Shown: one piece after another, positions 1 to 64,000 of the stretch | Numbering within the stretch: the first letter of the stretch is position 1 | Layout: each line of letters opens with the position of its first letter | Position numbers and translations under genes: made by a program | From: an uncultured Candidatus Saccharibacteria bacterium | Lineage (GTDB): Bacteria > Patescibacteriota > Minisyncoccia > Phycocordibacterales > UBA9973 | DNA length: 64,000 nucleotides | Assembly: GCA_964532495.1 (NCBI GenBank) | Contig: CAZHJZ010000001.1 | Coordinates: 108,890 to 172,889, forward strand | Direction: 5' to 3' | Notes under the pieces: generated by a model | The model's database searches: none | What the model saw: only the letters and a program-made list of their open reading frames with translations | What the model was told of the DNA's origin: nothing

Positions 1-1504
1 TAGCGATAAGCGTTACCGCACTTTCATAGTTATTGTTTTTAGTTGCTATCTGCGAGCGCGAGTATAGAACGAGTGAAGCAAATTTTTCTGCGCCGGTAAA
101 CAAAACAAACACTGAACCAAGGAGGAACAACACCAGGAGCATAATAGCAAAGAAGCTATGCCGAGGATCCTTCAAAAAATGAATCTGACGATTTGGAATG
201 CGGCCGCTTGTATTTAAGATGCCAAAGAATGCTCCAGATGACGCAAACGCCACCGCCAAAGCAACAACGCCAGGATTATAGAGAAATGCGATAATCCATG
301 AGAATATTGCAATCACAAACGAAGAAACGAGATATGCATGTGTCCTGCGATCTGAACTGCCCTTCAAAACTTGAAATGCTCCGCCAAGAATGAATAAGAG
401 GAGGAAAGCTATCAGTGCGAGGCCTCCAATGATACCTGTTGTAACAAGTACGGTAGGAATAAAGCCAGATCCGGCTGGGAATGAAACGTTCCAGAATCCA
501 GACTGGATGATGGATGAAGGCTGATATAGAAACCATGCATTTGAAAATCGCTCAGGTCCAACACCAACTATTGGATGATGGAGCATTGTCTGACCGAGAA
601 CGTGGCCAGTGGCAATGATGGATGGTCTGACTTCTGTCTGTGCGACCCCAAAGGTTTGGCCGACAAATGTTCCGATAATTGGATTCGCAAGGAAAAAGAA
701 AAGCGAAAGAACCAAGATAATAAATGGTGCAGTTGGAAACCGATAGCCAAGCTCTTCGTTTCCCGCACGAAACACGAGCAATGAATACACAAACACCACA
801 AGCGCGACAAACCCAATAACCGCCCAGAGCATGGTGAAGTTAATGATAGCAAGGAATAAGAATGAAAAAATGCCAAGTACGAGCGCTATGATTTTTGAAC
901 GTCGAGCAAGCGGGAAAAATTGAAATGCAACCATGACACCCAGTACAACAACTGCGTACCATAGAGCAAGGTCGTTCCACTTTCCAACTACATTAGAAAC
1001 AGAAGTATAGAATGTACCGACAGATAACAACCCTGGTCCAGCCAGCAAGTATGCTAACTGGAAGACAGTAATGACAGCAGTGACAATTGCCGCAACTTTC
1101 ACCAACAGTGTGATTTTTTGCTCGCTATTGATATAGAAAACTGAACCGGCAAAAATCAGAACAAGTATCGTTATTCCAACAACAGTGCCGCTTCCTAGGA
1201 ATAATCCGCTCAATGAAACTTTCCATGCTGGTGAAAAAAAGGCGGAGATCAAGAAAGCCACCGGCAGAAAAAGCCCGGCGAGCAATACGGGAGTTTTTGG
1301 AATCGTCAGCACGCCCTGCACGAGACGAGCAATGATCCAGGTCACAAAGACTATCAAAACGCCGAGCGCAATGAAGTATGACTTGCCTACCAATACCCCG
1401 AATCCAAGATACGGAATAAAAAAGAGCGGGCTTAAGCCAAGTACTGCGATAAGGAGAGTGGACGCGATGGTATCAAAAAAAACTGCTTTTGGTGATTCGT
1501 GCAT
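1..1504 (-). CDS. polytopic integral membrane protein, possible O-antigen ligase/Wzy-like; N-terminus at 1504, C-terminus runs off the window start
   Basis: Manual minus-strand translation from ATG (plus cat 1502-1504) gives an uninterrupted ORF MHESPKAVFFDTIASTLLIAVLGL... to position 1. It has more than 10 hydrophobic segments. A loop motif HHPIVGVGPERF resembles the GxGxGxF loop of Wzy_C ligases. Absent from the ORF track because it has no stop in the window. Confidence 0.6.
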   Translation of the reverse strand, partial: MHESPKAVFFDTIASTLLIAVLGLSPLFFIPYLGFGVLVGKSYFIALGVLIVFVTWIIARLVQGVLTIPKTPVLLAGLFLPVAFLISAFFSPAWKVSLSGLFLGSGTVVGITILVLIFAGSVFYINSEQKITLLVKVAAIVTAVITVFQLAYLLAGPGLLSVGTFYTSVSNVVGKWNDLALWYAVVVLGVMVAFQFFPLARRSKIIALVLGIFSFLFLAIINFTMLWAVIGFVALVVFVYSLLVFRAGNEELGYRFPTAPFIILVLSLFFFLANPIIGTFVGQTFGVAQTEVRPSIIATGHVLGQTMLHHPIVGVGPERFSNAWFLYQPSSIIQSGFWNVSFPAGSGFIPTVLVTTGIIGGLALIAFLLLFILGGAFQVLKGSSDRRTHAYLVSSFVIAIFSWIIAFLYNPGVVALAVAFASSGAFFGILNTSGRIPNRQIHFLKDPRHSFFAIMLLVLFLLGSVFVLFTGAEKFASLVLYSRSQIATKNNNYESAVTLIA

Positions 1505-1566
1505 AAAATTAAATAGGATAAATTACATGGATACACCGTAAGTATAACTTAAAATGCAAGGGGCTG

Positions 1567-4500
1567 CTATATTACGATGTTAATAAGACGTCCTGGAACA
1601 TAGACAACTCGTCGGATTTCTTTTCCTTCAGTCCAAGACACGATAACGGAGTCTTTGAGAGCCAGAGCTTTTACCTCTTCTTCGGGCATTTCCTTAGGAA
1701 TAGTGAGTTCTGCGCGAATCTTCCCATTAATCTGAACAACGATCTTCACTGTATCGCTTACTAGTTTCTTTGGGTCAAATTTTGGCCAGCCAGAAATATG
1801 AATGCTCTTTTTTTCTCCAAGTTCATGCCAGAGATCTTCGGTAACATGGGACGCAAACGGCGCGAGGATCTGCAAAAACATTTTAAAATCCTTTGCAGAA
1901 ATAGCTTCGGATTTTTCCATTTCATTAACACAAATCATCATTGCTGAAATCGCGGTATTGAAATTGAACCCCGCGATATCATCGCCGACTTTCTTAATAG
2001 TTTTGTGCAATACTTTTTCCGCCTCAGGAGATGTCTTCCCTTTTTCCGAAACCTTGAATTGCAAACGCCACACTTTTTCAATAAATCTGCGTGAGCCAAT
2101 GATGCCCTCCGTGCTCCATGGCAAATGCGAATCAAACGGACCGAGGAACATTTCAAAGACACGAAGAGAGTCTGCTCCGTACGTTTTGATTACATCGTCA
2201 GGATTTACAACATTCCCCCATCGCTTGGACATTTTTCGTCCATCTGCTCCGCCAATCATTCCTTGGTTGCGAAGAGCTTTGAATGGCTCAGCTGAAGGCA
2301 CGTATCCCATATCAAACAAGAACTTATGCCAGAAACGAGAATACAGCAAATGTCCTGTCGCATGCTCAGCGCCTCCCACGTACATATCGACGCCGCCATC
2401 TTTTTTACCAAACCAATATGAAAGTGATTTTTTTGAAGCAAACGCAGATTTGTTGAGAGGGTCTGCGTAACGCAAGAAATACCATGATGAACCGGCCCAG
2501 CCTGGCATTGTGTTTGTTTCATATCCCTCTTTTACCCAAGCCTTTACTCCAGCAAGCGGACTCTCGCCGTTTCCAGACGGTTCATATGAAGTGACATTTG
2601 GAAGCTTGAGCGGAAGTTCCTTTTCTTTGAGCGGAACAATCTGGCCGATTTTTGCGTCCAACTTAAGAGGAATAGGTTCGCCCCAGTATCGCTGGCGCGC
2701 AAAGATAGCGTCACGCATCTTGAATTTCGTAACCAATTTCCCGCCAACAGCTTCGGTGATCTGTACGCGAGCTTCTAGAGAATCCAATCCGCTGAATGTT
2801 CCAGAATCAATCAGCATGCCGTCGTCAGTGAAAATATAATCAGGATTTTTAATGAGATCAAGAGCGCGAGTGCCTTCGATGACAGTGAAGTAATTCTTTT
2901 CAAGTTCCGGCAATGTTTTCCAGACAACACTATGGATCGCTGCTTCTTTTTCATCTATAGGATCGCGAGACTCATCAACAAGATCAAACATCAAGAAACA
3001 AAATCGCGCATGGCGGTTCTGCTTTTTGATACGATGATAGAAGAAACTATTAAGTACGATATTAGGATTTTTGACGAGCTTAAGATTTTTATAGCCAGTC
3101 TCTTCTTGGATTTCCCGCTTTGCGGCCTCAACAAGATCCTCGCCATCTTCAACACCTCCGGTAACTAATCCATGCATAACAAAATCCTTCCAATCAGTCG
3201 TGAGGTAGGTATTGTCTTTGGGATTTCGAATGATAGCTGCAGCAGCTGTTCGCTTAATGAATGGTTCCTTTGCTCTAATGCCATCTTCTCCGCCACGGTC
3301 TTCCCAGAATTTTTCTTCAACGACTGTCTTTATCGGCAGATTGTATTTCTTTGCGAATGCATAGTCTCGCTCATCATGCGCTGGCACAGCCATCACAGCT
3401 CCTGTTCCATATCCTGCGAGCACATAGTCAGCAACCCACACAGGAACCTGTTCTCCGTTTGCAGGATTGATTGCATGAACTCCGAGCAATCTAACGCCTG
3501 TTTTTTCCTTGTCAGCATTTGTTCGCTCTTCGGGAGTTTTCTTTTTTACATCTTCGATATATTTTTCAACTTCTTTCCAGTTCAAGACATGAGGCTGGAG
3601 CTTTGAAACAACATCGCTCTCTGGAGCAATGCTGATATAGGTCACGCCAAACAATGTATCTGCGCGAGTGGTAAATACATCAACCGATTCGGAAAGTTTT
3701 ATCCATGGTAGTACTTCGTTTTTCAAACATGACATAAAGACGTTGTAGCGTTCAGCCACTGTCTGGTTGCCTTTGCACACGCCTGTTTCAGCATCTACCA
3801 ACAAACATTCTGTTGGGTATCCCTGCCAAAAACTTCCTTTAATTCGCTTTGATTGGAATTTGTATTCTCGCTGAGCAGAGGAAGTTGTCTTCGTTCCGTT
3901 TTCATCGGTATATGAAAGTCCAAAAATAAATCGTGCTTTTGAGTCACCGACTTTTTTGAGCCACTTTTGAAAAAACGCGATCACATCTTCATCGCTTGTC
4001 TTGTCGTTTCCGTTGCCGGCTTCTTTGCGCATATGTATGACGATCTGATTGTCCTTCGGCCACTTCTCAACCCAAAACACATTGTCAGTGGAAAGCGTCG
4101 GAATGCCGGTTTTCTTGAAATAGAATTCCGACTTCATTTTTGCATTTTCCAAGAAGTCTTGGCCTTCCACTAAGCTTGAGTCATCAACAGGCGGAATATC
4201 ATTCAAACTGATGAGTTCAATACCAGAATCTTTCGGGAAGCATTCTCGGAGCATTTTTACTTTTGCCTCATTTCGAGTACCGACAAGAACCTGCTTCGGA
4301 TGATTTTTTTCCGCCTTGATCTGGAATGGAATAAGCGAGCCTTCGCTTCGTCCAATCCAGTTGCGCTGAATTTCTTTGAGGTGCTCGCTCCAATCAAGCC
4401 CATCTAAATCTTGCAGCAATCGTTCTGCGTACGCAGTAATACGCATGAACCACTGGCGCATGCTTTTCTTCACAACTGGGTATCCGCCACGTTCTGAAAC

Positions 4501-5220
4501 TGGTCCGTTTGGTCCATCAACAATTTCATCGTTTGCAAGAACCGTGCCCATTTCTGGGCACCAATTCACTTCGCTGTACCCTTCGTAGCTCAAGCGATAC
4601 TGCATCAGGATGTTTTCTTTCTGAAGCTTTGAAAAACCTTTCCATTCCTTTGCTGAAAAAACTGATGTCATTTTCGCATCGCAGGCAGCATCAACGCCAG
4701 CATTTCCTTTTTTCTCAAAAATAGAAACGAGCTCAGAAATCGGTCGAGCTTTTTGTTTTGTGTTGTCATACCACGCATTGTAAATCTGAAGGAATATCCA
4801 CTGCGTCCATTTGTAGTATTCAGGATCTGTCGTATTTACTTTGCGAGACCAATCATATGAAAGGCCAATGATAGACATCTGCTTTTCAAACGTCTTCACA
4901 TTTTCATCAACTGCTTTTCGTGGATGCACTTTGTGCTGGATTGCATACTGCTCAGCTGGAAGTCCGAATGCGTCGTATCCCATTGGATGCAGCACATTGA
5001 AACCCTGCATACGCTTCATTCGAGCATAGACGTCAGAACCAATGTAGCCGCGAGGATGGCCGACGTGAAGTCCCGCTCCTGAGGGATACGGAAACATGTC
5101 CAAGACATACATCTTTTTCTTTTTAGAATTCGCCTCAGTCTTGTAGGTCTTGTCGGCCTGCCATTTCTGCTGCCAATGCTTTTCTATCGACGAGTGATCA
5201 TATGCCTTGGGTTTCTTCAT
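1567..5220 (-). CDS. leuS: leucyl-tRNA synthetase, unusually long (1217 aa), with two inserted pyrophosphohydrolase-type domains
   Basis: Class I HIGH motif (HVGHPRGY) and KMSKS (GRKMSKRWGNV). Editing-domain motifs TTRADTLFGV and GTGAVMAVPAHDERDY. Colinear with E. coli LeuRS apart from roughly 200-aa and 160-aa insertions (see findings). Confidence 0.95.
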   Translation of the reverse strand: MKKPKAYDHSSIEKHWQQKWQADKTYKTEANSKKKKMYVLDMFPYPSGAGLHVGHPRGYIGSDVYARMKRMQGFNVLHPMGYDAFGLPAEQYAIQHKVHPRKAVDENVKTFEKQMSIIGLSYDWSRKVNTTDPEYYKWTQWIFLQIYNAWYDNTKQKARPISELVSIFEKKGNAGVDAACDAKMTSVFSAKEWKGFSKLQKENILMQYRLSYEGYSEVNWCPEMGTVLANDEIVDGPNGPVSERGGYPVVKKSMRQWFMRITAYAERLLQDLDGLDWSEHLKEIQRNWIGRSEGSLIPFQIKAEKNHPKQVLVGTRNEAKVKMLRECFPKDSGIELISLNDIPPVDDSSLVEGQDFLENAKMKSEFYFKKTGIPTLSTDNVFWVEKWPKDNQIVIHMRKEAGNGNDKTSDEDVIAFFQKWLKKVGDSKARFIFGLSYTDENGTKTTSSAQREYKFQSKRIKGSFWQGYPTECLLVDAETGVCKGNQTVAERYNVFMSCLKNEVLPWIKLSESVDVFTTRADTLFGVTYISIAPESDVVSKLQPHVLNWKEVEKYIEDVKKKTPEERTNADKEKTGVRLLGVHAINPANGEQVPVWVADYVLAGYGTGAVMAVPAHDERDYAFAKKYNLPIKTVVEEKFWEDRGGEDGIRAKEPFIKRTAAAAIIRNPKDNTYLTTDWKDFVMHGLVTGGVEDGEDLVEAAKREIQEETGYKNLKLVKNPNIVLNSFFYHRIKKQNRHARFCFLMFDLVDESRDPIDEKEAAIHSVVWKTLPELEKNYFTVIEGTRALDLIKNPDYIFTDDGMLIDSGTFSGLDSLEARVQITEAVGGKLVTKFKMRDAIFARQRYWGEPIPLKLDAKIGQIVPLKEKELPLKLPNVTSYEPSGNGESPLAGVKAWVKEGYETNTMPGWAGSSWYFLRYADPLNKSAFASKKSLSYWFGKKDGGVDMYVGGAEHATGHLLYSRFWHKFLFDMGYVPSAEPFKALRNQGMIGGADGRKMSKRWGNVVNPDDVIKTYGADSLRVFEMFLGPFDSHLPWSTEGIIGSRRFIEKVWRLQFKVSEKGKTSPEAEKVLHKTIKKVGDDIAGFNFNTAISAMMICVNEMEKSEAISAKDFKMFLQILAPFASHVTEDLWHELGEKKSIHISGWPKFDPKKLVSDTVKIVVQINGKIRAELTIPKEMPEEEVKALALKDSVIVSWTEGKEIRRVVYVPGRLINIVI

Positions 5221-5263
5221 ATATAGGTCAAAGTATACAGGATTTATAAGGTTTTTCTATATA

Positions 5264-5292
5264 TTGACTATACATAGTATATATGGTATAAT
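5264..5292 (+). promoter_or_regulatory. consensus sigma70-type promoter (TTGACT, 17-nt spacer, TATAAT) upstream of the 5373 gene
   Basis: ttgact at 5264-5269, 17-nt spacer, tataat at 5287-5292. Lies inside the 5210-5296 copy of a duplicated promoter module. Confidence 0.6.
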
Positions 5293-5372
5293 ACTATCAA
5301 GAATCAGTACTGAGATTTCAGAAACGTTCGAGACCGAAACTAAATTTAAAACACCTTTAAAATCACAAAATT

Positions 5373-5798
5373 ATGAAATTCATTCTTACCGCCATTGTAC
5401 TTTTTGTAAATGCTTCACTTTTTGCCCAGTACACAACTTCTTATGAAGGTACTGAAAAGATGATGTATCGCGAAAGCTACTTAACTTTCTACAACAAGTA
5501 CATAACACCGGAAACTAAAACAACGCTTACATTTAAAGGAGCAACCAGCACTGAAAGCCGCGACAAAGTTCAGTCCACAATCGGAACAATGACGCCAGTT
5601 AACATGCTTATGCGCGTCATGGCAAATGTTAGTAAAGATTTTGGCAACTTCAGGTTCATAAGCAAGACGATGCCGAATTTGTTTCTATCAACCGATGGTG
5701 CCATGGTTGTGAAATACGACACTAACTTCAATGCCTGGATGGTATTCCCTGCTACTGGTAAATACTACTGTGAAAACGGATGCATGATATTCAAGTAA
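5373..5798 (+). CDS. small secreted hypothetical protein (141 aa) with signal peptide
   Basis: N-terminal MKFILTAIVLFVNASLFAQ signal-like segment. ATG start. Followed by an intrinsic terminator. Confidence 0.55.
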   Translation: MKFILTAIVLFVNASLFAQYTTSYEGTEKMMYRESYLTFYNKYITPETKTTLTFKGATSTESRDKVQSTIGTMTPVNMLMRVMANVSKDFGNFRFISKTMPNLFLSTDGAMVVKYDTNFNAWMVFPATGKYYCENGCMIFK

Positions 5799-5818
5799 TA
5801 TAGCTATAGAAAAAATAC

Positions 5819-5857
5819 AAACAGCCCGAAATACTATATTTCAGGCTGTTTTTTTAT
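5819..5857 (+). terminator. rho-independent terminator
   Basis: Hairpin acagcc...ggctgt (5821-5849) followed by a T7 run. Confidence 0.7.
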
Positions 5858-5927
5858 TTATTTTCTCAATAATAGGTTTCTTCATATATAGATTAATGAA
5901 TAGAGAATTTATAAAGTTTTGTATGTA

Positions 5928-5956
5928 TTGACCACATGGTTAATACGTGATATAAT
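5928..5956 (+). promoter_or_regulatory. consensus sigma70-type promoter (TTGACC, 17-nt spacer, TATAAT) upstream of the 6026 gene
   Basis: ttgacc at 5928-5933, 17-nt spacer, tataat at 5951-5956. Second copy of the duplicated module (5875-5960). Confidence 0.6.
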
Positions 5957-6025
5957 GCTAACAAGTTTCAATTCTGAAATCCGGGCCGCAGACACCCTTC
6001 TAGAAAGCAACCTTAAAAACAAAAA

Positions 6026-6661
6026 ATGAAACAATCGACCGAATCAATTTTAGCCCTATTGATTAAATCAATACGCCGGGCATTAGGAACATTCTTTGCT
6101 GTATTTGCTTTTTGCTGGTTTGTATTACCAGCAATTAAGGCAGCTCCTACAACTGCTGCATACTATAAGTATGCAATACATCACTCAGAGCTATATGCGT
6201 ACACTGCATTGAATGCGGCAATCTTAGTATTTTTAACAAGCCTTTGTTTTGGACTACACTTTACAAGGTTTGAAATTAACCATGATGGCGACCGTCACTC
6301 ATTTAGCATGATAGGGAGCGTATTTGCTTGGTTAATTTCGATTGTATGTGGAATGTGCTTGGGCGCGGCTATAACTGGAATATATTATCTGCCAGATTTC
6401 AACTTTGACGAAACCGCGTATTTAGTTGGCGGAATTGGAATAGTAATAGGTATATTTGGCAGAACGCCGGCCTTAATATATTTTATTGCAATGGGAGGTA
6501 CGGTAAGCATGCTTACATGCTCTGACCCAGCGCAAACAGGAATTTATTTCGGTTCAGCTGGTGCTGCAGCTTTGATTGGGTTTATTATAAACAGGCTTGG
6601 ATACTTATTTTTTGTATACCGCTTCCCTGTTGAAAAGAATTCAATCCCCACTAAAGCTTAG
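6026..6661 (+). CDS. hypothetical integral membrane protein (211 aa)
   Basis: ORF with several hydrophobic helices. ATG start, own promoter and terminator. Confidence 0.55.
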   Translation: MKQSTESILALLIKSIRRALGTFFAVFAFCWFVLPAIKAAPTTAAYYKYAIHHSELYAYTALNAAILVFLTSLCFGLHFTRFEINHDGDRHSFSMIGSVFAWLISIVCGMCLGAAITGIYYLPDFNFDETAYLVGGIGIVIGIFGRTPALIYFIAMGGTVSMLTCSDPAQTGIYFGSAGAAALIGFIINRLGYLFFVYRFPVEKNSIPTKA

Positions 6662-6710
6662 GGAGACTACAAACCAATCCTCACATTAGAACTAGCATCA
6701 AAAAAAACAA

Positions 6711-6746
6711 ACGCCCCCGAATATTCTTCGCGGGGCATTTTTATTT
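6711..6746. terminator. bidirectional intrinsic terminator between convergent genes
   Basis: GC stem gccccc...gcggggc flanked by an A-run (plus side) and a T-run. Confidence 0.6.
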
Positions 6747-6756
6747 TGCGGAGTTG

Positions 6757-7335
6757 TTAGTCTTTTATCTTTCGAATACCTATCCACACTAGTGCTGCCA
6801 ACGCGCAGGCTAGAACCACAACACGGAGAACATCTTGCATATTGCTCCAGTAGCGCATTGCGCCAATGATGAGCGAAATCACTCCGCCGAGTGAAAATCC
6901 AAGCGAGACTACGCTTGAATAGTTTGTCATGTATGTTCCAAACACAAGCGAGAGGATACCGAGAATGACGAGGACGATGAATACATTTCTGTTATACACG
7001 CTTTCTGCAGAAACATATCCTTGATTGCACGTGTATGTGGCGTTACAGTAACCGGCAACTTTGACTGGATTGTCTACGCGGCTTTCGTCGGGCGTAACTG
7101 GGTATGTGTTCTCAGTCCATTGGCCTCCCGCTTCAGTACACATGATCTTGTCGGTGTATGTCTTTGATGTTAATTCTATTGGGCAGAATTTTTCAAATGT
7201 TGGCTGCTTGTACACCAACGAAATTGCATAGTTAAAGAAGAGGTTGAGCACGACAACGATAGCGGCGATCAATGCCCACTTCACGACGCGGGCTGTTTTT
7301 GCATTATGCGTATTTGGAGTTTGTTGTTCATTCAT
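6757..7335 (-). CDS. hypothetical membrane protein with Cys-containing extracytoplasmic domain (192 aa)
   Basis: N-terminal TM (WALIAAIVVVLNLFF), 8 Cys in the middle domain, two C-terminal TM helices. Confidence 0.5.
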   Translation of the reverse strand: MNEQQTPNTHNAKTARVVKWALIAAIVVVLNLFFNYAISLVYKQPTFEKFCPIELTSKTYTDKIMCTEAGGQWTENTYPVTPDESRVDNPVKVAGYCNATYTCNQGYVSAESVYNRNVFIVLVILGILSLVFGTYMTNYSSVVSLGFSLGGVISLIIGAMRYWSNMQDVLRVVVLACALAALVWIGIRKIKD

Positions 7336-7397
7336 ATAAAATAAGGTGTGTTAGTGATATATTCTCATCATACACCACGCACTAGTGAGACTCAACC

Positions 7398-7910
7398 ATG
7401 AATCCAGATCCCCTCAAACAACTTTCACCGCTTGAACGATTTTCGATCCGCGCAACACGCTGGGTCGGATCGATCCAGTCACTTGTCGTTCACACGATAC
7501 TATTCCTCGTTGCTTTCATATTGATGATTTTCGGCATCAGTTTCGACAAGATACTGCTCGTCCTTACAACAATTGTTTCGCTTGAAGCAATCTATCTTTC
7601 CATTTTTATCCAAATGTCAGTGAATCGCCAAGGCCGCAGGCTGCACGCAGTGTCAAAAGACATTGATGAGATTCAAGAAGATATCGACGAGATCCAGGAA
7701 GACGTTGAAAAAATTGAAAAAGATGTCGATGAAATCCAAGAGGACGTCGAAGAAATTCAAGAAGATGTCGAGGAAATCGGAGAAGATGTTGAAGACATTA
7801 CCGAAGATGACCAAGACGACGATGCGCGCTATGGCCGCATAGAAAAAAACCTGGAGGCCCTCATTCAGGAAATCGGCAGCCTCAAGAAACCGGCAGACAA
7901 AAAGAAATAG
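7398..7910 (+). CDS. DUF1003-like two-TM membrane protein with acidic heptad-repeat tail
   Basis: Segment LVVHTILFLVAFILMIFGI...LEAIYLSIFIQMSVNRQ matches my memory of DUF1003 (LSLEA...MSQNRQ). The C-terminus has seven 7-aa repeats, DIDEIQE-like. Confidence 0.55.
   Translation: MNPDPLKQLSPLERFSIRATRWVGSIQSLVVHTILFLVAFILMIFGISFDKILLVLTTIVSLEAIYLSIFIQMSVNRQGRRLHAVSKDIDEIQEDIDEIQEDVEKIEKDVDEIQEDVEEIQEDVEEIGEDVEDITEDDQDDDARYGRIEKNLEALIQEIGSLKKPADKKK
7659..7805 (+). repeat. 21-bp tandem repeat (7 copies) encoding acidic heptads D[IV][DE]EIQE
   Basis: Units gacattgatgagattcaagaa, gatatcgacgagatccaggaa, and so on, read directly in the sequence. Confidence 0.8.
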
Positions 7911-7958
7911 CATCCGCGGTAAGGCGAGATGCTATTTTAATTTTATAAAGCGAGGTTG

Positions 7959-8471
7959 CTAATTTTCTGATTGAATTTGATTAGCGTGATTAATGTGCAG
8001 GAATGGGCTGCCATATGGGTTATACGGAACAGTCTCCGAAGTTGCAGTAGCATCCCGATGGAAAGTTTTTACTTTCGTACCGTCGGATTGTATTACAGTC
8101 TCTACACCTGTTTCTTCAAAATGCGAGGTGCGGATTACCTGTACTATTTCCGGGGCTTTATTTTTTACAAAGTAAGGTCTTGCTGCCTGTGAAGCAGATT
8201 TCAATCCTAAGTAAATAACAAAGCTTATAATGCACAAAACAATTCCCCATCCGCAAAGCAACTTAAGCGTTTCGGGGTCGGTGTTGAGGTATGCTTGTGG
8301 CGGAAATAAAAAGAGGTATATCAAATACATACAAATACAGTGGACAATACCGACGACACGTACAGATACTTCTGCATACCACTCAAGGAATGCGAATATA
8401 CTATTTTTAAAAGTCGAAAAGAAAAGTTTGAAAGTAGGCAAAAAAGACCGGGAGGTAGGATTTTCTTTCAT
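7959..8471 (-). CDS. hypothetical membrane protein (170 aa)
   Basis: ORF with two hydrophobic helices. No recognisable family. Confidence 0.4.
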   Translation of the reverse strand: MKENPTSRSFLPTFKLFFSTFKNSIFAFLEWYAEVSVRVVGIVHCICMYLIYLFLFPPQAYLNTDPETLKLLCGWGIVLCIISFVIYLGLKSASQAARPYFVKNKAPEIVQVIRTSHFEETGVETVIQSDGTKVKTFHRDATATSETVPYNPYGSPFLHINHANQIQSEN

Positions 8472-8522
8472 GAGCGAAATTTGAGGTTTTAAAATATTTC
8501 TCTAATTGAACCACCGGCAGTT

Positions 8523-9098
8523 TTAAAAGTCAAACCAGGAAACCTTTATTTTCTTGGCTCCTTGGCGAAGTATGACGGGGATTTCTCCCGTAAGATCCAC
8601 AATAGACGACGGCTTTCCCTTTTTGCGCGTACCAGAAATATAGAAATCCATCTGGTCGCAAAAATAATCTTGGGCTTCTGCGACCGTAGTTGCAGGAGTT
8701 TTCCCTTGTGGATTTGCAGAAGGCGCCACAAGCGGTCCCGTCTTTTTCAGCAACGTATGGAGAAATGCATCATGCGGAAGACGGAATGCCAGGGATTTAT
8801 TTCCACGATGAAGATACGCAAATGATTTTTGCGGACACGGAAGTATCACTGACACTGGTCCAGGCCACACCGTTTGTAAAAACTTTTTTTGCGATGCAGT
8901 AAGAGTGATGCTGAATTTCTTGAGTTCAGCGAGTGAGGAAATAAGAATAATGAACGGCTTATGATCGTCTCTTCCCTTCACCTCATAAATACGATCAACC
9001 GCTCGCTTTGAAAAAGCGCTGGCAACGATGCCATACAAGGTGTCAGTCGGAAGGACGCCTACGGCGTCCTTCCGCAAAAGCGAAACAATCTCCTCCAT
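8523..9098 (-). CDS. tsaC: L-threonylcarbamoyladenylate synthase, YrdC/Sua5 family
   Basis: Motifs VLPTDTLYGI, KGRDDHKPF, WPGPVS and PSANPQGK are typical of the YrdC domain. Confidence 0.8.
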   Translation of the reverse strand: MEEIVSLLRKDAVGVLPTDTLYGIVASAFSKRAVDRIYEVKGRDDHKPFIILISSLAELKKFSITLTASQKKFLQTVWPGPVSVILPCPQKSFAYLHRGNKSLAFRLPHDAFLHTLLKKTGPLVAPSANPQGKTPATTVAEAQDYFCDQMDFYISGTRKKGKPSSIVDLTGEIPVILRQGAKKIKVSWFDF

Positions 9099-9102
9099 AC
9101 TC

Positions 9103-9225
9103 CTATTTCGCGCGCTTTCCTTTTGGCTTGAGAGCCGGCGGATGCTTGAGATTAAAATCTTTCTTTTCGCGAGCTGGAAAACCTTTTTCTGGCTTTGGCT
9201 CAGGGCTTTTTGTTTTTGATTTCAT
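9103..9225 (-). CDS. unannotated small basic ORF (40 aa, MKSKTKSPEPKPEKGFPAREKKDFNLKHPPALKPKGKRAK), 4 nt upstream of tsaC
   Basis: Manual translation. ATG start, stop TAG 4 nt before the tsaC ATG. Lys/Pro-rich. Below the ORF-track size cutoff. Confidence 0.25.
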   Translation of the reverse strand: MKSKTKSPEPKPEKGFPAREKKDFNLKHPPALKPKGKRAK

Positions 9226-9256
9226 ATGAAGCAAGTATACCACTTTTTGAAGCAAT

Positions 9257-9293
9257 GAAAAAAGAAAAAGCGGCACATGCTGTGCCGCTTTTT
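9257..9293 (-). terminator. intrinsic terminator downstream of the SWIB gene
   Basis: Stem agcggcaca/tgtgccgct, with a T-run on the minus strand. Confidence 0.65.
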
Positions 9294-9310
9294 CACGTTC
9301 AAATTTGTAC

Positions 9311-9622
9311 TTATGAAAGATGCTTTGAAACCAATTTTGTCATTTCAAACATGCTGACTTCTGCCTTGCCTCCGAATACAGCCTTCAAGTTTGCATCTGC
9401 TACGATGTTTCGCTTGTTCTTTGGATTCTGGAGATTGTTCTTCTTGATGTAGACCCAGAGAGCCTTAACAACTTCTGAACGAGGCATAGGACCCTTTCCA
9501 ACGACTGCTTCCAATTCTGCACTCAATTTCATTGGCTTCATGAAAGCTGAATTTGCCTTCTTTGCCACTGTCTTTTTTTCTGCCATAAATGTTTTTCTGC
9601 CGCCGCCCGAAGGCTTGAGCAA
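9311..9622 (-). CDS. SWIB/MDM2 domain protein
   Basis: LSAELEAVVGKGPMPRSEVVKALWVYIKKNNLQNPKNKRNIVADANLKAVFG is a textbook SWIB domain. The track start is TTG; an ATG 12 codons in (9586) is an alternative. Confidence 0.8.
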   Translation of the reverse strand: MLKPSGGGRKTFMAEKKTVAKKANSAFMKPMKLSAELEAVVGKGPMPRSEVVKALWVYIKKNNLQNPKNKRNIVADANLKAVFGGKAEVSMFEMTKLVSKHLS

Positions 9623-9698
9623 ATGTATGATTATCTGGTAACAACTGGATTATAGCACAGAATGTCTGCTTGGGAATAAGCAAGCAAAAGTTTTCCCC

Positions 9699-10268
9699 TT
9701 AGCCGGCAATTGCATCGATCAATTCCCCTAGTCCCTTCTTGGTTTTTGTAGAATACGGAATTACCACGTACCGCCCGATTTTGTCATGGATTTTCTTCAT
9801 CTGCTTGTGATATTCCGATGCTTTAATCTTATCTATCTTATTTGCTGCAACGATAATATTTTTCCCATGCTGCTCAAGAGCTTCTAGCATATCAAGATCA
9901 TCTGCTGTCGGACCAACGACGGCATCAATAATCATAACGACACTTGATTGCTCATATGAAGAATTGAAAAGATAGCTATTGATAAGCGCCTGCAGTTTTG
10001 CGCGCTCCTCAAGAGAAACTTTCGCAAAGCCGTATCCCGGGAGATCGATTAGGTAAAATTTTTCATTAATCAAAAAGATATTGATCTCTTTTGTCTTGCC
10101 AGGAAATGAACTTGTTTCCGCCAAATCATTTACCTTTGTAATACTGTTGATCGTACTGGATTTGCCGACGTTCGATCGTCCAATAAATGCTACATGCGGC
10201 AATTTAGGAGGAAGCATTCCGGGTACCTGCGTCACACCCTTTATGAAGGTTGCTGAAGTGATTTTCAT
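9699..10268 (-). CDS. engB: ribosome biogenesis GTP-binding protein EngB/YsxC
   Basis: P-loop GRSNVGKSSTIN, DLPGYG, AANKIDK. Confidence 0.85.
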   Translation of the reverse strand: MKITSATFIKGVTQVPGMLPPKLPHVAFIGRSNVGKSSTINSITKVNDLAETSSFPGKTKEINIFLINEKFYLIDLPGYGFAKVSLEERAKLQALINSYLFNSSYEQSSVVMIIDAVVGPTADDLDMLEALEQHGKNIIVAANKIDKIKASEYHKQMKKIHDKIGRYVVIPYSTKTKKGLGELIDAIAG

Positions 10269-10394
10269 ATTCCCCAGTATAGCATCCTCATGCCTGTATG
10301 GCTGTATGGGGTAAAAAAAAGTCCCTCAGCCGAAGCCAAGGGAGTTAGGAGGGAGATACGAAAACCAAAAAATTAGAAACAAAAAAATATACTG

Positions 10395-10658
10395 CTAACT
10401 AGCTGCACTGTGAAAAATGAGGCCGATGATCGGACCGATTCGCAGTGTCATATATGCAGCTTGTTTGTTTTCTGAAATGGTAGTTAGTGTGAGGGCAATA
10501 GAGCGGATGATAAATCCTAGTATTTGCATACAAACTCCAAATAATTGGAAGAGTTTACGTGGAAGTACAAAGATTTTTTTGCAGAGAGTCATAAAGAGCC
10601 AAATAAGGCACATAATAAGGCCAATAATAATTAAAGGCGTTTTCAATAAGAATTTCAT
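10395..10658 (-). CDS. small hydrophobic hypothetical protein (87 aa)
   Basis: ORF with two hydrophobic helices. Weak support only. Confidence 0.3.
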   Translation of the reverse strand: MKFLLKTPLIIIGLIMCLIWLFMTLCKKIFVLPRKLFQLFGVCMQILGFIIRSIALTLTTISENKQAAYMTLRIGPIIGLIFHSAAS

Positions 10659-10758
10659 AGCGTGTTCAAGGTTTATGGTGTGTGTAAAAGGGGTTCCGAA
10701 TCAATTTATTAGCATTATACTCCTTTTTGGCTTAAAAGTCAAAACATCCTTATATGGC

Positions 10759-10787
10759 TTGCTATTTTATGAATTTTAAGCTATAGT
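10759..10787 (+). promoter_or_regulatory. sigma70-like promoter for rpsB-tsf (TTGCTA, 17-nt spacer, TATAGT)
   Basis: Hexamers read directly in the sequence. About 140 nt upstream of rpsB. Confidence 0.5.
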
Positions 10788-10889
10788 AGCGGCATCTCCG
10801 TGAAGGACTTCCCTCTATTCGGGACCCTTTGTAGATTAGCTGAAATGCTTAAAAACGGAGCAAGGCTGTCAAAGCCTTTTATTAATTAA

Positions 10890-10913
10890 CTCTGAGGCTT
10901 ATAGACCTCAGAG
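10890..10913 (+). promoter_or_regulatory. perfect 8-bp stem-loop in the rpsB 5' leader, 14 nt before the start codon
   Basis: ctctgagg, loop cttataga, cctcagag. A second small hairpin ggctgtcaaagcc at 10864-10876. Confidence 0.45.
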
Positions 10914-10927
10914 AGAGAAACAGAAGT

Positions 10928-11617
10928 ATGTCAGATCAGACACTTATCGAGGCCCTCTTTAAAGCGGGTTCTCACTACGGATATTCAAAGACTCGTCGTC
11001 ATCCGTCGACAGCAAAGTTCGTATACACTACCAAGAACAAGGTGGACATTATCGATATCGAGCACACAGCAATGCAGCTCGAAGCAGCGACAAATTTCGT
11101 CAAGGAATTGTCAGCTAAAGGCAAAACAGTCCTCTTCGTAGGCGTTAAGCCAGAAGCAAAAGAATCAGTCAAAGCTGGCGCAGAAAAGATCGCTCAGCCA
11201 TTCATCGTTGAACGATGGGTTGGTGGAGTTCTCACTAACTGGCCAGAAATCAAGAAGCGAATCGCTCGCCTCGTTGATCTCAAAGCTAAAAAAGAAGCTG
11301 GCGAACTCGACAAGTACACCAAAAAGGAACGCCTCCTCATCGACGAAGAGATCGCAAAGATGCACAAGCTCTTTTCAGGTCTCGTTGAAATGAAAGGCAA
11401 GCCTGACGCAGTATTCGTCATCGACCCAAAGCGCGAGCACATTGCAGTTACCGAAGCTCACAAGTTGGGAGTTCCAGTTATCGCTCTTGCGAACACTGAC
11501 ACGAACATCAAGGGCATTGAATACCCTATCGTCGGAAATGACGGATCAGTATCAAGCATTGCATACATCGTTGAAACGATCGTTGCAGCATACCGAAGCG
11601 GCGTTTCAAACGGATAA
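10928..11617 (+). CDS. rpsB: 30S ribosomal protein S2
   Basis: HYGYSKTRRHPS, WVGGVLTNW, and an overall S2 profile. Confidence 0.9.
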   Translation: MSDQTLIEALFKAGSHYGYSKTRRHPSTAKFVYTTKNKVDIIDIEHTAMQLEAATNFVKELSAKGKTVLFVGVKPEAKESVKAGAEKIAQPFIVERWVGGVLTNWPEIKKRIARLVDLKAKKEAGELDKYTKKERLLIDEEIAKMHKLFSGLVEMKGKPDAVFVIDPKREHIAVTEAHKLGVPVIALANTDTNIKGIEYPIVGNDGSVSSIAYIVETIVAAYRSGVSNG

Positions 11618-11678
11618 GTGCGCGTAGCGGTCCGAGTGCGTTTATCAAGTAGTTCTTTTTAACTCACACCTTACATAT

Positions 11679-12455
11679 ATGGCAATCACAACAGAACAAA
11701 TCAAGGAATTGCGAGACCAGACAGGCGTCTCAGTCATGCAGTGCAAAAAAGCATTGGAAGAGGCTGACGGCGACATGGAAAAGGCGCTCATGATCCTCAA
11801 AAAGAAATCAAGCGAAATCGCAGCCAAGAAATCTGACCGCGAAGTATCTGAAGGAGTTATCACTGTTGAACGAAACGGCAACAAAGCAGTTGTCGTCGAA
11901 GTTCTCTGCGAAACTGACTTCGTTGCAAAAAACGAAGACTTCACTAACCTCGCAAAAGCTCTCGCTCAGAAAGCTTCAAACGACGGTATCGAAGCTATGC
12001 AGCAGGCTGCTCCAGACATGATCTCTCCTGTCGTCCAGAAGGTTGGTGAAAACATCCAGCTCGGAAAGGCATTTGAAATCACTGGCGACGTTCTCGGATC
12101 ATACATTCACGACGGTAAAAGCGGCGCTATCGTTTCCCTCAAAGGAGGCGACGAAGCTCTCGCAAAGGACATTGCAATGCAGATCACTGCTATGCGTCCT
12201 GAATACACAAAGCGTGAAGACATTCCAGCTGACATGATCGAAAAGGCAAAAGACTTGTTCAAAGAAGAAGTTGAAAACTCAGGAAAGCCAGAAGACATCA
12301 AAGCAAAGATGCTCGAAGGAAAAGTGAACGCCTACTTCAAGGACCTTACACTCATGGACCAGCCATTCTTCAAGAATCCTGATCTCACGATCGCAAAGCT
12401 CCTCGAACAAGGAAAAGCTACTCTTGATAACTACACTCGCGTAAGCATTAAGTAA
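11679..12455 (+). CDS. tsf: elongation factor Ts
   Basis: N-terminal UBA-like segment IKELRDQTGVSVMQCKKALEEADGDMEKAL. Conserved synteny after rpsB. Confidence 0.9.
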   Translation: MAITTEQIKELRDQTGVSVMQCKKALEEADGDMEKALMILKKKSSEIAAKKSDREVSEGVITVERNGNKAVVVEVLCETDFVAKNEDFTNLAKALAQKASNDGIEAMQQAAPDMISPVVQKVGENIQLGKAFEITGDVLGSYIHDGKSGAIVSLKGGDEALAKDIAMQITAMRPEYTKREDIPADMIEKAKDLFKEEVENSGKPEDIKAKMLEGKVNAYFKDLTLMDQPFFKNPDLTIAKLLEQGKATLDNYTRVSIK

Positions 12456-12460
12456 TATTT

Positions 12461-12871
12461 ATGATCGTCATTTTCACTTTATTCGTACTCTCGCTCATAT
12501 CCCTCGTCGGATTAGTAACCTACCAGGCCTACCTTTTGCGCAAGGGCAAGATTTCAGCGTTTGAATACGACCCTGAAGTGGAAAATCCTCTCTCGGAAAC
12601 GAACATAGCAACCTACAAAAATACTCTTTATTCGTGGCTTGAGGCGCGTACCCGCAAATCCGTGTTGTACGCCCTCAAGTTCTCGATTAAGGTTGGGTAC
12701 TTTGTAAAAATGAAATTAGATGCTATAGTATCAGGCGTCCACCGGAAAGCAGCCAGCCATGAGCGAAAGCTTAGGCAGGAAATGAGTTCTGAGGGATCAT
12801 TCTTGAATACGATCGGCGAATACAAGGAAAAGATCATCAAGAAGAAACGTAGCGTGAAGAAAGAAGAGTAA
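12461..12871 (+). CDS. hypothetical protein with N-terminal TM anchor (136 aa)
   Basis: ORF directly after tsf. N-terminal hydrophobic helix, basic C-terminus. Confidence 0.4.
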   Translation: MIVIFTLFVLSLISLVGLVTYQAYLLRKGKISAFEYDPEVENPLSETNIATYKNTLYSWLEARTRKSVLYALKFSIKVGYFVKMKLDAIVSGVHRKAASHERKLRQEMSSEGSFLNTIGEYKEKIIKKKRSVKKEE

Positions 12872-12904
12872 CCAGTGCGACCAACAGCTCCCCGTGGAGC
12901 ACAT

Positions 12905-12980
12905 GCCGCTTTAGCTCAGTTGGTAGAGCAACAATTTTGTAAATTGAAGGTCCCCAGTTCGAATCTGGGAAGCGGCTCCA
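12905..12980 (+). tRNA. tRNA-Thr (anticodon UGU)
   Basis: Manual cloverleaf fold: acceptor gccgctt/aagcggc, D-stem gctc/gagc, anticodon loop tttgtaa, T-arm cccag-ttcgaat-ctggg, discriminator t, encoded CCA. Confidence 0.85.
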
Positions 12981-12990
12981 ATAAAAAAAA

Positions 12991-13020
12991 TAAAACCCCA
13001 CACACGGGGTTTTATTTTTT
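12991..13020 (+). terminator. intrinsic terminator after the tRNA
   Basis: aaaacccca cacacggggtttt, then a T-run. Confidence 0.7.
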
Positions 13021-13443
13021 TAATATCTTAAGACTTTCTTTTAAAGCTCTCGATTGATCCTTGGGTAAATCATTAATGGGAAACCATTCTGCTTGGGATA
13101 CTTCATGATTCTTACTTAATCTTTTTTCGTGTGTTTTACTATAAAACAAAGAAATAGTATCTTGCTTATATTCAATGGAACTTTTATAAGTACCCAATAA
13201 AATAACGTCTCCAAGGTATATATTAAGTTCTTCTTTAACTTCTCTTTTAATGGCTAACTCAGGAATCTCTCGCAGACCGCAACCACCACCAGGAAGTGTC
13301 CAATAATTTCCGGAATAAGATGTTTTAATTAGTAGGAAGTGGTTATCATTTTCGATGAGGCATTTCACTCCCAGGGTATGAGGACGGAAAACAAACCAAT
13401 AGCATTGTCGGATTGAATTAAGGAATGAGTAGATTATATTCAT
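13012..13443 (-). CDS. NUDIX hydrolase
   Basis: Nudix box GGCGLREIPELAIKREVKEELNI (Gx5Ex7REVxEE). Confidence 0.8.
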   Translation of the reverse strand: MNIIYSFLNSIRQCYWFVFRPHTLGVKCLIENDNHFLLIKTSYSGNYWTLPGGGCGLREIPELAIKREVKEELNIYLGDVILLGTYKSSIEYKQDTISLFYSKTHEKRLSKNHEVSQAEWFPINDLPKDQSRALKESLKILKK

Positions 13444-13458
13444 TGTTTATACATTTAT

Positions 13459-14202
13459 TTAATTTTCTGAAAACCATCCATATAGTCGAAACCGTTTCCA
13501 AAAAGAAAAAAGTTCAAGGAGGGTTTCGAAATATGCCTTGGCATGGATTCTCGAGTTTGGAATGTCTTTCCAAGTAATACCTATTTCATACACTGGGATA
13601 TCATGCTCCCGCGCGATAAGGAGGAGCTCAATATCAAATCCCCAGCCGTGAGCGGATGACTCGTGTACCAAAATATCACGAGTTGCTTTTGTGCAGAGTT
13701 TAAAGCCGCACTGAGTGTCTTTGATGCCCGGCAGTACCAGAAATTGTATCAGCATATTCCCCAACCTACCCAAAATCTGCCGTTCTCTCGTTTGCGGAGT
13801 TTCGATAACCGATCCTGTTACGTGCCGCGAACCAATAGCCAGTCCTGATAGAGATTCTGCAAGAGGCACAAAAAGCTTTTCTACATTCTCTATACGCGTA
13901 GCATTGTCAGCATCCATAAACAGAACATACTCGCCCTTAGCTTCACGCATACCGTTAATAACGGCCATTCCTTTGCTGTTTCCCTTTTCCACAGGAATGA
14001 TGCCAAGATCCAGGATTCTGATCTCTGGGTATGTTTTTGTTACGTTAGAAACAACGTCGGCGGTATTATCCGTACAGTTATTGAGCACGACGAGCAACTC
14101 CCAATCGTAGCCCTTGGTCTTTAGATACTCGCAAGTAGCGCGCAGCGTCGTCTCGATGCGCGATTCTTCGTTGTATGCAGGTATGACAACTGATAGGAAC
14201 AT
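13459..14202 (-). CDS. family-2 glycosyltransferase, DPM1/polyprenyl-phosphate sugar synthase-like
   Basis: VVIPAYNEE, DNT, FMDADN, CGFKL motifs. Confidence 0.75.
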   Translation of the reverse strand: MFLSVVIPAYNEESRIETTLRATCEYLKTKGYDWELLVVLNNCTDNTADVVSNVTKTYPEIRILDLGIIPVEKGNSKGMAVINGMREAKGEYVLFMDADNATRIENVEKLFVPLAESLSGLAIGSRHVTGSVIETPQTRERQILGRLGNMLIQFLVLPGIKDTQCGFKLCTKATRDILVHESSAHGWGFDIELLLIAREHDIPVYEIGITWKDIPNSRIHAKAYFETLLELFSFWKRFRLYGWFSEN

Positions 14203-14203
14203 A

Positions 14204-15706
14204 TTATTTCTTGATTCGAGCTATGACTAATGTACACGACCCTGCTGTTTTTTGAAATATTACTTCCTCTTTTTGGGCAATCTCGGCGCGAACGGAAGAT
14301 TCTTCTGCTTTGCACATAGTCTCTTGGCCTGGAGTGCATGCATGAAGCTCGCAAGTATCATACGCAACATATTGAGCATGAGAGCGCTCTTTCTTGTACA
14401 CAGCGCTAAAATGTTCCCAGGTATTGTATGCGGGTATTAATGACACATGCGAATATGGAGCTATGATGGGTGTGGCGCTTATCACTGTCGCATTCGATGT
14501 TCCCAGCAGTCCTGTATAAAAAGAGTGATACTGACTAACTTCAAGTTTATCATTCTCAAAATAAAACATATTCGAACCTATCCATATGAGTGTGGCGGCG
14601 CCAAGTACGCCAGCAAGATACTGTATGTATTTTCCAGATTTAAACATTCCAATAAAACCATACGCAGCCAATAGCGCGAGCGCTGGCATAACTGGGATGA
14701 TGTATCTGAATTCTTTATGAGGCTGAATTGAAAAATAAATGAGGAAAAACACTATGCTAAGAATTGAAAAAATAATTGCTTTTCCTTTTTGAGTTCCAAA
14801 ACCTTTTTCGCGAACGCAGCTCATGCCCGCAAATAATAGGCCTGGGAGCATCCAAAGTACCCAGAGATTGTGATTGATAATCTGGTTAAGGTAAAACATG
14901 CTATCGCCCTGGTAGAGCCATAAAAAGCCTGTAATCATGCCTGAGGCGTCTGAGAGCACCGAAAAGGCATTGCCGTAGAAATAGATATTTGAGGCGAAGT
15001 ATATAAATGCAGGAATTATAAAACCAAGGCATAGGTATACGCCCTTCCATACCAGGCTTCTAAAACCATCCCATGATTTCCATAAGTTTGGTGTCTCGCT
15101 GATTATCAATGCCAACCCTGCAACTGGCAGTAACATGCCAAGCGGAAAACGAGCAGTAAACGCGAGGCCAATCAGTATTCCTAGCCAGAATATTCTGCCT
15201 TCCACAAACAGCCACAGAGCTGCTGCAACAGCCAAGACTTCAATAACTTCAACCATTGGAGTGTGCGAGTATGCAAAAAACGGTGTTGAAAACGATAGAA
15301 GCAGAGCTGCTACGACTCCGACAAATGCACTTACTTTCTCACCTGCCCGATAAATACAGTACAAAGCAACAAGTGAAAAAAGAACTAAAAGAATAGTAGC
15401 GCTTATTTCCAAAAATGCGGGCGTGCTCAAAGAAAACGGTGCGAGGATAAGAGGCCATAGTACTGGCCTAAAATACTCCCATAAGCCGCTGTGGCCGCTA
15501 TGGGCAATGTATGTCGCCATTCCTAGATATACGCTTCCATCCCAGCTCGGACGAGTCGGCACAAGTACATACATGATTCGGGCAATCAGGGATCCCAATA
15601 TCACAACAGAAACCGCCACGCTAGGCGTGAGCTTCTTTTTCCAATTACTTAAAGACAACATAATTGTAACCGATAAAATTAGTAACCATGCTTCCGGCAA
15701 TGCCAA
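14204..15706 (-). CDS. GT-C fold membrane glycosyltransferase (ArnT/PMT_2-like), about 12 TM
   Basis: Polytopic. The N-terminal loop PSWDGSVYLGMATYIA resembles the GT39/GT83 D-E/D loop. It sits next to the GT2 donor synthase and GtrA. The N-terminal 62 nt overlap the upstream gene in another frame, so the start may be an internal Met. Confidence 0.65.
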   Translation of the reverse strand: MALPEAWLLILSVTIMLSLSNWKKKLTPSVAVSVVILGSLIARIMYVLVPTRPSWDGSVYLGMATYIAHSGHSGLWEYFRPVLWPLILAPFSLSTPAFLEISATILLVLFSLVALYCIYRAGEKVSAFVGVVAALLLSFSTPFFAYSHTPMVEVIEVLAVAAALWLFVEGRIFWLGILIGLAFTARFPLGMLLPVAGLALIISETPNLWKSWDGFRSLVWKGVYLCLGFIIPAFIYFASNIYFYGNAFSVLSDASGMITGFLWLYQGDSMFYLNQIINHNLWVLWMLPGLLFAGMSCVREKGFGTQKGKAIIFSILSIVFFLIYFSIQPHKEFRYIIPVMPALALLAAYGFIGMFKSGKYIQYLAGVLGAATLIWIGSNMFYFENDKLEVSQYHSFYTGLLGTSNATVISATPIIAPYSHVSLIPAYNTWEHFSAVYKKERSHAQYVAYDTCELHACTPGQETMCKAEESSVRAEIAQKEEVIFQKTAGSCTLVIARIKK

Positions 15707-16097
15707 CCAATGCGCTTATATTCAAAGCCAAGAAGGTAGATACGCCGATAGTTGCGATCATGTGATACACGACTGAAGACAGTGCAACGTTGATCAAGAA
15801 GCTTCCGATCGTTACGATAACGAAAAGTGAAAATACGCCCCGGCCTCGGTCTGCAAAGGTGAAGCGTTTATTGAGATAGTAACTCTGGAAGAGCGCGCAC
15901 GCGAATGAAATTGATTTCCATGCTGTATATGACCACCAAGCACCTACGCCGAAAAAGTATGAGAGCAGATTGAGTATTAAAAAATCCAAAGCACTATTGA
16001 GCACTCCGATTACTACAAATAAGGCGATCTTGCGCCCATTTTGTTTCAAGTACGTGCGCATATTAGTTTCCTGTTGTAGTTTGAGGTGCCTGTTCAA
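15645..16097 (-). CDS. GtrA-family membrane protein
   Basis: Four TM helices, about 140 aa. C-terminal NFIGYNYVVFK matches the GtrA signature (N.....R.WVF). Confidence 0.65.
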   Translation of the reverse strand: MNRHLKLQQETNMRTYLKQNGRKIALFVVIGVLNSALDFLILNLLSYFFGVGAWWSYTAWKSISFACALFQSYYLNKRFTFADRGRGVFSLFVIVTIGSFLINVALSSVVYHMIATIGVSTFLALNISALVGIAGSMVTNFIGYNYVVFK

Positions 16098-16899
16098 CTG
16101 GCGGTATTACTGGCTCTTGGCCAGTCGTAGCCGTTCCTGTGCTGCCCTGCGTCCCGTTTGCAGTATCGCCTGTTTTCACTGGAGGTGTGGGTTTTGGTTT
16201 GGGAGCGTTTGCTTTTTCTGCGGCTTCCTTATCAGCTTTTTGTTGTTTAATGATCTCTTGAATTCCTGGAATAAATGCTTCTAATTCTTCAACAGTTTTG
16301 TAGCCGACGAGCGTCTTCCCTTCAAAAGCAAATGTTGGGAATACGTCAGTCACACGATACATCTCGCGCAATGTATTAATCGCTGAGAGGTCGAGATTGG
16401 TATCAAATGCATAAACGCGAAGAGTCGGATATTTATCTCGAAGAGCAGAGATAACATACCATTCACGGCGGCAGTCCTCACAATTGTCAGATGAATAGAA
16501 ATAAAATACGTATACAGCTTTTGTGTGACACTTCTGAGAAATTTCAGAAAGGAGCAAATAATCCTTGATCAGTAAGAGCGAATAATTTTTCTTGAGAGAA
16601 ATAACTTCCGGATTGTTTGAGCCGAACTGATCTTCCATATATCCCAGGCGTTCCGACAAGCGGCTGATCTCAGACGTCAGAATAGATGTTGGGTCTGTAG
16701 TAGTGCTGCAGCTTGAATTGTTAAGCAGGGCGAATTGCGTCTCAGATGAAAGCAAGTCGGTCGTGATCTTGTCTTGGATGGAACGTACTTCATCAAGTCG
16801 CTTCGCGTCAAGCATATTGCTGATATAAAAAACCGTTGCAAAAATGCCGGCGGTCAAGATAAAAGTGACAATATATTTAAACCAATCGTTTTTTTCCAT
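16063..16899 (-). CDS. membrane-anchored thioredoxin-like protein with CxxC (CEDC) motif and Pro/Thr-rich tail
   Basis: N-terminal TM helix. Segment YFYSSDNCEDCRREW ... FAFEGKTLVGYKTVEELEAFI looks like a Trx fold. Confidence 0.5.
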   Translation of the reverse strand: MEKNDWFKYIVTFILTAGIFATVFYISNMLDAKRLDEVRSIQDKITTDLLSSETQFALLNNSSCSTTTDPTSILTSEISRLSERLGYMEDQFGSNNPEVISLKKNYSLLLIKDYLLLSEISQKCHTKAVYVFYFYSSDNCEDCRREWYVISALRDKYPTLRVYAFDTNLDLSAINTLREMYRVTDVFPTFAFEGKTLVGYKTVEELEAFIPGIQEIIKQQKADKEAAEKANAPKPKPTPPVKTGDTANGTQGSTGTATTGQEPVIPPVEQAPQTTTGN

Positions 16900-16903
16900 A
16901 AAG

Positions 16904-18142
16904 TTATCTCCATGTGCTCTTGCGAGAGAGCGTGGCGTTATACATTGCCCGAATGGTCCACACCATTGAGAAATATGAATAAGTAAATATCAGCAGAATG
17001 TCAGCCGACAGCAGGCGCTTTGATTTTAAAATTTTTCTTCCGAGAATGATCGATGTAAAAAGGAAAATAAACAGCACGACAGCCATCAATGTTGCCGGCT
17101 GCGTATTTACATAGAACCATGAAAACGAAAACATGCTTGGGTGAAATCCTACCAGCCAGACATTCTTTATAAAAAGAAAAATACCCTGAAGCATAGAGTA
17201 TATAATAATAGGCACCATAATGACGCTGGAAAAAATACCGAAGGTTGTCATTGGCAAAGAGATCAAACCTACATTTCTGAATTTGCTCTTGAATACCATA
17301 TAGCGGTATTCATACATATTCTTGATGAAGCCGTACACCCATCGTACTCGCTGATGCATCAAGGCCGGAATAGTTGCTGGGCCTTTTGTGTATACGAGTG
17401 AATTTGCAGCAAACGCAATGCGCATGCCGTTTTGCACCATGCGAAGCGAAATCTCAAGATCTTCTGTGTGATGCGCTTCTTTATATGGTCCGAGCTTTTC
17501 AAATACCTCCATGCGGAAGAGAGCGAAGGGGCCAGGCGCAACATAAATAGCTTGGAGTGCTCCGAATGTCTGCTTTCCAAACGTCAGCATTTCGTATTCT
17601 ACTTTTTGAAGTTTTTCAACGAGTTTGTTTGGAGTATCAATCATCATTGCTGGGATAACAGCCATAACTTCCTTATCTTCCATGAATGATCGCACTGAGG
17701 CTCGGAGCGCTCCCACATCAACGCGAGAGTCTGCGTCCAAGCAGCCAACAATAGTGCCTTCTGCGCGAGCTAATCCGAAATTGAGAGCAGCGAATTTACT
17801 GCCTTCATTTTCTTTTTGATACAATTTTATGTTTTCTATATCTTTGTATTTTGAAACGACATTCCAAGTGTTATCTGTGCTGCCATCATCAATCACAAGA
17901 ATCGACAGTTTATTTTTAGGATAATCGAGAGCAAGAAGAGAATCGATAGTCTTTTCAACCGTCTTTTCTTCGTTATAACACGGGACGATTATTGAGACCG
18001 CAGGCAGGCTGCCGTATACGCGTTTTGTCTTTACGACTACAGGCTTTTTGCCCCAACCGAGAAAGGTTAGTAGCATAAAAACCTGGAAGTAAAGTCCAGC
18101 AAAAAGAAGCACATATACAAGGCTGTCTCGGGCGAATTCCAC
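16904..18142 (-). CDS. processive family-2 glycosyltransferase (PgaC/cellulose-synthase-like) with TM helices
   Basis: DDGSTDNT, CLDADS and the QxxRW motif (HQRVRW). N- and C-terminal TM segments. Confidence 0.75.
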   Translation of the reverse strand: MEFARDSLVYVLLFAGLYFQVFMLLTFLGWGKKPVVVKTKRVYGSLPAVSIIVPCYNEEKTVEKTIDSLLALDYPKNKLSILVIDDGSTDNTWNVVSKYKDIENIKLYQKENEGSKFAALNFGLARAEGTIVGCLDADSRVDVGALRASVRSFMEDKEVMAVIPAMMIDTPNKLVEKLQKVEYEMLTFGKQTFGALQAIYVAPGPFALFRMEVFEKLGPYKEAHHTEDLEISLRMVQNGMRIAFAANSLVYTKGPATIPALMHQRVRWVYGFIKNMYEYRYMVFKSKFRNVGLISLPMTTFGIFSSVIMVPIIIYSMLQGIFLFIKNVWLVGFHPSMFSFSWFYVNTQPATLMAVVLFIFLFTSIILGRKILKSKRLLSADILLIFTYSYFSMVWTIRAMYNATLSRKSTWR

Positions 18143-18239
18143 TGCTCAGTACTATACCATAAGAATGGCCTATTTCAAAGGCTCTCCATGAGCTTTTTTC
18201 AGTGGTATACTGGAGTAGTTATTAATAAAAAAATACTCT

Positions 18240-18950
18240 ATGAATACTGAAAAATTAAGCATTCCAGCTGCCATTATCGTGGCCGGACTTATCATCGCCG
18301 TAGCAGTTTTTGCACGAGGCGGAGGACAGGCATCAATGTCATCCAAAAACGAAAAATCAATTGCCGCTAAGGCAGGATTGAATGAGAAAAAGCTCCAGGT
18401 ATGTGCTGCCACAGATAGTTACAAAGAGAAGATACAGGCCGGCAGTGAAAGTGGAGGCCGAGCTATGTCACTTCTCGCCGAAGACATGCGCGGAACGCCG
18501 TATAACGTCGTATATGATGTTAAAACAGGGGTAAAGATCCAGCTTCCTGGTGCATATCCTCATGATGCCTTCAAACAGGCTATCGACCAGCTGATCGCAG
18601 GCACAGCAAAGGGAGAAGCCATCAACCTTGATCCAATTACTGCTACCGACCATTTTTATGGCAACAAAAACGCTGAAGTCGTTATCGTAGAATACGGAGA
18701 CCTCGAATGTCCATACTGCGCAACCGTCCACCCAACGATCCAGAAGATCATTACCGAATACGACGGCAAAGTAGCATGGGTCTTCCGTCACTTCCCTCTC
18801 TCTATTCACGCAAACGCACACATCAAAGCCCAAGCCGCTGAATGCGCATGGGAGCAAGGCGGAGATGAAGCATTCTTCAAATATCTCGACGCGACATATA
18901 GCGCCATCGAAGAACAGATCAATCCGAAGTTCGATACGAGCACGCTGTAA
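18240..18950 (+). CDS. DsbA-like thiol:disulfide oxidoreductase with signal anchor
   Basis: CPYC active site inside a thioredoxin-like domain (VVIVEYGDLECPYCATVHP...RHFPL). Confidence 0.75.
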   Translation: MNTEKLSIPAAIIVAGLIIAVAVFARGGGQASMSSKNEKSIAAKAGLNEKKLQVCAATDSYKEKIQAGSESGGRAMSLLAEDMRGTPYNVVYDVKTGVKIQLPGAYPHDAFKQAIDQLIAGTAKGEAINLDPITATDHFYGNKNAEVVIVEYGDLECPYCATVHPTIQKIITEYDGKVAWVFRHFPLSIHANAHIKAQAAECAWEQGGDEAFFKYLDATYSAIEEQINPKFDTSTL

Positions 18951-18964
18951 TTTTGCAAATTGAA

Positions 18965-19004
18965 ATAAAAGAACGCCACGGTTTATGCCGTGGCGTTTTA
19001 TTTC
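18965..19004. terminator. bidirectional intrinsic terminator
   Basis: aacgccacgg tttatg ccgtggcgtt, flanked by A- and T-runs. Confidence 0.7.
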
Positions 19005-19022
19005 AAATATGTCTCAATGCTA

Positions 19023-20111
19023 CTAGCTATTCATTCCAACCGGAACATCAATAGCCATACCCAAAGCAACTTCATACGTTTTAGAAATCATATCTGGTAT
19101 GATTTCACACATATCATTAGTTGATTTGCATTCCTGCTGCCTCTTAAGCTGGCGCTCAGTACAGCCATCTTTGGTTGGAACTGAATCCCTGCGTTCAATA
19201 AGAGGGTTTTTGTTTTCAAAATCATCCAACAATGAACGAACAGCGGAAACGAATGTTGCTATACTTAGTTCTTGTGCTTCAACATCTGGAATACTGCATT
19301 CGATGTACCCTTTCTTTTTTCCGTTGAGCCATTTTTCAATTTCGTTTCTTTCTTCGCCATACCATTCTTCGGCTTTTAGCTGCATACTTACCAATAAATC
19401 AGGTAAGTTTCTATCCTGTATGCCTTCTTCGGTATAACGACGCAGAATATATTCAATATCATATGCAAGCATTGAACCAACACCGGCTATATACATTGGA
19501 AGCATCTCGGCATTAGCCTGGCGAATTTTTGCCATAGGCTCGAGAAATTTCAAAGCTTCTTTTGCTACAGTGTCTTTAGCTTGATGGCTTGCATATATGA
19601 TACCGTGACCAGTATCCATGTTTATGTTAAGCGTAGCGCTTACTAAGCCAATATCGGCAATACGGTCATTACGAAACACTCTTTTCATGGCAGAAAGTGA
19701 AAAACCTGAGGAATAAGAAATTATGGGAATAATTTTATTTTTTTCTACATAATCATCCTGGTTCAAAAACGTACCAACCTTCTGAAATAATGCAGCAGCA
19801 GCTTCTGTTTTAGGCGGGATGCCTAGGAATACTAAGTCTGCTTTGGCAAGCAAACTGTAATCGCTAGAAATAATTACATTAAGCCTTCTCAAAATAATAT
19901 TCACAAAGTCTGCAAACATGTCAGCGCGAACTTCAGTCCGTACGCGCAATACAGTTATGATTACTTTCTTGTCTAAATACGTTTTTCTATACCGAAGGAT
20001 AGCTTGTATTAATCTCAATCCTACCTTGCCTGCTCCTCCAATAAGTATTACGGAGAATGTTTCTGTTTTAGGCAATGCGTCTTTTGTCTGCTGGTTGTGT
20101 TCGTCGTTCAT
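19023..20111 (-). CDS. ProC-like NAD(P)-binding Rossmann-fold reductase family protein with Cys-containing C-terminal extension; function uncertain
   Basis: VILIGGAGKVGLRL dinucleotide-binding motif. Loose colinearity with pyrroline-5-carboxylate reductase (ADLVFLGIPP, ISYSSG, MYIAGVGSMLAY). Confidence 0.4.
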   Translation of the reverse strand: MNDEHNQQTKDALPKTETFSVILIGGAGKVGLRLIQAILRYRKTYLDKKVIITVLRVRTEVRADMFADFVNIILRRLNVIISSDYSLLAKADLVFLGIPPKTEAAAALFQKVGTFLNQDDYVEKNKIIPIISYSSGFSLSAMKRVFRNDRIADIGLVSATLNINMDTGHGIIYASHQAKDTVAKEALKFLEPMAKIRQANAEMLPMYIAGVGSMLAYDIEYILRRYTEEGIQDRNLPDLLVSMQLKAEEWYGEERNEIEKWLNGKKKGYIECSIPDVEAQELSIATFVSAVRSLLDDFENKNPLIERRDSVPTKDGCTERQLKRQQECKSTNDMCEIIPDMISKTYEVALGMAIDVPVGMNS

Positions 20112-20161
20112 AATTAGTAATTTAATTTACGTGGTTTAAAAATGTTTTGTTATAAAAGAAA

Positions 20162-20189
20162 AGAGAGTCCTCAGTTTGAAGGACTCTCT
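20162..20189. terminator. strong 9-bp hairpin with flanking A/T runs inside a divergent intergenic region
   Basis: agagagtcc tcagtttgaa ggactctct. Confidence 0.4.
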
Positions 20190-20344
20190 TTTATATTCTC
20201 TCGATAGTTACCTATCAGACTGAGCGAACACAAAAGACAACCCTCCATTGGAGATGGGCTTGCAAGGGCAAAGCGGGATGTTTTTGTAATTCATTACCAT
20301 AGGTTGAATATAGCAGACCTGAAAACTAAGTCAAGTCATAACTA

Positions 20345-20842
20345 TTGACATACAAGCTAAACAAGTTTATATTCAGAATACATAGTTATGAGTATGATAT
20401 TTACCCTAAAAGCAAAGAAGTCGAAGAAACTCTCAACCGAGGGCGGCTTTATTTCTTGCTAGATCTCCTACTCAATATCTCGAGTCATCTGCAAAACGCC
20501 CTCACAAAAGGGTGTTTTATTTTGTGGTCTGACTTTTGCACAGAAGAAATTCTATCCAATAGCCAGATCGCCAAAACATACGCGAAAGCTGGGAAATTCA
20601 TTAACAATAAAATACAACAAATGATGGCCACAACACAGACTCATGCAAATCTACAAAAAGCTATTGCCCATATCACGCTGATTCATTTGCAACTTTTACG
20701 TTTCTCAAGGGAAGTCAAAGAGATCGAGGAATTTCGCAAGCAACTTACAAAACCAGAAATTGAATTGCTAGAAAAATATTTCAATTTTTCTAATTCTTTC
20801 AATCCACCGTCATTCCCTTCACTCAAAAAAAATAAAAACTAA
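20345..20842 (+). CDS. hypothetical protein (165 aa) in an AT-rich segment; TTG start, uncertain
   Basis: Open frame only. The first in-frame ATG lies about 92 codons in. No recognisable motifs. Confidence 0.25.
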   Translation: MTYKLNKFIFRIHSYEYDIYPKSKEVEETLNRGRLYFLLDLLLNISSHLQNALTKGCFILWSDFCTEEILSNSQIAKTYAKAGKFINNKIQQMMATTQTHANLQKAIAHITLIHLQLLRFSREVKEIEEFRKQLTKPEIELLEKYFNFSNSFNPPSFPSLKKNKN

Positions 20843-20920
20843 TGAGGGTTAGTTCCCCGCCGTTATGCGCTACACATACAAGCGAGATGTATGTAAAAAA
20901 ATACATTAAAATAAATTATT

Positions 20921-21175
20921 ATGCTTAATCTATTAGGAACTTATGGTACCCAAGATTTTTTTAGAGAACTAAGAAAATTACAGGAAAACAACTTACTTGA
21001 GAAGAATGTAACTATTACTGGAGATACATTGGAAATTACATTTGAAATTGAGCAAGGGGAACTTGGGCAAACGACCGCAAAGTACAGTCTCACAATCAAT
21101 ATTAAAGATTGCTCAGTATCACTGGTTAACCCTAATGCTAATCAGCAAACAGGTAATTCTGATAATTTACAGTAA
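20921..21175 (+). CDS. hypothetical small protein (84 aa)
   Basis: ATG-initiated ORF in the same AT-rich segment. Confidence 0.3.
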   Translation: MLNLLGTYGTQDFFRELRKLQENNLLEKNVTITGDTLEITFEIEQGELGQTTAKYSLTINIKDCSVSLVNPNANQQTGNSDNLQ

Positions 21176-21219
21176 AAGTACCAATTATCGCATCTTCCGA
21201 TAATTTGGCATCGCCAGAA

Positions 21220-21258
21220 GAAAAAACAAAAAGCCCAGCAATTATTTGTTGGGCTTTT
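21220..21258 (-). terminator. intrinsic terminator downstream of rpoD
   Basis: aagcccagcaa ttattt gttgggctt, with a T-run on the minus strand. Confidence 0.65.
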
Positions 21259-21266
21259 CTATCTAC

Positions 21267-22553
21267 TTAGTCGAAATAGTTTCTCAATCGTGAGATCTTA
21301 TCGTTATTGCGCAATTTTTCATGCACCTTGGCTTCGATTTGACGAATACGTTCTCGAGTGACGCCAAACTCCTGGCCTACTTCTTCGAGGGTGTGCTGAA
21401 CGCCATCGTGCAGTCCGTATCGCATTTCAAGGATCTTCTGTTCCTTTGGTGAAAGCTCATTCAATACTTCGCGGATCTGGTCTGAAAGAATGCGTCGTGA
21501 TGACTCCTGGTCTGGACGAAGAATCTTATCGTCGGCGATAAATTCACCGCGAGTAGATTTTTCATCATCATCGCCGATAGGCTGTTCAAGAGAAACAGTA
21601 TCTTGGTTGATGTTTTCAATGATGTGAACTTTTTCTACTTCGATTCCCATTTCAGTAGCAATTTCTTCTGGAAGCGGGTCGCGCCCGAGGTCCTGCGAAA
21701 GACGGCGATAGACTTGCTTGTATTTTGAAATTGTTTCAACCATGTGCACCGGAATACGGATAGTTCGTGACTGGTCGGCGAGGGCGCGAGTGATTGATTG
21801 TCGGATCCACCATGTAGCATAGGTTGAGAATTTGTATCCCTTAGTCCAGTCGAATTTTTCAACGGCCTTAAAGAGACCGAGGTTTCCTTCCTGGATCAAG
21901 TCGAGGAGTGTAAGGTCAGATGAGCGTCCAACATATTTCTTTGCGATTGAAACCACGAGACGGAGGTTAGCTCGAGCCAACAGATTTTTTGCTTCCAAAT
22001 CTCCTTTTTCGATTCGTTTTGCAAGTTCGCGCTCCTGAGCTGCATGGATCAATGGATACTGACCGATTTCCTTGAGGTACATCTGAATAGAATCATACTG
22101 ATGTGATTCCTTGCCGAGCTTAGGGTCTTTTACTGTTGCTTCAACATCAAGCAAATTTCCACCTTCAAGAACATCGACGCCGGCGACGTTGAATTTTTCA
22201 TAAAGTTCATCCAAGAAAAGAATATTGTTTTCAATATCTGGGAATGTCTTTAGGATTTCATCGTATGTGATGAAACCGCGCTTCTTGCCTTTGCCGATCA
22301 AATCATTCGCCTTGGCTTCAAGATCTTTTGCTTTTCGTTCAGCGGCATTCAGCTTTGGTTCTTTTCCCTTTATAATTTTTTCTTTTTTTGGAGCAGCAAC
22401 TTTTTTGACTGCAGTTTTAGGCTTCTTTGGGATGCTTGCCTTTCGCTTTGCAATAAGATTCTTAGCGCTTGGTTTCGCTTTTTTTACTGGAGCTTTTTTA
22501 ACAACCGGCTTCTTTTTCAATTTTGGTTTTTCTTTGCTTTTTGTTTTTTTCAT
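21267..22553 (-). CDS. rpoD: RNA polymerase sigma factor RpoD/SigA with Lys/Ala/Pro-rich N-terminal tail
   Basis: Regions 2-4: [50 protein letters not shown]. The first roughly 95 aa are histone-H1-like ([15 protein letters not shown]...). Confidence 0.92.
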
Positions 22554-22599
22554 AGTGTTTCCAAATTATATACTACTAATGGTTTAAAACTACGTACTT

Positions 22600-24315
22600 C
22601 TAGGTTTCGAGCGTATGTAAAATTGTTGTTTTTTCTCGAACCTCTTCAAGTAGCGCGCTCACATCTTGTCCTGTTTTTTCACCTTCACGTATCTGTCTGG
22701 ATAATTCGTCAAGGCTTCGTTTTAGCTCGCGAACCTGCAATTGTCGAGCCATGAGATCAAATTCACGTTCCAGATTTTGATCGGCACCGAATCCTGCTTC
22801 CGCCTCGAATATAAGCTCTTCTTTGCGTTCGAGGGCCGTATCTCGGACAAGCATCGCTCTATCTCCTCCCAGGGCTGATTTGAGCTTGTCCTCTAATACA
22901 GACGCTTGAACTATCGGTTCCGTTGCAGCTTCTTGCCAGAAGACAATACCATAGAGGCGTTCGGCAAGAGAGAATGTTCGATCCCCCGTTTCCGATTTTT
23001 CTTCCGTGATTGGGGCTGCCTTTGTTTCTTTTTCAATATCATTGAGATCGCTTTTAAGCGCGGCTACCGTTGTTCCGGTAATCTTTTCAACATCGCCCAA
23101 GAAATGTTCCCGTATCAACGCACTCGGTATTTTTACAACAAGCGGCAAAACCAGTTTCTGAATCTTCTTGATCTGCTCCCGCGCGTCTCGCTCCGTTTCC
23201 ATTATATGCTTTGCGAAAAATGAAACGGCCGGTTCTGTCGACTTGAGAATGCGGAGCCAGAGCTCTTTGTCTTCTCGGATAACATCGGCGGGATCTTTTC
23301 CGGTTGGCAATTTTGCCACTTTGACATCCATGCCGAGACCGAGCGCGAGGATAGAACCGCGGTATGCGGCGTTAATCCCAGCCTTGTCTCCGTCGAATCC
23401 AAATAAAATATTTTTTGAGAATCGGGAAATCATCTGCAAGTTTGTCACTCCTCGATCCCCGCTTGGCACATTGTCTGACAATGCAGTGCCTGAAGCGGCC
23501 ACTGTATTTATGAGACCTGCTTGGTGGGACAAGAGAAGATCAAACTGTCCTTCGACAACGATCGCATAGTCTCGCTTGCGAATCGCTTCCTTTGCGCGAT
23601 CAATACCATACAGAGCTGAAGATTTGTCGAAGAGCGGCGTGTCGGGACTGTTTAAGTACTTAGGCGTTGCATCATCAGTAACCATTGTTCGGCCAGAGAA
23701 CGCTATGATGCGTCCCGTTGAATCCATAATCGGAAACATGGCGCGATTTCTGAAACGATCGTAAAATCCTTTTTCTGTCTGCTTGATCAATCCTGCTTTT
23801 TCCAATATTGCTTCTGGAAATTTTTTTCCAGCAAGGTGGGTAGACAATGTTCTCCATCCGTCCGGAGCAAAACCGATTCGGAATGAGGTAATCGTTTCAT
23901 CTGTGAGCCCGCGATCATGAAGATACTTCAATACCTCTGGATGCTTTTTTAATTCGCCCTCATAGAAAGCAGTTGCTGATTCCATGACGGCAAATAATTT
24001 TTCTTTTTCATCAGTGTTCTCTGCTTTGAATCCAGTGAGTGGAACTCCTGCACGATCGGCAAGCACTTTCAGTGCGCCTTTGAAATCTAAACCTTCGTAG
24101 GCTTGAACAAACGAGAAGATATCCCCTTTTGCTCCGCAGCCGAAACAATAGTAGCTGCCGCGGCCTGGAGAAATATAGAACGATGCTGTTTTTTCATTAT
24201 GGAAGGGACAGCGGGCCTTATAGTTTATGCCTGATTTTTCGATTTTTATGTATGACGAAAGAACGTCTGAAACGGAAAGTCTTGCTTTAATTTGTTCCAC
24301 GTTTGTATTCGCCAT
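22600..24315 (-). CDS. dnaG: DNA primase
   Basis: Zinc ribbon CPFHNEKTASF...CFGCGAKGD. TOPRIM VVEGQFDLL. Conserved dnaG-rpoD order. Confidence 0.92.
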   Translation of the reverse strand: MANTNVEQIKARLSVSDVLSSYIKIEKSGINYKARCPFHNEKTASFYISPGRGSYYCFGCGAKGDIFSFVQAYEGLDFKGALKVLADRAGVPLTGFKAENTDEKEKLFAVMESATAFYEGELKKHPEVLKYLHDRGLTDETITSFRIGFAPDGWRTLSTHLAGKKFPEAILEKAGLIKQTEKGFYDRFRNRAMFPIMDSTGRIIAFSGRTMVTDDATPKYLNSPDTPLFDKSSALYGIDRAKEAIRKRDYAIVVEGQFDLLLSHQAGLINTVAASGTALSDNVPSGDRGVTNLQMISRFSKNILFGFDGDKAGINAAYRGSILALGLGMDVKVAKLPTGKDPADVIREDKELWLRILKSTEPAVSFFAKHIMETERDAREQIKKIQKLVLPLVVKIPSALIREHFLGDVEKITGTTVAALKSDLNDIEKETKAAPITEEKSETGDRTFSLAERLYGIVFWQEAATEPIVQASVLEDKLKSALGGDRAMLVRDTALERKEELIFEAEAGFGADQNLEREFDLMARQLQVRELKRSLDELSRQIREGEKTGQDVSALLEEVREKTTILHTLET

Positions 24316-24351
24316 GGTTTTTGGGATTACTGTTCTCGGAGAGCGCTACGC

Positions 24352-24446
24352 TGCATACTATGGAAAGGACACGCCATAAAACCTTGAGAAGTTTTTGGCT
24401 GATGCTCGCGCCGTCGCGCTCCGCAACGCCCTTTCCATAGTATGCA
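24352..24446 (-). ncRNA. structured element in the dnaG 5' leader: perfect 17-nt inverted repeat separated by 61 nt (candidate regulatory RNA structure)
   Basis: tgcatactatggaaagg at 24352-24368 pairs with cctttccatagtatgca at 24430-24446. The region is GC-richer than its flanks. It starts 37 nt upstream of the dnaG ATG. Confidence 0.35.
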
Positions 24447-24660
24447 ACTCCGCGCCCTGAGCTGCTTGGTGCCAAAAGTGACACATAACCCAGAGTTCTA
24501 CCCGTAAAAAATCAATGAAAAATTTGGTCTCGCCTGATCGCTGAAAATTGTATTTCTCACGCGGCTCGATCCAAATTGTCTACCAACAATTTGCCTACGG
24601 GACGCCGGAGGACGGTATAAAATTTGTGAGTTTACGAACAAATTTTCATACCTCCGAAGG

Positions 24661-24699
24661 CAACAGGTAATAAATATTCAATGAACATTTATTACCTGT
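24661..24699 (-). terminator. 14-bp perfect hairpin immediately downstream of the rpoC stop
   Basis: aacaggtaataaat, 11-nt loop, atttattacctgtt. Confidence 0.55.
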
Positions 24700-24706
24700 T
24701 TATTAA

Positions 24707-27700
24707 TTATTCCTCCTTCTTTTCTACCTTTGGTCCGATTGGTCCGCGGAATCCTGTTCCCGCTGGGATCAAGCGTCCAATGATTACGTTTTCCTTCAAG
24801 CCACGGAGCTTGTCCACTCCACCGCGAACTGCGTTGGTGATAAGGACACGGTTCGTGTTCTGGAACGAAGCAGCTGAGAGCCAGCTTTTTGTTGTAAGGG
24901 ATGTTTCAGAGATACCGAGAACGAGAGATTCTGCTTTCGCTTCATCGCCTCCTTCTTTGATAATGCGCTCGTTTTCTTCAGTGAGTTCGATGTTTTCAAC
25001 AATCTCGCCTGGTGAGAATTCAGATGCGCCTGGGTGCTTGATACGCTTTCGTGAGAACATTTGGCGGATAATGATTTCGATGTGCTTTCGAGAAATAGAC
25101 GCGCTCTGGAGTTCGTACACTTTGTTGATTTCACGGATGATGTATTCTTCCGCGAGTTCAGGCGTACCATATTTGAAGATCTCAGCGATATCGGCTGAAC
25201 CGTCAGTCAAAATCTGACCAGCGAAAAGTCGGTCACCGGCTTTAACTTGAGGAGTTCGTCGGAATGGAACTGGATATTCAACTGTGTTTGATTTCTTGTC
25301 GCCTTTTGTGTCATTCAAGACAATGAGAGTCTTCTCCTTGCCTTCAACTTTCACTTCAATGACTTCACCTGCTGCATGAGCAATAACTGCTGGGTTCTTT
25401 GGAATTCGGCGTTCGAAGATTTCTTCGACACGAGGAAGACCAGCAGTAATGTCGAGCTGCGCGACTCCACCGGCGTGGAAGGTTCGGAGTGTGAGCTGTG
25501 TACCTGGTTCACCGATAGCCTGAGCTGCGATGATACCGACTGCTTCACCAAGATCAACGAGCTTGTTGCGTCCAAGGTCAAGACCGTAACACATCTGACA
25601 GATACCGTGTGCTGTCTTACAAGTCAAAGGAGTGCGGATGAAGACTTTTTCAACACCAGCTTTCTGGATCAACATTGCATCTTCGCGAGTAAGCATTGCT
25701 CCGCGCTTGTATGAATATGTTCCATTTTCGTCTTTCAAATCAGCAGCGAGAATGCGTCCGCGGAGGTTTTTCGAAATTGGAATTTCGATACCAAGCACGT
25801 TGTCGGCTTTCGCCCACTTTCCTTCTTTTGTTCCGCAATCTGTTTCAGTAATCACCACATCCTGAGCAACGTCAACGAGACGTCGAGTGAGATAACCGGC
25901 TTTCGCAGTGTTCAAAGCCGTGTCGGCCAAACCTTTACGTGAACCGTGGGTAATAATGAAGTATTCAATTGGAGAAAGACCTTCTTTGTATGATGGAATA
26001 ACTGGGAAGTCGATCGTTCGTCCTTGCGTGTTGATGATCAAACCTTTCATACCGGCCATCTGAGTAACCTGTCCGATAGATCCGCGGGCTCCGGAAGTAA
26101 CCATGTCGTACACTGATCCAGCTTTTGCCAACGCTTCAGGAATAAGTTTTTCAACTTCTTTCTTTGCGCGTTCCCAGACTTCGATAACTTTCTGGTACTT
26201 TTCTTCGTGAGACAAGAGACCGTCGTTATACTGGCTGATGATTGTTTCTTCTTCAACTCGTGAAGCTTTGATGATTGCAGGCTTTCCTTCTGGAACCTTA
26301 ACGTTGTCCATACCGAATGTAGTACCTGATTTTGTAGCGTACTTGTAACCGAACGCCTTCATCTTGTCGAGCACATCTGGAGTACCGTCAATGCCGTGCT
26401 TCAAGATCAAGTCATCTACGAGTGTAGACATTCGTTTCTTGGTGATTTCTTCGTTGATGTATGGGAAGTCGTCAGGAAGAACTGAGTTGAACAAGATTCG
26501 TCCAACAGTCGTCTCGAATGGCTTGCCGCCAAACTGAGCGTACTTTTCCTTTTCTGTACCGAGCACTTTGATCTTTGCGCGGAATGAAACTGCGCCGTAG
26601 TCGTAGGTCGTAATAGCTTGGTTTGGGTTTGAGAAGATCATTCCCTCGCCTTTTTCTCCTTCGATCAATTTGGTCATCCAGAAACATCCAAGAATAATAT
26701 CTTGTGATGGGTTTACGATTGGTTCGCCAGACTGAGGTTTCAAGAGGTTCTTGTTTGAAGCCATGAGATCACGAGCCTCAGCCTGTGCTTCTTCTCCGAG
26801 CGGCAAGTATACCGCCATTTGGTCTCCGTCGAAGTCAGCGTTGAAGGCCGCACACACGAGTGGGTGAACCTGGATAGCATTACCTTCGATAAGGATAGGA
26901 TTGAAAGCCTGAATACCGAGACGGTGGAGCGTAGGAGCACGGTTCAAGAGAACGTACTTGCCTTTAATCACCTCTTCGAGAATTGCCCATACTTCTGGAA
27001 CACCTTCTTCAATGAGCTTGTTTGCGCCGCGGATGTTAAATGCAAGTTCTCCTGCGAGAATCTTTGAGATAACGAATGGGCGGAAAAGTTCAAGCGCCAT
27101 GTGTTTTGGAAGTCCGCACTGATTGAGTTTGAGCGTAGGACCGACGACGATAACTGAACGTCCTGAGTAGTCCACACGCTTACCGAGCAAGTTCTGTCGG
27201 AACAAACCTTGCTTTGATTTCAAGTTGTCTGAAAGTGACTTCAATGCTCGTCGCTGTGACTGAGACATTGCCTGAGCGTCGTTCTGGCTTGCGATTGAGT
27301 TGTCGATGAGTGCGTCGATAGCTTCCTGGAGGATACGCTTTTCGTTACGCAAGATAACATCTGGAGCGCCGATTTCTTTGAGTTTTCGGAGACGATTGTT
27401 TCGGTTGATCACGCGTCGGTACAAATCGTTCACGTCAGATGTCGCATGTCGTCCGCCATCAAGAGCAACCATCGGTCGCAAAGCTGGTGGGATAACTGGA
27501 ATAACAGTGAGGAACATCCATTCAGGACGGATGTGAGCGTGGATCATTGAGCGGATCAATGCAACGCGCTTCTCCAATTTTTCACGTTCGATAGAACTAG
27601 CCTTTTCAAGCTGTACTTCTGTGATCTTCTTCAATTTCTCGAGGTCGATGTTTTTGAAAAGCGTGTAGATTGCTTCAGCTCCGATTGATGCTTCGAAACA

Positions 27701-28330
27701 AGTACCGTACTTCAAGCTGAAGTGGTGGTACGCAATTTCGTTCAAGACTTTTCCTTCGTAGATATCGCCGATTTCTTTCTTCGTGCTTGAGAGGAGGTTT
27801 TTCAATTTCTCCTTTGTCTCTTCGTCAGCGACTGACTTCATTTTTGACTTGTATTCGCTTTCGAGGTTTTTTACAACTTCTTCCTTTTCCTGTTCGTGAA
27901 CTTTCGTGATGATGTATCCAGCGAAGTAAACGACTTTTTCAAGTTCGCCGACAGGGATATTCATGAGGACTGACATTCGTGATGGAACGCCCTTCAAGAA
28001 CCAGATGTGTGCGACTGGTGAAGCGAGCTCGATGTGACCCATACGGTCGCGTCGAACGATTGATTTTGTGACTTCGACTCCGCATTTTTCACAGACAATA
28101 TCCTTATATCGGATTCGGCGATATTTTCCGCAGTAACATTCGTAGTCTTTTTCAGGACCGAAGATTCGTTCGTCGAACAAACCGCCGCGTTCTGAACGTC
28201 CAGTACGGTAGTTGATAGTTTCAGGCTTCGTGACTTCGCCGTATGACCATTCGCGGATGCGATCTGGCGATGCGAGCTTAAGGACGATATCCTCGAAATT
28301 AGTTGTGTCGATTGTTTTTGAATTGCTCAT
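24707..28330 (-). CDS. rpoC: DNA-directed RNA polymerase subunit beta'
   Basis: [14 protein letters not shown] catalytic motif. Zn-finger Cys at the N-terminus. Full-length colinearity. Confidence 0.97.
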
Positions 28331-28346
28331 ATATATGTAGAGAGAA

Positions 28347-31300
28347 TTACGCTTCTTCCGATTCGTCTTCGGATTCTTCGACCGCTTTGGAACTTCTGAG
28401 ATCTACATCGAGAGCGAGGCCTCGGAGGTAGTTCAACATGACTGAGAATGATGCTGGAGCGTTTGGAGACTTGATCTTTTCACCCTTGATGATGGAATCG
28501 AATGTCGCTGAACGTCCTGCGATATCGTCGGATTTGATAGTAAGCATTTCGCGAAGCGTGTGGGCTGCACCGTAACCTTCAAGTGCCCAGACTTCCATTT
28601 CTCCGAAGCGTTGTCCTCCGCCTTGAGCTTTACCTCCGAGCGGCTGCTGCGTAATGAGACTGTAGGGACCAATCGATCGCATATGGAGCTTGTCTTCCAC
28701 CATGTGGTGCAGTTTCAAGACATGCATGATACCGACGGCAACTTCCTGTTCGAAAGCTTCACCAGTTCGTCCATCGTACAATTGTACGCGGCCGTGTTCT
28801 GGCAATCCTGCCTTAACCAATTCATCGCGGATTTCCTGTTCTGAAGCACCAGAGAAAGCTGGCACGATAGCCTGGTAGCCAAGCGTTTCAGCAGCGAGAC
28901 CCAAGTGCATTTCCAAGATTTGTCCAAGGTTCATACGAGATGGGACACCGAGTGGAGTCAAAATGACATCAACTGGCGTTCCGTCTGCCATGTATGGCAT
29001 GTCTTCATCTGGAAGGATTGTTGAGATAACACCTTTGTTTCCGTGTCGTCCAGCGAGCTTGTCACCCACTGAGATATTTCGGAGCTGCGCGATTTCGATG
29101 ACAACTTTTTTAATGATGCCAGATTCGAGCTGGTGGCCCTGTTCGCGTGAGAAGATTTTCACGCCGATAACGCGTCCGCGCTTGCCGTGTTCAAGACGCA
29201 TTGAAGTGTCTTTCACATCGCGAGCCTTTTCAGCAAAGATTGATCGGAGCAAGCGTTCTTCCGGAGTAAGTTCTGTTTCGCCTTTCGGAGTAATCTTACC
29301 GACGAGAATATCGTTTTCACGAACTTCAGCACCGATGCGGATAACGCCTTCTTCGTCGAGGTCTTTGAGTTTCAATTCACCAACGTTTGGAATATCGCGA
29401 GTTGTAATTTCAGGTCCGAGTTTTGTATCACGAACGAGCGCTGTGTATTCTTCAACGTAGATAGAAGTAAATTTTGAGTTCTTAACGAGACGCTCTGAAA
29501 GAATGATCGCGTCTTCGTAGTTAGCACCGTTCCATGCCATGAAGGCTACGCGGACATTCTGTCCGAGAGAGACCTGTCCCATTGCAGTAGAAGATGTGTC
29601 AGCGAGAACCTGATTCTTTTTGACTTTATCTCCGACTGAAACGATAGGACGCTGGTGGAATACAGTAAAGTTGTTTGTTCGTTCAAAGTTTGTGAGCTTG
29701 TGGAGGTGATCCTTGCCTTTGTCGTCTGTGACAATAATGTGTCGAGCATCAACTGCTTTAACAACACCGTTTTCACGAGTGACAGCAACACGGCCAGATT
29801 CGCGAGCAGCAATCTTTTCAATACCGGTCGCAACGTATGGTACGTCAGGAACGATACATGGAGTTGCTTGTTTCTGCATGTTCGATCCCATCAATGCGCG
29901 GTTCGCGTCATTGTGTTCGAGGAACGGAACAGTTGAGGTAGCGATAGAAAATGCCTGGTTTGTTGCAACGTCGATATAATCAACTTTGCCTTTTTCAATC
30001 AAACCTGGTTCTGTGTGAATACGAGCTTCAACTTTGTCGTCAGTGATAACACCCTTGTCGTCATATTTGATACCTGCGTGAGCGATGATGAATTTTTCTT
30101 CTTCAAGCGCATTCAAGTAGTCGATCTGATCTGTAATCTTTCCGTTCTTTACTTTGACGTACGGAGTTTCAATGATACCGAAATCATTGACGCGTGCGTA
30201 GTTTGAAAGGTGAAGAATAAGACCGATGTTCGGACCTTCAGGAGTGTGGATAGGACAAACGCGGCCGTAGTGAGAAGTGTGCACGTCGCGAACTTCAAGG
30301 CCTGCGCGCTCACGAGTGAGACCGCCGGGACCAAGTGCTGACAATGTGCGCAAGTGCTCAAGCTCAGCCAAGACGTTTTCCTGGTTCATAAACTGTGAGA
30401 GCTGGTTGGTTGTGAAAAATTCCTTGATACGAGCCTGGAGCGGACGCTGGTTGATGATAGCGATCGGAAGCGTTGTGCCTGTATCAATAGTAGACATGCG
30501 ATCCTGAATGTTTCGCTTGATCTGAGTCATACCGACGCGAGCTTTCTGCTGGAGCAATTCTCCAACATAACGCACGCGGCGCTGTCCCAAGTGGTCGATA
30601 TCGTCAGCCTTAGATCCTGGAGTCGAGTTCAAGACCATGACGTTTTCCAAAACAGTAACAAGGTCAGCTGCTGAAATAGTGCGGCGTTCCATTTCCTTTG
30701 CATCCATATCTTTGTTGAAGCGCTGGTTGAAGCGGAATCGTCCGACAGGAGAAAGGTCATATCGTTCTGTGCCGAAAAGTGAGTTGATGAATTCTTTTGC
30801 GTTTTCCGCAGTAGCAAGGTCTCCATCGCGGAGGCGCTTGTAGATTTCTGTGTATGATTCTGAGAGCTGCTTAGCTGGATCCTTTTCAACCTGAAGCTTG
30901 ATAGCGTCAGCAAATGGAGAATCTTTAAAAGCCTTCATGATTTCTTCATCTGTGTGCAAGCCCAAAACGCGCAACAATGAAATTGCGGGGAATTTTCGCT
31001 TTTTGTCGATGCGGACTACGAGTGATCCGTCAGTGTCAGTTTCGATTTCAATCCATACTCCGCGAGCTGGAATGATCTTTGCACCAAAGTGCTTCTTGCC
31101 CTTCAATTCTTCTTCAGTAAAGAAGATACCGAATGAACGTGCGAGCTGTGGCACGACCACGCGCTCGACACCGTTGATGATGAATGTACCGTGGCCAGTC
31201 ATCAATGGCACATCTGCCATGAAGATTTCCTGTTCCTTAGTCTCGTTCAACATTTTGTTTGTGAGCTTGACGCGAGCTTTCAACTGTCCTTCGTAGGACA

Positions 31301-31547
31301 CTTTGTTTGCTTTTGCGTAATGCTCATCGTACTTCGGCTCACCAAGGGTGAATGAAGTGAAGTTCAATTCGAACTTCTTCCCAGAGTAATCTGAGATCGG
31401 TGAAAACTCTTTAAACACTTCCTTGAATCCATTCTCAACCAGCCACGCAAATGATACGAGCTGAGTTTCGAGGAGATTCGGGAACTGAGCCAATGGCTCT
31501 TTGTACTTCGCAAAGTACTTCTCGGGCAACGCTGTTCTTTTCGACAT
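28347..31547 (-). CDS. rpoB: DNA-directed RNA polymerase subunit beta (compact, 1066 aa)
   Basis: Conserved blocks GDKLAGRHGNKGV and MHVLKLHHMVEDKLHMRSIGPYSLITQQPLGGKAQ. 16 nt upstream of rpoC. Confidence 0.97.
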   Translation of the reverse strand: MSKRTALPEKYFAKYKEPLAQFPNLLETQLVSFAWLVENGFKEVFKEFSPISDYSGKKFELNFTSFTLGEPKYDEHYAKANKVSYEGQLKARVKLTNKMLNETKEQEIFMADVPLMTGHGTFIINGVERVVVPQLARSFGIFFTEEELKGKKHFGAKIIPARGVWIEIETDTDGSLVVRIDKKRKFPAISLLRVLGLHTDEEIMKAFKDSPFADAIKLQVEKDPAKQLSESYTEIYKRLRDGDLATAENAKEFINSLFGTERYDLSPVGRFRFNQRFNKDMDAKEMERRTISAADLVTVLENVMVLNSTPGSKADDIDHLGQRRVRYVGELLQQKARVGMTQIKRNIQDRMSTIDTGTTLPIAIINQRPLQARIKEFFTTNQLSQFMNQENVLAELEHLRTLSALGPGGLTRERAGLEVRDVHTSHYGRVCPIHTPEGPNIGLILHLSNYARVNDFGIIETPYVKVKNGKITDQIDYLNALEEEKFIIAHAGIKYDDKGVITDDKVEARIHTEPGLIEKGKVDYIDVATNQAFSIATSTVPFLEHNDANRALMGSNMQKQATPCIVPDVPYVATGIEKIAARESGRVAVTRENGVVKAVDARHIIVTDDKGKDHLHKLTNFERTNNFTVFHQRPIVSVGDKVKKNQVLADTSSTAMGQVSLGQNVRVAFMAWNGANYEDAIILSERLVKNSKFTSIYVEEYTALVRDTKLGPEITTRDIPNVGELKLKDLDEEGVIRIGAEVRENDILVGKITPKGETELTPEERLLRSIFAEKARDVKDTSMRLEHGKRGRVIGVKIFSREQGHQLESGIIKKVVIEIAQLRNISVGDKLAGRHGNKGVISTILPDEDMPYMADGTPVDVILTPLGVPSRMNLGQILEMHLGLAAETLGYQAIVPAFSGASEQEIRDELVKAGLPEHGRVQLYDGRTGEAFEQEVAVGIMHVLKLHHMVEDKLHMRSIGPYSLITQQPLGGKAQGGGQRFGEMEVWALEGYGAAHTLREMLTIKSDDIAGRSATFDSIIKGEKIKSPNAPASFSVMLNYLRGLALDVDLRSSKAVEESEDESEEA

Positions 31548-31857
31548 AATAAGTCTAATCCTGAGGAAAAAGAGCGGGGCAAGCTAAACGAAAAAAGACG
31601 AGAGTAAGGCTAAACTCCCGGGGTTTTTTCTTCTAGTGAGCGCACGCGGTTATATCCTGCAAGATATGTATACGTTTTAGTGTTAATAACACCAAAGCGA
31701 GGTCGTAACTCATTCGTGCTTTAGTAAGTCCTATATTACTCGGATTTGATAAAAAGTCAAGGAATTCTTCATATTTTTCTGTTAGAGCGGCCTAAATACT
31801 TGTCAAATATAGGTTTATGTGGTATTTTAAGGAAAATTCACAATCTAAATACACACC

Positions 31858-32556
31858 ATGAAGAAGTATATTGTTAGATTTCTTGCAATTGTAGCTAAGA
31901 TATATACCTTTCTCGGAGGATTTGTCGTTAGCCTTATATTTTTATTCTTATCATTTGACTGGCTCACCTATAACCACCATTCGCTTGAAGCGAGAAAAAT
32001 TGATGAGCTTGGGAAAAAACCGACTTCCCTAATGAGCTTTGAAGCAGCACGAATAATGCTCGAAGAAAAAAACATTTTTTGGGTATCCATACAAGAACGC
32101 GAAGAAAGTAATTACTACATACATGAAACACGAACAATCTATTTATCTCCAGATGTTTATCATTCTTCTTCCGAAGCAGCAGTAACGGTAGCTTGCCATG
32201 AAGCTGGTCACGCCATTCTGTGTAACAAAATAGATATACAATTAAACAAGCGGATATATATGATAAGTATTGTCAGTATATGTTTTGCAGTTTTTATTTG
32301 CTTTAAACTCAAAGACCAATTGTTTGTTCTTACAATTTTGAGCATATTATGTTTTGTGTATCTCTATCCTGAAATAGACGCAAGCATGGCAGCTGACAAA
32401 TGGCTGACTTCTAACAAAGTGATAACAATGAGTGCTTGGCGGATTTTATGGCCAGCACTTGGAACATATATTGCCACTTTTTCTATATATTTATTCGTAA
32501 ACCTAACAATTACCCAAATAAACTTTGGAAAGTATTTTCTTAAAAAGAAGACTTAG
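31858..32556 (+). CDS. membrane zinc metallopeptidase, Zn_peptidase_2 (YugP-like) family
   Basis: HExxH as VACHEAGHAI. N-terminal and C-terminal TM helices. Size about 230 aa. Confidence 0.6.
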   Translation: MKKYIVRFLAIVAKIYTFLGGFVVSLIFLFLSFDWLTYNHHSLEARKIDELGKKPTSLMSFEAARIMLEEKNIFWVSIQEREESNYYIHETRTIYLSPDVYHSSSEAAVTVACHEAGHAILCNKIDIQLNKRIYMISIVSICFAVFICFKLKDQLFVLTILSILCFVYLYPEIDASMAADKWLTSNKVITMSAWRILWPALGTYIATFSIYLFVNLTITQINFGKYFLKKKT

Positions 32557-32588
32557 TTCTAAAAGGACTTACTACTATATTTCACAAT

Positions 32589-32620
32589 AACCATTCATAC
32601 ACGTGAATGGTTATTTTTTT
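32589..32620. terminator. bidirectional intrinsic terminator
   Basis: aaccattca tacacg tgaatggtt, then a T9 run. Confidence 0.7.
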
Positions 32621-32627
32621 ATGATTT

Positions 32628-33323
32628 TTAAAGTTCCCCTTTCTTCCACGCTTCAATTTTCTTATGATCACCGGATTTGAGAACTTCAGGAATCTTGTGC
32701 TTCTTCCCTTTCCATTCGAGGACTTCCGGACGAGTATAAAACTCTGGCGATGAAACGCGCTCTTCTTCGCGCGAGTCAAAATTGCCGAGCACGCCGGGAA
32801 TTTGGCGAGACATGCAATCGATCAATATCATCGCTGGCAATTCGCCTCCAGTAAGCACATAGTTCCCTACTGAAATATCTTCGGGTTTGAGAATTTTCTG
32901 CACTCGAGCATCAATGCCTTCGTATCGGCCAGAGATCATCACAACGTCAGTGTATTTTTTTGTCGTTTCTTTTGCGTATTCCGTGTCGAATATTTTTCCA
33001 GTAGGACTGAAAAAAATAACTTTTATTTTAGCTTTTGTTTTTCTTGTCTTTGAATTTATTTTTGAAAGCGCTTTTTCTACTGCCTTGAGTACTGGCTCAG
33101 CGCGCATGATCATGCCGGGGCCTCCGCCGTACGGACGGTCATCGACAATGCGAGACACATTTCCGTCAGGCCACACCTTTTTGTATTTTTTGCCAGTGAC
33201 GAAATCGCGAGGATTATAGAAGCTGATCTTTATTTTCTTTGCTTGTATCGCACGCCCAATAATCGACTCCGCAAGGTATGAGTCGAAGGATTCCGGAAAT
33301 AATGTAATGATGTGAAAATGCAT
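32628..33323 (-). CDS. trmD: tRNA (guanine37-N1)-methyltransferase
   Basis: HFHIITLFPE, GRYEGIDAR, LTGGELPAMILIDCMSR. Confidence 0.92.
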   Translation of the reverse strand: MHFHIITLFPESFDSYLAESIIGRAIQAKKIKISFYNPRDFVTGKKYKKVWPDGNVSRIVDDRPYGGGPGMIMRAEPVLKAVEKALSKINSKTRKTKAKIKVIFFSPTGKIFDTEYAKETTKKYTDVVMISGRYEGIDARVQKILKPEDISVGNYVLTGGELPAMILIDCMSRQIPGVLGNFDSREEERVSSPEFYTRPEVLEWKGKKHKIPEVLKSGDHKKIEAWKKGEL

Positions 33324-33419
33324 TTGTTCTTATAGACTATAGGATTTGATGGAAAATGCAAATAAAAAATGCATGGGGGTTCCATGCATATAGTCTGTAC
33401 GTCTCTTCAGCAAGACATA

Positions 33420-34130
33420 TTATTTCTTTTTTAGAATCATATATTTTTGCTTGTCTATAATATTTTTTCCACTTTTAACTGGCGTTTCCTGGGCCATTCC
33501 AAATTTTTGGTCAATAATTGCAAGCCCTATTGAATCTAATTTAGAATTAACCATTTCTATCGGGAAATATGCAAACGGCAGAAGAAATTGATCCTGATGG
33601 TAACCTGCAAAATATTCGATATCGTTTCCCTCGTGTGTAGATAGGTCAATAACCATTATTCCATCTTTTTTTAGATAAGAAATGGCCTTATTCAAAAAGA
33701 TATCAATATCAAGCAGATAGTTTATTGTCCTAAAAGAAGTAAGTACATCGATCGACTCTTTGGCTACGGGAATTTCATCAGTCAAAAAATTTGCCTCGTG
33801 TGCATGAAATTCCGTTACCAATTTTGACTTAATCCTTCCCGCATTAGTAGTCAAAAGTTCGAGCAACCTGGGTGCACCATCAACGCAATGACAGTACGCT
33901 GGGTGTTGGGTAAAATTCGATAATAATGAAAATAACTTATCACCAGTAGAGCTTCCGATATCCATCATCGAATAATTCTTATCTAGTTTTATATTATTTT
34001 TTGACATTAATAAGGCAATGGTCCTTGCTTCCACGCTAGCCATCATAGCTGTCATGTAATTGCTCTCGTAATTAACTCCAGCGTTAGAGTTAAAATACTT
34101 AACTGCGATTAGTTCTGTTTTTATCGACAT
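33420..34130 (-). CDS. class I SAM-dependent methyltransferase of unknown specificity
   Basis: Motif I MMDIGSSTGD. Motif post-II IDVLTSFRTINYL. Rossmann-fold MTase length. Confidence 0.6.
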   Translation of the reverse strand: MSIKTELIAVKYFNSNAGVNYESNYMTAMMASVEARTIALLMSKNNIKLDKNYSMMDIGSSTGDKLFSLLSNFTQHPAYCHCVDGAPRLLELLTTNAGRIKSKLVTEFHAHEANFLTDEIPVAKESIDVLTSFRTINYLLDIDIFLNKAISYLKKDGIMVIDLSTHEGNDIEYFAGYHQDQFLLPFAYFPIEMVNSKLDSIGLAIIDQKFGMAQETPVKSGKNIIDKQKYMILKKK

Positions 34131-34227
34131 AGTCTTTTTATTTAAATGTGTTTATTTTCAAATTAACACATAACATCAAAATGTAAAGCAAAAATCCCCT
34201 TTCGGGGATTTTTGCAATTCTTTTGAA

Positions 34228-34548
34228 TTAGATGTTCTTGAGGTCTTCCATCGCTTCATCAACTGCTGATGTAGGATTTGCTGACTTTGTTCCACCTTCT
34301 GGTTCGTTGATTTTGAGGTTAACGCGAGCGTTATTCTTCATACCAATGACTCGGAGAAGTGTTCGGATTGCTTTTGCGGTGTTACCCATGCGGCCGATGA
34401 TTTTGCCCATGTCTGCAGGGTTAACAGTAAGAGTGATCAATACGCCCATTTCATCAACAGTGCGGTCGATCTTTACATCATTAGGGTTGTCTACCAATGC
34501 TTTTACAACGTACTCGAGAAATGCCTTATCATCCATCATATCGTTCAT
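34228..34548 (-). CDS. KH-domain RNA-binding protein (KhpA/YlqC-like)
   Basis: GKIIGRMGNTAKAIRTLL type-II KH GxxG loop. Start set at an internal Met (MNDMMDDKAF...). Confidence 0.7.
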   Translation of the reverse strand: MNDMMDDKAFLEYVVKALVDNPNDVKIDRTVDEMGVLITLTVNPADMGKIIGRMGNTAKAIRTLLRVIGMKNNARVNLKINEPEGGTKSANPTSAVDEAMEDLKNI

Positions 34549-34701
34549 ATATATGTAAACTTGTAATTTAAGCAGCAAACGACTGTCTCACTGCTTACGT
34601 TATCAGTATACCGTGAGTGTCAGTTTCGGTCAATGAAATTGCTTGAAAAAACGAGGTTGTATGGTAAGGTAAAAGAAATTTTCTAACCAATACATTTTTA
34701 T

Positions 34702-35847
34702 ATGAAAAAAACATTTGGGATTACTGGCGGAGGCCAGCTCGCATTTATGCAAATCCAATCGCTGCGTAAAAAGGCAAAAGATTGCTACATCATTATTTTC
34801 GACAACCAAAAAGAAGGCTGTGCGCATGCGCATGCTGACGAAGTAATTGTTGGCGAATATACTGATATCGGCAAGCTAACCATTTTTGCCCAACGCTGCA
34901 ATGGAGGTATTACTACTGAGTTTGAAACAGTACCTGCAAGCGCGTTTAAAATTTTCAAAGACCATACGCACATCTGCCCTGAGCCAAATGTTATTGAAAT
35001 TGGCCAAGACAGGCTGAAGGAAAAGAACATGGCTCACAGTATAGGTATTAAAACCCCTGACTATTGGGATGTTATGGAAACTACATTGGCGGCATGGGAG
35101 CAAGGAGTAAATGTTCCGGCATTTCCTCTTATTCTTAAATCGCGCAAGGGCGGTTACGATGGAAATAATGCCTGGAAAGTAAACAGCTTGGCAGAACTAC
35201 GCAGCAAGTGGGAAGAAATTAAAAAAATACTCTGCATCGTTGAATCAATAGTACCCTTCACTTTTGAATTATCTGTAATTGTTGGCAGAAATTCAAAAGG
35301 AAAAGTAGTATGCTATCCTGCGTTTCAGAATACTCACAAAACAGTGAGCACGCCTAAAGGCCCGGCTACATTGCTGGATACAACTACGTTTCCTGGCAAA
35401 GATATTACGCAGACTATCAACATGCGTGCGCAAGAGATTGCGATTAAAATCGCACGATTTCTGAACCTTACCGGCATCCTTGCAGTTGAGCTATTTTACG
35501 TTAAAGAAACAGATGAAATTTTATTTAACGAAATAGCACCGCGCCCGCACAACAGCGGCCACGGCACACGCAGTACCCACACCGTTAGCCAGTTCGATAT
35601 GCTTGCTTCAATATTGTGCGATGATATCGTTCCAATACCACGGGCAATTTCCGGTGGTATTATGAAAAATATTATTGGCTCCGAAGTAAGCCTATACACC
35701 GAAAACCGCCAGGAACATAATTTACTGGTAACCCTATATGGCAAAGAACAGAGAGACGGCAGAAAATGCGGACATACTGATTCGTTATTTACGTTACCTG
35801 TTACGGCATATGGAAACTTGGTGTTTGACCCGCAAGCATCCAGTTAG
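34702..35847 (+). CDS. purK: PurK-like ATP-grasp protein (N5-carboxyaminoimidazole ribonucleotide synthase family)
   Basis: N-terminal GITGGGQLAFM. KSRKGGYDGNNAWKV. NEIAPRPHNSGH, which matches the PurK motif NEIAPRVHNSGH rather than the PurT motif SPRPHDTG. Confidence 0.6.
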   Translation: MKKTFGITGGGQLAFMQIQSLRKKAKDCYIIIFDNQKEGCAHAHADEVIVGEYTDIGKLTIFAQRCNGGITTEFETVPASAFKIFKDHTHICPEPNVIEIGQDRLKEKNMAHSIGIKTPDYWDVMETTLAAWEQGVNVPAFPLILKSRKGGYDGNNAWKVNSLAELRSKWEEIKKILCIVESIVPFTFELSVIVGRNSKGKVVCYPAFQNTHKTVSTPKGPATLLDTTTFPGKDITQTINMRAQEIAIKIARFLNLTGILAVELFYVKETDEILFNEIAPRPHNSGHGTRSTHTVSQFDMLASILCDDIVPIPRAISGGIMKNIIGSEVSLYTENRQEHNLLVTLYGKEQRDGRKCGHTDSLFTLPVTAYGNLVFDPQASS

Positions 35848-35875
35848 AAATAGAAATGTATTGCACAAAAAAAGC

Positions 35876-35910
35876 AAAACGCGCTCCGATTTCTCGGAAC
35901 GCGTTTTTTA
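35876..35910. terminator. bidirectional terminator between purK-like (+) and rpsP (-)
   Basis: aaaacgcgctccga tttc tcggaacgcgtttt, with A/T runs on both sides. Confidence 0.65.
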
Positions 35911-35917
35911 TTGCCTA

Positions 35918-36229
35918 TTAGCCTTGCTTCAATTCCTTTCGCTTCTTTGTCGGAGACTTCTTGGAGAGAACGTTTACTTTCTTTCCTTCGATAAGCTTCT
36001 CGTGAACGAGGAAGTTGTGGACTGTGTCAGAGAGCTGAGCGCCTTTGCTCATCCAGTGCTTGATCTCGTCGATCTTGAATGAAGTTCGGTTCTCTTTGAC
36101 CTTAGGGTTATAAGTTCCCAAGATTTCGAGGAATCGTCCGCTCTTGGCTGCGTTTTTGTGGTCGGTCAAGACGACTCGGAAAGACGGGTCATTCTTGCGG
36201 CCGATGCGCTGTAATCTGATCATTAACAT
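35918..36229 (-). CDS. rpsP: 30S ribosomal protein S16
   Basis: MLMIRLQRIGRKNDPSFRVVLTD matches the S16 N-terminus. The start is moved to an internal ATG. Confidence 0.85.
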   Translation of the reverse strand: MLMIRLQRIGRKNDPSFRVVLTDHKNAAKSGRFLEILGTYNPKVKENRTSFKIDEIKHWMSKGAQLSDTVHNFLVHEKLIEGKKVNVLSKKSPTKKRKELKQG

Positions 36230-36292
36230 AGGCCCCATCTTATCAGAGTATTAATAAATGTCAACATACAACTTTTATGCTATAGTAAACAG

Positions 36293-38362
36293 GTGAAAAA
36301 CAAACCATCATCCCCTAAAAAACAAGGAAAACATGTGAGCGGCCATATTCAAAAAAGCGGCACATCTAAGGGAAAACAAACTCATACAAAATCTCATTCG
36401 AAATCGGGATCATTTACCAAGCGGCCTTTCGGCAAGCGAGGCGACGCGCACCCAAAAACAAAGCCGGGTGCTCCCCTCGTTGGAACGCTACTCGTGTCAG
36501 CTCGTGGATTCGGCAATGTCCGCATCGAAGGATGGAAAGACAACGTCAGTGTTGAACCGACAGATCTCAATACGGGCCTCCACGGAGACCAAGTGGAGAT
36601 TGTTTTGAATGCTCAGACAAAAAGATACTCAACCGCTCGCATCACTAAAGTCCTTTCACGAAGCAAAGTCGGTTTCGCTGGTACACTCGTACTTACTGAC
36701 AGCATTTTCCAACTCAAGCCCGATGATCCTCGCATGTATCGACAAATTATTATTCCAAAAGAATCTCTAAACGGCGCCAAGAACGGAGAAAAAGTATTTG
36801 CTGAGATCACAGAATGGACAGATAGCAAAGCAGAACCAATAGGAAAAGTAACTAAGATATTAGGCTTGCCTGGAAACAATAATGCGGAAATGGTTGGTAT
36901 CGCTCTTGAGCGAGGCTTCCCGTCCGACTTCCCTGCAGACGTTGAAGCAGAATCTCAAGCGTTGGCGCAAAAAGGAATTACTCCCGATGAAATCCAGGGC
37001 CGCCGCGACATGCGATCAATCCCAACATGCACTATCGACCCCGTGGATGCAAAAGACTTTGACGATGCTCTTTCAGTTCGGATGCTTCCAGATGGAAATA
37101 TCGAAGTCGGTATTCACATCGCAGATGTTTCTCATTACGTACGTCCGGGTACAGCCCTCGACCGCGAAGCATTCCAGCGAGGAACATCTGTGTATCTTGT
37201 TGACCGAACTATTCCTATGCTTCCCGAAGCGCTTTCAAACGATCTCTGCAGCTTGAAACCAAACGTAGATCGTCTTGCGATGAGCGCTATTCTTACCCTC
37301 AATCCTGAAGCACGCATCGTGAGCACCTGGTATGGCAAGACAGTTATTCATTCAGCAAAACGTTTCTCATATGAAGAAGCCCAAGGTGTGCTCGATACTG
37401 GAACAGGTCCGATGGCGACTGAACTTCAGACGCTCGACACCTTGGCGAAAAAAATATTGGCAAAGCGCGTTCAAGAAGGCACGCTTATTCTTGATACCGA
37501 TGAAGTAAAATTCGAACTCGACAAAGACGGCGTCCCGCTTCGTGCATATCGAAAAGTCCGCGGCGATACGCACAAGCTTATTGAAGAATTCATGCTCCTC
37601 GCAAACCGCAAAGTGGCTGAAGTATTCAAAGCTGAAGAAAAACGCGATGGTATCGGCGTGTACCGTATTCACGATCTCCCTGACGCTGAAAAAATCGAAG
37701 ATTTTAGATTCCTCGTTGAAAGCCTCGGCTATGATGTTCCCAAGGGAAAGTTGCAGCCAAAAATGTTCGATACTCTTCTCAAAGAACTCGCTCATGCTCC
37801 AGAAAAAGACATGATCACGAGCGTTCTCATCCGCTCGATGGCAAAAGCTATCTACTCTACAAAAAACATCGGACACTTCGGGCTTGGCTTCGAAGACTAC
37901 ACGCATTTTACCTCTCCGATTCGCCGCTATCCTGACCTTGTCGTGCACCGCCTGTTGCAGCATATTCTTACTCACAAGCCAATCCGCACCAAAGAACAGA
38001 AAAACTTCGAGCGCATGATGGTTCATTCATCCGACAGAGAACGAAGCGCGGCCGAAGCAGAACGTGCTTCGATCAAATACAAACAGGTTGAATATATGCA
38101 GACACGCATTGGCTCTGAATACGTCGGTGTTATCACCGGCCTGACTGAACGCGGACTCTTTGTCGAAGAACTCGAAACTAAATCCGAAGGCATGATACAA
38201 TTGAAGGAACTTGGTACCGATATGTTCAAGCTTGCCGAACGAGATATGGCTCTTGTCGGGCAAAAGACCAAGAAGCGATTCCGAGTTGGCGACCAGATCA
38301 AGATCAAAGTGCTTCGCGCAGATCTTGCGGATCGAGTTATCGACTACGGTTTGGCAAACTAA
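36293..38362 (+). CDS. rnr: ribonuclease R (RNB family 3'-5' exoribonuclease) with basic N-terminal tail
   Basis: RNB motif TIDPVDAKDFDDALSV. Cold-shock/S1 regions. C-terminal S1 (GVITGLTERGLFVEL). GTG start in the track. Confidence 0.88.
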   Translation: MKNKPSSPKKQGKHVSGHIQKSGTSKGKQTHTKSHSKSGSFTKRPFGKRGDAHPKTKPGAPLVGTLLVSARGFGNVRIEGWKDNVSVEPTDLNTGLHGDQVEIVLNAQTKRYSTARITKVLSRSKVGFAGTLVLTDSIFQLKPDDPRMYRQIIIPKESLNGAKNGEKVFAEITEWTDSKAEPIGKVTKILGLPGNNNAEMVGIALERGFPSDFPADVEAESQALAQKGITPDEIQGRRDMRSIPTCTIDPVDAKDFDDALSVRMLPDGNIEVGIHIADVSHYVRPGTALDREAFQRGTSVYLVDRTIPMLPEALSNDLCSLKPNVDRLAMSAILTLNPEARIVSTWYGKTVIHSAKRFSYEEAQGVLDTGTGPMATELQTLDTLAKKILAKRVQEGTLILDTDEVKFELDKDGVPLRAYRKVRGDTHKLIEEFMLLANRKVAEVFKAEEKRDGIGVYRIHDLPDAEKIEDFRFLVESLGYDVPKGKLQPKMFDTLLKELAHAPEKDMITSVLIRSMAKAIYSTKNIGHFGLGFEDYTHFTSPIRRYPDLVVHRLLQHILTHKPIRTKEQKNFERMMVHSSDRERSAAEAERASIKYKQVEYMQTRIGSEYVGVITGLTERGLFVEELETKSEGMIQLKELGTDMFKLAERDMALVGQKTKKRFRVGDQIKIKVLRADLADRVIDYGLAN

Positions 38363-38371
38363 CCCAACCTC

Positions 38372-40672
38372 ATGAAGGAACGAATCTACACTTTCATTCG
38401 AGATCACCGAGACCGACTGATCATCGGCGTCTGTTGCGTGGTCGCACTCGGAGCAGCCACAGCAACCTTCATTCAACATAGTAAAACCTCGAACGCTGTA
38501 GAAAATGAATCCACTAAGGCTTCATATCAAGTTGCAAATGAAAGTACGATTCCCGTCCCCGATGTTCCCGTAAATATCTCATTTGAAAATATTCCCGACG
38601 ATTCATTCCTACCAGCAAAAACAGGAAAACTCATCCGCGTTAACTTAGTCACGATGGCGCTCAATCGATATGAGAATGGCCAGCTGGCCGGAGAACCAAT
38701 GCCCATTCTTGCAAAAGGAAAGCTTGGCTCATTTTGGGAAACTCCGGGCGGAAGCTACCCTATCATCGACTCGCAAGAAGAATACTATTCGGAAAAAGCC
38801 GGTGCGTTTTTCCCATATACGCTGCACCTCTTTGGAAACTACATGATCCATGGTGAGCCACATGACAAAAACAACCGCTTGGTCAAAACCACGAGCGGCG
38901 GCATTAGACTTTCCAACGAAGATGCTAAAACTATATATGTTTGGTCTGACGCCGACACTCGCGTTTCAGTCTACAGCGACAGCAAACTCAAGCCGCAGAC
39001 GCTTTCATCTGAATCTACGTACATTACGGAAACAGGAGAAACCTTGCCGAAAGTAACAGCCGAAAGTTACATTGTTGCAGATCTTGATACTGGTGAAGTG
39101 ATCCTTCACAGCAATAAAGATGTGCCTCACCCTATCGCCTCTGTTTCGAAACTCATGACGGCGCTTGTATCGACTGACACGATGAATCAATTCGAGTTCG
39201 CTACCGTTTCAAAAAAAGCTACGCAAGTATACAGCGTCAACAAATTTGCCGTCGGAGAGAAGATCGCACTTTCCAATCTCATCTACCCCCTCCTCCTTCC
39301 TTCAAGCAATGTCGCAGCAGAAATAATCGCCGAACACGCAGGACGAGACACCTTCATGTCTGAGATGAATGCTGAAGCACTAAAGCTTGGCATGACAAAA
39401 ACCCACTACGACGATCCGTCAGGACTTTCCGCAAAAAACGTTTCAACGGCATCTGATCTTTTTTTACTGACGCAAGCAATCTTCAAAGACCGGCCGTTTA
39501 TTTTTAATATTACTCTTGTCCCATCCTACAGCGCGCAAGGACACTCATGGAAAAACATCAGCCAGTTCATGAAAGTGCCTGGCTACATCGGCGGTAAAAG
39601 CGGACAGACAGACGAAGCGCGGCAATCAAACGTCGCAATCTTCAAGCTTCCCCTTTCAGAAGCCGGCACACGAAACATCGCAATCATTGTGCTTCGCTCA
39701 AACGACCGCTACACCGACACTATGAAAATCTTTAATTTCGTCAAAAGCCGCGTAGTATACGGAAGCAGCAAGAATGTCACGATCACCGACGGCAACGATC
39801 TTTCAAGCAACATCGTGCTTACCTTCGTCGGAGATATGATGCTCGATCGCGGGGTGAAGTTTTCGGTCAGAAAAAATTTTGGAGGCGACTACTCAAGGCT
39901 TTTCGCAAACATGGGTCTGATTCAGAAAAGCGATCTTGCCTTTGCAAACCTCGAAGGTCCAGTGTCAGACAAGGGCGACGACCTCCACGATCTCTATTCG
40001 TTCCGCATGGATCCGAGCGTTCTTGAAAACGTCCGTTCAGCAGGCTTTGACATCCTTTCATTTGCGAACAATCACGTTGGAGACTGGGGTCACGAAGCGT
40101 TTGATGACAGCATGGCGCGCATGGAAAATGCCGGCCTCAAATACATTGGTGCAGGAGAAACAAAAGAACAGGCCGTTCAGCCTGTCATAGAAACAATCAA
40201 AGGAACAAAATTCGGCTTCATCGGATTTACCGATGTCGGACCAGACAAGCTTGCCGCAACAAGCATGGATTCTGGTGTCCTCCTCGCAAGCGATCCAGAT
40301 TTTACAAAGATCATCGCCAATGCAAAGAAACAAGCAGATGTCCTGATCGTCTCATTCCACTGGGGCGTAGAATACAAAGAGCATACTACGCGGCAGACCG
40401 AACTAGCTAAAAAAGCAATCGATGCCGGTGCAAATATTATTATCGGTACGCACCCGCATGTCGTTCAAGATGTAGAAATATACAATGGCGGCCTTATCGC
40501 CTACTCGCTTGGAAACTTTATTTTTGATCAAACCATGTCTGCTGAAACAATGCGCGGCATGCTTCTCCAAGTTACCTTTGACGCACGCGACAAATCTCTC
40601 AAACGATATGACAAGTATACAGTCAACATTTCAAACCAGTTTCAGCCGCAAGTTCCTGAGCTGGTGAGATAG
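38372..40672 (+). CDS. tri-domain cell-wall protein: L,D-transpeptidase-like (YkuD) domain, S11 D-Ala-D-Ala carboxypeptidase domain, CapA/PgsA-type metallophosphatase domain
   Basis: YkuD-like YMIHGEP...TSGGIRL (the Cys of SHGCIR is Gly here). SxxK ASVSKLMTA, SxN LPSSNVAAE, KTG-like GGKSGQT. CapA motifs VLTFVGDMML, FANLEGP, HWGVEY, IIGTHPHVVQ. Confidence 0.7.
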   Translation: MKERIYTFIRDHRDRLIIGVCCVVALGAATATFIQHSKTSNAVENESTKASYQVANESTIPVPDVPVNISFENIPDDSFLPAKTGKLIRVNLVTMALNRYENGQLAGEPMPILAKGKLGSFWETPGGSYPIIDSQEEYYSEKAGAFFPYTLHLFGNYMIHGEPHDKNNRLVKTTSGGIRLSNEDAKTIYVWSDADTRVSVYSDSKLKPQTLSSESTYITETGETLPKVTAESYIVADLDTGEVILHSNKDVPHPIASVSKLMTALVSTDTMNQFEFATVSKKATQVYSVNKFAVGEKIALSNLIYPLLLPSSNVAAEIIAEHAGRDTFMSEMNAEALKLGMTKTHYDDPSGLSAKNVSTASDLFLLTQAIFKDRPFIFNITLVPSYSAQGHSWKNISQFMKVPGYIGGKSGQTDEARQSNVAIFKLPLSEAGTRNIAIIVLRSNDRYTDTMKIFNFVKSRVVYGSSKNVTITDGNDLSSNIVLTFVGDMMLDRGVKFSVRKNFGGDYSRLFANMGLIQKSDLAFANLEGPVSDKGDDLHDLYSFRMDPSVLENVRSAGFDILSFANNHVGDWGHEAFDDSMARMENAGLKYIGAGETKEQAVQPVIETIKGTKFGFIGFTDVGPDKLAATSMDSGVLLASDPDFTKIIANAKKQADVLIVSFHWGVEYKEHTTRQTELAKKAIDAGANIIIGTHPHVVQDVEIYNGGLIAYSLGNFIFDQTMSAETMRGMLLQVTFDARDKSLKRYDKYTVNISNQFQPQVPELVR

Positions 40673-40707
40673 CATTTTCAAATATATTTTCGGATTCGGA
40701 AATAAAA

Positions 40708-40738
40708 AAACAGTTCCGGGTTTTAATCGGAACTGTTT
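40708..40738. terminator. bidirectional intrinsic terminator
   Basis: aaacagttccgg gttttaat cggaactgttt. Confidence 0.7.
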
Positions 40739-40760
40739 ACTAATTTAAACTAAACTAACT

Positions 40761-41636
40761 TTAAGCACGTGCGGGTGTTAACCGGCGTCCTGCGGAAAAA
40801 TTCATTCCTTGCCTTACTAAATACGCAAAGAAAGAAAAAATCCCGAAAATAACTAAAGCCATAACCAACAAGGCGGAACCAGCTTCGAATCCGGATAATT
40901 CCTCAGCAGGCTTACCCCACATAGCATGTCCAGCCATATCTATTACACCGCCAATTAAGCCCTTAGAGCTAAATCCGGTTGTACCAGAAGCGCCGGTAGT
41001 ACCAGGTGCGGCCGTAATGGGTGCAGCAGTAGCAGTGGTCGTAGGAGCAACGCTTCTACGAAGGAAGTTACTGTTACCGGCAAACATTATGATTGAATCT
41101 CCATAAACAAAAACTTCGCATTCCAAATCATACGCAAGCGGTGTCCAAACTAAATCAGTACCGCAACCATCGCGTTTTGCAACATCCCAAGCGCCTTTGC
41201 GAAGGGTGTCAGTTGCTAAGCGCAAATTATCTCTTAGCGCACCGGCAAGTGCCAGCGAGCTTTGAAACGTACTAGTTGTGCGTTGAGTAACCTGCGCTGA
41301 AATTAAATTTGCATACACGGTATTGTCATGCGAATTACTGCAGTTAAATACTTTTTCACTTACCTGGCATGGTGCATCCAAACCGGAAGCAATGTTTACC
41401 AGTGAGCAATCAAGTACACGGCAATGGCCATTATCGGTAGGTGTTTTGGTGTTTGCAACAGCAGTATGTGTGTGCTTTTTTTTGTTTTTGCACGGGCAAT
41501 CTTTGTTGGGTTCGTCAGCTAGTTTTGTATCAGGCTGTGCGGTAGTGGTATCTGCGGGCTTAGCCATGCTAAATCCTCCAGCGTTTGCGTTTGCAAAAAA
41601 TAATACCAGGGCGATTGAAAGGATGAAGTTTTTCAT
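40761..41636 (-). CDS. Cys-rich secreted/surface hypothetical protein with signal peptide and C-terminal TM anchor
   Basis: MKNFILSIALVLFFANANA signal. 12 Cys. Thr/Ala/Gly-rich linker, then a hydrophobic C-terminal helix and basic tail. Confidence 0.5.
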   Translation of the reverse strand: MKNFILSIALVLFFANANAGGFSMAKPADTTTAQPDTKLADEPNKDCPCKNKKKHTHTAVANTKTPTDNGHCRVLDCSLVNIASGLDAPCQVSEKVFNCSNSHDNTVYANLISAQVTQRTTSTFQSSLALAGALRDNLRLATDTLRKGAWDVAKRDGCGTDLVWTPLAYDLECEVFVYGDSIIMFAGNSNFLRRSVAPTTTATAAPITAAPGTTGASGTTGFSSKGLIGGVIDMAGHAMWGKPAEELSGFEAGSALLVMALVIFGIFSFFAYLVRQGMNFSAGRRLTPARA

Positions 41637-41667
41637 TTTGTTCTTTTTTTTGTTTTTGAATTAGATA

Positions 41668-41716
41668 ATTGAGATTTTTATACCTACTGTCGCCAGTCGG
41701 TGCAAAAATCTCAATT
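41668..41716. promoter_or_regulatory. 12-bp perfect inverted repeat (attgagattttt ... aaaaatctcaat) in a divergent promoter region
   Basis: Read directly. 24-nt spacer. Lies between divergently transcribed surface-protein genes. Confidence 0.4.
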
Positions 41717-41774
41717 TCTAAGCATTTTCAAGGTATCTGGAGCTATTGTGTACATTATAGCATATTGTGAGTTA

Positions 41775-41829
41775 TTGTCAACTACCCCATGCCCCATACC
41801 TTGACAAATAAGGATAAACAGTGTATAAA
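41775..41829. promoter_or_regulatory. divergent promoter pair with inverted -35 elements (ttgtcaa / ttgacaa)
   Basis: Plus strand: ttgaca (41801-41806), 17-nt spacer, tataaa (41824-41829) with an upstream TG. Minus strand: ttgaca (rc of 41775-41780), 16-nt spacer, tataat. Confidence 0.5.
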
Positions 41830-41847
41830 TACAAAAAAATACTTTCC

Positions 41848-42957
41848 ATGAAAATAAGACTCATCTCCACCCTTATAGCAGTGATTACTTTTCTCTATAC
41901 CAATGCGCAGACCGATTTCAGGGCTTTGCCTGGCTACAACAAGTACGAAGGCCTCGCACATGTCCCCCGCTTATTGGCCGACATGCGCATGTGGGCAGCC
42001 CAATACCCTGAGCTGATCCGCGAAACCGGCAACAAATTTCATATGGATTCAAAAGGCAACTGCAAGCTGTTCAATGCTCCAGTTGTTTCCACCGATCCGT
42101 TCTTCAAGTCAAAAGAACTCGGGAAGTTCGCTATGAAATTCGACGCAACAGTATATGAATTTGAATATACGGGCGGAAGTACCGTGAATGAAAATGCATC
42201 TGAACATGTAAGTATCAGTATGAGCTCAAACAGTTCAAACAAAGGAACTGCGAAGCGCACTACTGATACTCTTTCGCGCCAACAAAAGAAGGAACTCGAA
42301 GACGCCGTTGGGCTTACATTAGGCACGTGCATTCTCGGTGAAGAAAAAGGAATGTTGTTTACCAACAATGCAGCCATCATCAATCCAACGCCAGCTGATT
42401 ACAATAAATTATATGTAATCGTATACAGCGATATTGAAGACAACGGGTGCTCAGCTGTTCAAACATTGTATTTGCCTGTAATGATATCTACCGGCGTTAA
42501 GAACCCGGTAAACAATCAACATCATGGCCCGCAAATATATTACCTCGCAGTGCTTGGCAAAAACGCGCCATCGCAAGGCGAATTGAATGAACACATGGTT
42601 GAATCAATGTTCCATGCGGGAAAACCCGCTCCAATGTTTGAATCCAACACCACGTATCGTAAAACAAATCTCGACCATCTTGATTTCGTTTTCAATCAGG
42701 GCGGCGAGAACCTGTATACGATCCTTGTAGACGGAATGCCAATATATAGGGATATATCTCTGAGTGGAGCAGACAAGAAAACGCTAAGCTTGCCATTAAC
42801 ACCAAAATCACACGCCAAAATCACGATACGGATAACTAACACTGGAAATCTTTCAGGCGGAACGATAAACGTAACGTGCGAAAACGTAAACATTCATTCA
42901 GCTTTTCCATTTAAAAAAGTGAACGAAGAAGCATATATAGATATAGAACGAGAGTAA
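41848..42957 (+). CDS. secreted hypothetical protein (about 369 aa) with signal peptide
   Basis: ATG at 41848 gives MKIRLISTLIAVITFLYTNAQ. The track ORF begins at an upstream GTG. Confidence 0.55.
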   Translation: MKIRLISTLIAVITFLYTNAQTDFRALPGYNKYEGLAHVPRLLADMRMWAAQYPELIRETGNKFHMDSKGNCKLFNAPVVSTDPFFKSKELGKFAMKFDATVYEFEYTGGSTVNENASEHVSISMSSNSSNKGTAKRTTDTLSRQQKKELEDAVGLTLGTCILGEEKGMLFTNNAAIINPTPADYNKLYVIVYSDIEDNGCSAVQTLYLPVMISTGVKNPVNNQHHGPQIYYLAVLGKNAPSQGELNEHMVESMFHAGKPAPMFESNTTYRKTNLDHLDFVFNQGGENLYTILVDGMPIYRDISLSGADKKTLSLPLTPKSHAKITIRITNTGNLSGGTINVTCENVNIHSAFPFKKVNEEAYIDIERE

Positions 42958-42968
42958 TACTACTCTTA

Positions 42969-42978
42969 CCCCCCCCCC
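42969..42978 (+). repeat. C10 homopolymer tract just after the stop codon
   Basis: cccccccccc read directly. Confidence 0.9.
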
Positions 42979-42980
42979 AA

Positions 42981-43020
42981 TTGCCAAACCTTTCATATGA
43001 TCGGTTTGGCAATTTTTATT
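42981..43020 (+). terminator. intrinsic terminator
   Basis: ttgccaaacc tttcatatgatc ggtttggcaa, then a T-run. Confidence 0.7.
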
Positions 43021-43102
43021 ACCCAATTTAATACTATATAAAAAAAATAAACGCTTCTGAAAAAACAGAAGCGTTTAACTACATTTAAAACCAGGTGTGT
43101 AC

Positions 43103-43504
43103 TTACTTTTTCTTTAGGGTATCAGCCTGCAAGTACTTCATGTACTTATCAAAATAAGCTGTTGAATACTTGCCAGCTTTTACGCCGATAATATCAAACG
43201 TTTTCGTTTGCTTATCACGGTCGCGATGGATAACTACTGAATCGCCAACCGCTAAGGTAATCTTGGCGTGGGTAAGGTACATAGTTACATTATCAATAAT
43301 GTTCGCTGTATCTTCCCGCAAAACCGGCAATCCAGTTCTATTGTCTACTTCGTAGTACAGTACAGTGGCCGCTTTACCTTTGGCAGTAGGAACACGGGAA
43401 ATTACCCCGGCTTTGGCAACCCTGAAATCAGATTTATCGTAACCACCACATGAAGATAGTAATAGAATTCCGCACGCAAAAAGAAAAGAAAATATATGTT
43501 TCAT
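43103..43504 (-). CDS. hypothetical lipoprotein
   Basis: MKHIFSFLFACGILLLSSCGG lipobox (LSSC) from an internal ATG. Confidence 0.55.
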   Translation of the reverse strand: MKHIFSFLFACGILLLSSCGGYDKSDFRVAKAGVISRVPTAKGKAATVLYYEVDNRTGLPVLREDTANIIDNVTMYLTHAKITLAVGDSVVIHRDRDKQTKTFDIIGVKAGKYSTAYFDKYMKYLQADTLKKK

Positions 43505-43610
43505 AAAAAGGGTTTTGTGTTCAAAACGTGCGATATGCATCCATTTGAACTGGTTTAGAATTTTTCAAACTATAGCATCTGTTTGTTAATTGTCAATACT
43601 TATACAATAT

Positions 43611-43640
43611 AAAAAAACTCCCACACTAGGGAGCTTTTTT
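43611..43640. terminator. bidirectional terminator downstream of smc
   Basis: A7, then ctccc acacta gggag, then T6. Confidence 0.65.
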
Positions 43641-43644
43641 GAAT

Positions 43645-45918
43645 TTATTTTGCGATCTTTACCGCTTCATCGAACTTGATTGAAAGGAGTTTTGATCCCC
43701 CATCAGCGCCGATTGTAACGCCGTAGAGAACTTTTGCTCGGGACATTGTTTCGCGATTGTGAGTAACCACAATGAGCTGTGAATAGTGAGAGAGGTTTTC
43801 GATCATATCTCCGTAGCGGCGTGAATTTGCTTCATCAAGAGCGGCGTCAGTTTCGTCTAGAACAAGGAATGGAGGCGGGTTGACCTGCGACATTGCAAAG
43901 AGGAGCGCAATAGAAGTAAGAGAACGCTCGCCACCCGAGAGCATATGCAGGTCTTTTACTTTTTTATGAGGAAGGGAGACATTGATCTCAATACCTCGCT
44001 CAAACTCGAAGTCGGCGTCATTTGCTACAGGTATTTCATCGGCTTCTTCATCGCCGTCTTTGGTTGGGCGTTTGTGTTCCACCACAATTGAAAGGAAAGC
44101 ATGTCCCCCGCCGAACATGAGCGAGAAGAAGTTGGTAAATTCCTTGTTGATCTTTTCAACACCCATCTTAAATTCGCTATCGATCTTTTGCTTGAGATCG
44201 CTGATGAGCGCGCGCAGTTCGGTAATAGCCTGATCAATATCTGAAAGCTCACGAGCGAGGAATTCGTCTCGAGATACTGTTTCTTCGTATTCTTTTACAA
44301 CTTCCGTTCCGCCTTGAGCACCGGCATCTTCGAGCTTGTATTTGATACGATCAATCTTTTTCTTGAGTTCGTCTTGCTCGGCTTTTGGAGCGATCTCTGT
44401 GCCTGGAGTAAATCGGATTGCTTCAGGCCCGACAAGGATGCTTGCCTGCTTGAGTTCGTCTTCAAATTCCATTTCTACGCGGCCGAGATTCTCTCGCTCA
44501 AGCGTAACCATGCGGAGTTCGGATTCGAGTTCCTGCTTCGCTGCCTTGAGCTCGTAGTACGCACGCTCCTGCTCTCGAATGACGCTTTCGTCGGATTTCT
44601 TTTCTGATTGGAGTTTTGTTATTTCAGTCTGAAGCTGCATTTTTGCAGTATCAAGTTCGGCGATCTCGTTTTCAACTGACTGGATGCTATCCCGCAATGT
44701 CTGGATTTGAGCTTCAACATGGGAACGGTCAACGATGGGGCCCTGGTTTTTGTCTGTCTTTCGGTAGTAAATAAATTGTTCGAATGTTTCTCGTACGCGC
44801 GTAATCGAGTCGCGGATTTCCGCAACATCATCCTGAGAAAGTAATCCTGCGAGCTCTCGATCTATGTCAGTGAACAATCCTTCAATTTCTTGAAGTGATA
44901 CTGCGATGTTTTCTGGAGTGCGCTCTTTTTCTGGAGCGTTCAGTTGTTCTTCTAAAAGTGCAATAGAACCTTCAACTCGTCCGAGTTTGCGAGTAAGTTC
45001 GGCCTGTGAGGTCAGATGCTTGTTGTATTCAGTCTGAAGACGAGCAACTTCGAGCGAAGTTCCCGCGTCTTCTACTGGAGCGTTGTGTGAAGCTTCTTTT
45101 GATTTGATGTTATTTTCTGCTTCAGTAATGCGAGTCTGAAGAGTAGTTCGCTTTTCTTCAAGGCCGTTCTTTTCATGAGTGATGAACGCAGTCTGTTTTG
45201 TGAAATAGTCTCGATACAAGCCACCGAGTTCAACGCGAAGTTCCTGAGCCTTCTCTATTTTCTCTACCTGCTTTTTCAAGAAGCCGATATGCGGAGCAAT
45301 CTCGCGGCGGAGTGACTGCACTTCTTTCATATTGGAAAGCGTCTTATCGAGCTTTCGTTCGCTCTCGCGGAGACGATACTGATACACTCGGAGGCCAAGA
45401 GCATCTTCGATCATGCCGCGACGATCCTTTGCATTTGCCGAAAGAAGCCGGTCTGCTTCACCCTGAGAAATGATGTGGTGGCCAGACGAGCCGATGTTGA
45501 CCGAAGCCACAAGTTCTAAAATATCCTTGAGACGAACTTCAGTATTATTTAACTTGTATGTGTTAGATCCATCGCTGAACACTTCGCGGGAAATAGAGAT
45601 TTCATCGAAGTCTAAGTTCAGTGCCTTCTCCCCTGTTTTTGGCAATGAAAATACTTTGCGTGAATTATCAAAGACAATGGTAACACTCGCGCGCGAAAGA
45701 GACCCCAATGCCTTGGAACCTTTGAAGATCATGTCAGCCCCGCCTTTTCCGCGGAGAGATTTGATGGATTGTTCACCGAGCACGAAACGGACGGCCTCAA
45801 CAACGTTCGACTTTCCAGAACCGTTCGGTCCAACAATCGCTGTGACGGGCGCATCGAAATCAAGCGTCGTTTTTTTTGCAAACGATTTGAAACCTGAGAG
45901 CTCGAGGCGTTTTAACAT
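43645..45918 (-). CDS. smc: SMC chromosome-condensation ATPase, short hinge-less form
   Basis: N-terminus LELSGFKSFAKKTTLDFDAPVTAIVGPNGSGKSNVVEAVRFVLGEQS. C-terminal signature LSGGERSLTSIALLFA and Walker B LVLDETDAALD. Continuous coiled coil in between with no Gly-rich hinge. rnc-smc synteny. Confidence 0.8.
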   Translation of the reverse strand: MLKRLELSGFKSFAKKTTLDFDAPVTAIVGPNGSGKSNVVEAVRFVLGEQSIKSLRGKGGADMIFKGSKALGSLSRASVTIVFDNSRKVFSLPKTGEKALNLDFDEISISREVFSDGSNTYKLNNTEVRLKDILELVASVNIGSSGHHIISQGEADRLLSANAKDRRGMIEDALGLRVYQYRLRESERKLDKTLSNMKEVQSLRREIAPHIGFLKKQVEKIEKAQELRVELGGLYRDYFTKQTAFITHEKNGLEEKRTTLQTRITEAENNIKSKEASHNAPVEDAGTSLEVARLQTEYNKHLTSQAELTRKLGRVEGSIALLEEQLNAPEKERTPENIAVSLQEIEGLFTDIDRELAGLLSQDDVAEIRDSITRVRETFEQFIYYRKTDKNQGPIVDRSHVEAQIQTLRDSIQSVENEIAELDTAKMQLQTEITKLQSEKKSDESVIREQERAYYELKAAKQELESELRMVTLERENLGRVEMEFEDELKQASILVGPEAIRFTPGTEIAPKAEQDELKKKIDRIKYKLEDAGAQGGTEVVKEYEETVSRDEFLARELSDIDQAITELRALISDLKQKIDSEFKMGVEKINKEFTNFFSLMFGGGHAFLSIVVEHKRPTKDGDEEADEIPVANDADFEFERGIEINVSLPHKKVKDLHMLSGGERSLTSIALLFAMSQVNPPPFLVLDETDAALDEANSRRYGDMIENLSHYSQLIVVTHNRETMSRAKVLYGVTIGADGGSKLLSIKFDEAVKIAK

Positions 45919-45987
45919 CAGCATATTACAAGCTCAATTTTACACTGAAAAGGTAAATATACCAACGGGGATAACTGGAATCACGTC

Positions 45988-46004
45988 CTCGGAGAGCGCT
46001 ACCG
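45988..46004. repeat. copy of a 16-17-nt motif ctcggagagcgctac(c)g, also present at 24335-24350
   Basis: Direct comparison of the two intergenic regions. About 22 of 25 nt are identical around the AGCGCT core. Both copies lie in the leader of a minus-strand gene (dnaG, smc). Confidence 0.6.
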
Positions 46005-46200
46005 TCGCACTGAACAGCTTATCGCCATACTCATTTAAACAATCGCCACTCTTTACCGTAAGAGTGGTGATTGAAATCTATATGGAGAGAAGATGTTCAG
46101 GATGACTGAGCAGTACTTTTGAGCGCGAGGCCTTTGTGGTTAGGGCCGAGTCGATCATAAAGTACTGCGAAGGCTTCTCCGAGAACGATGTTCGGGATCC

Positions 46201-46896
46201 CTAGTCAAACCACTTCTTCACCTGCACCGCAGCCTCAGCTGCTTTGGTTTCAGCTTCCTGTTTTGATTTACCTTTTCCTGATGCGATCAGTTCATTTCCG
46301 AAGTAAATACCGACGGTAAAATGCTTGTCATGATCCGGTCCGCTTTCCGCCATGACTTTGTATGAAGGAGTGACGTGCACGAATTCCTGTGCTTTTTCTT
46401 GGACCAAACTTTTTGGATCGCGCCACAATTTCTTTTTAACGATTTCATCGAGACGTCCAAAGAGCGCGCCGCTAATGAACTTTGCACAAGCATCATATCC
46501 TTGATCGAGATAGAGAGCGCCAGTAAATGATTCAAATGTATTCGCTAGGATATTCATGCGGGCTTTTCCACCATCCTTGCTCTCTCCTTTTGAAAGGAGC
46601 AAATATTCATTCATGCCGAGCTCAGATGCAACATCTGAAAGCACCACTGCGTTTACGAGCGATGAACGGTATGCAGTGAGCTCGCCTTCCGGAGCGCCTT
46701 GATACATGCGATAGAGATAGTCAGTAACAACGAGTTCCAAAACTGCATCGCCCAAAAACTCCAAACGTTCGTTGTGGGAAAGTTTGACGCCTGGATTTTC
46801 GTTGATATATGAACGGTGAATAAACGCTTGTCGGAGCAATTCTTTGTCTTTGAACGACACTTGTGTCGCCTGTTCGAACTTTGAGAAATCAATCAT
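46201..46896 (-). CDS. rnc: ribonuclease III
   Basis: ERLEFLGDAVLELVV catalytic signature plus a C-terminal dsRBD. Confidence 0.92.
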   Translation of the reverse strand: MIDFSKFEQATQVSFKDKELLRQAFIHRSYINENPGVKLSHNERLEFLGDAVLELVVTDYLYRMYQGAPEGELTAYRSSLVNAVVLSDVASELGMNEYLLLSKGESKDGGKARMNILANTFESFTGALYLDQGYDACAKFISGALFGRLDEIVKKKLWRDPKSLVQEKAQEFVHVTPSYKVMAESGPDHDKHFTVGIYFGNELIASGKGKSKQEAETKAAEAAVQVKKWFD

Positions 46897-46982
46897 GCAG
46901 ATAAAAGGATAAAGGAGTAAGACTATTGGTATACTCTTGCTTCTTTAGCCTTGATTATATTGTTAATTTGCCGCCAGAGACT

Positions 46983-47888
46983 TTAGCGCTTTCCAGTAAT
47001 GATAGGAATAGCCTTGGCGATCAATGCCGTCACACTATCATACATGTGGAGGGTTGTCACCTCTTTCAATGAGAACCATTTGCAGTCATCAAGGCCGCCT
47101 GAGGTTGACTCAAGTTTGACTGGAACGTACGAAGACTCGCCCAAATAAAAGATCACCTGCTTGCGGATCTTACCTTTTTGAGGATGCGATGCGACGTATT
47201 CATCGTCGCCAAGCTTTTCGACAATCTTCATGTCGAGGCTCATTTCTTCTTTGATCTCTCGGATCGCAGCTTGCTCCGGTGTTTCTCCTTCTTCAACGCT
47301 TCCTTTTGAAAGTGTCCAGTAGCCGAACACATCATGCACCATGGCAAGGTAAATCTCGCCCTTATCTATGGCGTATACGACTGCGCCCGCCTTGCTTTCA
47401 ATCGGGAGCTTGGTGATGTCCACGGGCTCATCTTTCATCTGTCGTTTTGACTTCTGGTCTTTGCCTGGTTCGCCAAGTTCTTTGTACACCGCACCCAATA
47501 CGCCGTTCACAAATCGTGACGAGCTGTCTGAGCCGAATGTTTTCGCAAGTTCGATCGCTTCATTAATAGAAACTTTTGGAGGAACTTCGTTGTGATCGCC
47601 AAACAAAAGCTCAGCAAGTCCCATGCGAAGAATATTTCGATCAACTGCATTGATCTTGTCGATCGGCCATTCTGGAGCAGCCTTTGCAACAATTTCATCA
47701 ATAAGATCCTTTTTGCGAATAACGTTCATAGTGAGCGTTGTCATAAACGGCAAGTCTTCGAGACCTGGAGCGAACTCTTCTGAGTTGCGCTTCAAAATAC
47801 CCTCGACATCGCTGTCTGGCTTACCTTTAAAATCCCACTCGAAGAGGGTTTGGAGAATCACTGAACGTGAAAGATGACGATTTGCCAT
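46983..47888 (-). CDS. nusB: NusB antitermination factor fused to a C-terminal NUDIX hydrolase domain
   Basis: NusB fold over residues 1-140 (ILQTLFEWDF, LRMGLAELLF). Nudix box GSVEEGETPEQAAIREIKEEMSL in the C-terminal 140 aa. Confidence 0.8.
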   Translation of the reverse strand: MANRHLSRSVILQTLFEWDFKGKPDSDVEGILKRNSEEFAPGLEDLPFMTTLTMNVIRKKDLIDEIVAKAAPEWPIDKINAVDRNILRMGLAELLFGDHNEVPPKVSINEAIELAKTFGSDSSSRFVNGVLGAVYKELGEPGKDQKSKRQMKDEPVDITKLPIESKAGAVVYAIDKGEIYLAMVHDVFGYWTLSKGSVEEGETPEQAAIREIKEEMSLDMKIVEKLGDDEYVASHPQKGKIRKQVIFYLGESSYVPVKLESTSGGLDDCKWFSLKEVTTLHMYDSVTALIAKAIPIITGKR

Positions 47889-47969
47889 AAAAGAACAATA
47901 AAGAACTAAGTATTAGTAAAAGAACAATAATGAAGGTCAATAAAGATATTGAAAACGAAAAGCAAAAGC

Positions 47970-48182
47970 TTATTTAGCCTTTGCTTTTGCCTGCTTCTTC
48001 TCAACTTTCGCAACTACATCGATAACTTTCTTGCCACGGTACATGCCAGTTGCCATGTCGACGCGGTGTCGAAGGTGAGTCGATCCAGTCTTGGAGTCAA
48101 CAGAAAGAGCTGCGCCCTTAACCTTATGGTGCGAACGGCGGTTAGCCGTGTGCGCACGTGTGTGTCTCATTCGTACTACCAT
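47970..48182 (-). CDS. rpmF: 50S ribosomal protein L32
   Basis: RRSHHKV...LSVDSKTGSTHLRHRV...YRGKKVI matches L32. Confidence 0.85.
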   Translation of the reverse strand: MVVRMRHTRAHTANRRSHHKVKGAALSVDSKTGSTHLRHRVDMATGMYRGKKVIDVVAKVEKKQAKAKAK

Positions 48183-48281
48183 ATACCGCTATAGTACCAG
48201 AAAAGATAATAAATGCAAGTTTTACGAGCAATTTAAATAAGAGTTCTGTGAGAACGCTCCGCACCATATGTATTTCAATTA

Positions 48282-48923
48282 CTACCCTTTAGCCAAGACG
48301 CTCGTGAGAAATGACTTGCGGTGGTATGGAGTGATACCATGTTTTTTGATGGCCTTGTAATGCTCAGCCGTGCCGTAGCCTTTGTGATTCTCGAAACCAT
48401 ATTCAGGGTGGACATCGGACAGTTCTTCCATCATCTGGTCGCGGAGTACTTTTGCAGCAATTGAAGCAAGAGCAATCACCGGCTCCTTTTCGTCTCCTTT
48501 GATGATCGTTTCTTGATGCGGATATTCTTCCGGCGCATGCAATCCACCGTCGAGCAGAATATGCACATGCTGCGGATCAGCCTGCAGTCTTGCCAAAGCC
48601 TCGACTAAAGCACACTGAATAGCATTTGAAATGCCGACAACATCTATGTCTTCCGCAGAAACATACGCAACAGCATATTCAAGAATGCCTTTTTCGCGCC
48701 ATTCTTCAATCTGCTCGAACCATTGTTCTCTTTTTTGAGGAGAAAGTTTTTTGGAATCTTTGATATGAGCTGGAGGGTCAGTTTCCCTATCCTTCCAGAT
48801 AAGTGCGCAAACTGCCACAGGACCGGCGATCGGGCCTCTGCCGACTTCGTCGATGCCTATTAAAAATTTTGGCGTTTGGCGTATTAACACTCCACTAAGT
48901 ATATCAAACATTTGGAACTGCAA
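48282..48923 (-). CDS. rnhB: ribonuclease HII
   Basis: GIDEVGRGPIAGPVAVCA active-site motif. Confidence 0.9.
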   Translation of the reverse strand: MQFQMFDILSGVLIRQTPKFLIGIDEVGRGPIAGPVAVCALIWKDRETDPPAHIKDSKKLSPQKREQWFEQIEEWREKGILEYAVAYVSAEDIDVVGISNAIQCALVEALARLQADPQHVHILLDGGLHAPEEYPHQETIIKGDEKEPVIALASIAAKVLRDQMMEELSDVHPEYGFENHKGYGTAEHYKAIKKHGITPYHRKSFLTSVLAKG

Positions 48924-48999
48924 CTACCTGGATAAAAAAATAAAACCGCTGATCATAGACCAACGGTTTTTAAATAAATTGCATGCTCTCGTTTACCAA

Positions 49000-49617
49000 T
49001 TAAAGATCGGTAAACATGTCTTTTGTTTTTAGATTGTGCCGGATATATTGAATGGCGTCTTCTAAATACGGGCGGTGGTTCTTAAATAATGTGAAGCACA
49101 AATTGTGCTCAAGCCAGAATGGCTCGCTGGTTTCGCCTCCCTTTGGTGCTTTGGTGATCAACTCACCACTCCATTCCGTAACAACACACCCGAATTTGGT
49201 GTGGTCCTCATTCATACGTTTAGGATCCTGAGGAGAGGTTGGCCGCGTTGCTTCAGAAAGGTAAATCACTTCGGTTGGAGTTAGGCCAGTTAAAAACTTC
49301 ATTTTGCGATCAAGAGTTTGAGCAATAGTCTCATGTTCCTCTCCTGAACCTGCAGTAAGTCTTGTTGTAGTGCCATGCGTCTCATCGGTGTGTCTCACCA
49401 ATAACACTTGGGTTTGCTTAGTTTCGATATTGAATTGAATAACTGCCGCTATCACAGCGTGAGTTAAGTCACCTTCAATTGATAGGCGTTTCAAATCAAT
49501 AGTAGTAATACCATGCTTGTTATTCCTGCTCATGTTTTTCCCTTTGGGAACCCAATGTTCATGAATATTCTTGTCTTTGGTATCGTTTTTGAGTACGTTA
49601 ATGTGTTTATTTGCCAC
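49000..49617 (-). CDS. hypothetical protein, possibly a degenerate Nudix-like fold
   Basis: Segment AGSGEEHETIAQTLDRKMKFLTGL loosely resembles a Nudix box. Weak. Confidence 0.35.
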   Translation of the reverse strand: MANKHINVLKNDTKDKNIHEHWVPKGKNMSRNNKHGITTIDLKRLSIEGDLTHAVIAAVIQFNIETKQTQVLLVRHTDETHGTTTRLTAGSGEEHETIAQTLDRKMKFLTGLTPTEVIYLSEATRPTSPQDPKRMNEDHTKFGCVVTEWSGELITKAPKGGETSEPFWLEHNLCFTLFKNHRPYLEDAIQYIRHNLKTKDMFTDL

Positions 49618-49826
49618 GGTATTGCGTTTTAGTGACCGCAGCCTTCTTCATCTTTTTTCCTTTCAAAAAATGAGGAAAAAGAATGGGGTCACTAAACCAA
49701 TACACATGAAGTACGTTTGTGGCTAATTATATCACAAACACAGTTAATGTCAATAGCATTTTACGCTTGATTTAAAAGGTCATTTGGCCTTGAAGTAAGC
49801 ACACAAAACCTGTACACTCTACCCAC

Positions 49827-52800
49827 ATGGCATCTAACTTCGTCCATCTTCATACCCACTCGCACTATTCCCTATTGGACGGACTTACAAAACTCGACGA
49901 CATGGTCAAGATCGCCAAAGATCATGGCATGACGGCAATCGCTCTCACTGATCATGGCAACATGTATGGCGCTATCGAGTTCTACAAGATCTGCAAAAAA
50001 AATGGCATCAAACCTATCATTGGAGTGGAGGCATATGTCACCGCAGGTTCACGCCATGACAAGACAGCAAACACGGATGGCGGCAAGCGCTACTATCATA
50101 TGATCCTGTTGGCAAAAAATTTGCAGGGATACAAAAATCTGATTCGCCTAGTCACTAAAGCAAACCTTGAAGGCTACTACTACAAGCCTCGAATGGACAA
50201 AGAAATCTTGCGAGAATTTCATGAAGGAATTGTCGCTCTTTCCGGCTGTATGGGCGGCGAACTTTCTCAGACTATTATGAAAGGAAATTGGGAGAAGGCG
50301 GATGAGATTATCCGGGAATCTCAAGAAATTTTTGGCAAAGAAAATTATTTCATCGAAATCCAATCGCATCCTTCTATTCCTGGCGATCCGGAACTGCGAC
50401 GCGATCTCGTGAAGCTCGCGGCAAAACATGGCATTCCAACTGTTGCAACACAGGATTCCCATTATCCATGCCAAGATGATCATGAGGCGCACCACACGCT
50501 GCTTGCTATCAACACGCAAAGTGACGGCAACGCGGGATTGGAATTTTCAAAAGATGACTTTTCTTTGATTGATGAAAAGACGGCACTGGATTATTTTAAA
50601 GATGTTCCTGAGTCTGTTGGGAATACCATGAAAGTCGCAGATCTCTGCGAAGATTATGAGATCGAACTTGGCGTGGCGTACTTCCCTGAATTTCCTCTGC
50701 CAGAAGGAATCACTGCCGATCAAAAATTGCACGAACTAGCGCATGCTGGATTTGCATACCGCGAGATCGAGGTAACAAAAGAATATGCAGACCGCTTGGA
50801 TTATGAACTGAGCGTTATCAAGCAAAAAGGCTACGCCGGATACTTCCTCGTTGTGGGAGATCTTTTGAAATTTGCACGTGAGAATGGAATCCTGACAAAT
50901 ATTCGAGGATCGGTTGCTGGATCGCTTACTACATACTTGATCGGTATTACGAACGTAGATCCGCTTGTGTACAAGCTTCCCTTCGAACGCTTCTTGAACC
51001 CTGAACGTCCGTCGCTTCCCGATATCGATATGGACTACGCCGATAACCGCCGCGGTGAAATGATTGAATATGCAAAACGCAAATACGGAGAAGATCATGT
51101 AGCTCAGATTGGTACCTTTGGTACCATGATGGCCAAAGGCTCTGTGCGCGATGTAGCGCGCGCCCTTGGCTTCCCGTATGCAATTGGCGACAGGCTTTCG
51201 ACTATGATCCCTATGGGCTCACAGGGCTTTCCTATGACGATCGAGCGTGCAATGGAAATGGTGCCAGAACTCGCCAAAGCATACAAACAAGAACCAGAAA
51301 CAAAACGCATTATCGACCTTGCCAAGAAAATGGAAGGTTGTGTTCGTCACGTCTCTGTTCACGCTGCTGGCGTGGTGATCGCCCCAAAACCGTTGTACGA
51401 ATTTGCTCCGACTCAATACGACCCGAAAGGTGACGCGATCATTACTCAATATGACATGCATTACATCGAAGATGTAGGATTGCCGAAGTTCGACTTCCTT
51501 GGAATTCGAAACCTCGCTATTCTTGCGGATGCAGTTACGCTCGTAAAGCAGCTCCGAAATATTGATGTTGATCTCGACCGAGTAGATATCGAAGACATGC
51601 CGACATTCCACATGCTTGCCCGTGGAGAAACCATGGGGCTCTTTCAGCTCAACGGTGGCGGCATGACTGCATATCTCAAACAGCTTCGCCCAACAACTAT
51701 TCATGACATCAATGCCATGGTTGCGTTGTATCGTCCGGGTCCTATGGAAATGATTCCCGAATATATCAAGCGCAAACACAACAACTCGCTTGTACGATAT
51801 CTCGATCCGCGCATGAAAGATATTCTCGATCAATCATACGGAGTTATCACCTACCAGGACGATGTCATGATGATCGCTATCAAGCTCGCCGGATATAGCT
51901 GGCTTGAAGCCGACAAACTCCGAAAAGCCATGGGTAAGAAAATCCCGGCAGAAATGGAAGCGCAAAAAGAAAAATTGCTCACTGGATTCATTGCCAATGG
52001 CTTAGATCAGAAGAAAGCCCAGAAACTTTGGGAACTGATCGAACCGTTTGCCGCCTATGGATTTAACAAAGCGCATGCTGCTTCATACGGTCGCGTATCG
52101 TACCAGACAGCCTACATGAAGGCCAACTTCCCCGTCGAATATATGACGGCTATTCTCACTGCTGAATCCGGCGATGTGGAAAAAGTTGCCGAAATCATCC
52201 ATGAATGTGAAAAGATGAATATCGAAGTCTTGCCTCCAAACGTAAACGAAAGTTTTGGCGGATTTACTGTGATTGAAAATATCGCAAAAGAAGATCCTGC
52301 CCAGCCAGGACACATGAAAACGGGCGTGATCCGTTTCGGATTTTACACTATCAAAAACTTGGGAACAGATATTTCTGACGCTATCATCGCCGAACGAAAA
52401 GCTAACGGGCCATTCCAAACGATCGGTGATTTCCTCGATCGCATCAAGAATAAGAACTTGAATAAGAAATCTTTAGAGGCGCTTATCAAATCCGGAGCGA
52501 TGGATGCTTTCGGCGAACGAGGCCAGCTTCTCTCAAACATGGAAGACATGCTCCATTACAATCGCGAGAGCACCAAAGATACTAACCAAATCTCACTCTT
52601 TGGAGATTCTCCTGAACTTTTCAATACGAGCTTCAACCTCAAGCCCGGCGAACCAGCCGCCCAGAAAGATATGCTGATTTGGGAAAAAGAATTGCTCGGC
52701 CTATTCGTATCCGGACATCCGCTGAATGCCTTTCGAGAAAAGATCGAAAAAAATGGAATTACCATTAAAAAAATCCGAGAGGAATTGGTAAAGGACGCAC

Positions 52801-53039
52801 CGGTAACATTTGCCGGCATCATCGAAGAAGTTAAGATCGTCATCACAAAAAATAACGACAAGATGGCCTTCATGCGCATGGCTGACTTTACAGGCGCAAT
52901 GGAGACGGTGGTATTTCCAAAAGTATTCAAAGAGTTTGGCGACAAGCTTGTGGTAGACGCGATTATTGCGATTAAGGGGAAAGTTTCTGAACGAAAAGAA
53001 GAGAAGAGCGTGCTGATCGACGGAGTGAAGGTGCTCTAA
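49827..53039 (+). CDS. dnaE: DNA polymerase III alpha subunit
   Basis: PHP domain HLHTHSHYSLLDG. Polymerase core and OB fold. Length 1070 aa. Confidence 0.95.
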   Translation: MASNFVHLHTHSHYSLLDGLTKLDDMVKIAKDHGMTAIALTDHGNMYGAIEFYKICKKNGIKPIIGVEAYVTAGSRHDKTANTDGGKRYYHMILLAKNLQGYKNLIRLVTKANLEGYYYKPRMDKEILREFHEGIVALSGCMGGELSQTIMKGNWEKADEIIRESQEIFGKENYFIEIQSHPSIPGDPELRRDLVKLAAKHGIPTVATQDSHYPCQDDHEAHHTLLAINTQSDGNAGLEFSKDDFSLIDEKTALDYFKDVPESVGNTMKVADLCEDYEIELGVAYFPEFPLPEGITADQKLHELAHAGFAYREIEVTKEYADRLDYELSVIKQKGYAGYFLVVGDLLKFARENGILTNIRGSVAGSLTTYLIGITNVDPLVYKLPFERFLNPERPSLPDIDMDYADNRRGEMIEYAKRKYGEDHVAQIGTFGTMMAKGSVRDVARALGFPYAIGDRLSTMIPMGSQGFPMTIERAMEMVPELAKAYKQEPETKRIIDLAKKMEGCVRHVSVHAAGVVIAPKPLYEFAPTQYDPKGDAIITQYDMHYIEDVGLPKFDFLGIRNLAILADAVTLVKQLRNIDVDLDRVDIEDMPTFHMLARGETMGLFQLNGGGMTAYLKQLRPTTIHDINAMVALYRPGPMEMIPEYIKRKHNNSLVRYLDPRMKDILDQSYGVITYQDDVMMIAIKLAGYSWLEADKLRKAMGKKIPAEMEAQKEKLLTGFIANGLDQKKAQKLWELIEPFAAYGFNKAHAASYGRVSYQTAYMKANFPVEYMTAILTAESGDVEKVAEIIHECEKMNIEVLPPNVNESFGGFTVIENIAKEDPAQPGHMKTGVIRFGFYTIKNLGTDISDAIIAERKANGPFQTIGDFLDRIKNKNLNKKSLEALIKSGAMDAFGERGQLLSNMEDMLHYNRESTKDTNQISLFGDSPELFNTSFNLKPGEPAAQKDMLIWEKELLGLFVSGHPLNAFREKIEKNGITIKKIREELVKDAPVTFAGIIEEVKIVITKNNDKMAFMRMADFTGAMETVVFPKVFKEFGDKLVVDAIIAIKGKVSERKEEKSVLIDGVKVL

Positions 53040-53046
53040 TACGCAA

Positions 53047-53078
53047 ATAAAAAAACCGCCTTTTATCAAAGCGGTTTA
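53047..53078. terminator. bidirectional terminator
   Basis: aaccgc cttttatcaaa gcggtt. A strong T-run on the minus strand. Confidence 0.6.
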
Positions 53079-53105
53079 CATACCAATTATGGTGGACTAA
53101 TTATT

Positions 53106-53708
53106 TTATTTCTTTGTTCTTGTTTTGCGTTTATTTACCATCCAGGCTTCTGCTTCTGCTAAAGAAGTGAATGGGGCCGCCGGGCGTTCATCATCGTCTC
53201 CAGAAGTGTCTATTGGCGAAGCGGAAGAATACAGGGTGCGGTTGCTCTCAGTATTATTGGTTACGATGTGAAAAAAGGGATCTTCAGCTCTGCGTATTTC
53301 TACGTTATTTACATACAACATTCCTTTATGCGAAATGGCGAAAAGTGTATTTCCTTTCGATATGCGAATGATTCTATATTCATCGCTGTAATTTCTGCTT
53401 TCTGGCAATGAAGAATTAACCATTTCGAGGCATTCTTGTATTTCTCGTACATTGAGCGTTCTTAGGGAAGCTTGAGCTGCCACAGTCGCGATTGCTCCTG
53501 TTGAAGTGATACAACCTTTGCTGGTATCAAATGTAGTAATTTTACCATTGGAAGCGTAGAAGTAACCGATAAAACTTTGATCTAGTTCAGCAAAAAAATG
53601 AATTTTTACCATGTTTTCTTTATCAGTTTTATACACATTGGCAATGTGAACAAGAAGAGGTGAATATTCCATTTGGTCTGTATTTAAGTTAACGAATACC
53701 GAACTCAC
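53106..53708 (-). CDS. hypothetical protein (200 aa)
   Basis: ORF with its own terminator. No motifs recognised. Confidence 0.45.
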   Translation of the reverse strand: MSSVFVNLNTDQMEYSPLLVHIANVYKTDKENMVKIHFFAELDQSFIGYFYASNGKITTFDTSKGCITSTGAIATVAAQASLRTLNVREIQECLEMVNSSLPESRNYSDEYRIIRISKGNTLFAISHKGMLYVNNVEIRRAEDPFFHIVTNNTESNRTLYSSASPIDTSGDDDERPAAPFTSLAEAEAWMVNKRKTRTKK

Positions 53709-53871
53709 GACGAGGTCATGCCCTTGGTATTCGCTACCTTTGTTTTAAGGAATATGTCAGTTCACTATATAATAAAAACGGGATATGTCAATGTTATATT
53801 AATTAGATAATTTTAAATTGCGTAAAAAATTACCTTTAAAAACAGCACATTACATGCTAGTATAGAATTCT

Positions 53872-55614
53872 ATGAATCCAGAAGAACTATCAAAAGTCCG
53901 CCATACATTGGCACACTTACTCGCCCAATCAGTACAGGCTCACTACCCTGCTGTACAGCTCACGCTTGGGCCTGCAGTCGATAACGGCTTCTACTACGAT
54001 ATGGATTTTGGTACCGAAAAAATCGGCGACTCTGATCTCGGCAAAATCCAGACAACAATGCGAAAGAATCTTTCGAAGTGGGTTGCTTTCACGCACCGTG
54101 AAGTCACCAAAGATGAAGCGCTCGCTCTCTTTGCTGGTAACCCATACAAGACCGAACTCATAAACGAAATTGCAGACCGCGGAGAAAAGATCACTCTTTA
54201 CTCTTGTGGAGGATTTGAAGACTTGTGCCGCGGAGGACATGCAGAAAATCCGGGCAAAGAAATTTCAGCGGACTCATTCAAGCTTGACCGCGTAGCCGGC
54301 GCATACTGGCGCGGAGACGAGAAGAATCCAATGTTGACTCGTATTTACGGATTGGCCTTTGAATCAAAAGATGCGCTCGATGCGTACATCGCTCAACAAG
54401 AAGAAGCGAAGAAGCGCGACCACCGAAAGCTCGGAAAAGAAATGGGCTTGTTCGTTTTCTCCGATCTCGTCGGTCCTGGACTTCCCCTCTGGACTCCAAA
54501 AGGAACTTTCATTCGTGAGGCATTGAATGACTATGTATGGTCACTTCGAAAGAAAAAGGGCTATCAAAAAGTCACTATCCCTCACATCACTAAAAAAGAA
54601 CTCTACGAAACTTCAGGCCACTGGGCGAAGTACGCTGACGATTTGTTCAAGATCCACACTCGCGAGGATCATCTCTTTGCGATGAAGCCAATGAACTGCC
54701 CGCATCACACGCAGATCTTCGACAGCGAACCTAGAAGCTACCGAGACATGCCACAGCGATATGCTGAGACAACGATGGTGTACCGTGACGAACAGTCTGG
54801 GGAACTCTCTGGACTCTCACGCGTGATCTCAATTACTCAGGATGATGCGCACGTATTCTGCCGAGAAAATCAGATCGAGGTTGAAGCAATGGCTATCTGG
54901 GACATCATTGAAACATTTTACGGAACATTCGGATTTGATTTGAAAGTCCGCTTCTCTCGCCACGATCCTTCACAGATGGAAAAATATTTGGGCGGACCAG
55001 AAGTCTGGGCGAAAGCAGAAGGTGCGCTTGAAAACCTTATGAAATCAAAAGGCGTGACTTGGATGGACGGTCTCGGCGAAGCAGCATTCTATGGACCAAA
55101 GATCGACTTCATCGCGCATGACTCTATTGGCCGAGTACTTCAAGTTGCGACAATCCAGCTCGACTTCAACCAGCCAAAGAACTTCGGGCTTGTATGTACT
55201 AACGAGAAAGGAGAAAAAGAACAGATCGTCATGATCCACGCAGCGATTATGGGATCAATCGAACGATTCATGTCCACAATGATCGAACACCTCGCTGGAA
55301 ACTTCCCAACATGGCTCTCTCCTACTCAAGTTACCATCGTTCCTATCCGTGAAGAACATGGAGCATTCGCGCAGAAGTTAAACGACATGTTATTGGAAAA
55401 TGATATCCGCGTGAAGTTGGATGCCGGAAAAGACTCTATGGGCAAGCGTATTCGTGAATCAAAGACACAACGCATTCCATATACGATCGTTATCGGAGAT
55501 CAAGAATCAGCAAGCGGTATTCTCACTATTGAAACTCGAGGTGGTGAAAAACTTCAGATAAGTGGTGATGAATTTCTCGCTAAGGTAATCGAAGAAGTTA
55601 AGACCAAAGCGTAA
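53872..55614 (+). CDS. thrS: threonyl-tRNA synthetase, lacking the N-terminal TGS domain
   Basis: Editing-domain HxxxH (VRHTLAHLL). Class II motifs RDHRKLG and KPMNCPHH. C-terminal anticodon-binding domain. Confidence 0.93.
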   Translation: MNPEELSKVRHTLAHLLAQSVQAHYPAVQLTLGPAVDNGFYYDMDFGTEKIGDSDLGKIQTTMRKNLSKWVAFTHREVTKDEALALFAGNPYKTELINEIADRGEKITLYSCGGFEDLCRGGHAENPGKEISADSFKLDRVAGAYWRGDEKNPMLTRIYGLAFESKDALDAYIAQQEEAKKRDHRKLGKEMGLFVFSDLVGPGLPLWTPKGTFIREALNDYVWSLRKKKGYQKVTIPHITKKELYETSGHWAKYADDLFKIHTREDHLFAMKPMNCPHHTQIFDSEPRSYRDMPQRYAETTMVYRDEQSGELSGLSRVISITQDDAHVFCRENQIEVEAMAIWDIIETFYGTFGFDLKVRFSRHDPSQMEKYLGGPEVWAKAEGALENLMKSKGVTWMDGLGEAAFYGPKIDFIAHDSIGRVLQVATIQLDFNQPKNFGLVCTNEKGEKEQIVMIHAAIMGSIERFMSTMIEHLAGNFPTWLSPTQVTIVPIREEHGAFAQKLNDMLLENDIRVKLDAGKDSMGKRIRESKTQRIPYTIVIGDQESASGILTIETRGGEKLQISGDEFLAKVIEEVKTKA

Positions 55615-55622
55615 TACCTCAT

Positions 55623-55656
55623 AAAAGAGCGGCGCCTTCGGCGCCGCTCTTTTATA
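55623..55656. terminator. strong bidirectional terminator
   Basis: aaaagagcggcgcc ttcg gcgccgctctttt. Confidence 0.8.
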
Positions 55657-55659
55657 TTC

Positions 55660-56124
55660 TTACAGATATTTTATTTCTTTCCCTAATTCTTTAATTAAAT
55701 TATGCTCCCATTTTGCACCAGTGGAACTTTCCCAATTCGGTAAGAAATAAAATGTCTTCACCTTGTCATTCTTCATCAGCGGCAAATAAAAATCATCTAA
55801 GATACTAAAGGCATATTCGCCCGGTTTTAAATCCTTCTTGAGACCTTGCATCGGTTTTTCAAATGGCATTTGATCAAACACATGAATGCCTTCTGCTTGA
55901 AGTTTTTTGATCTGAGCATTGAAAGCTAGCATATTCGCCTCAAGAGATCCTAAGCCTCCAGTAGCGATTGGCCCGCAGACTTGAACGATATCCTCTGGCA
56001 TGCGTGACAAGACCCGTTCAGCTACTGCATACATTTCTTTGGCCGTAACAGCATGGTCAAGATCCTGCCAATCCTGCTCTGTCCAAAACGAATCTGTGAT
56101 TGTGTTGTTATTTTTTGTAAACAT
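55660..56124 (-). CDS. DUF4406-like (nucleoside 2-deoxyribosyltransferase-like fold) protein, tentative
   Basis: VCGPIATGG...SLEANM pattern resembles the N-terminal glycine-rich loop of the NDT-like DUF4406 family. Confidence 0.4.
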   Translation of the reverse strand: MFTKNNNTITDSFWTEQDWQDLDHAVTAKEMYAVAERVLSRMPEDIVQVCGPIATGGLGSLEANMLAFNAQIKKLQAEGIHVFDQMPFEKPMQGLKKDLKPGEYAFSILDDFYLPLMKNDKVKTFYFLPNWESSTGAKWEHNLIKELGKEIKYL

Positions 56125-56127
56125 AGA

Positions 56128-56571
56128 TTATTTATTTTCGTAATAATATTTGAGACACTTATCTTCTTCTACCATAAGCTTTGTTTCAAACGCTTCCTTT
56201 TCTGTTACCCAGGCAAATGCTATATGTTCTGTAGGATTTATTTTAACTTCAGGTAGCACCTCAAATCTAATCCTGTAATTATAAAATTTGAAGTTCTTAT
56301 TTAATGGTTCGTTTACTACATAGAATGTAGTAATATATTCAAATTTTTCTGGAGGTATTTGAATACCTGTTTCTTCAAAAAGTTCTCTTGACATGGCGCT
56401 TTTTTTATCAATATCGTTACTATCAACTTTACCGCTTGGTCTACCAAATGCTAGGCCTTCAGGCTTGTCTGGATGGCGCTGAAGCTGCAAAATCTTTCCA
56501 TCACATTCAACAAAGCAGCCAACTACTTCAATGGAATTTTCAAATGATTCGGGTTGCTGGAGGTAAAACAT
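56128..56571 (-). CDS. NUDIX hydrolase
   Basis: GKVDSNDIDKKSAMSRELFEETGI Nudix box with the first Glu replaced by Asp. Confidence 0.7.
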   Translation of the reverse strand: MFYLQQPESFENSIEVVGCFVECDGKILQLQRHPDKPEGLAFGRPSGKVDSNDIDKKSAMSRELFEETGIQIPPEKFEYITTFYVVNEPLNKNFKFYNYRIRFEVLPEVKINPTEHIAFAWVTEKEAFETKLMVEEDKCLKYYYENK

Positions 56572-56573
56572 AC

Positions 56574-57278
56574 TTATTTCTCATTTATTACGTAACATAT
56601 TTTTTCAATAATTTGTTTCATTTCAGAAGCGTGTCCATCAAGCCAAGGCAATAAAGGATGTGTAGCATTAGGTATCGTAATAATTTCTCTCGACTTTGCA
56701 TTTTGTGCTGAATTAAATGTTCTTTCAATTACTTCTTCTGGAATAACATCATCTGATTCAGCCTTAACAACAAGAAGATTGCCTGTATATTTCTCAAGAA
56801 TTTTCCAAGCATCGCTTTCAATCCAACTACCCGGTTTTCGTATGATACTGCTGAAGTCGGGTCCAAAAAGTACTTCATATGCTCGAGCATCATAGACAGC
56901 TGGTGCCAACAATATGAGATTTTCGATTTGAAACATTTCAGTAAGCTTGATTGCAACATAGCCACTCATACTAGATGCCAGTATTGAAAGCGGCTGTGTT
57001 ATTTTTTGATTTTCGATTACTATAGTAGCTTCCTTAACTCTTTGATGAAGCGAAGAAGCTGACATTTCTCCGCCAGTCTCTCCATGTCCACTAAAATCAA
57101 ACGAAAACGAGCTAATACTTTTTTCTAGCAACAATCCTCGTAATATATTAAATTGACTCCGCCCTGTTGCCCCCCCGCCATGCAAACAAACAACAGTATT
57201 CTTTGTTGTAGAGTCGGACATATAGTCACCTTGTAATTGGACAGTATTTTCTTGGACTGGAATTGAAAATTTTAGCAT
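56574..57278 (-). CDS. alpha/beta hydrolase
   Basis: HGGGATGRS. Nucleophile elbow ASSMSGY. Confidence 0.6.
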   Translation of the reverse strand: MLKFSIPVQENTVQLQGDYMSDSTTKNTVVCLHGGGATGRSQFNILRGLLLEKSISSFSFDFSGHGETGGEMSASSLHQRVKEATIVIENQKITQPLSILASSMSGYVAIKLTEMFQIENLILLAPAVYDARAYEVLFGPDFSSIIRKPGSWIESDAWKILEKYTGNLLVVKAESDDVIPEEVIERTFNSAQNAKSREIITIPNATHPLLPWLDGHASEMKQIIEKICYVINEK

Positions 57279-57280
57279 AA

Positions 57281-58153
57281 TTAATTAGTTAAAAAATTTA
57301 CAAGTGATCGTGCGGTCTCTCGAATACTATTATTATCTACTGCGTTCTCACCTTCAGAGGTGTTCATTCTACGAAAATTATGAGCAACTCCTTTTATTAT
57401 TGTCACTTTTATATTACCTCCGGACTGAGATAATTCTTCTGAGAAATTCTTATAGTAATCTTGTATATGCTTAGGAATCGGAGGATCATCATTTTCAAAA
57501 AAACTAATCGCTACCGAACCACCATGTAATACAAAGTTTTTCAATTTTTCAAAAATGGGAGATTCAGCAACATTCCATGATGCATGGATAGTATTTTTAA
57601 ATTCTTCTCCATATGGCATATTCTGGATTTCTTTTGGATATGCTGCTGGAGAAATCAATACAAGTTTTGAAACTGCGATACCTTGGGATTGTAGCCGCTC
57701 CGCAGCACCCACTGCCATATATGCGCCAGCACTAGTCCCAACAAGTTGTACATTAGAAGATTGTAATTCTTTGGAAAAATGCTCTGTCACTTGAACTAGG
57801 GTATCGGTTCGAGACTCCATGCTTTCTATGTCCCAATTTCCCGACGAGCCTCCAGTACCTGGCTGGTTATATAAAACCGCTGATTTTTTATGCTCCAACA
57901 TTTTGAGAGCCAGATGTCCGTATAATTTATTTATAAGTGGCAACTTCCCTCTACGCTCCTTATCTCGAGGAATTCCACCAACCATTGTAATTACAGCCTC
58001 TTGTGGTTGACCTACCGTAACAGCACAACGTATTTCATTTCCGTTAATTGGTATTACTTTTGTTTCAAACTTACCAAACTTTAGCCACTCATCCTCTGAT
58101 TGTGGTAAATAGTCAGGATTATTAAATTTATTTCCAAGATTCGGGTGTTCCAT
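57281..58153 (-). CDS. alpha/beta hydrolase (esterase/lipase-like)
   Basis: GxSxG as GTSAG. Catalytic His VAHNF. Confidence 0.65.
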   Translation of the reverse strand: MEHPNLGNKFNNPDYLPQSEDEWLKFGKFETKVIPINGNEIRCAVTVGQPQEAVITMVGGIPRDKERRGKLPLINKLYGHLALKMLEHKKSAVLYNQPGTGGSSGNWDIESMESRTDTLVQVTEHFSKELQSSNVQLVGTSAGAYMAVGAAERLQSQGIAVSKLVLISPAAYPKEIQNMPYGEEFKNTIHASWNVAESPIFEKLKNFVLHGGSVAISFFENDDPPIPKHIQDYYKNFSEELSQSGGNIKVTIIKGVAHNFRRMNTSEGENAVDNNSIRETARSLVNFLTN

Positions 58154-58205
58154 ATAGAAATAATATCAAATTCATAATTAATTCTGGCCTTTGCAAGCCA
58201 TAATT

Positions 58206-58754
58206 TTATACCTTAAGCTTACTAATCAAATCTCTTACAGCATTTCCTCTATGCGAAAACTTATTTTTTTCTTCCGGAGTAAATTCAAGCATCGGCCGGT
58301 CAGTTCCGTCTACTTGGATGAAAAGATCAAATTCACATGCGCCAGGGTCAACTGGCTTTGGTTTTACAACAACGCCTTCAATAGAGCCTAGACCCATCAC
58401 TGGTTCTTTCTGCCCATCATAAACTCCAAGACGGCAGACAAGCATGATCCTTGATCCAATGAATTTCATTCCCATCTCGTACGGATTAAAACATTCAAGA
58501 AAATCCTTGATATAAGGGCCTGGGAAGCCTTTTAGGGCTTCAAAGTGAAGCGAGGTATCATCTACGAGCACCGGTTCTTTGAACTGCTCATAAGCATATT
58601 GAAGTTTGTGTTTAATTATTTCCTCCGGCTTCCCTTGAATCTCAAAATAACCAGGAAGCACTTTCTGCTCGCAATCAAAAAACTCGCCGAGCGCCAGCGA
58701 AAGCTCTCTAAATTTGAGAGAATTCCCTGTAACGATAGCGAGTTTTTGTTTCAT
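58206..58754 (-). CDS. non-canonical purine NTP pyrophosphatase (Ham1/RdgB/ITPase family)
   Basis: IVTGNSLKFRE, EIQGKPEE, PVLVDDTSLHFEALKGFPGPY, and the FSHRGNA terminal motif. Confidence 0.8.
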   Translation of the reverse strand: MKQKLAIVTGNSLKFRELSLALGEFFDCEQKVLPGYFEIQGKPEEIIKHKLQYAYEQFKEPVLVDDTSLHFEALKGFPGPYIKDFLECFNPYEMGMKFIGSRIMLVCRLGVYDGQKEPVMGLGSIEGVVVKPKPVDPGACEFDLFIQVDGTDRPMLEFTPEEKNKFSHRGNAVRDLISKLKV

Positions 58755-58766
58755 ATAGTTTGGGTG

Positions 58767-60863
58767 TTAGATATCCAATTCCGCCATCTTGGCATGCGTC
58801 TGGATAAATGTTTTGCGAGGAGCAACATCGGAGCCCATGAGCATGTCGAAGACTTTGTCTGCGTCAGCTGCGAGTTCAATGTTCACCTGCTTGATAACGC
58901 GTCGAGCTGGGTCCATAGTTGTTTCCCAAAGCTCTTCGGCATTCATTTCTCCCAAACCTTTATATCGCTGAATGTGGACTTTTACAGCTCGAGGCTTGCC
59001 GTCTTTCACTTCGACAACCTCCACTTCCTCGCCTTCTTCTTCACCACCTCCGTCGCGTTCTGCCTGGGCGATCATTTCATCAAGGTCAACATCTTTCTCT
59101 TGTCCAATGACAGCAACTTTTTCTTCGTCGGAATATGCGTAGAAAATTTCCTTTCCTTTTTTGATCTTGTAGAGTGGTGGCTGAGCGATATAGATAAATC
59201 CGCCATCCAAAAGTGGCTTGAAGTATCGGTACAAGAGCGTGAGGATCAATGTTCGAATGTGCGCTCCGTCCACGTCGGCATCGGTTGCGATGATAACTTT
59301 ATGATAACGAAGTTTGGAAATATCGAAGGTATCTCCGATTGCAGTTCCCAAAGCAACCACGAGGTTCTTGATCTGTTCTGAAGCAAGCATGCGGTCGAGG
59401 CGCGCTCGTTCGATGTTCAAGATCTTTCCTCGAAGCGGCAAGATAGCCTGTGTCTTTCGATCGCGGCCGGTCTTTGCAGTACCTCCCGCAGAGTCTCCTT
59501 CCACAATGAAGAGTTCAGATTCTTCGGCGCTTTTTGACTGACAGTCGGCAAGCTTACCTGGAAGCGTCATTCCTTCGAGTGCGCCTTTTCGCAAAATAGA
59601 GTCTTTAGCTGCTTTCGCTGCTTTGCGAGCTCGAACTGCGAGAATTGCTTTGTTGATGATTGATTTAGCCTGATCTGGATTTTCCTCAAGGAAAGCTGCG
59701 AAAGCATCGCCAAACACCGTTGCTACGGCACCCTGGGCCTCCATAGAGCCGAGTTTGGCCTTTGTCTGGCCTTCGAACTGAATCTCAGCAAGCTTTACTG
59801 AAATAACAGCCGTGAGACCTTCAAGTACGTCTTCACCGGTAAATCCGCCATCAGCTTCTTTGATGAGGTTGTTTTTCTTTCCGTAGGTATTGAGCAAGCG
59901 AGTAAGCGCTGTCTTGAAACCTGTAACATGCGTTCCTCCTTCTGGAGTATGGATGTTGTTAGCAAACGGAACGATTTTTGTTTCAATTTCATCCGTGTAC
60001 TGGAGAGCGATTTCAACGCCGACATTATCTAATTCCTTGTCGACATAAAAAACGGTTTCCTGAATCGCTTTCAATCCTTGGTTGTAGTATTTGACCAATG
60101 ACATCAAGCCTCCTTCGAAATAGAACGAGTATGACGGGACTTCGATGTTGAGATCGCCGAACCAGTATGCATCATCAAGTGAGAATTTTTTGTTAAAAAG
60201 AGTATCAGCGTCCATTTCTCGGGCATCGATAATGGTGAGCTTCAATCCTTTGACGAGATATGCCTGTTGTCGCATGTGGTTGACCACCGTGCTCCAGGTG
60301 AACTTTACGCCTTCTTTGAAGATTTCTGGATCTGGAGAAAATGTCGTGATCGTTCCATGCAATTTTGAAGAACCAACTTTTTTGACATTGGCTTTCTTTT
60401 TACCCTGCGAATACTCTTGCATAAAGATACCGCCATCTCGATGAACGACTACCTTCGTATAGATTGAGAGTGCGTTGACAACGGAAGCACCGACACCGTG
60501 GAGACCTCCGGACACTTTATAGCCAGATCCTTCTCCGCCGAATTTTCCACCGGCATGGAGCGTGGTCATGACCATTTCAAGCGCTGAGAGTTTTGTTTTC
60601 GGATGGATATCAGTTGGAATACCGCGGCCGTTATCTACGACGCGGATAAAGTTATCAGGAAGAAGCGTAACCTCAATGCGGTTCGCATGGCCTGCCATCG
60701 CCTCGTCGCGAGAGTTATCAAAAATTTCCCAGATCAAATGGTGAAGACCATCAGGACCAGTTGATCCGATGTACATTCCGGGACGCTTTCGAACAGGTTC
60801 AAGTCCCTCGAGCACTTGGATCTGCTCGGCACCGTATTTAGCTTTCGATTCGTCTTTGGCCAT
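58767..60863 (-). CDS. gyrB: DNA gyrase subunit B (compact, 698 aa)
   Basis: GHKL ATPase motifs (LHHLIWEIFDNSRDE, GLHGVGASVVNALS). TOPRIM EGDSAGG. C-terminal QRYKGLGEM. Confidence 0.9.
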   Translation of the reverse strand: MAKDESKAKYGAEQIQVLEGLEPVRKRPGMYIGSTGPDGLHHLIWEIFDNSRDEAMAGHANRIEVTLLPDNFIRVVDNGRGIPTDIHPKTKLSALEMVMTTLHAGGKFGGEGSGYKVSGGLHGVGASVVNALSIYTKVVVHRDGGIFMQEYSQGKKKANVKKVGSSKLHGTITTFSPDPEIFKEGVKFTWSTVVNHMRQQAYLVKGLKLTIIDAREMDADTLFNKKFSLDDAYWFGDLNIEVPSYSFYFEGGLMSLVKYYNQGLKAIQETVFYVDKELDNVGVEIALQYTDEIETKIVPFANNIHTPEGGTHVTGFKTALTRLLNTYGKKNNLIKEADGGFTGEDVLEGLTAVISVKLAEIQFEGQTKAKLGSMEAQGAVATVFGDAFAAFLEENPDQAKSIINKAILAVRARKAAKAAKDSILRKGALEGMTLPGKLADCQSKSAEESELFIVEGDSAGGTAKTGRDRKTQAILPLRGKILNIERARLDRMLASEQIKNLVVALGTAIGDTFDISKLRYHKVIIATDADVDGAHIRTLILTLLYRYFKPLLDGGFIYIAQPPLYKIKKGKEIFYAYSDEEKVAVIGQEKDVDLDEMIAQAERDGGGEEEGEEVEVVEVKDGKPRAVKVHIQRYKGLGEMNAEELWETTMDPARRVIKQVNIELAADADKVFDMLMGSDVAPRKTFIQTHAKMAELDI

Positions 60864-61175
60864 ATGTATGTGTTGATTATAAAAATAAAAAAGCGCACCA
60901 GAAATGTTGATTTGTACCTATAAAGTATAGCATGTTTTCAATACAAAAACCAGTACAAAATACCGGTTTTAAGCTTGCAAAATAAGGGTCTTTTAACTCC
61001 ATCGGAGTCTCTGAGGGGACGTCTTACGGCACATTGTTCTCGATAGGCGTATTGTTATCTACAACAATACTTTCATTTGCTACAATTTCGCCATCAGTGC
61101 CTGCATTCATGCAACACCCCACGCCACGCCATCACCAGTGTTTAGAGACACTAGCACAGTGAACATAGAAAACTA

Positions 61176-61210
61176 ATAAAAAAGCCAGTCATATTGCTAT
61201 GCTGGCTTTG
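61176..61210 (-). terminator. intrinsic terminator downstream of the T9SS-CTD gene
   Basis: aagccagtc atattgctatg ctggctt, with a T-run on the minus strand. Confidence 0.65.
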
Positions 61211-61238
61211 TAAAAATATATCCACTAAACTAAATTAA

Positions 61239-62930
61239 TTATTCAATTATTATCTTCTTTGCAGTACTGTTACCTGCTTTTAGGAAGTACATTCCTTTTG
61301 GCCAGTCTACTTGCATTTGTTGTTGACCGGAAGTCAGTCGAACCGGTTTCAGTTTTTTACCAACAATGTCGTATACCTCTATAATACCGATATTCCGATA
61401 ATCTTCACACGCAACAGTAAATGTTCCATTGTTTGGACTGGGATATACAGCAAAAGTAGTCTTTGCAACTGTAGCAACGCTTGTTGGCGTGGCAATAGCT
61501 GGGTATGTTTCAACTCTCAGTGTTGTTGAATCGCCGCCGAACATTTCAGCTCTTATACCTGAAAAAAATTCATATATAAGATTGTTGTATCTCAACTCCA
61601 TATCTACAGTTGTCTGAGCAGGGATTTTACCCGCTTGAATAAACTGCAATGCGCGAGTTGAAATTTGCAACTCATTATCTGAAGGATCGGGGTTAAACAC
61701 CTCAATCCTTGAATTCTGCACGATTGTATCTTCAGGTGCATGGCCTAATTGGAAAGGGTTTGTTGCAGTACTACTGATGTAAATAAACGGCATCCGCATA
61801 TCGGGGCCAATATTTACCTGTCCCGGTTGTGCCGGAATATGAGTGTGTACTGTAAACTTTTCTCTCCAAAAGTTGCAAGAACTTATTTCCCACTGATTTC
61901 CATTTACAATAAGGAAATTGAATTGGGTAAAAATGGTTAGCAGCGCCGAGTCTGGGGCGCGGGGAAACAAGTTGCGGAAAAATGGCATCATACCATCTAT
62001 CCCAAGACTATCCGTCATTTTCATGCCTTCGTAAAAATCGTGAGCTATCACTGGGTTCCCTGTGTCAATGATAAACGCTGGTGAAACAAAACTGAATGTT
62101 AGTGTTTGGCCTGGTAATAATATAATTTTACCGTCCATATCACTACTTTCAAATTGTTTTACCTCGTCATATATGATTGGATCCCTAGTAAAAAACTCAG
62201 AGTAAAATTTGTTTGTTACGTGAGATAACTCGTAACATTCGCCGTTTTCTTTTGTGTAACAATACCGGCGTGATGAATCAAGCCACTCCGAATGCTCCCG
62301 GACATCTTGTGCTGACATGTGATCTTGCGGTACACCCGGAATTGTATCTAGGTACCGCGGTTCTCCATCATCTGGATCATTCAATATAGTGTCACCGTTA
62401 AGAAACACTTCACCGACAGTATGGCCTGATAAAATCACCGTGCGAAGCGAATCCAGCGGAATCATTTGCGTCTCCTTGGTAAGATGATCGAAGAAAATCT
62501 GACGCTCTCCGCACATTTGCGAAGCATTGCTCAAGAAAAACGCACATGGAGAATACTGTTTGCGAGCAAGTAATGTATCAAATCCGTTTATGCCGTAGGT
62601 GCTTGGTGCAGGCCTTCTGCAGTGTACAGTGGAAGGACTTTTTACAATCCTGCCATATTCTCTTATATATGCCATAGGGTCGCCAGTGGCAATCATATGG
62701 TTAAGGAAAGATGGTTTATCAGCAAAAATTAAGTCACCTGGCTTATCGAACTTTGTTAACATATAGAACATTTTGGGAAATGTATCAGTGTTCGTAATCC
62801 TGACTGAAAAGCTGTCACCAGGGTTTGGAACACTAGTGCCAAAACCGTTGAATAAGTTAACAACTTGTGCATTTACAGAAATAGCAAAAAACAAAGCGGC
62901 AACTGCCAACAAAAGGTTATTTTTTTTCAT
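61239..62930 (-). CDS. secreted protein with N-terminal signal peptide and T9SS type-A C-terminal sorting domain (Por_Secre_tail-like)
   Basis: MKKNNLLLAVAALFFAISVNAQ signal. The C-terminal roughly 75 aa, FAVYPSPNNGTFTV...IIEVYDIVGKKL...GMYFLKAGNSTAKKIIIE, match the T9SS CTD consensus. Confidence 0.7.
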   Translation of the reverse strand: MKKNNLLLAVAALFFAISVNAQVVNLFNGFGTSVPNPGDSFSVRITNTDTFPKMFYMLTKFDKPGDLIFADKPSFLNHMIATGDPMAYIREYGRIVKSPSTVHCRRPAPSTYGINGFDTLLARKQYSPCAFFLSNASQMCGERQIFFDHLTKETQMIPLDSLRTVILSGHTVGEVFLNGDTILNDPDDGEPRYLDTIPGVPQDHMSAQDVREHSEWLDSSRRYCYTKENGECYELSHVTNKFYSEFFTRDPIIYDEVKQFESSDMDGKIILLPGQTLTFSFVSPAFIIDTGNPVIAHDFYEGMKMTDSLGIDGMMPFFRNLFPRAPDSALLTIFTQFNFLIVNGNQWEISSCNFWREKFTVHTHIPAQPGQVNIGPDMRMPFIYISSTATNPFQLGHAPEDTIVQNSRIEVFNPDPSDNELQISTRALQFIQAGKIPAQTTVDMELRYNNLIYEFFSGIRAEMFGGDSTTLRVETYPAIATPTSVATVAKTTFAVYPSPNNGTFTVACEDYRNIGIIEVYDIVGKKLKPVRLTSGQQQMQVDWPKGMYFLKAGNSTAKKIIIE

Positions 62931-63058
62931 ACAAAATTTTTATGGGGTTGTTTAAAAGGGTGTAGAGACTGACTTACACTATGCCACAAAAATGCATTTT
63001 TTACAAGGGGACAACAAAATACCCTGATAATTCAGGGTATTTTGACTATGATGATTTA

Positions 63059-64000
63059 TTAAATTTCAGAAACAGGAGCAGGGGTGGGGGTGGGGGTGGG
63101 AGGTGTCTCTGGCTGACTTTGCTCAACGGGTGGGCTTGCGGGTTCATCAGACGGAGTTTCTGCGGTTACAGTATCGTCAACCACTGGAATGACTTCTGGA
63201 TCAGGAGTAGGAGTAGGTCCTGGAGTAGGCTCTGGTGTGGGCTCTGGTGTTGGTGTTGGTGTTGGTGTTGGTGTTGGTGTTGGTGTTGGTGTTGGTGTTG
63301 AAACTTGCTGCTGTGGCAGTAATTGTTTCAATTGGTGAAGCTCGGCTCGAGTGATACATTCGTCTGGATAGCCTTCCTCTGATAAACAAACCTCTCGAGT
63401 AAATATTCGCGTGATACCGTTGCTTGCACTTCCCAACCATGTACTGATCGATGACAAGAAAGTATTGCTTGGCGTGGTGAGAGTATCCATTGATGCTACT
63501 TTCAAATTGAGTTCTTGGACTGACTTGATAAGAAGCGGGATAAATGTCTTGTAATCAACCATCATATATCCATCTGTTCGATGACCTACTGCTTCTGGAT
63601 AAAGAGGTTCGACTTGCTGAGCCAGAACCCCAGTATGCTGCTTGCCGTTATCGTTAATGATTGACTGATCATATGTAAAGTCAACAACGCGGATATCTTT
63701 CAATACGTCCAAACCATAGCCAGTATCAACTATATTCTGCTTTGTGCGCTGGTCTGAAGGAGCAGTTGTATCGATAGTGTTTGTTCCGACATAGAGCGTA
63801 GCTGCTCCGGAACCGCTGGTAGCATTGCTAATCTTATTGTTATCGCCATCAACACCAATACGGAGACCTGTAAGGAAAAAGTTTTGTGCCTCTGCATCAT
63901 TAATATATAAAGCATATTCCGCTCCTCCGGTTGCCTGGAGTGACGCACTGCTGAAGTACAAACCATAGACATCCTGAGCAGTTAGAGAAGGAATGTCTGT
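63059..64000 (-). CDS. tail-fibre-like surface protein with S74 intramolecular chaperone domain and (TP)n linker; N-terminus outside the window
   Basis: SDQRTKQNIVDTGYGLDVLKDIRVVDFTYDQ...GVLAQQVEPLYPEAV...GYMMVDYKTFIPLLIKSVQEL matches the endosialidase/tail-spike C-terminal chaperone signature. The frame stays open to the window edge upstream of the listed TTG. Confidence 0.7.
   Translation of the reverse strand, partial: TDIPSLTAQDVYGLYFSSASLQATGGAEYALYINDAEAQNFFLTGLRIGVDGDNNKISNATSGSGAATLYVGTNTIDTTAPSDQRTKQNIVDTGYGLDVLKDIRVVDFTYDQSIINDNGKQHTGVLAQQVEPLYPEAVGHRTDGYMMVDYKTFIPLLIKSVQELNLKVASMDTLTTPSNTFLSSISTWLGSASNGITRIFTREVCLSEEGYPDECITRAELHQLKQLLPQQQVSTPTPTPTPTPTPTPTPTPEPTPEPTPGPTPTPDPEVIPVVDDTVTAETPSDEPASPPVEQSQPETPPTPTPTPAPVSEI
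63081..63100 (+). repeat. G-quadruplex-type motif GGGGTGGGGGTGGGGGTGGG
   Basis: Read directly. Encodes PPTPTP on the opposite strand. Confidence 0.6.
63245..63300. repeat. (TGGTGT)n hexanucleotide microsatellite, about 9 units, encoding (TP)n on the minus strand
   Basis: Read directly. Confidence 0.9.

Follow-up and report, generated by a model that had tools for sequence, protein, structure and literature searches.

The leucyl-tRNA synthetase (LeuRS) gene, leuS, in the stretch of DNA analyzed here (64,000 nucleotides; hereafter, the window) raises the question of what two large extra segments are doing inside the editing domain of a bacterial synthetase, and whether they are related to the work of the enzyme that carries them. 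Accessory domains of aminoacyl-tRNA synthetases (aaRSs) are mostly terminal and mostly eukaryotic. Here, a complete, independently folding domain of the nucleotide-pyrophosphatase type sits in each of two surface loops of CP1, the editing domain: a divergent Ham1/ITPase-fold domain (Ham1L) at site A and a Nudix hydrolase domain at site B. The gene and its features are as follows.

1567..5220, minus strand: leuS, complete, encoding a 1217-aa leucine-tRNA ligase (one uninterrupted 3654-nt ORF)
5056..5067, minus strand: HIGH signature, HVGH, aa 52-55 (motif; kept in homologues)
2680..4362, minus strand: CP1 editing domain with both nested inserts, from NWIGRSEG at aa 287 to RQRYWG at aa 847 (PF13603, 2V0C alignment)
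3691..4296, minus strand: site A insert, Ham1L, divergent Ham1/ITPase-fold domain, aa 309-510 (HMM, AF2, Foldseek, family alignment)
3655..3672, minus strand: T-rich editing motif TTRADT, aa 517-522 (aligns to FTTRPDT of 2V0C)
3361..3399, minus strand: editing motif AVMAVPAHDERDY, aa 608-620 (aligns to AIMAVPAHDQRDY of 2V0C)
2836..3318, minus strand: site B insert, Nudix hydrolase domain, aa 635-795 (Pfam, AF2, Foldseek)
3091..3159, minus strand: Nudix box GGVEDGEDLVEAAKREIQEETGY, aa 688-710 (exact fit to GX5EX7REUXEEXGU)
3013..3027, minus strand: family-specific K-x-x-N-R motif, KKQNR, aa 732-736 (+22..+26 past the Nudix box, X-loop region)
2221..2235, minus strand: KMSK signature, KMSKR, aa 996-1000 (motif; kept in homologues)

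Judged by its sequence, the host protein is predicted to be a functional bacterial-type LeuRS, from a Paceibacteria/Taylorbacteria-like member of the Patescibacteria, in which the HIGH and KMSK signatures and both editing motifs are kept. It scores 888.9 bits against the NCBIfam equivalog HMM TIGR00396 (leuS_bact; cutoff, 548.4), and HIGH, KMSK, TTRADT, and AHDERD are all present, the last of these supplying the conserved editing Asp residues of AVMAVPAHDERDY. Pfam assigns tRNA-synt_1, tRNA-synt_1_2, and Anticodon_1; an identical sequence is found in NCBI on a 200-kb contig, and the dN/dS ratio of the LeuRS core is about 0.04 in a pairwise comparison with the closest homologue (L001). CP1 is matched by PF13603 with 189 bits, the match being split into two stretches. 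On Thermus thermophilus LeuRS (2V0C), the alignment is interrupted exactly at the two insertion points, 238/243 and 364/376, both of which lie inside CP1. Site A corresponds to the first beta-hairpin of CP1, immediately ahead of the T-rich editing motif (TTRADT starts 6 residues past the end of the Ham1-like insert), and site B is just past the AHDxRD editing motif. The preliminary description of this locus had mapped the ORF and the inserts correctly (aa 303-510 to nucleotides 3691-4314, and aa 636-795 to nucleotides 2836-3315). Its statement that the protein is colinear with LeuRS apart from two insertions does not hold, as a third extra segment of about 70 aa (aa 148-219) is present relative to a short LeuRS, that of L021.

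The identity of the site B insert is clear. PF00293 matches aa 657-773 with 51.8 bits (gathering score, 21.1), the box, which had been described as perfect, is indeed exact, and the AF2 model of the insert (pLDDT, 95.7) retrieved 524 Nudix-type matches at an E value of ≤1e-3 with Foldseek, the best being 2AZW and the top ones exclusively Nudix proteins. A strict box is found in 93 of 100 homologous site B inserts. The insert resembles single-domain Nudix hydrolases (2AZW of Enterococcus faecalis, NudI 3OGA/6DT3, MutT1, and 1F3Y) in its box, its alpha/beta/alpha fold, and its length of about 150 aa, but differs from them in being nested in a LeuRS editing domain and in carrying two family-specific motifs, WK..W upstream of the box and K-x-x-N-R downstream of it. 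The latter is conserved at K in 76, at N in 65, and at R in 59 of 85 Nudix inserts, and K98 of the Nudix alignment (A2) is invariant. A search of 5.8 billion proteins with the Nudix insert alone gave 87 candidates and a single match and was uninformative; a profile search did better.

The substrate class of Nudix enzymes can be approached through the X-loop (PMC5389931), in which (i) ApnA hydrolases have a conserved Tyr about 17 aa downstream of the box, (ii) ADP-ribose pyrophosphatases have a conserved Pro downstream of the box, and (iii) NADH pyrophosphatases are marked by a downstream SQPWPFPQS motif. The site B insert has F+16, F+17, and Y+18 after the box, in a strand, not a loop, of the AF2 model; among 85 inserts, F and Y occur at position +17 in 40 and 31 sequences, respectively, and at position +18 in 29 each. 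None of positions +14 to +18 holds a conserved Pro in these 85 inserts (the commonest residues being H/Q/R, A/S, F, F/Y, and Y/F), SQPWPFPQS is absent from the insert sequence, and K-x-x-N-R fits no described specificity motif. The best PDB profile match is lupin Ap4A hydrolase (1F3Y; E value, 7e-10), mainly over the box region. With no ADP-ribose pyrophosphatase Pro, no NADH motif, an ambiguous ApnA Tyr, and generic Foldseek neighbors, assignment to a substrate class was dropped. Clearing of Ap4A or alarmones by the built-in Nudix module is a weakly supported candidate function.

The site A insert is more divergent. The Pfam check proposed earlier, which succeeded with PF00293 at site B, failed here: PF01725 gave no match to this copy even at an E value of ≤1. 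The Ham1/ITPase-like fold suggested for it nevertheless stands, since NCBIfam RdgB/XTP-dITP diphosphatase models match it with an E value of 2e-9 (far under their curated cutoffs) and Foldseek comparison of the AF2 model of the excised segment (pLDDT, 93.2) returned only ITPase/RdgB/Ham1 proteins among the top 32 matches, over about 207 columns and with TM scores of about 0.7 (up to 0.72). Relatives reach the PF01725 gathering score (31.3 versus 22.5 for L017), and several homologues have precomputed PF01725 matches. A Ham1L profile matched 626 of 1.84 billion representative proteins at an E value of ≤1e-3.

Alignment of 17 family members (A1) contains 66 invariant columns. Among these are T315, N317, K320, E352, K363, D379, and R398/K399, which align with T8, N10, K13, E41, K53, D69, and R87 of RdgB, respectively; the RdgB sequence used was verified over residues 1-97, which cover all clamp and catalytic positions compared. 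In RdgB, K13, K53, and R87 bind the triphosphate (PMC3899018, also for the role of the catalytic Asp). Of the two DDSGL aspartates, the first has given way, as had been noted, to another residue (T378 here; Thr, Leu, or Met across the family), but all 17 members keep the second, D379, so the earlier claim of replacement for both metal-binding residues is correct for only one of them. The motifs DSGL, PG-YSAR, FGYDP, and SHR are absent from Ham1L by comparison with this RdgB sequence. SHR is the signature of the hypoxanthine/xanthine specificity pocket (PMC5075207). The Ham1L stretch aligned to this region reads K..Q.....Y, with invariant residues of its own. Further new invariants are W383, E385, K386, W387, H396, G467-Y468-P469-x-E471, K483, Q486, and Y492, which form the family-specific motifs DNxFWxEKW, HMRKE, GYPxE, and K..Q.....Y.

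Thus, as the preliminary description had supposed, the domain is not a canonical ITPase; it belongs to a distinct Ham1/ITPase-fold subfamily. With RdgB/ITPA/Ham1 proteins (PF01725; Escherichia coli RdgB 2Q16 and Mycobacterium abscessus 6WWD), it shares the full-length fold (TM score, about 0.7), T-x-N-x-x-K, E-x-G...ENA..K, one catalytic Asp, and a basic residue at the Arg87 position. It differs from RdgB in being embedded in LeuRS or encoded beside it, in forming a separate clade, and in having its own motifs. Because the SHR specificity signature is missing, its substrate is probably not ITP or XTP.

The inserts are not peculiar to this genome. A Nudix domain is found at site B in about 100 of the best 120 LeuRS homologues, mostly from Patescibacteria/Paceibacterota. 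The supposed rarity of aaRSs with Nudix or Ham1 domains therefore does not apply to these homologues, most of which have an embedded Nudix domain; it does apply to the literature, in which we found no description of a LeuRS with nested Ham1 or Nudix domains. Other modules in homologous LeuRSs are HAD, serine hydrolase, GNAT, ASCH, DUF559, and nucleotidyltransferase domains, distributed over four sites, the largest case being a LeuRS of 1795 aa that contains five modules. Across different LeuRSs, the same loops are occupied by at least eight domain families that are unrelated to one another, and module identity does not track core identity. Because deep nodes of the neighbor-joining trees of core and modules have bootstrap values of 13 to 48, only these differing positions and untracked identities are stated, and no order or number of gains and losses is claimed. 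Small enzyme modules, forming a recurring set of a “house-cleaning” type, are thus common in the LeuRSs of this lineage, whose editing domains repeatedly host whole enzyme domains in their loops. This points to a nucleotide-sanitation-type enzyme set attached to the translation apparatus of ultrasmall, host-dependent bacteria.

Two comparisons put this arrangement in context. A recent survey classed PF13603 (LeuRS CP1) as “insertion-exclusive,” with zero host instances in 213 events (Protein Sci 2026, PMC13114784). As in that survey, CP1 is here an insertion in the Rossmann-fold catalytic domain, but it also hosts one to several nested domains, that is, second-order insertions. Among curated models, a bacterial class Ia synthetase with a small-molecule enzyme domain has a precedent in ileS_w_GNAT (NCBIfam NF040702), an IleRS with an N-acetyltransferase; GNAT also occurs among the LeuRS site A modules, whereas the synthetase and the two modules described here are different. 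No counterpart model for a LeuRS that carries Nudix or Ham1 exists in NCBIfam release 20.

The relationship of Ham1L to leuS is seen both inside and outside the protein. Free-standing homologues exist, and all three close ones (L017, P0126, and P0127/L021) directly precede leuS on its own strand, at a distance of 12 to 30 nt, compared with none of three distant Ham1 relatives. The embedded copies are spread over three positions, namely, site A, site C (L019), and a pre-NWIG site (P0122). The leuS-associated copies form a clade apart from other Ham1 proteins (bootstrap, 76). This upstream adjacency and the embedding at three positions make the genetic tie between this subfamily and leuS look functional and not accidental, although gene adjacency may be no more than a stage that precedes fusion. 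What is thereby defined is a subfamily of the Ham1/ITPase fold whose specificity pocket is altered and which is tied to leuS by gene adjacency and three independent fusion positions.

On balance, we lean toward the view that this is a LeuRS with two nested, active pyrophosphohydrolase modules drawn from the recurring set of its lineage, of which Ham1L is functionally tied to leuS. The LeuRS would retain aminoacylation and editing, and each module would be a pyrophosphohydrolase that depends on Mg2+ and acts on some small nucleotide-type molecule. Because the clamp and the catalytic Asp and Glu are kept and the hypoxanthine/xanthine pocket is not, Ham1L would be expected to cut an NTP-like molecule other than ITP or XTP at the alpha-beta bond. 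The Nudix module would cut an NDP-X or NTP-type substrate, dinucleoside polyphosphates being one candidate. If the modules act on substrates or by-products of the synthetase, they would add a new level to the quality control or self-protection of aaRSs.

A different explanation, which has a real but clearly smaller than even chance of being correct, is that CP1 loops merely tolerate insertions and that the modules are ordinary active house-cleaning enzymes with functions unrelated to LeuRS; in streamlined genomes, fusion to an essential, constitutive gene would save regulatory sequence and guarantee expression. The many unrelated families in the same loops and their lack of correlation with core identity agree with this explanation, as does the history of the Nudix modules. 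These are highly divergent (mean identity, 32%, versus 64% for the LeuRS core). The P0003 protein is 82% identical to the LeuRS described here in the core and 85% identical in Ham1L but only 26% identical in the Nudix module, which appears to have been replaced, and the module is lacking in L006, which is nested within the same clade as the present LeuRS, and in L020. Given its divergence, the apparent swap in P0003, and its absence from L006, the Nudix module is dispensable. Free-standing Nudix homologues also exist, and one such relative is not near leuS. Elsewhere in the window, a Nudix domain is fused to NusB, which points to a general fusion habit and not to a LeuRS-specific link. Against mere tolerance of insertions stands Ham1L: a single subfamily that recurs at three LeuRS positions and directly upstream of leuS, where none of the three distant Ham1 genes lies, would not be expected from random insertion. 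If it were correct, these genes would still provide a natural example of how permissive loops of an essential protein carry other genes in streamlined genomes. The LeuRS loops are, moreover, a useful guide for engineered domain insertions.

Cooperation between CP1 and Nudix is suggested by a protein that persists without a synthetase body, which also speaks against an unrelated function. Free-standing homologues of aaRS editing domains, of the AlaX and YbaK/ProX type, act in trans. P0286 (CP066684.1; putative DPANN archaeon) resembles them as a stand-alone protein that derives from an aaRS editing domain and is encoded away from any synthetase gene, but it is derived from CP1 and contains a nested Nudix domain with an intact box. 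Its T-rich editing motif is degenerate, and it is therefore perhaps non-editing.

It is also conceivable, but improbable, that one or both modules, most likely Ham1L, are non-catalytic and that the editing domain uses them instead for nucleotide sensing, regulation, or tRNA binding, or purely as structural additions. Lacking the leading Asp of the DD pair (D68 of RdgB) together with DSGL, PG-YSAR, FGYDP, and SHR, Ham1L could be inactive or could bind a ligand only; its new invariants suggest a remodeled pocket, and the Pfam Ham1p_like model misses this copy. However, Ham1L copies that share 47 to 97% identity keep the K/K/R clamp, the Mg-binding Glu, and the catalytic Asp without exception, the only known role of the strictly conserved Nudix box is catalysis and metal binding, and both modules exist as free-standing versions.

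A bolder reading is that the modules nested in LeuRSs (Ham1L, Nudix, HAD, serine hydrolase, GNAT, and nucleotidyltransferase) together provide the synthetase with a built-in system to destroy or modify adenylate-type molecules on the spot. GNAT (MccE), serine peptidase (MccF), and HIT enzymes detoxify microcin-C-type aminoacyl-nucleotides, and such a system would parallel them. Its targets could be noncognate aminoacyl-adenylates, Ap4A-type by-products, or natural antibiotics that mimic leucyl-adenylate; Ham1L would then cleave at the alpha-phosphate of an AMP-X compound, not an NTP, and P0286 would carry out this function in trans. We regard this as a long shot; if noncognate aminoacyl-adenylates were the targets, this would be a new form of pre-transfer proofreading.

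The concern raised earlier that a separate Nudix or Ham1 gene was joined to leuS by a frameshift, a chimera, or a miscalled ORF can be set aside as having a negligible chance of being correct, since both inserts are bounded on each side by in-frame CP1 within a single 3654-nt ORF of even GC content, the same two-insert architecture recurs in independent NCBI, ENA, JGI, and Logan assemblies at 56 to 92% identity, and both inserts are under strong purifying selection. In comparison with L001, dN is 0.020 for Ham1L (dS, 1.46) and 0.029 for the Nudix insert; because dS values are saturated (>1) or, in some regions, undefined, it is stated for the inserts only that dN is far below dS. An intein or other in-frame mobile element was likewise rejected: Pfam found no Hint/intein domain in the whole protein, and the junctions (...HPKQVLV... 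and ...IKLSESVDV...) show no splice-junction residues and no arrangement of Cys/Ser/Thr plus HN. Artefacts do occur among other family entries. An apparent LeuRS split at site A (P0125, seemingly a C-terminal half that begins with alpha/beta-hydrolase and Ham1L) is a truncated gene call, since the N-terminal part runs on upstream in the same frame; the frame break in L004 falls at an N-run, and the leuS from which P0276 derives is fragmented, probably by indel errors, on a contig of long-read style. Finally, the nested modules explain why these LeuRSs are downgraded in NCBI annotation, where they go by no more specific name than “class I tRNA ligase family protein.”

The leuS product encoded in the window is a bacterial-type LeuRS (TIGR00396, 888.9 bits versus a cutoff of 548.4) containing the Pfam domains tRNA-synt_1, PF13603 (the LeuRS editing domain, here CP1), and Anticodon_1. 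Its alignment with T. thermophilus LeuRS (2V0C) is interrupted at exactly two points, both within CP1. Site A, at 2V0C residues 238/243 in the first beta-hairpin of CP1, holds a Ham1/ITPase-fold domain (here, Ham1L), and site B, at residues 364/376, holds a Nudix domain. The LeuRS motifs below were located in the sequence, and the inserts were identified with AF2 and Foldseek together with NCBIfam models (Ham1L) or Pfam (Nudix). The conversion of insert coordinates to window positions in the preliminary description was correct.

1567..5220, minus strand: leuS, one unbroken ORF of 1217 aa
LeuRS aa 52-55, minus strand: HIGH motif, HVGH
nt 3691-4296, aa 309-510, minus strand: Ham1L insert, site A
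LeuRS aa 517-522, minus strand: T-rich editing motif, TTRADT
LeuRS aa 608-620, minus strand: second editing motif, AVMAVPAHDERDY
nt 2836-3318, aa 635-795, minus strand: Nudix insert, site B
LeuRS aa 996-1000, minus strand: KMSK motif, KMSKR

Relative to the LeuRS of homologous locus L021, the query also has about 70 extra residues between FLQIY and NWCP (window 4564-4779, minus strand; LeuRS aa 148-219), and the cysteines of the zinc-binding CxxC...CxxC motif found at this point in L021 are missing from it (NWCPEMG...SERGG versus NWCPKCQ...CERCG). In these features the query resembles the actinobacterial type of LeuRS.

The Pfam model Ham1p_like did not match the query Ham1L copy; NCBIfam RdgB/XTP-dITP diphosphatase models matched it (E = 2e-9), and PDB sequence searches matched ITPases over the N-terminal 75-80 residues. 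Ham1L is assigned a complete ITPase fold because the first 32 Foldseek matches of its AF2 model (pLDDT 93.2, pTM 0.86, 17 homologous inserts as input) were all ITPase/RdgB/Ham1 proteins (about 207 columns, TM up to 0.72), followed by Maf. The Ham1/ITPase-like fold claimed in the preliminary description is thereby borne out. In an alignment of 17 family members with 47-97% identity to the query copy, 66 columns are invariant, among them T315, N317, K320, E352, K363, D379, and R398/K399 (LeuRS numbering). These align to RdgB T8, N10, K13, E41, K53, D69, and R87; of the RdgB sequence used in this comparison, residues 1-97 are confirmed by the PDB-search alignment. Lys13, Lys53, and Arg87 form the RdgB triphosphate site, and the general base of the ITPase fold is an Asp (PMC3899018). 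In contrast to RdgB and ITPases, Ham1L has lost the first Asp of the DD pair (T378 in the query; T, L, or M across the family); the earlier claim that the metal-binding aspartates are replaced holds for this residue but not for D379, which is invariant in all 17 members. Ham1L also lacks the DSGL, PG-YSAR, and FGYDP motifs of canonical ITPases as well as SHR, the signature of the ITPase specificity pocket (PMC5075207); in their place are the family-specific invariant motifs DNxFWxEKW, HMRKE, GYPxE, and K..Q.....Y. Judging by these residues, Ham1L has kept its catalytic and phosphate-binding machinery and remodelled its base pocket.

The site-B Nudix domain, proposed earlier for its perfect box, is confirmed by Pfam NUDIX (51.8 bits, gathering score 21.1), by the exact consensus fit of the box GGVEDGEDLVEAAKREIQEETGY, and by an AF2 model (pLDDT 95.7, 39 homologous inserts as input) whose top Foldseek matches are exclusively Nudix proteins. 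Its structural neighbours are varied and generic, comprising the uncharacterised 2AZW, MutT1, NudI, ADP-ribose pyrophosphatase, and Ap4A/Ap6A hydrolases; a profile derived from the inserts matched lupin Ap4A hydrolase best (E = 7e-10), chiefly via the box region. Nudix specificity markers lie in the X-loop, about 17 residues past the box, where a Tyr marks enzymes acting on ApnA, a Pro those acting on ADP-ribose, and SQPWPFPQS those acting on NADH (PMC5389931). The LeuRS-nested family carries an aromatic residue at +17/+18 after the box (Y at +18 in the query), with neither Pro in the X-loop region nor SQPWPFPQS, and its best-conserved element past the box is K-x-x-N-R at +22 to +26.

Nested modules are diverse among LeuRS homologues. 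The baseline spacing between flanking motifs, measured in the top 120 homologues, is about 25 residues for site A (NWIG to TTR), about 76 for site B (AHD to RQRYWG), and 148 for site C (RQRYWG to KMSK). Site A is longer by about 200 residues in Ham1L bearers and by 110-180 in others, and site C by up to 216 in this set; site B holds a Nudix domain in 100 of the 120 homologues, in tandem in 3. Other site-A modules identified by Pfam are HAD, a second Nudix, alpha/beta (serine) hydrolase, ASCH, DUF559, and GNAT. The hosts are Paceibacterota/Taylorbacteria-type Patescibacteria, the labels of some MAGs being automatic. Examples of elaborate LeuRSs are as follows.

L019 923-6307: 1795 aa; HAD and canonical Ham1 at site A, Nudix at site B, Ham1L and an aminoglycoside-nucleotidyltransferase-like domain at site C
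L016 450-5153: 1568 aa; Ham1L, Nudix, Ser_hydrolase, and HAD
L015 2693-6748: 1352 aa; a fourth site (NWCP to NWIG) with an additional Nudix

A 1043-aa LeuRS without Nudix (P0089) has an in-frame DUF559/restriction-endonuclease-like domain at site A (aa ~225-390; PF04480, 116.8 bits); this nuclease-fold module at an insertion hotspot might bear on the origin of the insertions.

The component families, and accessory domains on synthetases, are already known. In our literature searches no account turned up of LeuRS, or of any aaRS, with a nested Nudix or Ham1 domain. NCBIfam covers IleRS with GNAT by a model of its own but has no model of LeuRS with nested Nudix or Ham1, and the NCBI name of such proteins is simply "class I tRNA ligase family protein." A 2026 domain-insertion survey classed the LeuRS editing domain as insertion-exclusive, with 0 host events among 213 (PMC13114784); the query leuS locus and its relatives contradict that status.

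The Nudix module and Ham1L show different patterns. Pairwise identities average 32% for the Nudix inserts and 64% for the LeuRS core, without correlation between the two. The Nudix of homologue P0003 (L003 2322-5996) is only 26% identical to that of the query, whereas the core is 82% and Ham1L 85% identical, which implies that this module was replaced or diverged very rapidly; even its closest counterpart among all the other Nudix inserts reaches no more than 37%. Ham1L occurs without Nudix in L006 and L020, and the Nudix module is dispensable, because L006 is nested inside the Ham1L clade of the query (bootstrap, 92). Free-standing relatives of about 160 aa exist; no leuS was found near the one gene looked at. 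A further arrangement occurs in a complete genome of 875 kb with the label Ca. Aenigmatarchaeota:

L027 5001-5864 (CP066684.1): P0286, 287 aa, CP1 with nested Nudix

Its neighbourhood contains no synthetase body and is archaeal-type (fibrillarin, SET, topoisomerase). P0286 has an intact Nudix box but a degenerate T-rich editing motif (FVERLET); its second editing motif is PAHSQAD. P0286 suggests that CP1 plus Nudix is able to exist as a separate unit, possibly a trans-acting factor, and it could reflect transfer from Patescibacteria to a DPANN archaeon.

Ham1L, in turn, is linked to leuS. Among 1.84 billion representative proteins, its profile found only 626 matches (E ≤ 1e-3), the strongest being LeuRS proteins or fragments, a 405-aa alpha/beta-hydrolase-Ham1L protein (P0124), and free-standing genes. 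Free-standing Ham1L genes with the family motifs (n = 3, about 200 aa each; from the profile search, plus L017 from the genome loci) all immediately precede leuS, in the same orientation:

L017: 30 nt to leuS; LeuRS of 1171 aa with Nudix
P0126: 25 nt to leuS; minimal LeuRS of 787 aa without inserts
P0127 (L021): 12 nt to leuS; LeuRS with site A empty, leuS cut by the contig end

None of three distant Ham1 relatives examined adjoins leuS. Embedded Ham1L occupies three positions in different LeuRSs: site A, pre-NWIG (P0122), and site C (L019, 226 bits). In a neighbor-joining tree, free-standing and embedded leuS-associated Ham1L separate from other Ham1 proteins (bootstrap, 76), with deeper nodes poorly resolved. 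Recurrent fusion and conserved adjacency, as seen for Ham1L and leuS, are a classic signature of a functional link; adjacency could also be merely a genomic precondition for fusion.

On balance, we favor nucleotide-sanitation or by-product-clearing enzymes tethered to LeuRS, the tie being functional at least for Ham1L. The synthetase would retain tRNA charging and editing, and both modules would be active Mg-dependent pyrophosphohydrolases, Ham1L acting on an NTP-like substrate other than ITP/XTP and Nudix on some NDP-X or NTP. ITPases and Nudix enzymes belong to one "house-cleaning" class of nucleotide pyrophosphatases (PMC3899018), and HAD and serine-hydrolase modules recur beside them at LeuRS insertion sites. 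The main rival, functionally unrelated hitchhiking in permissive loops, is rather unlikely in our judgment; it draws on the diversity and turnover of the modules and on a NusB-Nudix fusion elsewhere in the window, and it faces the recurrent association of Ham1L with leuS. Non-catalytic roles for the modules are improbable, given the conserved catalytic motifs. An assembly or annotation artefact, to which we give next to no credence, is ruled out by the exact query protein on a 200-kb NCBI contig, by two-insert homologues (56-92% identity) from independent NCBI, ENA, JGI, and Logan assemblies, with the Ham1-like module in 17 GTDB species representatives, by even GC content along the whole gene, and by purifying selection (dN against the closest homologue, L001, of 0.020 for Ham1L, 0.029 for Nudix, and 0.063 for the core; dS is >1 and saturated, so the claim is limited to dN far below dS). 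An intein origin is ruled out as well, as Pfam found no intein-type domain in the query LeuRS.

Some database entries for homologues are artefacts. P0125 (L029 4100-8015) is called too short, from an internal GTG start; its real ORF runs to about 1295 aa and has alpha/beta-hydrolase and Ham1L in tandem at site A. P0276 (L026 3906-7838) is one fragment of a leuS split among several small ORFs, and the frame break at L004 ~3788-3900 is a masked N-run.

The remaining window carries ordinary housekeeping genes (rpoB/C, dnaG, dnaE, thrS, gyrB, SMC, and RNase R) and the following ORFs.

46983-47888, minus strand: NusB-Nudix fusion, 301 aa; PF01029 at aa 7-136, C-terminal PF00293 (58.8 bits)
13015-13446, minus strand: small ORF whose box region alone weakly matches the profile of the LeuRS Nudix inserts (E = 9e-4)
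7398-7910, plus strand: membrane-anchored 170-aa ORF with C-terminal acidic near-repeats DIDEIQEDIDEIQEDVEKIEKDVDEIQEDVEEIQEDVEEIGEDVEDITED
38372-40672, plus strand: 766-aa chain of YkuD L,D-transpeptidase, D-Ala-D-Ala carboxypeptidase (Peptidase_S11), and PGA_cap

The NusB fusion is the second Nudix of this genome attached to a core transcription/translation protein, and the small ORF might represent a third gene of Nudix type, or its match might be due to chance. At the position of the membrane-anchored ORF, L001 has a 205-aa gene with DUF1003/DUF948-type Pfam matches. The YkuD/Peptidase_S11/PGA_cap protein is a further multi-enzyme fusion in this small genome.

Follow-up and report, generated by a model that had tools for sequence, protein, structure and literature searches.

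In its canonical form NusB stands alone, with a length of ~140 aa, and F122, located in helix α7 of the E. coli and Aquifex proteins, stacks on U8 of BoxA (PMC3177189). The joining of an N-terminal NusB-fold RNA-binding module to an rRNA-modifying enzyme has a precedent in RsmB/Sun, the 16S rRNA m5C methyltransferase. Among Nudix proteins, aq_158 ('Omnivore RNA pyrophosphatase', 3I7U/3I7V) and the Ap6A hydrolase Ndx1 are free-standing enzymes. aq_158 hydrolyses Ap4A–Ap6A and is described in a 2026 paper as a promiscuous RNA 5′-triphosphate/cap pyrophosphatase in vitro, stripping 5′ triphosphates and Ap4, NAD, FAD and m7G caps off RNA; the aq_158 E51A and Ndx1 E50Q mutants are inactive (PMC13145063). 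In the human and Plasmodium Ap4A hydrolases, the Lys of the PKG motif and a loop Tyr bind the P1 phosphate, and two aromatic residues stack the adenine (PMC4734340).

Nudix domains are also found on regulatory proteins. NrtR, Bacteroides AraR and the NUDT9-H domain of vertebrate TRPM2 have ADP-ribose or arabinose as ligands; their partner is a DNA-binding domain or an ion channel, and ligand binding is retained while the catalytic box decays. The TRPM2 Nudix domain has an 'ancestrally active, later inactive' history (PMC6461439). A full-text literature search covering NusB-Nudix fusions, Parcubacteria and CPR/Patescibacteria returned no paper describing a fusion of NusB to a Nudix domain.

Such a fusion is encoded on the minus strand of the window, the whole 64,000-nucleotide stretch analysed here, by a single uninterrupted ORF of 301 aa plus stop (46983..47888) with full-length homologues in hundreds of genomes. 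The first-pass annotation had read NusB and Nudix from one ORF, and the HMM search it called for places both Pfam domains in a single frame, NusB at aa 7–136 (E 8.4e-33) and NUDIX at aa 172–279 (E 7.4e-16). The product is composed of a NusB domain (aa 1–138, 47475..47888, minus strand), a linker with the sequence GEPGKDQKSKRQMKDEPVDITKLP (aa 139–162, 47403..47474, minus strand) and a Nudix domain of the ApnA-hydrolase/aq_158 type (aa 163–299, 46992..47402, minus strand). Pfam and AlphaFold2 reveal no domain beyond NusB, linker and Nudix, and Pfam detects neither a methyltransferase nor a wHTH domain in the window protein. The AlphaFold2 model comprises two confident domains and a low-confidence connector, with a mean pLDDT of 89.5 and a pTM of 0.55.

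The N-terminal half is a complete NusB, as previously claimed: PF01029 aligns over profile positions 3–133 of 133 (114 bits), and TIGR01951, the NCBIfam equivalog model for nusB, reaches 120.3 bits (cut-off 88.35) over model positions 2–130 of 131. A PDB sequence search matches Thermotoga maritima NusB (1tzt, E 8.8e-18), and Foldseek superimposes the domain on Mycobacterium tuberculosis NusB (1eyv) with a TM-score of 0.82–0.83. The predicted fold is all-α, with seven helices and pLDDT mostly above 90. All 76 family members compared have R8 and F126, nearly all have R4, and F126 aligns with F122 of Aquifex NusB. With the equivalog score, the all-helical fold, R4/R8 and the α7 Phe all kept, the gene appears from its sequence to be the NusB orthologue of this lineage. 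What sets it apart from canonical NusB is the C-terminal extension, a conserved linker followed by a Nudix domain of 140 aa, placed directly past the BoxA-binding helix. RsmB models also match the NusB half; RsmB itself, however, pairs a paralogous NusB-like domain with a methyltransferase, whereas the fusion passes the NusB equivalog model and carries a Nudix partner.

The linker is predicted to be flexible, with pLDDT below 50 at aa 141–153. It had been described as ~20 aa long and Lys-rich; it does hold five Lys, but these and one Arg face five acidic residues, leaving a net charge of about +1, so that the segment is not strongly basic. Its length varies from 7 to 41 aa across the family (median 21). 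The first five residues, G139, E140, P141, G142 and K143, are each present in 195–199 of 199 relatives of at least 55% identity, and the GEPxK motif is also found in some CPR NusB proteins that have no Nudix domain. Internal initiation at M151 was weighed as a source of a free-standing Nudix protein and dismissed, as position 151 is Lys in 102 and Met in 26 of the 199 relatives. AlphaFold2 predicts no fixed packing between the two domains, either in the window protein or in the most degenerate family member (pTM 0.55–0.57). This arrangement would suit a tethered module with some reach; an allosteric sensor built on rigid domain packing gains no support from these models.

The NusB-Nudix fusion is genuine, old within the Parcubacteria, a large group of ultra-small bacteria, and conserved in gene order. 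All of the best 120 database homologues carry both Pfam domains (63–92% identity, 297–321 aa), and the question of whether related genomes hold the same fusion is answered by at least 597 GTDB species genomes of the Parcubacteria/Paceibacteria, in each of which it forms one ORF. Clustering of full-length members at 50% identity yields ~70 clusters, reaching down to 32% identity. Many orthologues are annotated just as 'NusB', their Nudix signature having decayed below Pfam thresholds, and the architecture is consequently under-reported in databases.

The gene order of the family is rpmF - nusB-nudix - rnc - smc, with all four genes on the minus strand in the window. Directly upstream lies rpmF, encoding ribosomal protein L32 (47970..48182; identified by tblastn, with PF01783 at loci L081 and L083), which tblastn finds in this position in 77 of 80 related loci. 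The downstream neighbour is rnc, encoding RNase III (46201..46896; Pfam Ribonucleas_3_3 and dsrm), in 80/80 loci and in relatives down to 32% identity; both rpmF and rnc are retained in the most divergent members. Past rnc follows smc (43645..45924; 72 of 80 loci). Upstream of rpmF, the window carries rnhB, encoding RNase HII (48282..48923, minus strand; PF01351, E 2.7e-40), which is present in 29 of the 80 loci as well as at L081–L083. Matches to the boxA consensus in the window number four against 9.5 expected by chance, giving no signal. No S10 gene and no rRNA operon or leader lie within the window, where Rfam reports a single tRNA only. Across ~65 loci the rpmF-nusB intergenic regions differ in their hairpins and repeats and share no boxA-like or attenuator motif.

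The C-terminal half had been called a full Nudix domain, and PF00293 agrees, with 58.8 bits against a gathering threshold of 21.1. A phmmer search against the PDB gives end-to-end alignments with aq_158 (3i7u, E 5.9e-9) and Ndx1 (1vc8, E 7e-8) as the best matches. Foldseek recovers the same two structures from the predicted domain (pLDDT >90), 3i7u with a TM-score of 0.89, an rmsd of 2.2 Å and 26% identity and 1vc8 with a TM-score of 0.85, and small ApnA hydrolases occupy ranks 1–3. The Nudix box, GSVEEGETPEQAAIREIKEEMSL (aa 196–218, 47235..47303, minus strand; located by regular expression and translation), fits GX5EX7REUXEEXGU except for a Ser at the penultimate Gly, with G196, E202, R210, E211, E214 and E215 all kept. 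E215 aligns with E51 of aq_158 and E50 of Ndx1, the residues whose substitution inactivates those enzymes.

Candidate substrate-pocket positions align as well. The W-x-x-[PS]-K-G motif common to the fusion, aq_158 and Ndx1 precedes the box as WTLSKG, with Pro replaced by Ser in the clade of the window protein and Pro kept in many relatives. The full REx2EE box, a loop Tyr and an aromatic residue ahead of the C-terminal helix complete the likeness. K195, Y231 and Y283 align with aq_158 K31 (the PKG Lys), Y66 and Y115, and are putative substrate-pocket residues when the alignment is read alongside the Ap4A hydrolase literature (PMC4734340). The Nudix half appears to derive from the small ApnA-hydrolase family (aq_158/Ndx1/NUDT2 type). 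It differs from aq_158 and Ndx1 in sharing only ~26–27% identity with them, in being fused and in the loss of catalytic Glu residues from many orthologues; at ~26% identity Nudix substrate preference is not readable, a caveat stated in the aq_158 paper itself (PMC13145063). With an acidic Nudix domain (pI 5.2) and a near-neutral linker, the composition gives no pointer to RNA binding.

Comparison across the family separates the catalytic residues from the putative pocket. In the 199 relatives, D186, W191, Y231, K243, W271 and Y283 are each conserved in 199/199, with E211 in 170 and E215 in 190. Among 49 distant cluster representatives, E211 is kept in 10, R210 in 27 and E215 in 36, against 47 for K195 and 49 for Y283. 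At species level, 34 of 78 relatives have other residues in place of the catalytic glutamates, as do most distant clusters. Naturally degenerate boxes include the SERSEK and GERKEE types, at loci L059 and L054. By this sequence comparison the pocket-aligned residues (K195, Y231, K243, W271 and Y283) are essentially invariant and more conserved than the catalytic ones. In a quick neighbour-joining tree of the NusB domain, intact-box and degenerate members are interspersed, which implies repeated loss.

Codon comparison indicates that the degenerate Nudix domain stays under purifying selection, including in members that must have lost catalysis: for pairs in which both members are degenerate, dN/dS is 0.046–0.21, a rough estimate with dS near saturation (~1–2). 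The most degenerate member has no Pfam NUDIX match, and a Nudix fold is still predicted for it, whose best fold matches are the non-catalytic NrtR Nudix domain (top) and aq_158, with AraR also listed. Loss of the catalytic Glu in many orthologues together with purifying selection means that hydrolysis, decapping included, cannot be the function retained family-wide; ligand binding fits better. The degenerate orthologues may be likened in this respect to the TRPM2 Nudix domain (PMC6461439), and they share with NrtR, AraR and TRPM2 a Nudix domain on a regulatory protein that keeps its binding residues as its box decays. In the fusion, by contrast, an RNA-binding elongation factor is the partner, the pocket belongs to the ApnA-hydrolase type and the box of the window copy is intact. 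Having that box and no wHTH, the window protein stands outside the NrtR/AraR-type regulators; the resemblance is functional, a Nudix module on a regulator, and concerns the degenerate orthologues.

The explanation that we tentatively place first, judging from sequence and predicted structure, is a tethered ApnA-type Nudix domain on a boxA/S10-binding NusB that binds a nucleoside polyphosphate. The NusB domain would bind boxA/S10 and carry the Nudix domain on a flexible tether, and the selected function of the Nudix module would be to bind a purine nucleoside-polyphosphate moiety beside the antitermination complex.

An unlikely alternative is an ordinary ApnA- or NTP-sanitising hydrolase that rides piggy-back on an essential, well-expressed gene of a streamlined genome, with no coupling to NusB. 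The leucyl-tRNA synthetase (LeuRS) encoded in the window carries a NUDIX insertion, an architecture that a full-length LeuRS search finds lineage-wide, and the LeuRS of some relatives also carries Ham1/ITPase, ASCH, HAD or GNAT domains. These additions suggest a general habit, which would agree with the absence of predicted inter-domain contact in the fusion and with the intact box of the window protein. A sanitising enzyme should, however, conserve its catalytic Glu best of all, and it is this residue that is replaced in so many species-level relatives and distant clusters while the domain persists under purifying selection. The fixed fusion partner and gene order across very deep divergence also argue against such a passenger.

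The LeuRS data bear as well on the earlier proposal that this lineage habitually adds Nudix modules to core machinery, which the lineage-wide insertion upholds. That the Nudix domains of the fusion and of LeuRS are recent paralogues was considered and rejected, the two sharing just 34% identity over the box region. The Nudix and nucleotide-housekeeping domains of LeuRS fit a coupling-free 'piggy-back' habit equally well.

Rather improbable is a protein-protein adaptor, in which the Nudix fold would dock, for example, RNA polymerase, S10, NusA/NusG, RNase III or a ribosome-assembly factor, and the conserved residues would form the interface instead of a ligand pocket. Precedents exist in the Nudix clan for non-enzymatic roles in protein interaction (PMC5389931), most members of the present family can do without the catalytic residues, and the strongly conserved GEPGK motif of the linker resembles a short linear motif. 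The most conserved positions of the domain nevertheless align with the phosphate-binding and base-stacking residues of ApnA hydrolases, and many lineages, that of the window included, keep a complete catalytic box for which an adaptor would have no need.

We are similarly doubtful that a dedicated co-transcriptional decapping, RppH-like enzyme is the primary conserved function, the strong version of what the first-pass annotation proposed. Its comparison with RppH and NudC does not hold at the level of family models, since the Nudix half falls below every RppH and NudC cut-off. The RppH equivalogs (PRK00714 family) give at best 32.8 bits against 118 (NF001936) and otherwise 20–24 against 116–259; the NudC model NF001299 gives 26.4 against 158, and the NudC zinc motif and N-terminal domain are absent. 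The Nudix fold is common to the fusion and these enzymes, and so, conceivably, is the substrate class (RNA 5′ ends). The decapping reading draws on the activity of aq_158, the closest characterised homologue, which deprotects RNA 5′ ends, on the tethering of a Nudix domain to an RNA-bound elongation factor and on the adjacency of rnc. A large share of orthologues, though, carry natural replacements at E211 and E215 that mimic the dead mutants aq_158 E51A and Ndx1 E50Q, so that this reading holds at most for lineages with an intact box. Finally, a sequencing or assembly error that artificially joined neighbouring nusB and nudix genes is extremely improbable, being ruled out by the same ~300-aa ORF, conserved linker included, in hundreds of independent assemblies (NCBI, JGI, ENA and Logan).

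Within the tethered-binding explanation two ligands can be envisaged. The sub-reading we prefer, itself possible but on the unlikely side, is the 5′-terminal ppp- or Np4-type end of the boxA-bearing nascent transcript, an rRNA leader, held by NusB; a free ApnA-type nucleotide is an unlikely second candidate. The catalytic residues are all intact in the lineage of the window genome, where the Nudix module probably also hydrolyses its ligand. Hydrolysis of an RNA 5′ end would leave a monophosphate and so license turnover of the leader. A co-transcriptional 5′-end mechanism of the kind earlier suggested is plausible by analogy, and aq_158, as the closest solved relative with RNA 5′-end activity in vitro, lends it indirect support.

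A more speculative extension, to which we give little weight, casts NusB as a reader of nucleoside-polyphosphate chemistry at the antitermination complex, and as an eraser in intact-box lineages. In one version it would recognise a ppp-, Np4N- or NAD-type 5′ end on the very transcript whose boxA NusB holds; if so, rRNA antitermination, turnover of the leader and processing by RNase III would all be tied to 5′-end status. In another, an ApnA alarmone signal made by aminoacyl-tRNA synthetases would be fed into rRNA transcription elongation. We know of no description of such regulatory input into the Nus machinery in bacteria.

NusB has so far been regarded as a small factor with the single purpose of binding boxA, and the Parcubacteria/Paceibacteria, across all the species genomes counted above, use a two-domain version whose second domain belongs to a family recently shown to remove protecting groups from RNA 5′ ends. 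The repeated natural loss of catalysis under purifying selection provides a comparative series of putatively active and binding-only orthologues. Should the module work on the nascent transcript or sense ApnA, rRNA synthesis in organisms with a minimal regulatory repertoire would be under a new layer of control. The fusion hints at an unstudied link between rRNA transcription and nucleotide or RNA 5′-end chemistry.

The nusB-nudix gene (nt 46983–47888, minus strand) is a single uninterrupted reading frame of 301 aa, composed of a full-length NusB domain (Pfam PF01029, aa 7–136, E = 8.4e-33, profile positions 3–133 of 133) and a NUDIX domain (PF00293, aa 172–279, E = 7.4e-16), as the first-pass annotation had proposed. 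It scores 120.3 bits against the NCBIfam NusB equivalog TIGR01951 (curated cut-off 88.35), and the fused protein is a member of both the NusB family and the Nudix superfamily. The Nudix box quoted in that annotation, GSVEEGETPEQAAIREIKEEMSL (aa 196–218, nt 47235–47303, minus strand), matches GX5EX7REUXEEXGU at all specified positions but one, Ser replacing the penultimate Gly. An AlphaFold2 model built from a family alignment of 76 sequences (mean pLDDT 89.5 over the whole model) comprises two confident domains, seven helices (aa 2–138) and an α/β/α fold (aa 163–299), separated by a segment with pLDDT <50 (aa 141–153). The pTM is only 0.55, so the relative orientation of NusB and Nudix is not predicted as fixed. 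The linker is Lys-rich as described earlier, with five Lys and one Arg, but its five acidic residues mean that it is not strongly basic.

The NusB half aligns over its whole length with T. maritima NusB (1tzt, E = 8.8e-18) and with the solved Aquifex, M. tuberculosis, and E. coli proteins, superimposing on M. tuberculosis NusB with a TM score of 0.82–0.83. R8 and F126 are invariant in the 76 family members, and R4, Q13, N128, and V130–G132 are at least 90% conserved. By alignment, F126 is the counterpart of Aquifex/E. coli NusB F122, which stacks on BoxA U8; an F122D mutant is defective in vivo (PMC3177189). Judged from sequence, nothing suggests loss of NusB function in the fusion protein. 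In other NusB proteins, of probable CPR origin (cluster representatives P0160, P0191, P0202, P0220, P0229, P0246, P0265, P0267, and P0147), the C-terminus is extended differently beyond a GEPxK-like motif, by Lys/Glu-rich low-complexity tails of 30–200 aa and, in one protein, by a region weakly resembling a cytidylyltransferase; in the CPR radiation, this end of NusB seems especially prone to gaining modules.

The fused Nudix domain reached none of the specific NCBIfam Nudix families. RppH models score 20–33 bits against cut-offs of 116–259 and NudC 26 against 158; by these scores the domain is neither RppH nor NudC. The closest solved sequences, both aligned end to end, are aq_158, a small Aquifex aeolicus Nudix enzyme annotated as "Ap4A hydrolase" (3i7u, E = 5.9e-9), and the Thermus Ap6A hydrolase Ndx1 (1vc8, E = 7e-8). 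Fold comparison also ranks 3i7u first (TM 0.89, rmsd 2.2 Å), with 1vc8 at TM 0.85, and then the NrtR Nudix domain, mycobacterial MutT1/Rv2985, Chlamydia CT771, and the C. elegans and human Ap4A hydrolases. The Nudix half resembles the small ApnA hydrolase or "Omnivore" group, of which it is a candidate member. aq_158 hydrolyses Ap4A–Ap6A and converts RNA 5' tri- and diphosphates and m7Gp3, Ap4, NAD, FAD, and sugar caps into 5' monophosphate, and its E51A mutant is dead (PMC13145063, 2026). E215 aligns with aq_158 E51 and with Ndx1 E50, whose E50Q mutant (1vc9) is inactive. K195 aligns with the Lys of the W-x-x-P-K-G motif, and Y231 and Y283 with aq_158 Y66 and Y115. In human and Plasmodium Ap4A hydrolases, the P1 phosphate is bound by the PKG Lys and a loop Tyr, and the adenine is stacked by a conserved Tyr and a second Tyr/Phe (PMC4734340); K195, Y231, and Y283 may play the same phosphate-binding and adenine-stacking roles.

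Among 5.8 billion proteins, the best 120 matches are all 297–321 aa long, share 63–92% identity, and contain both PF01029 and PF00293. The fusion sequences are already in databases under the plain name NusB: named entries among these 120 read "N utilization substance protein B" or "transcription antitermination factor NusB", the three NCBI-named ones coming from Candidatus Pacebacteria. An exhaustive HMMER search of 1.84 billion 50%-identity cluster representatives recovered ~70 full-length fusion clusters, the lowest at 32% identity. With one genome per GTDB species, at least 597 fusion loci were confirmed, labelled Nomurabacteria, Kaiserbacteria, Yonathbacteria, Lloydbacteria, Paceibacterota/Paceibacteria, Minisyncoccia, and Parcubacteria. 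Across 80 fetched loci, rnc lies directly downstream of nusB-nudix in 80, rpmF (L32) directly upstream in 77, and smc after rnc in 72; the order dnaE / rnhB - rpmF - nusB-X - rnc - smc extends to members of 32–46% identity. Occurrence across genomes and fixed gene order indicate that the fusion is orthologous and old within the class, and this conservation excludes a sequencing-error fusion of adjacent genes. One locus labelled as a Flavobacteriaceae bacterium MAG (L063, JBLHIK010000014.1; 57% identity) has a Parcubacteria-type thrS / rpmF - nusB-nudix - rnc - smc order and probably reflects mis-binning of the contig, not an occurrence of the fusion beyond CPR.

The window carries housekeeping genes usual for Parcubacteria (rpoB/rpoC, sigma-70, dnaG, dnaE, gyrB, S2, EF-Ts, thrS, RNase R); an rRNA operon and the S10 gene are absent from these 64 kb. 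A three-way fusion of YkuD (L,D-transpeptidase), Peptidase_S11 (D-Ala-D-Ala carboxypeptidase), and PGA_cap (38372–40672, plus strand, 766 aa) is an unusual combination of cell-wall enzymes in one protein. A sigma-70 consensus promoter (49753–49726, minus strand; 12/12 match with TG extension) may drive the string from a degenerate-Nudix ORF through rnhB, rpmF, nusB-nudix, and rnc to smc. Terminator-like hairpins follow rnhB and rpmF; the latter (47958–47988, minus strand; 13 pairs, then a T-run) overlaps the rpmF 3' end and sits ~70 nt upstream of the nusB-nudix start. Hairpins or repeats also occupy this spacer in several relatives, with no motif conserved across the family; in L014, L032, L040, and L044, loci from related genomes, the spacers contain short REP-like repeats, tandem or interspersed, for example CTAGAACCTAGAA or GGCACTAGGCACTAG.

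The window has three intact Nudix boxes and one degenerate Nudix ORF. The Nudix insertion noticed earlier in LeuRS (1567–5220, minus strand, 1217 aa) is confirmed (aa 657–773, Pfam E = 1.1e-13), with an intact box GGVEDGEDLVEAAKREIQEETGY at about nt 3159, just past the editing domain. Of the 120 top-ranked LeuRS homologues (about 990–1230 aa, Parcubacteria), most contain PF00293 as well, and some additionally carry Ham1/ITPase (PF01725), ASCH, HAD, or GNAT domains. The LeuRS domain shares 34% identity with the NusB-linked one over the box region only, and was rejected as its recent paralogue. A stand-alone ORF (13012–13443, minus strand, 143 aa) has an intact box GGCGLREIPELAIKREVKEELNI and weak MutT/RppH-like NCBIfam matches far under cut-offs. 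The degenerate ORF behind the promoter (49000–49617, minus strand, 205 aa, Pfam NUDIX E = 2.3e-7) has the box GSGEEHETIAQTLDRKMKFLTGL, lacking RE or EE, and tblastn found no counterpart in the 80 related loci.

Across the fusion family, conservation is weaker at the catalytic positions than at those aligning with the substrate pocket. In 199 relatives sharing ≥55% identity, D186, W191, Y231, K243, W271, and Y283 are invariant, against 170 for E211, 167 for E214, and 190 for E215. In 49 distant 50%-cluster representatives, box positions fall to 10 (E211), 27 (R210), 30 (E202), and 36 (E215), against 47 for K195, 45 for W191, and all 49 for Y283. E211 or E215 is replaced in 34 of 78 GTDB species loci with extractable CDS (e.g., GERKEE, GEREEK, SERSEK; two replacements are conservative E to D); in the clade of the window protein, all six box residues are present. 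A quick neighbour-joining tree of the NusB domain alone intersperses intact-box members with degenerate ones; re-invention of a complete box being implausible, this indicates that the ancestor was active and that catalysis was lost repeatedly. The degenerate domain remains constrained rather than decaying: Nei-Gojobori dN/dS over the Nudix-like region in pairs of degenerate members (L059/L074, 0.046; L028/L032, 0.072; L032/L044, 0.067; L059/L080, 0.095; L032/L054, 0.21) is comparable to that of intact pairs and far below 1, yet rough since dS is ~1–2. Even P0224, which has the most degenerate box (DLQINK at the box positions) and no Pfam NUDIX match, is predicted to have a Nudix fold when modelled from degenerate sequences alone; its best structural matches are the non-catalytic NrtR Nudix domain and aq_158.

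Hydrolysis therefore cannot be what keeps the fusion across the family. Most simply, the retained role would be to bind a purine nucleoside-polyphosphate moiety in the ApnA-hydrolase-type pocket, and we tentatively favour a tethered nucleoside-polyphosphate-binding module that would also be hydrolytic in this genome. TRPM2 NUDT9-H is a direct precedent, an active ancestor having lost catalysis and retained binding (PMC6461439); the Nudix-related regulators NrtR and AraR, both among the fold matches, follow the same precedent, and all three exemplify Nudix domains turned ligand sensors on regulators. A piggy-back enzyme without coupling to NusB, compatible with the intact box here, is unlikely, and a protein-interaction adaptor is slightly more doubtful given the conserved pocket. 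Equally doubtful is that the conserved function is that of a dedicated decapping enzyme, which could apply in intact-box lineages only.

The ligand of the proposed binding module could be the 5' end of a boxA-bearing nascent transcript: the NusB half would bind the transcript and the tether begins directly after the predicted BoxA-binding helix, the nearest characterised homologue, aq_158, acts on RNA 5' ends, and nusB-nudix always adjoins rnc, whose product processes pre-rRNA. It could instead be a free ApnA-type nucleotide, given the pocket type, an acidic Nudix domain (pI 5.2) and nearly neutral linker whose composition does not suggest RNA binding, and the Nudix domain in LeuRS of the same lineage, aminoacyl-tRNA synthetases being a main source of ApnA (PMC4734340). 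We lean slightly towards the RNA 5' end. As no inter-domain contacts are predicted, a tethered "reach" module is slightly more likely than an allosteric sensor. RsmB offers a precedent for a NusB-fold module directing an enzyme to rRNA. No description of a NusB-Nudix protein was found in 8 million full texts. The fusion is of interest for its occurrence throughout the lineage, its involvement of a core transcription factor, and the natural comparative series of putatively active and inactive members that it offers.

Follow-up and report, generated by a model that had tools for sequence, protein, structure and literature searches.

Introduction

In the human nucleotide sanitation route, DCTPP1, a MazG-like dCTP pyrophosphatase, is accompanied by DNPH1 (Rcl), a 2'-deoxynucleoside 5'-phosphate N-hydrolase. 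Bacterial house-cleaning enzymes include those of the RdgB/Ham1 and MutT/NudG types, and we know of no description of a clustering of RdgB/Ham1, MutT/NudG or MazG enzymes behind gyrB. Among the nucleoside 2-deoxyribosyltransferases (NDTs), the nucleoside-specific enzymes carry an Asp at the position before the catalytic motif. In DNPH1, the catalytic E104 and the phosphate-binding S98 are spaced by six residues (PMC10603095). The function of a further protein to be considered here, PA1492 (structure 1t1j), is itself not assigned (PMC2238974, PMC7308715).

The locus under study belongs to a genome of the Paceibacteria (CPR/Patescibacteria), a lineage of tiny genomes, and consists of gyrB followed by genes for a Ham1 protein, two alpha/beta hydrolases (here named ABH1 and ABH2), a Nudix hydrolase and a DUF4406-like protein. 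Coordinates are counted from the first letter of the window, i.e. the whole stretch of 64,000 nt, and L-numbers are labels of related-genome loci. The tail of genes behind gyrB is probably a mosaic of small hydrolase genes, composed of three independent modules that came to lie in the slot between gyrB and thrS, of which only the Nudix and DUF4406 genes would constitute a real functional unit. Ham1 would represent the first of these modules, ABH1-ABH2 the second and Nudix plus DUF4406 the third.

Results

Gene content and transcription

All six ORFs were found on the minus strand in the head-to-tail order gyrB, Ham1, ABH1, ABH2, Nudix and DUF4406-like, with intergenic gaps of 12, 52, 2, 2 and 3 nt, just as an earlier sequence-only reading had described them. 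Profile searches of each ORF placed every domain call above the Pfam gathering threshold and thereby bore out the gene identities proposed in that reading (gyrB also by NCBIfam). Many homologs were obtained for every protein of the cluster, which identifies all of them as products of genuine genes rather than of ORFs arisen by chance. The anchor of the locus is the conserved core gene gyrB (58767..60863, minus strand), encoding the 698-aa DNA gyrase subunit B, which satisfies the NCBIfam model for the gyrase B subfamily (PRK05644) with 913 bits and contains the Pfam domains DNA_gyraseB, Toprim, HATPase_c and DNA_gyraseB_C.

On its upstream side the gyrB transcription unit is bounded by an intrinsic terminator at 61177..61209 (minus strand), which ends the preceding gene of a Por_Secre_tail protein (61239-62930); its hairpin, AAAGCCAGC...GACTGGCTTT, has a T-run behind it and a folding energy of -16.9 kcal/mol (z = -3.8). 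Downstream of it, the candidate gyrB promoter, an extended -10 element (TGcTATACT; 60924..60932, minus strand), ends 61 nt before the gyrB ATG and is unchanged in the window, L002, L083 and L170, while the flanking intergenic DNA is only 59% conserved. Strict matches to TGnTAT[AT][AC]T occur only twice on the minus strand in 5.7 kb (expected 0.8 +/- 0.9), the other being TGaTATTAT (58160..58168, minus strand). This candidate internal promoter falls in one of only two real intergenic spaces, the 52-nt gap between Ham1 and ABH1, and ends 7 nt before the ABH1 ATG, a distance that would suit a leaderless transcript. No significant hairpin is present in this 52-nt gap (z = -0.88); a terminator-like hairpin is located within the Ham1 coding region (58701-58683), and such matches occur at chance frequency.

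The strong terminator that had been placed at the end of the cluster was confirmed by folding on both strands. This hairpin (AAAAGAGCGGCGCC-TTCG-GGCGCCGCTCTTTT; 55621..55656), whose 16-bp arms form a perfect inverted repeat around a 3-nt spacer, has a folding energy of -31.8 kcal/mol (z = -6.9) on the minus strand and of -28.7 kcal/mol (z = -7.4) on the plus strand, and none of 200 shuffled sequences was as stable; a simple terminator scan did not pick it up. Because U-tracts are present on either side, it is considered a bidirectional intrinsic terminator, common to the gyrB-side unit and the convergent thrS gene, and it is 92% conserved relative to L002, where it remains attached to thrS.

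Transcription would most likely start at the conserved extended -10 promoter approximately 61 nt upstream of gyrB and, as no convincing internal terminator was detected, may read through all five downstream genes before stopping at the bidirectional hairpin that also serves thrS, with a second promoter ahead of ABH1 being possible. The tight gaps and the lack of a convincing internal terminator are in favour of co-transcription of the whole cluster, as proposed in the sequence-only reading, yet the candidate promoter in front of ABH1 and the hairpin in Ham1 imply that the genes from gyrB to DUF4406 may not form a single operon.

The slot between gyrB and thrS

The slot is closed by the conserved convergent flank thrS (53872..55614, plus strand; threonyl-tRNA synthetase, 580 aa). 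The convergent gyrB-thrS pair is found in 63 of 80 related genomes and is the only stable frame in this region, the intervening distance ranging from 7 nt to 7.5 kb. Slot contents are very heterogeneous among these 63 loci, including Trp-repressor-like, PaaX_M, sortase, IS200-like transposase, CNNM/CBS, Peptidase_S74, 23S rRNA IVP and other genes, and the recurrent families among the 91 slot ORFs were DUF4406 (7), NUDIX (4), Ham1 (3), UDG (3) and Maf (1). Any given house-cleaning gene was seen in just 5-13% of the gyrB loci. The GC3 of the core genes is 0.47-0.49 (0.47 for gyrB), against 0.26 for ABH1 and 0.25 for ABH2.

The five-gene neighbourhood, which had been read as one operon, is not conserved among the 80 gyrB loci: all five genes follow gyrB in no other genome, ABH1 and ABH2 occur in none of the 80, and only subsets of Ham1, Nudix and DUF4406 recur behind gyrB in relatives. 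Even the closest relative, L002 (GyrB 95%, ThrS 96% identical), lacks Ham1 and both hydrolases, in place of which it has an unrelated 361-aa ORF; it retains Nudix and DUF4406 with 71% nucleotide identity to the window, and similarity between the two loci breaks exactly at gene boundaries. L152 (GyrB 92%) and L170 (GyrB 88%) have the arrangement gyrB-(x)-Ham1-Nudix-DUF4406 with the ABH pair missing, and the order Ham1-Nudix-DUF4406 behind gyrB is accordingly shared by three genomes, including that of the window.

DUF4406 homologs follow gyrB, typically at a spacing of 12-27 nt, in 11 of 12 cases at an identity of at least 50%, in 6 of 12 at 45-50% and in 0 of 30 below 45%. Their identity to the window protein is 71, 63 and 68% at GyrB identities of 95, 93 and 88%, respectively, and approximately 47-57% where GyrB identity is approximately 70-76%. 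The linkage of the hydrolase genes to gyrB is positional and specific to one clade. Nothing connects gyrase chemistry to the enzymes of the tail; in this clade the hydrolase genes would simply be transcribed along with an essential gene, with no mechanistic tie to gyrase.

Ham1 and the ABH1-ABH2 cassette

The 182-aa product of the gene at 58206..58754 (minus strand) is a Ham1/RdgB-family non-canonical purine NTP pyrophosphatase, which matches Ham1p_like (PF01725) with 100.8 bits (cut-off 22.5; 1.2e-28) over residues 6-177, corresponding to profile positions 2-184 of 186. It remains below the NCBIfam equivalog cut-offs (79.1 vs 203 bits for NF011396 and 76.8 vs 145 for TIGR00042). The motifs TGNxxK, EIQG, DDT/VS, FPGPY and SHRG are intact, and the window protein shares the catalytic and substrate-binding motifs TGNxxK, DD[TS], FPGPY and SHR with seven slot orthologs. 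Homologs of 67-71% identity are likewise situated within the gyrB-thrS slot. Ham1 would be a pyrophosphatase of the dITP/XTP type, and within this clade its gene is encountered repeatedly behind gyrB.

ABH1 (57281..58153, minus strand; 290 aa) is an alpha/beta-fold serine hydrolase and ABH2 (56574..57278, minus strand; 234 aa) an alpha/beta-fold hydrolase and distant paralog of ABH1, both matching Pfam Hydrolase_4 above threshold (34.2 and 50.3 bits, respectively; 2.6e-13 for ABH2). The ABH1 family is Patescibacteria-wide (115 matches, best non-self 62%), and S141 (in GTSAG), D222 and H258 are invariant in 33 members. The AF2 model of ABH1 has a pLDDT of 92.8 and in fold comes closest to feruloyl/cinnamoyl esterases, lipases and thioesterases. 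ABH2 is 50-54% identical to the gene directly 3' of the ABH1 homologs in L087 and L088; its relatives in the PDB are cinnamoyl/chlorogenic esterases, and a putative triad, assigned by eye only, comprises the ASSMS elbow, the Asp in SDDV and the His in ATHP. ABH1 and ABH2 are a conserved, esterase-like two-gene cassette that elsewhere resides in unrelated neighbourhoods and that was inserted behind gyrB only in the window genome, possibly together with its own promoter. A role of the pair in nucleotide house-cleaning gained no support, given this esterase-like character and the absence of a demonstrable nucleotide connection.

The Nudix and DUF4406 proteins

The Nudix hydrolase (56128..56571, minus strand; 147 aa) is NudG/MutT-like and matches NUDIX (PF00293) with 44.4 bits (cut-off 21.1; 2.1e-11). 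NudG is its best NCBIfam match, although below the equivalog cut-off (41.1 vs 156 bits), and its best PDB match is the E. coli CTP pyrophosphohydrolase 2rrk (E = 1.7e-5, residues 13-82 only). The core REUxEExGU of the Nudix box is intact (RELFEETGI), whereas the first half of the box in the window clade deviates from the consensus GX5EX7REUXEEXGU by an E-to-D exchange and one extra residue; the box is fully canonical in more distant slot Nudix proteins and in fused ones. The protein is probably a (d)NTP pyrophosphohydrolase that forms the first half of a Nudix-DUF4406 unit.

The 154-aa DUF4406-like protein (55660..56124, minus strand), a member of the N-(deoxy)ribosyltransferase superfamily, withstood the HMM search on which its assignment hinged, matching DUF4406 (PF14359) with 34.7 bits (cut-off 22) over residues 59-153, and precomputed PF14359 matches exist for most of its homologs. 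A flavodoxin-like NDT fold (Pfam clan CL0498, NDT/DNPH1 superfamily) was found, the best structural matches being 1t1j, NDTs and MilB and not TIR. S134, G136 and E140 of an S-x-G-x-x-x-E motif are invariant in 56 DUF4406 sequences and kept in seven of seven fusions (see below). As this motif has the same spacing as S98 and E104 of DNPH1 and the fold agrees, we infer that E140 would be the counterpart of the NDT/DNPH1 nucleophile; Gln48 seems to occupy the place of the catalytic Tyr in the NDT/DNPH1 triad. A comparison of the DUF4406 family profile with human DNPH1 by hhalign gave no significant homology (probability 0.5%), with only the CGPIxTGG/CGSIRGG loop aligning (the DNPH1 query was verified against ten residue numbers in PMC10603095), and no match to PF05014 (NDT) was obtained even at E = 0.1. 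The DUF4406 protein is probably a nucleotide or nucleoside N-glycosidase and the second half of the unit.

NUDIX is the commonest neighbour family of DUF4406. The two ORFs overlap in L002 and L083, and in the latter (GyrB 93%) the same position is occupied by a non-orthologous Nudix of 30% identity. Away from gyrB, the two genes adjoin each other, in both orders, in L118, L121, L122, L126, L137 and L157. The pairing is facultative, since a Nudix adjoins the DUF4406-subfamily gene in approximately 10 of 80 loci and most lack one. Seven independent fusion proteins include the DUF4406 subfamily, five with Nudix and two with MazG, a pyrophosphatase unrelated to Nudix, each type occurring in both orders. 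All catalytic motifs are kept in these fusions, each of which stands alone in its 90% cluster, and one was confirmed as a continuous ORF in DNA. The window Nudix aligns over its full length with the Nudix halves of the five fusions, which belong to its own subfamily and not to that of the other two Nudix proteins of the window. These fusions argue for functional coupling and suggest that Nudix and DUF4406 form a real functional unit.

Discussion

The joining of Nudix and DUF4406 in one protein in other organisms would suggest that the two enzymes probably constitute a two-step route by which faulty DNA or RNA building blocks are destroyed, the most likely function being conversion of a non-canonical (d)NTP to the (d)NMP and then to base and sugar phosphate. 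In such a route, the NudG/MutT-like Nudix would hydrolyse the non-canonical (d)NTP to (d)NMP and PPi, and the DUF4406 enzyme would then cut the N-glycosidic bond of the monophosphate, through the invariant Glu of its S-x-G-x-x-x-E motif, to yield base and (deoxy)ribose 5-phosphate, so that the aberrant nucleotide could not be re-phosphorylated. Fusion to NTP pyrophosphohydrolases lends indirect support to DUF4406 as a putative DNPH1/Rcl-type (d)NMP N-glycosidase. Where deaminated purines are concerned, Ham1 may follow this logic as well. The idea of a nucleotide house-cleaning theme finds support in Ham1, Nudix and DUF4406, which recur in order and of which the last two are coupled by fusion, and none in the unrelated ABH pair.

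It could also be argued that a permissive landing site simply arises where two essential genes converge with their 3' ends, so that small genes insert there without damage to promoters, and that five genes without any cooperation accumulated neutrally, inheritance plus chance then accounting for the nucleotide theme as well as for the linkage to gyrB. The heterogeneity of the slot, the scarcity of each house-cleaning gene, the clearly independent arrival of the ABH pair and the low GC3 of the tail genes, as is seen for accessory genes, all agree with this explanation. However, a permissive site cannot account for Nudix and MazG fusions to DUF4406 in both orders, and the Nudix-DUF4406 adjacency away from gyrB, the non-orthologous Nudix at the same position in L083 and the gene order kept in three genomes also oppose it, for which reasons we regard purely neutral accumulation as unlikely.

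With respect to substrate, many members of the Nudix superfamily act as pyrophosphatases on ADP-ribose or NADH, and an NDT/TIR-like DUF4406 protein might split nicotinamide from ribose in NAD(P) or NMN in the manner of ADP-ribosyl cyclases and TIR domains, with the Nudix then hydrolysing ADP-ribose or else first cutting NAD to NMN and AMP. This is rather improbable: the best structural matches of DUF4406 are not to TIR, the Nudix is nearest to NudG/MutT-type NTPases and, its sequence being read by eye, is missing the proline that, 15-16 residues beyond the Nudix box, typifies ADP-ribose pyrophosphatases, and NTP substrates are favoured by the fusions to MazG, for which, as an NTP pyrophosphohydrolase, we know of no NAD or ADP-ribose activity. 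Slimmer still are the prospects of a phage-defence or counter-defence module, or a mobile-element or prophage remnant, whose Nudix and NDT-like proteins deplete or modify nucleotides during infection, a context raised by the sequence-only reading that gained no support here. The Nudix does match the PADLOC candidate PDC-S07 (1.6e-11), mycobacteriophages and Escherichia phage D6 encode DUF4406 proteins (30-32% identity), DUF4406 matches PHROGs families, Peptidase_S74 and IS200-like genes are found in the gyrB-thrS slot of relatives, and GC3 is low. Yet the PADLOC match is a generic, single-gene one with the other four proteins unmatched, the window's slot contains no sensor, effector, integrase, transposase or flanking repeats, the genes sit between core housekeeping genes with DUF4406 identity falling broadly with that of GyrB, and Ham1 is a canonical housekeeping enzyme.

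Compared with the bacterial house-cleaning enzymes RdgB/Ham1 and MutT/NudG, the window Ham1 and Nudix are ordinary superfamily members with intact catalytic motifs, for the Nudix the core of its box, albeit scoring below the equivalog cut-offs of NCBIfam. The proposed Nudix-DUF4406 route resembles that of DCTPP1 and DNPH1, with a Nudix and not a MazG as the partner in the window. The DUF4406 protein differs from DNPH1 in having Gln48 where the latter has Tyr24 and in its extra three-helix N-terminal extension (residues 1-45), and its closest structure is that of the PA1492/1t1j family rather than DNPH1. Identity to PA1492 is only approximately 15%, and members of the Patescibacteria subfamily have, in addition, the N-terminal helices and a CGPIxTGGxGS loop. 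With NDT (PF05014) and the CMP N-glycosidases MilB and BlsM it has in common the flavodoxin-like fold and a motif, putatively of the catalytic-Glu type, at the beginning of the helix that comes behind the final core strand, while, unlike in nucleoside-specific NDTs, the residue preceding the motif is not Asp but Ser, as in 5'-phosphate-binding enzymes.

Results

Organisation of the gyrB-linked genes

Six genes lie head-to-tail on the minus strand in the ORF list of the window: gyrB (58767-60863) is separated by 12 nt from Ham1 (58206-58754), which is followed after 52 nt by the first alpha/beta hydrolase gene, ABH1 (57281-58153), after 2 nt by the second, ABH2 (56574-57278), after another 2 nt by Nudix (56128-56571) and after 3 nt by the DUF4406-like gene (55660-56124), which ends at a terminator. 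All domain calls passed the curated Pfam thresholds, including that of DUF4406, the least certain assignment in the sequence-only reading (34.7 bits against 22). The identity of gyrB was upheld by NCBIfam, Ham1 and Nudix scoring under the equivalog cut-offs. The terminator, at 55621-55656, is a perfect inverted repeat of 16 bp whose folding energies on the two strands are -31.8 and -28.7 kcal/mol (z about -7), and its A/U tracts on both sides identify it as a bidirectional terminator common to the tail genes and the convergent thrS (53872-55614, plus strand). The ORF list, Pfam and hairpin folding confirmed the gene order, gaps, domains and terminator of the original description. Third-position GC content (GC3) separates the core genes gyrB, thrS and dnaE (0.47-0.49) from Ham1 (0.38), DUF4406 (0.39) and ABH1, ABH2 and Nudix (0.25-0.26).

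Upstream of gyrB, an extended -10 element (TGcTATACT, 60932-60924, minus strand) is invariant in four genomes amid divergent DNA. In 5.7 kb of this strand there is just one other strict match, which falls in the 52-nt Ham1-ABH1 gap and stops 7 nt short of the ABH1 ATG; folding of this gap returned no significant hairpin. The most likely mode of transcription would be read-through from gyrB with a possible internal promoter. Consensus scans for sigma-70 promoters and terminators were discarded as evidence, as their counts were at chance level and the real terminator at 55621-55656 was missed. A terminator-like hairpin is present within the Ham1 coding region at 58683-58701 (minus strand), approximately 55 nt past the Ham1 start and followed by TTTTTTGATT. 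It might act as an attenuator of gyrB read-through; the overall scan count was that expected by chance. In none of ten genes examined (gyrB, thrS, dnaE and others; upstream stretches e.g. 60864-60893 and 53842-53871) does a Shine-Dalgarno-like motif lie 20 nt or less from the start, which makes this motif uninformative as evidence for translation starts, and the lineage seems to initiate translation independently of it. The sole Rfam match in the window is a tRNA-Thr distant from the locus. An identical contig is present in run SRR12404947.

Several further genes, in the window and in other loci, were also recorded. A NusB-Nudix fusion protein (46983-47888, minus strand; NusB 1-136, NUDIX 172-279) shares its architecture with a 306-aa protein of locus L084, an unusual joining of an antitermination factor to a Nudix hydrolase. 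A third Nudix gene (205 aa) is located directly upstream of RNase HII (49000-49617 and 48282-48923, both minus strand), so that three Nudix genes occur within 11 kb of a small genome. In locus L087 a leucyl-tRNA synthetase of 942 aa (7757-10585) has, by precomputed Pfam matches, tRNA-synt_1 segments separated by an inserted NUDIX domain. Between dnaE and thrS lies an ORF of 200 aa that starts with GTG and has no Pfam match (53106-53708, minus strand). The type IX secretion system (T9SS) is considered characteristic of Bacteroidota; a 563-aa protein with its C-terminal sorting domain (Por_Secre_tail) is encoded at 61239-62930 (minus strand) in this Patescibacteria genome, is conserved at 53% in the closest relative, L002 (2729-4399), and has a counterpart in the same place in L082. 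Proteins with Peptidase_S74, the intramolecular chaperone of endosialidases and tail fibres, also recur (window 63059-63961, minus strand; L002 8712-10853, within the gyrB-thrS interval; L170 1-1406), the window copy containing a long (Thr-Pro)n repeat at approximately 63200-63300.

Variability of the gyrB-thrS interval

A GyrB search returned 80 loci from genomes that all belong to Patescibacteria (with labels such as Paceibacterota and Nomurabacteria); L002, at 95% identity, is the best match. When the window proteins were compared with these loci by tblastn, the convergent arrangement of gyrB and thrS proved to be the conserved feature (63 of the 80), the intervening space ranging from 7 nt to 7.5 kb (3,152 nt in the window). 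Its contents are heterogeneous: among 91 ORFs annotated with Pfam, the commonest families are DUF4406 (7), Trp_repressor-like (5) and NUDIX (4), followed by UDG (3, on the thrS strand), Ham1 (3), PaaX_M (3) and sortase (3); one Maf is also present. An IS200-like Y1 transposase-domain family of approximately 230 aa occupies the interval in three genomes (L014 3745-4428, L017 11759-12451 and L024 12640-13332) and is a possible agent of this variability. In L172 a HAD_2-type hydrolase (4387-5004), which may be a nucleotidase adding to the nucleotide theme, lies between gyrB and Ham1, overlapping the latter by 4 nt.

DNA similarity between the window and L002 breaks exactly at gene boundaries. Nucleotide identity is 84.6% in gyrB, 70.7% across Nudix and DUF4406 and 85.4% across the terminator and thrS; in place of Ham1, ABH1 and ABH2 (58765-56573) L002 has an unrelated 361-aa ORF, and its 713-aa Peptidase_S74 gene is without a counterpart in the gyrB-thrS interval of the window. 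Other relatives differ again, with gyrB-Ham1-Nudix-DUF4406 in L152 (GyrB 92%), gyrB-Nudix-DUF4406 with overlapping ORFs before the convergent thrS in L083 (GyrB 93%), gyrB-orf465-Ham1-Nudix-DUF4406-PaaX_M before convergent thrS and dnaE in L170 (GyrB 88%), and a single gene between gyrB and Ham1 in L171 and L172. Identities to the window are discordant within loci (Nudix 30% against GyrB 93% in L083; Ham1 48% against GyrB 92% in L152; ThrRS 63% against GyrB 88% in L170), which suggests cassette replacement or recombination in the interval. The gyrB-thrS junction may itself be a recombination seam: GyrB and ThrRS identities are weakly correlated (rho 0.20, p 0.10, 67 loci), but GyrB identities are compressed, so that this divergence is suggestive rather than proof.

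The sequence-only reading had suggested that gyrB and the genes after it could form a nucleotide-pool sanitation or salvage module. The 80-genome comparison, together with the L002 breakpoints, rules out a conserved five-gene operon; the gene cluster is instead a mosaic, specific to its lineage, that occupies a variable slot. Membership of the hydrolases in a nucleotide pathway was likewise rejected, since they form an independent pair elsewhere, have carboxylesterase-like folds and occur in no related gyrB slot (neither was found by tblastn in any of the 80 loci). The ABH1 family is Patescibacteria-wide (115 matches, best non-self 62%), and in L087 and L088 its homolog is directly followed by an ABH2 ortholog (50-54% identity) with overlapping stop and start, in neighbourhoods that are unrelated (one with YchF/LeuRS, one with Tag/peptidase M3). 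Its Ser-Asp-His triad is invariant, and its confident model (pLDDT 92.8) has feruloyl/cinnamoyl esterases, lipases and thioesterases as fold neighbours; ABH1-ABH2 is an independent esterase-like cassette outside any nucleotide pathway. Insertion of this pair by a mobile element leaving scars was rejected, as neither direct nor inverted repeats of any significance were seen on either side of it. The phage-defence context once raised for NDT-like and Nudix domains was also set aside: the sole PADLOC match was a generic one to Nudix, PHROGs and phage tblastn searches revealed only that distant DUF4406 proteins occur in phages, and nothing further supported defence.

The DUF4406 protein and its partners

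Close homologs of the DUF4406 protein number 85, all about 150 aa, the few named sources being labelled Parcubacteria or Patescibacteria; a profile search yielded 965 clusters at 50% identity. The alignment contains the invariant motifs QVCGPIxTGGxGS, FDQMPFE and WxxSxGAxWE, and AF2 gives a confident model (pLDDT 91.8). In human DNPH1, a (d)NMP N-hydrolase, the nucleophile E104 lies six residues from the phosphate-binding S98 (PMC10603095), a spacing equal to that of S134 and E140 here. A direct sequence link was rejected, the alignment of the DUF4406 profile with DNPH1 (hhalign) being not significant, and PDB searches with the single sequence and the family profile found, weakly, the uncharacterised PA1492 structure 1t1j alone; we therefore infer E140 and S134 as putative active-site residues from fold and motif. 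In L017 the gene is split between two reading frames (11249-11694; residues 10-56 and 56-154), as a pseudogene or through sequencing error.

Among 80 metagenome loci retrieved with the DUF4406 profile, gyrB is directly upstream of 11 of 12 homologs with at least 50% identity to the window protein (mostly 12-27 nt away), 6 of 12 at 45-50% and none of 30 below 45%, and linkage to gyrB is hence clade-specific. The window-type Nudix adjoins DUF4406 in approximately 10 of the 80 loci, on either side of it and at sites unlinked to gyrB as well; NUDIX is the commonest neighbour family of homologs lacking gyrB linkage. When 20 long profile matches were scanned against Pfam, five Nudix-DUF4406 fusions (Nudix N-terminal in four, C-terminal in one) and two MazG-DUF4406 fusions (one per order) were identified, all seven retaining both catalytic motif sets; one, P0329, is a continuous 303-aa ORF in L126. 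Over its full length the window Nudix aligns to the Nudix halves of the fusions (E 1e-14 to 1e-24), an alignment not obtained with the window's two other Nudix proteins. A further protein, P0349 (299 aa), has a membrane VKOR (vitamin K epoxide reductase) domain fused N-terminally to DUF4406, a partner unlike Nudix or MazG.

Discussion

That this DUF4406 subfamily is fused, in either orientation, to two NTP pyrophosphohydrolases not homologous to each other is strong evidence that it acts in the same pathway as such an enzyme, and the simplest reading is that it would act on the NMP product. The original interpretation is partly supported. The Nudix-DUF4406 unit is the one functionally meaningful and novel element of the cluster, with Ham1 as a recurrent companion. 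The unit is probably a pyrophosphohydrolase/N-glycosidase pair disposing of non-canonical nucleotides: the Nudix enzyme would hydrolyse non-canonical (d)NTPs to monophosphates, from which the putative DUF4406 N-glycosidase would release the free base and (deoxy)ribose 5-phosphate. A literature search turned up no functional work on DUF4406 and no account of Nudix or MazG paired with NDT-like proteins.

The linkage to gyrB itself and the two esterase-like genes hold little broader interest, and the locus illustrates how, in reduced genomes, accessory genes become shuffled in between essential genes that converge on one another. Patescibacteria (CPR) are generally thought incapable of de novo nucleotide synthesis and dependent on imported nucleotides. 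If they do rely on import, keeping the pool clean is a practical question, and the proposed route, if true, would sanitise the imported pool and recycle the sugar phosphate in these salvage-dependent cells; through this locus a family almost without literature gains a concrete, testable function. We tentatively propose, at somewhat below even chances, that the Patescibacteria-centred DUF4406 subfamily supplies the missing second enzyme in a bacterial route of nucleotide disposal or salvage that has two steps, the first catalysed by Nudix or MazG, and has not been described before. Such a route would be the prokaryotic analogue of the human pair formed by DCTPP1, a MazG-like dCTP pyrophosphatase, and DNPH1.
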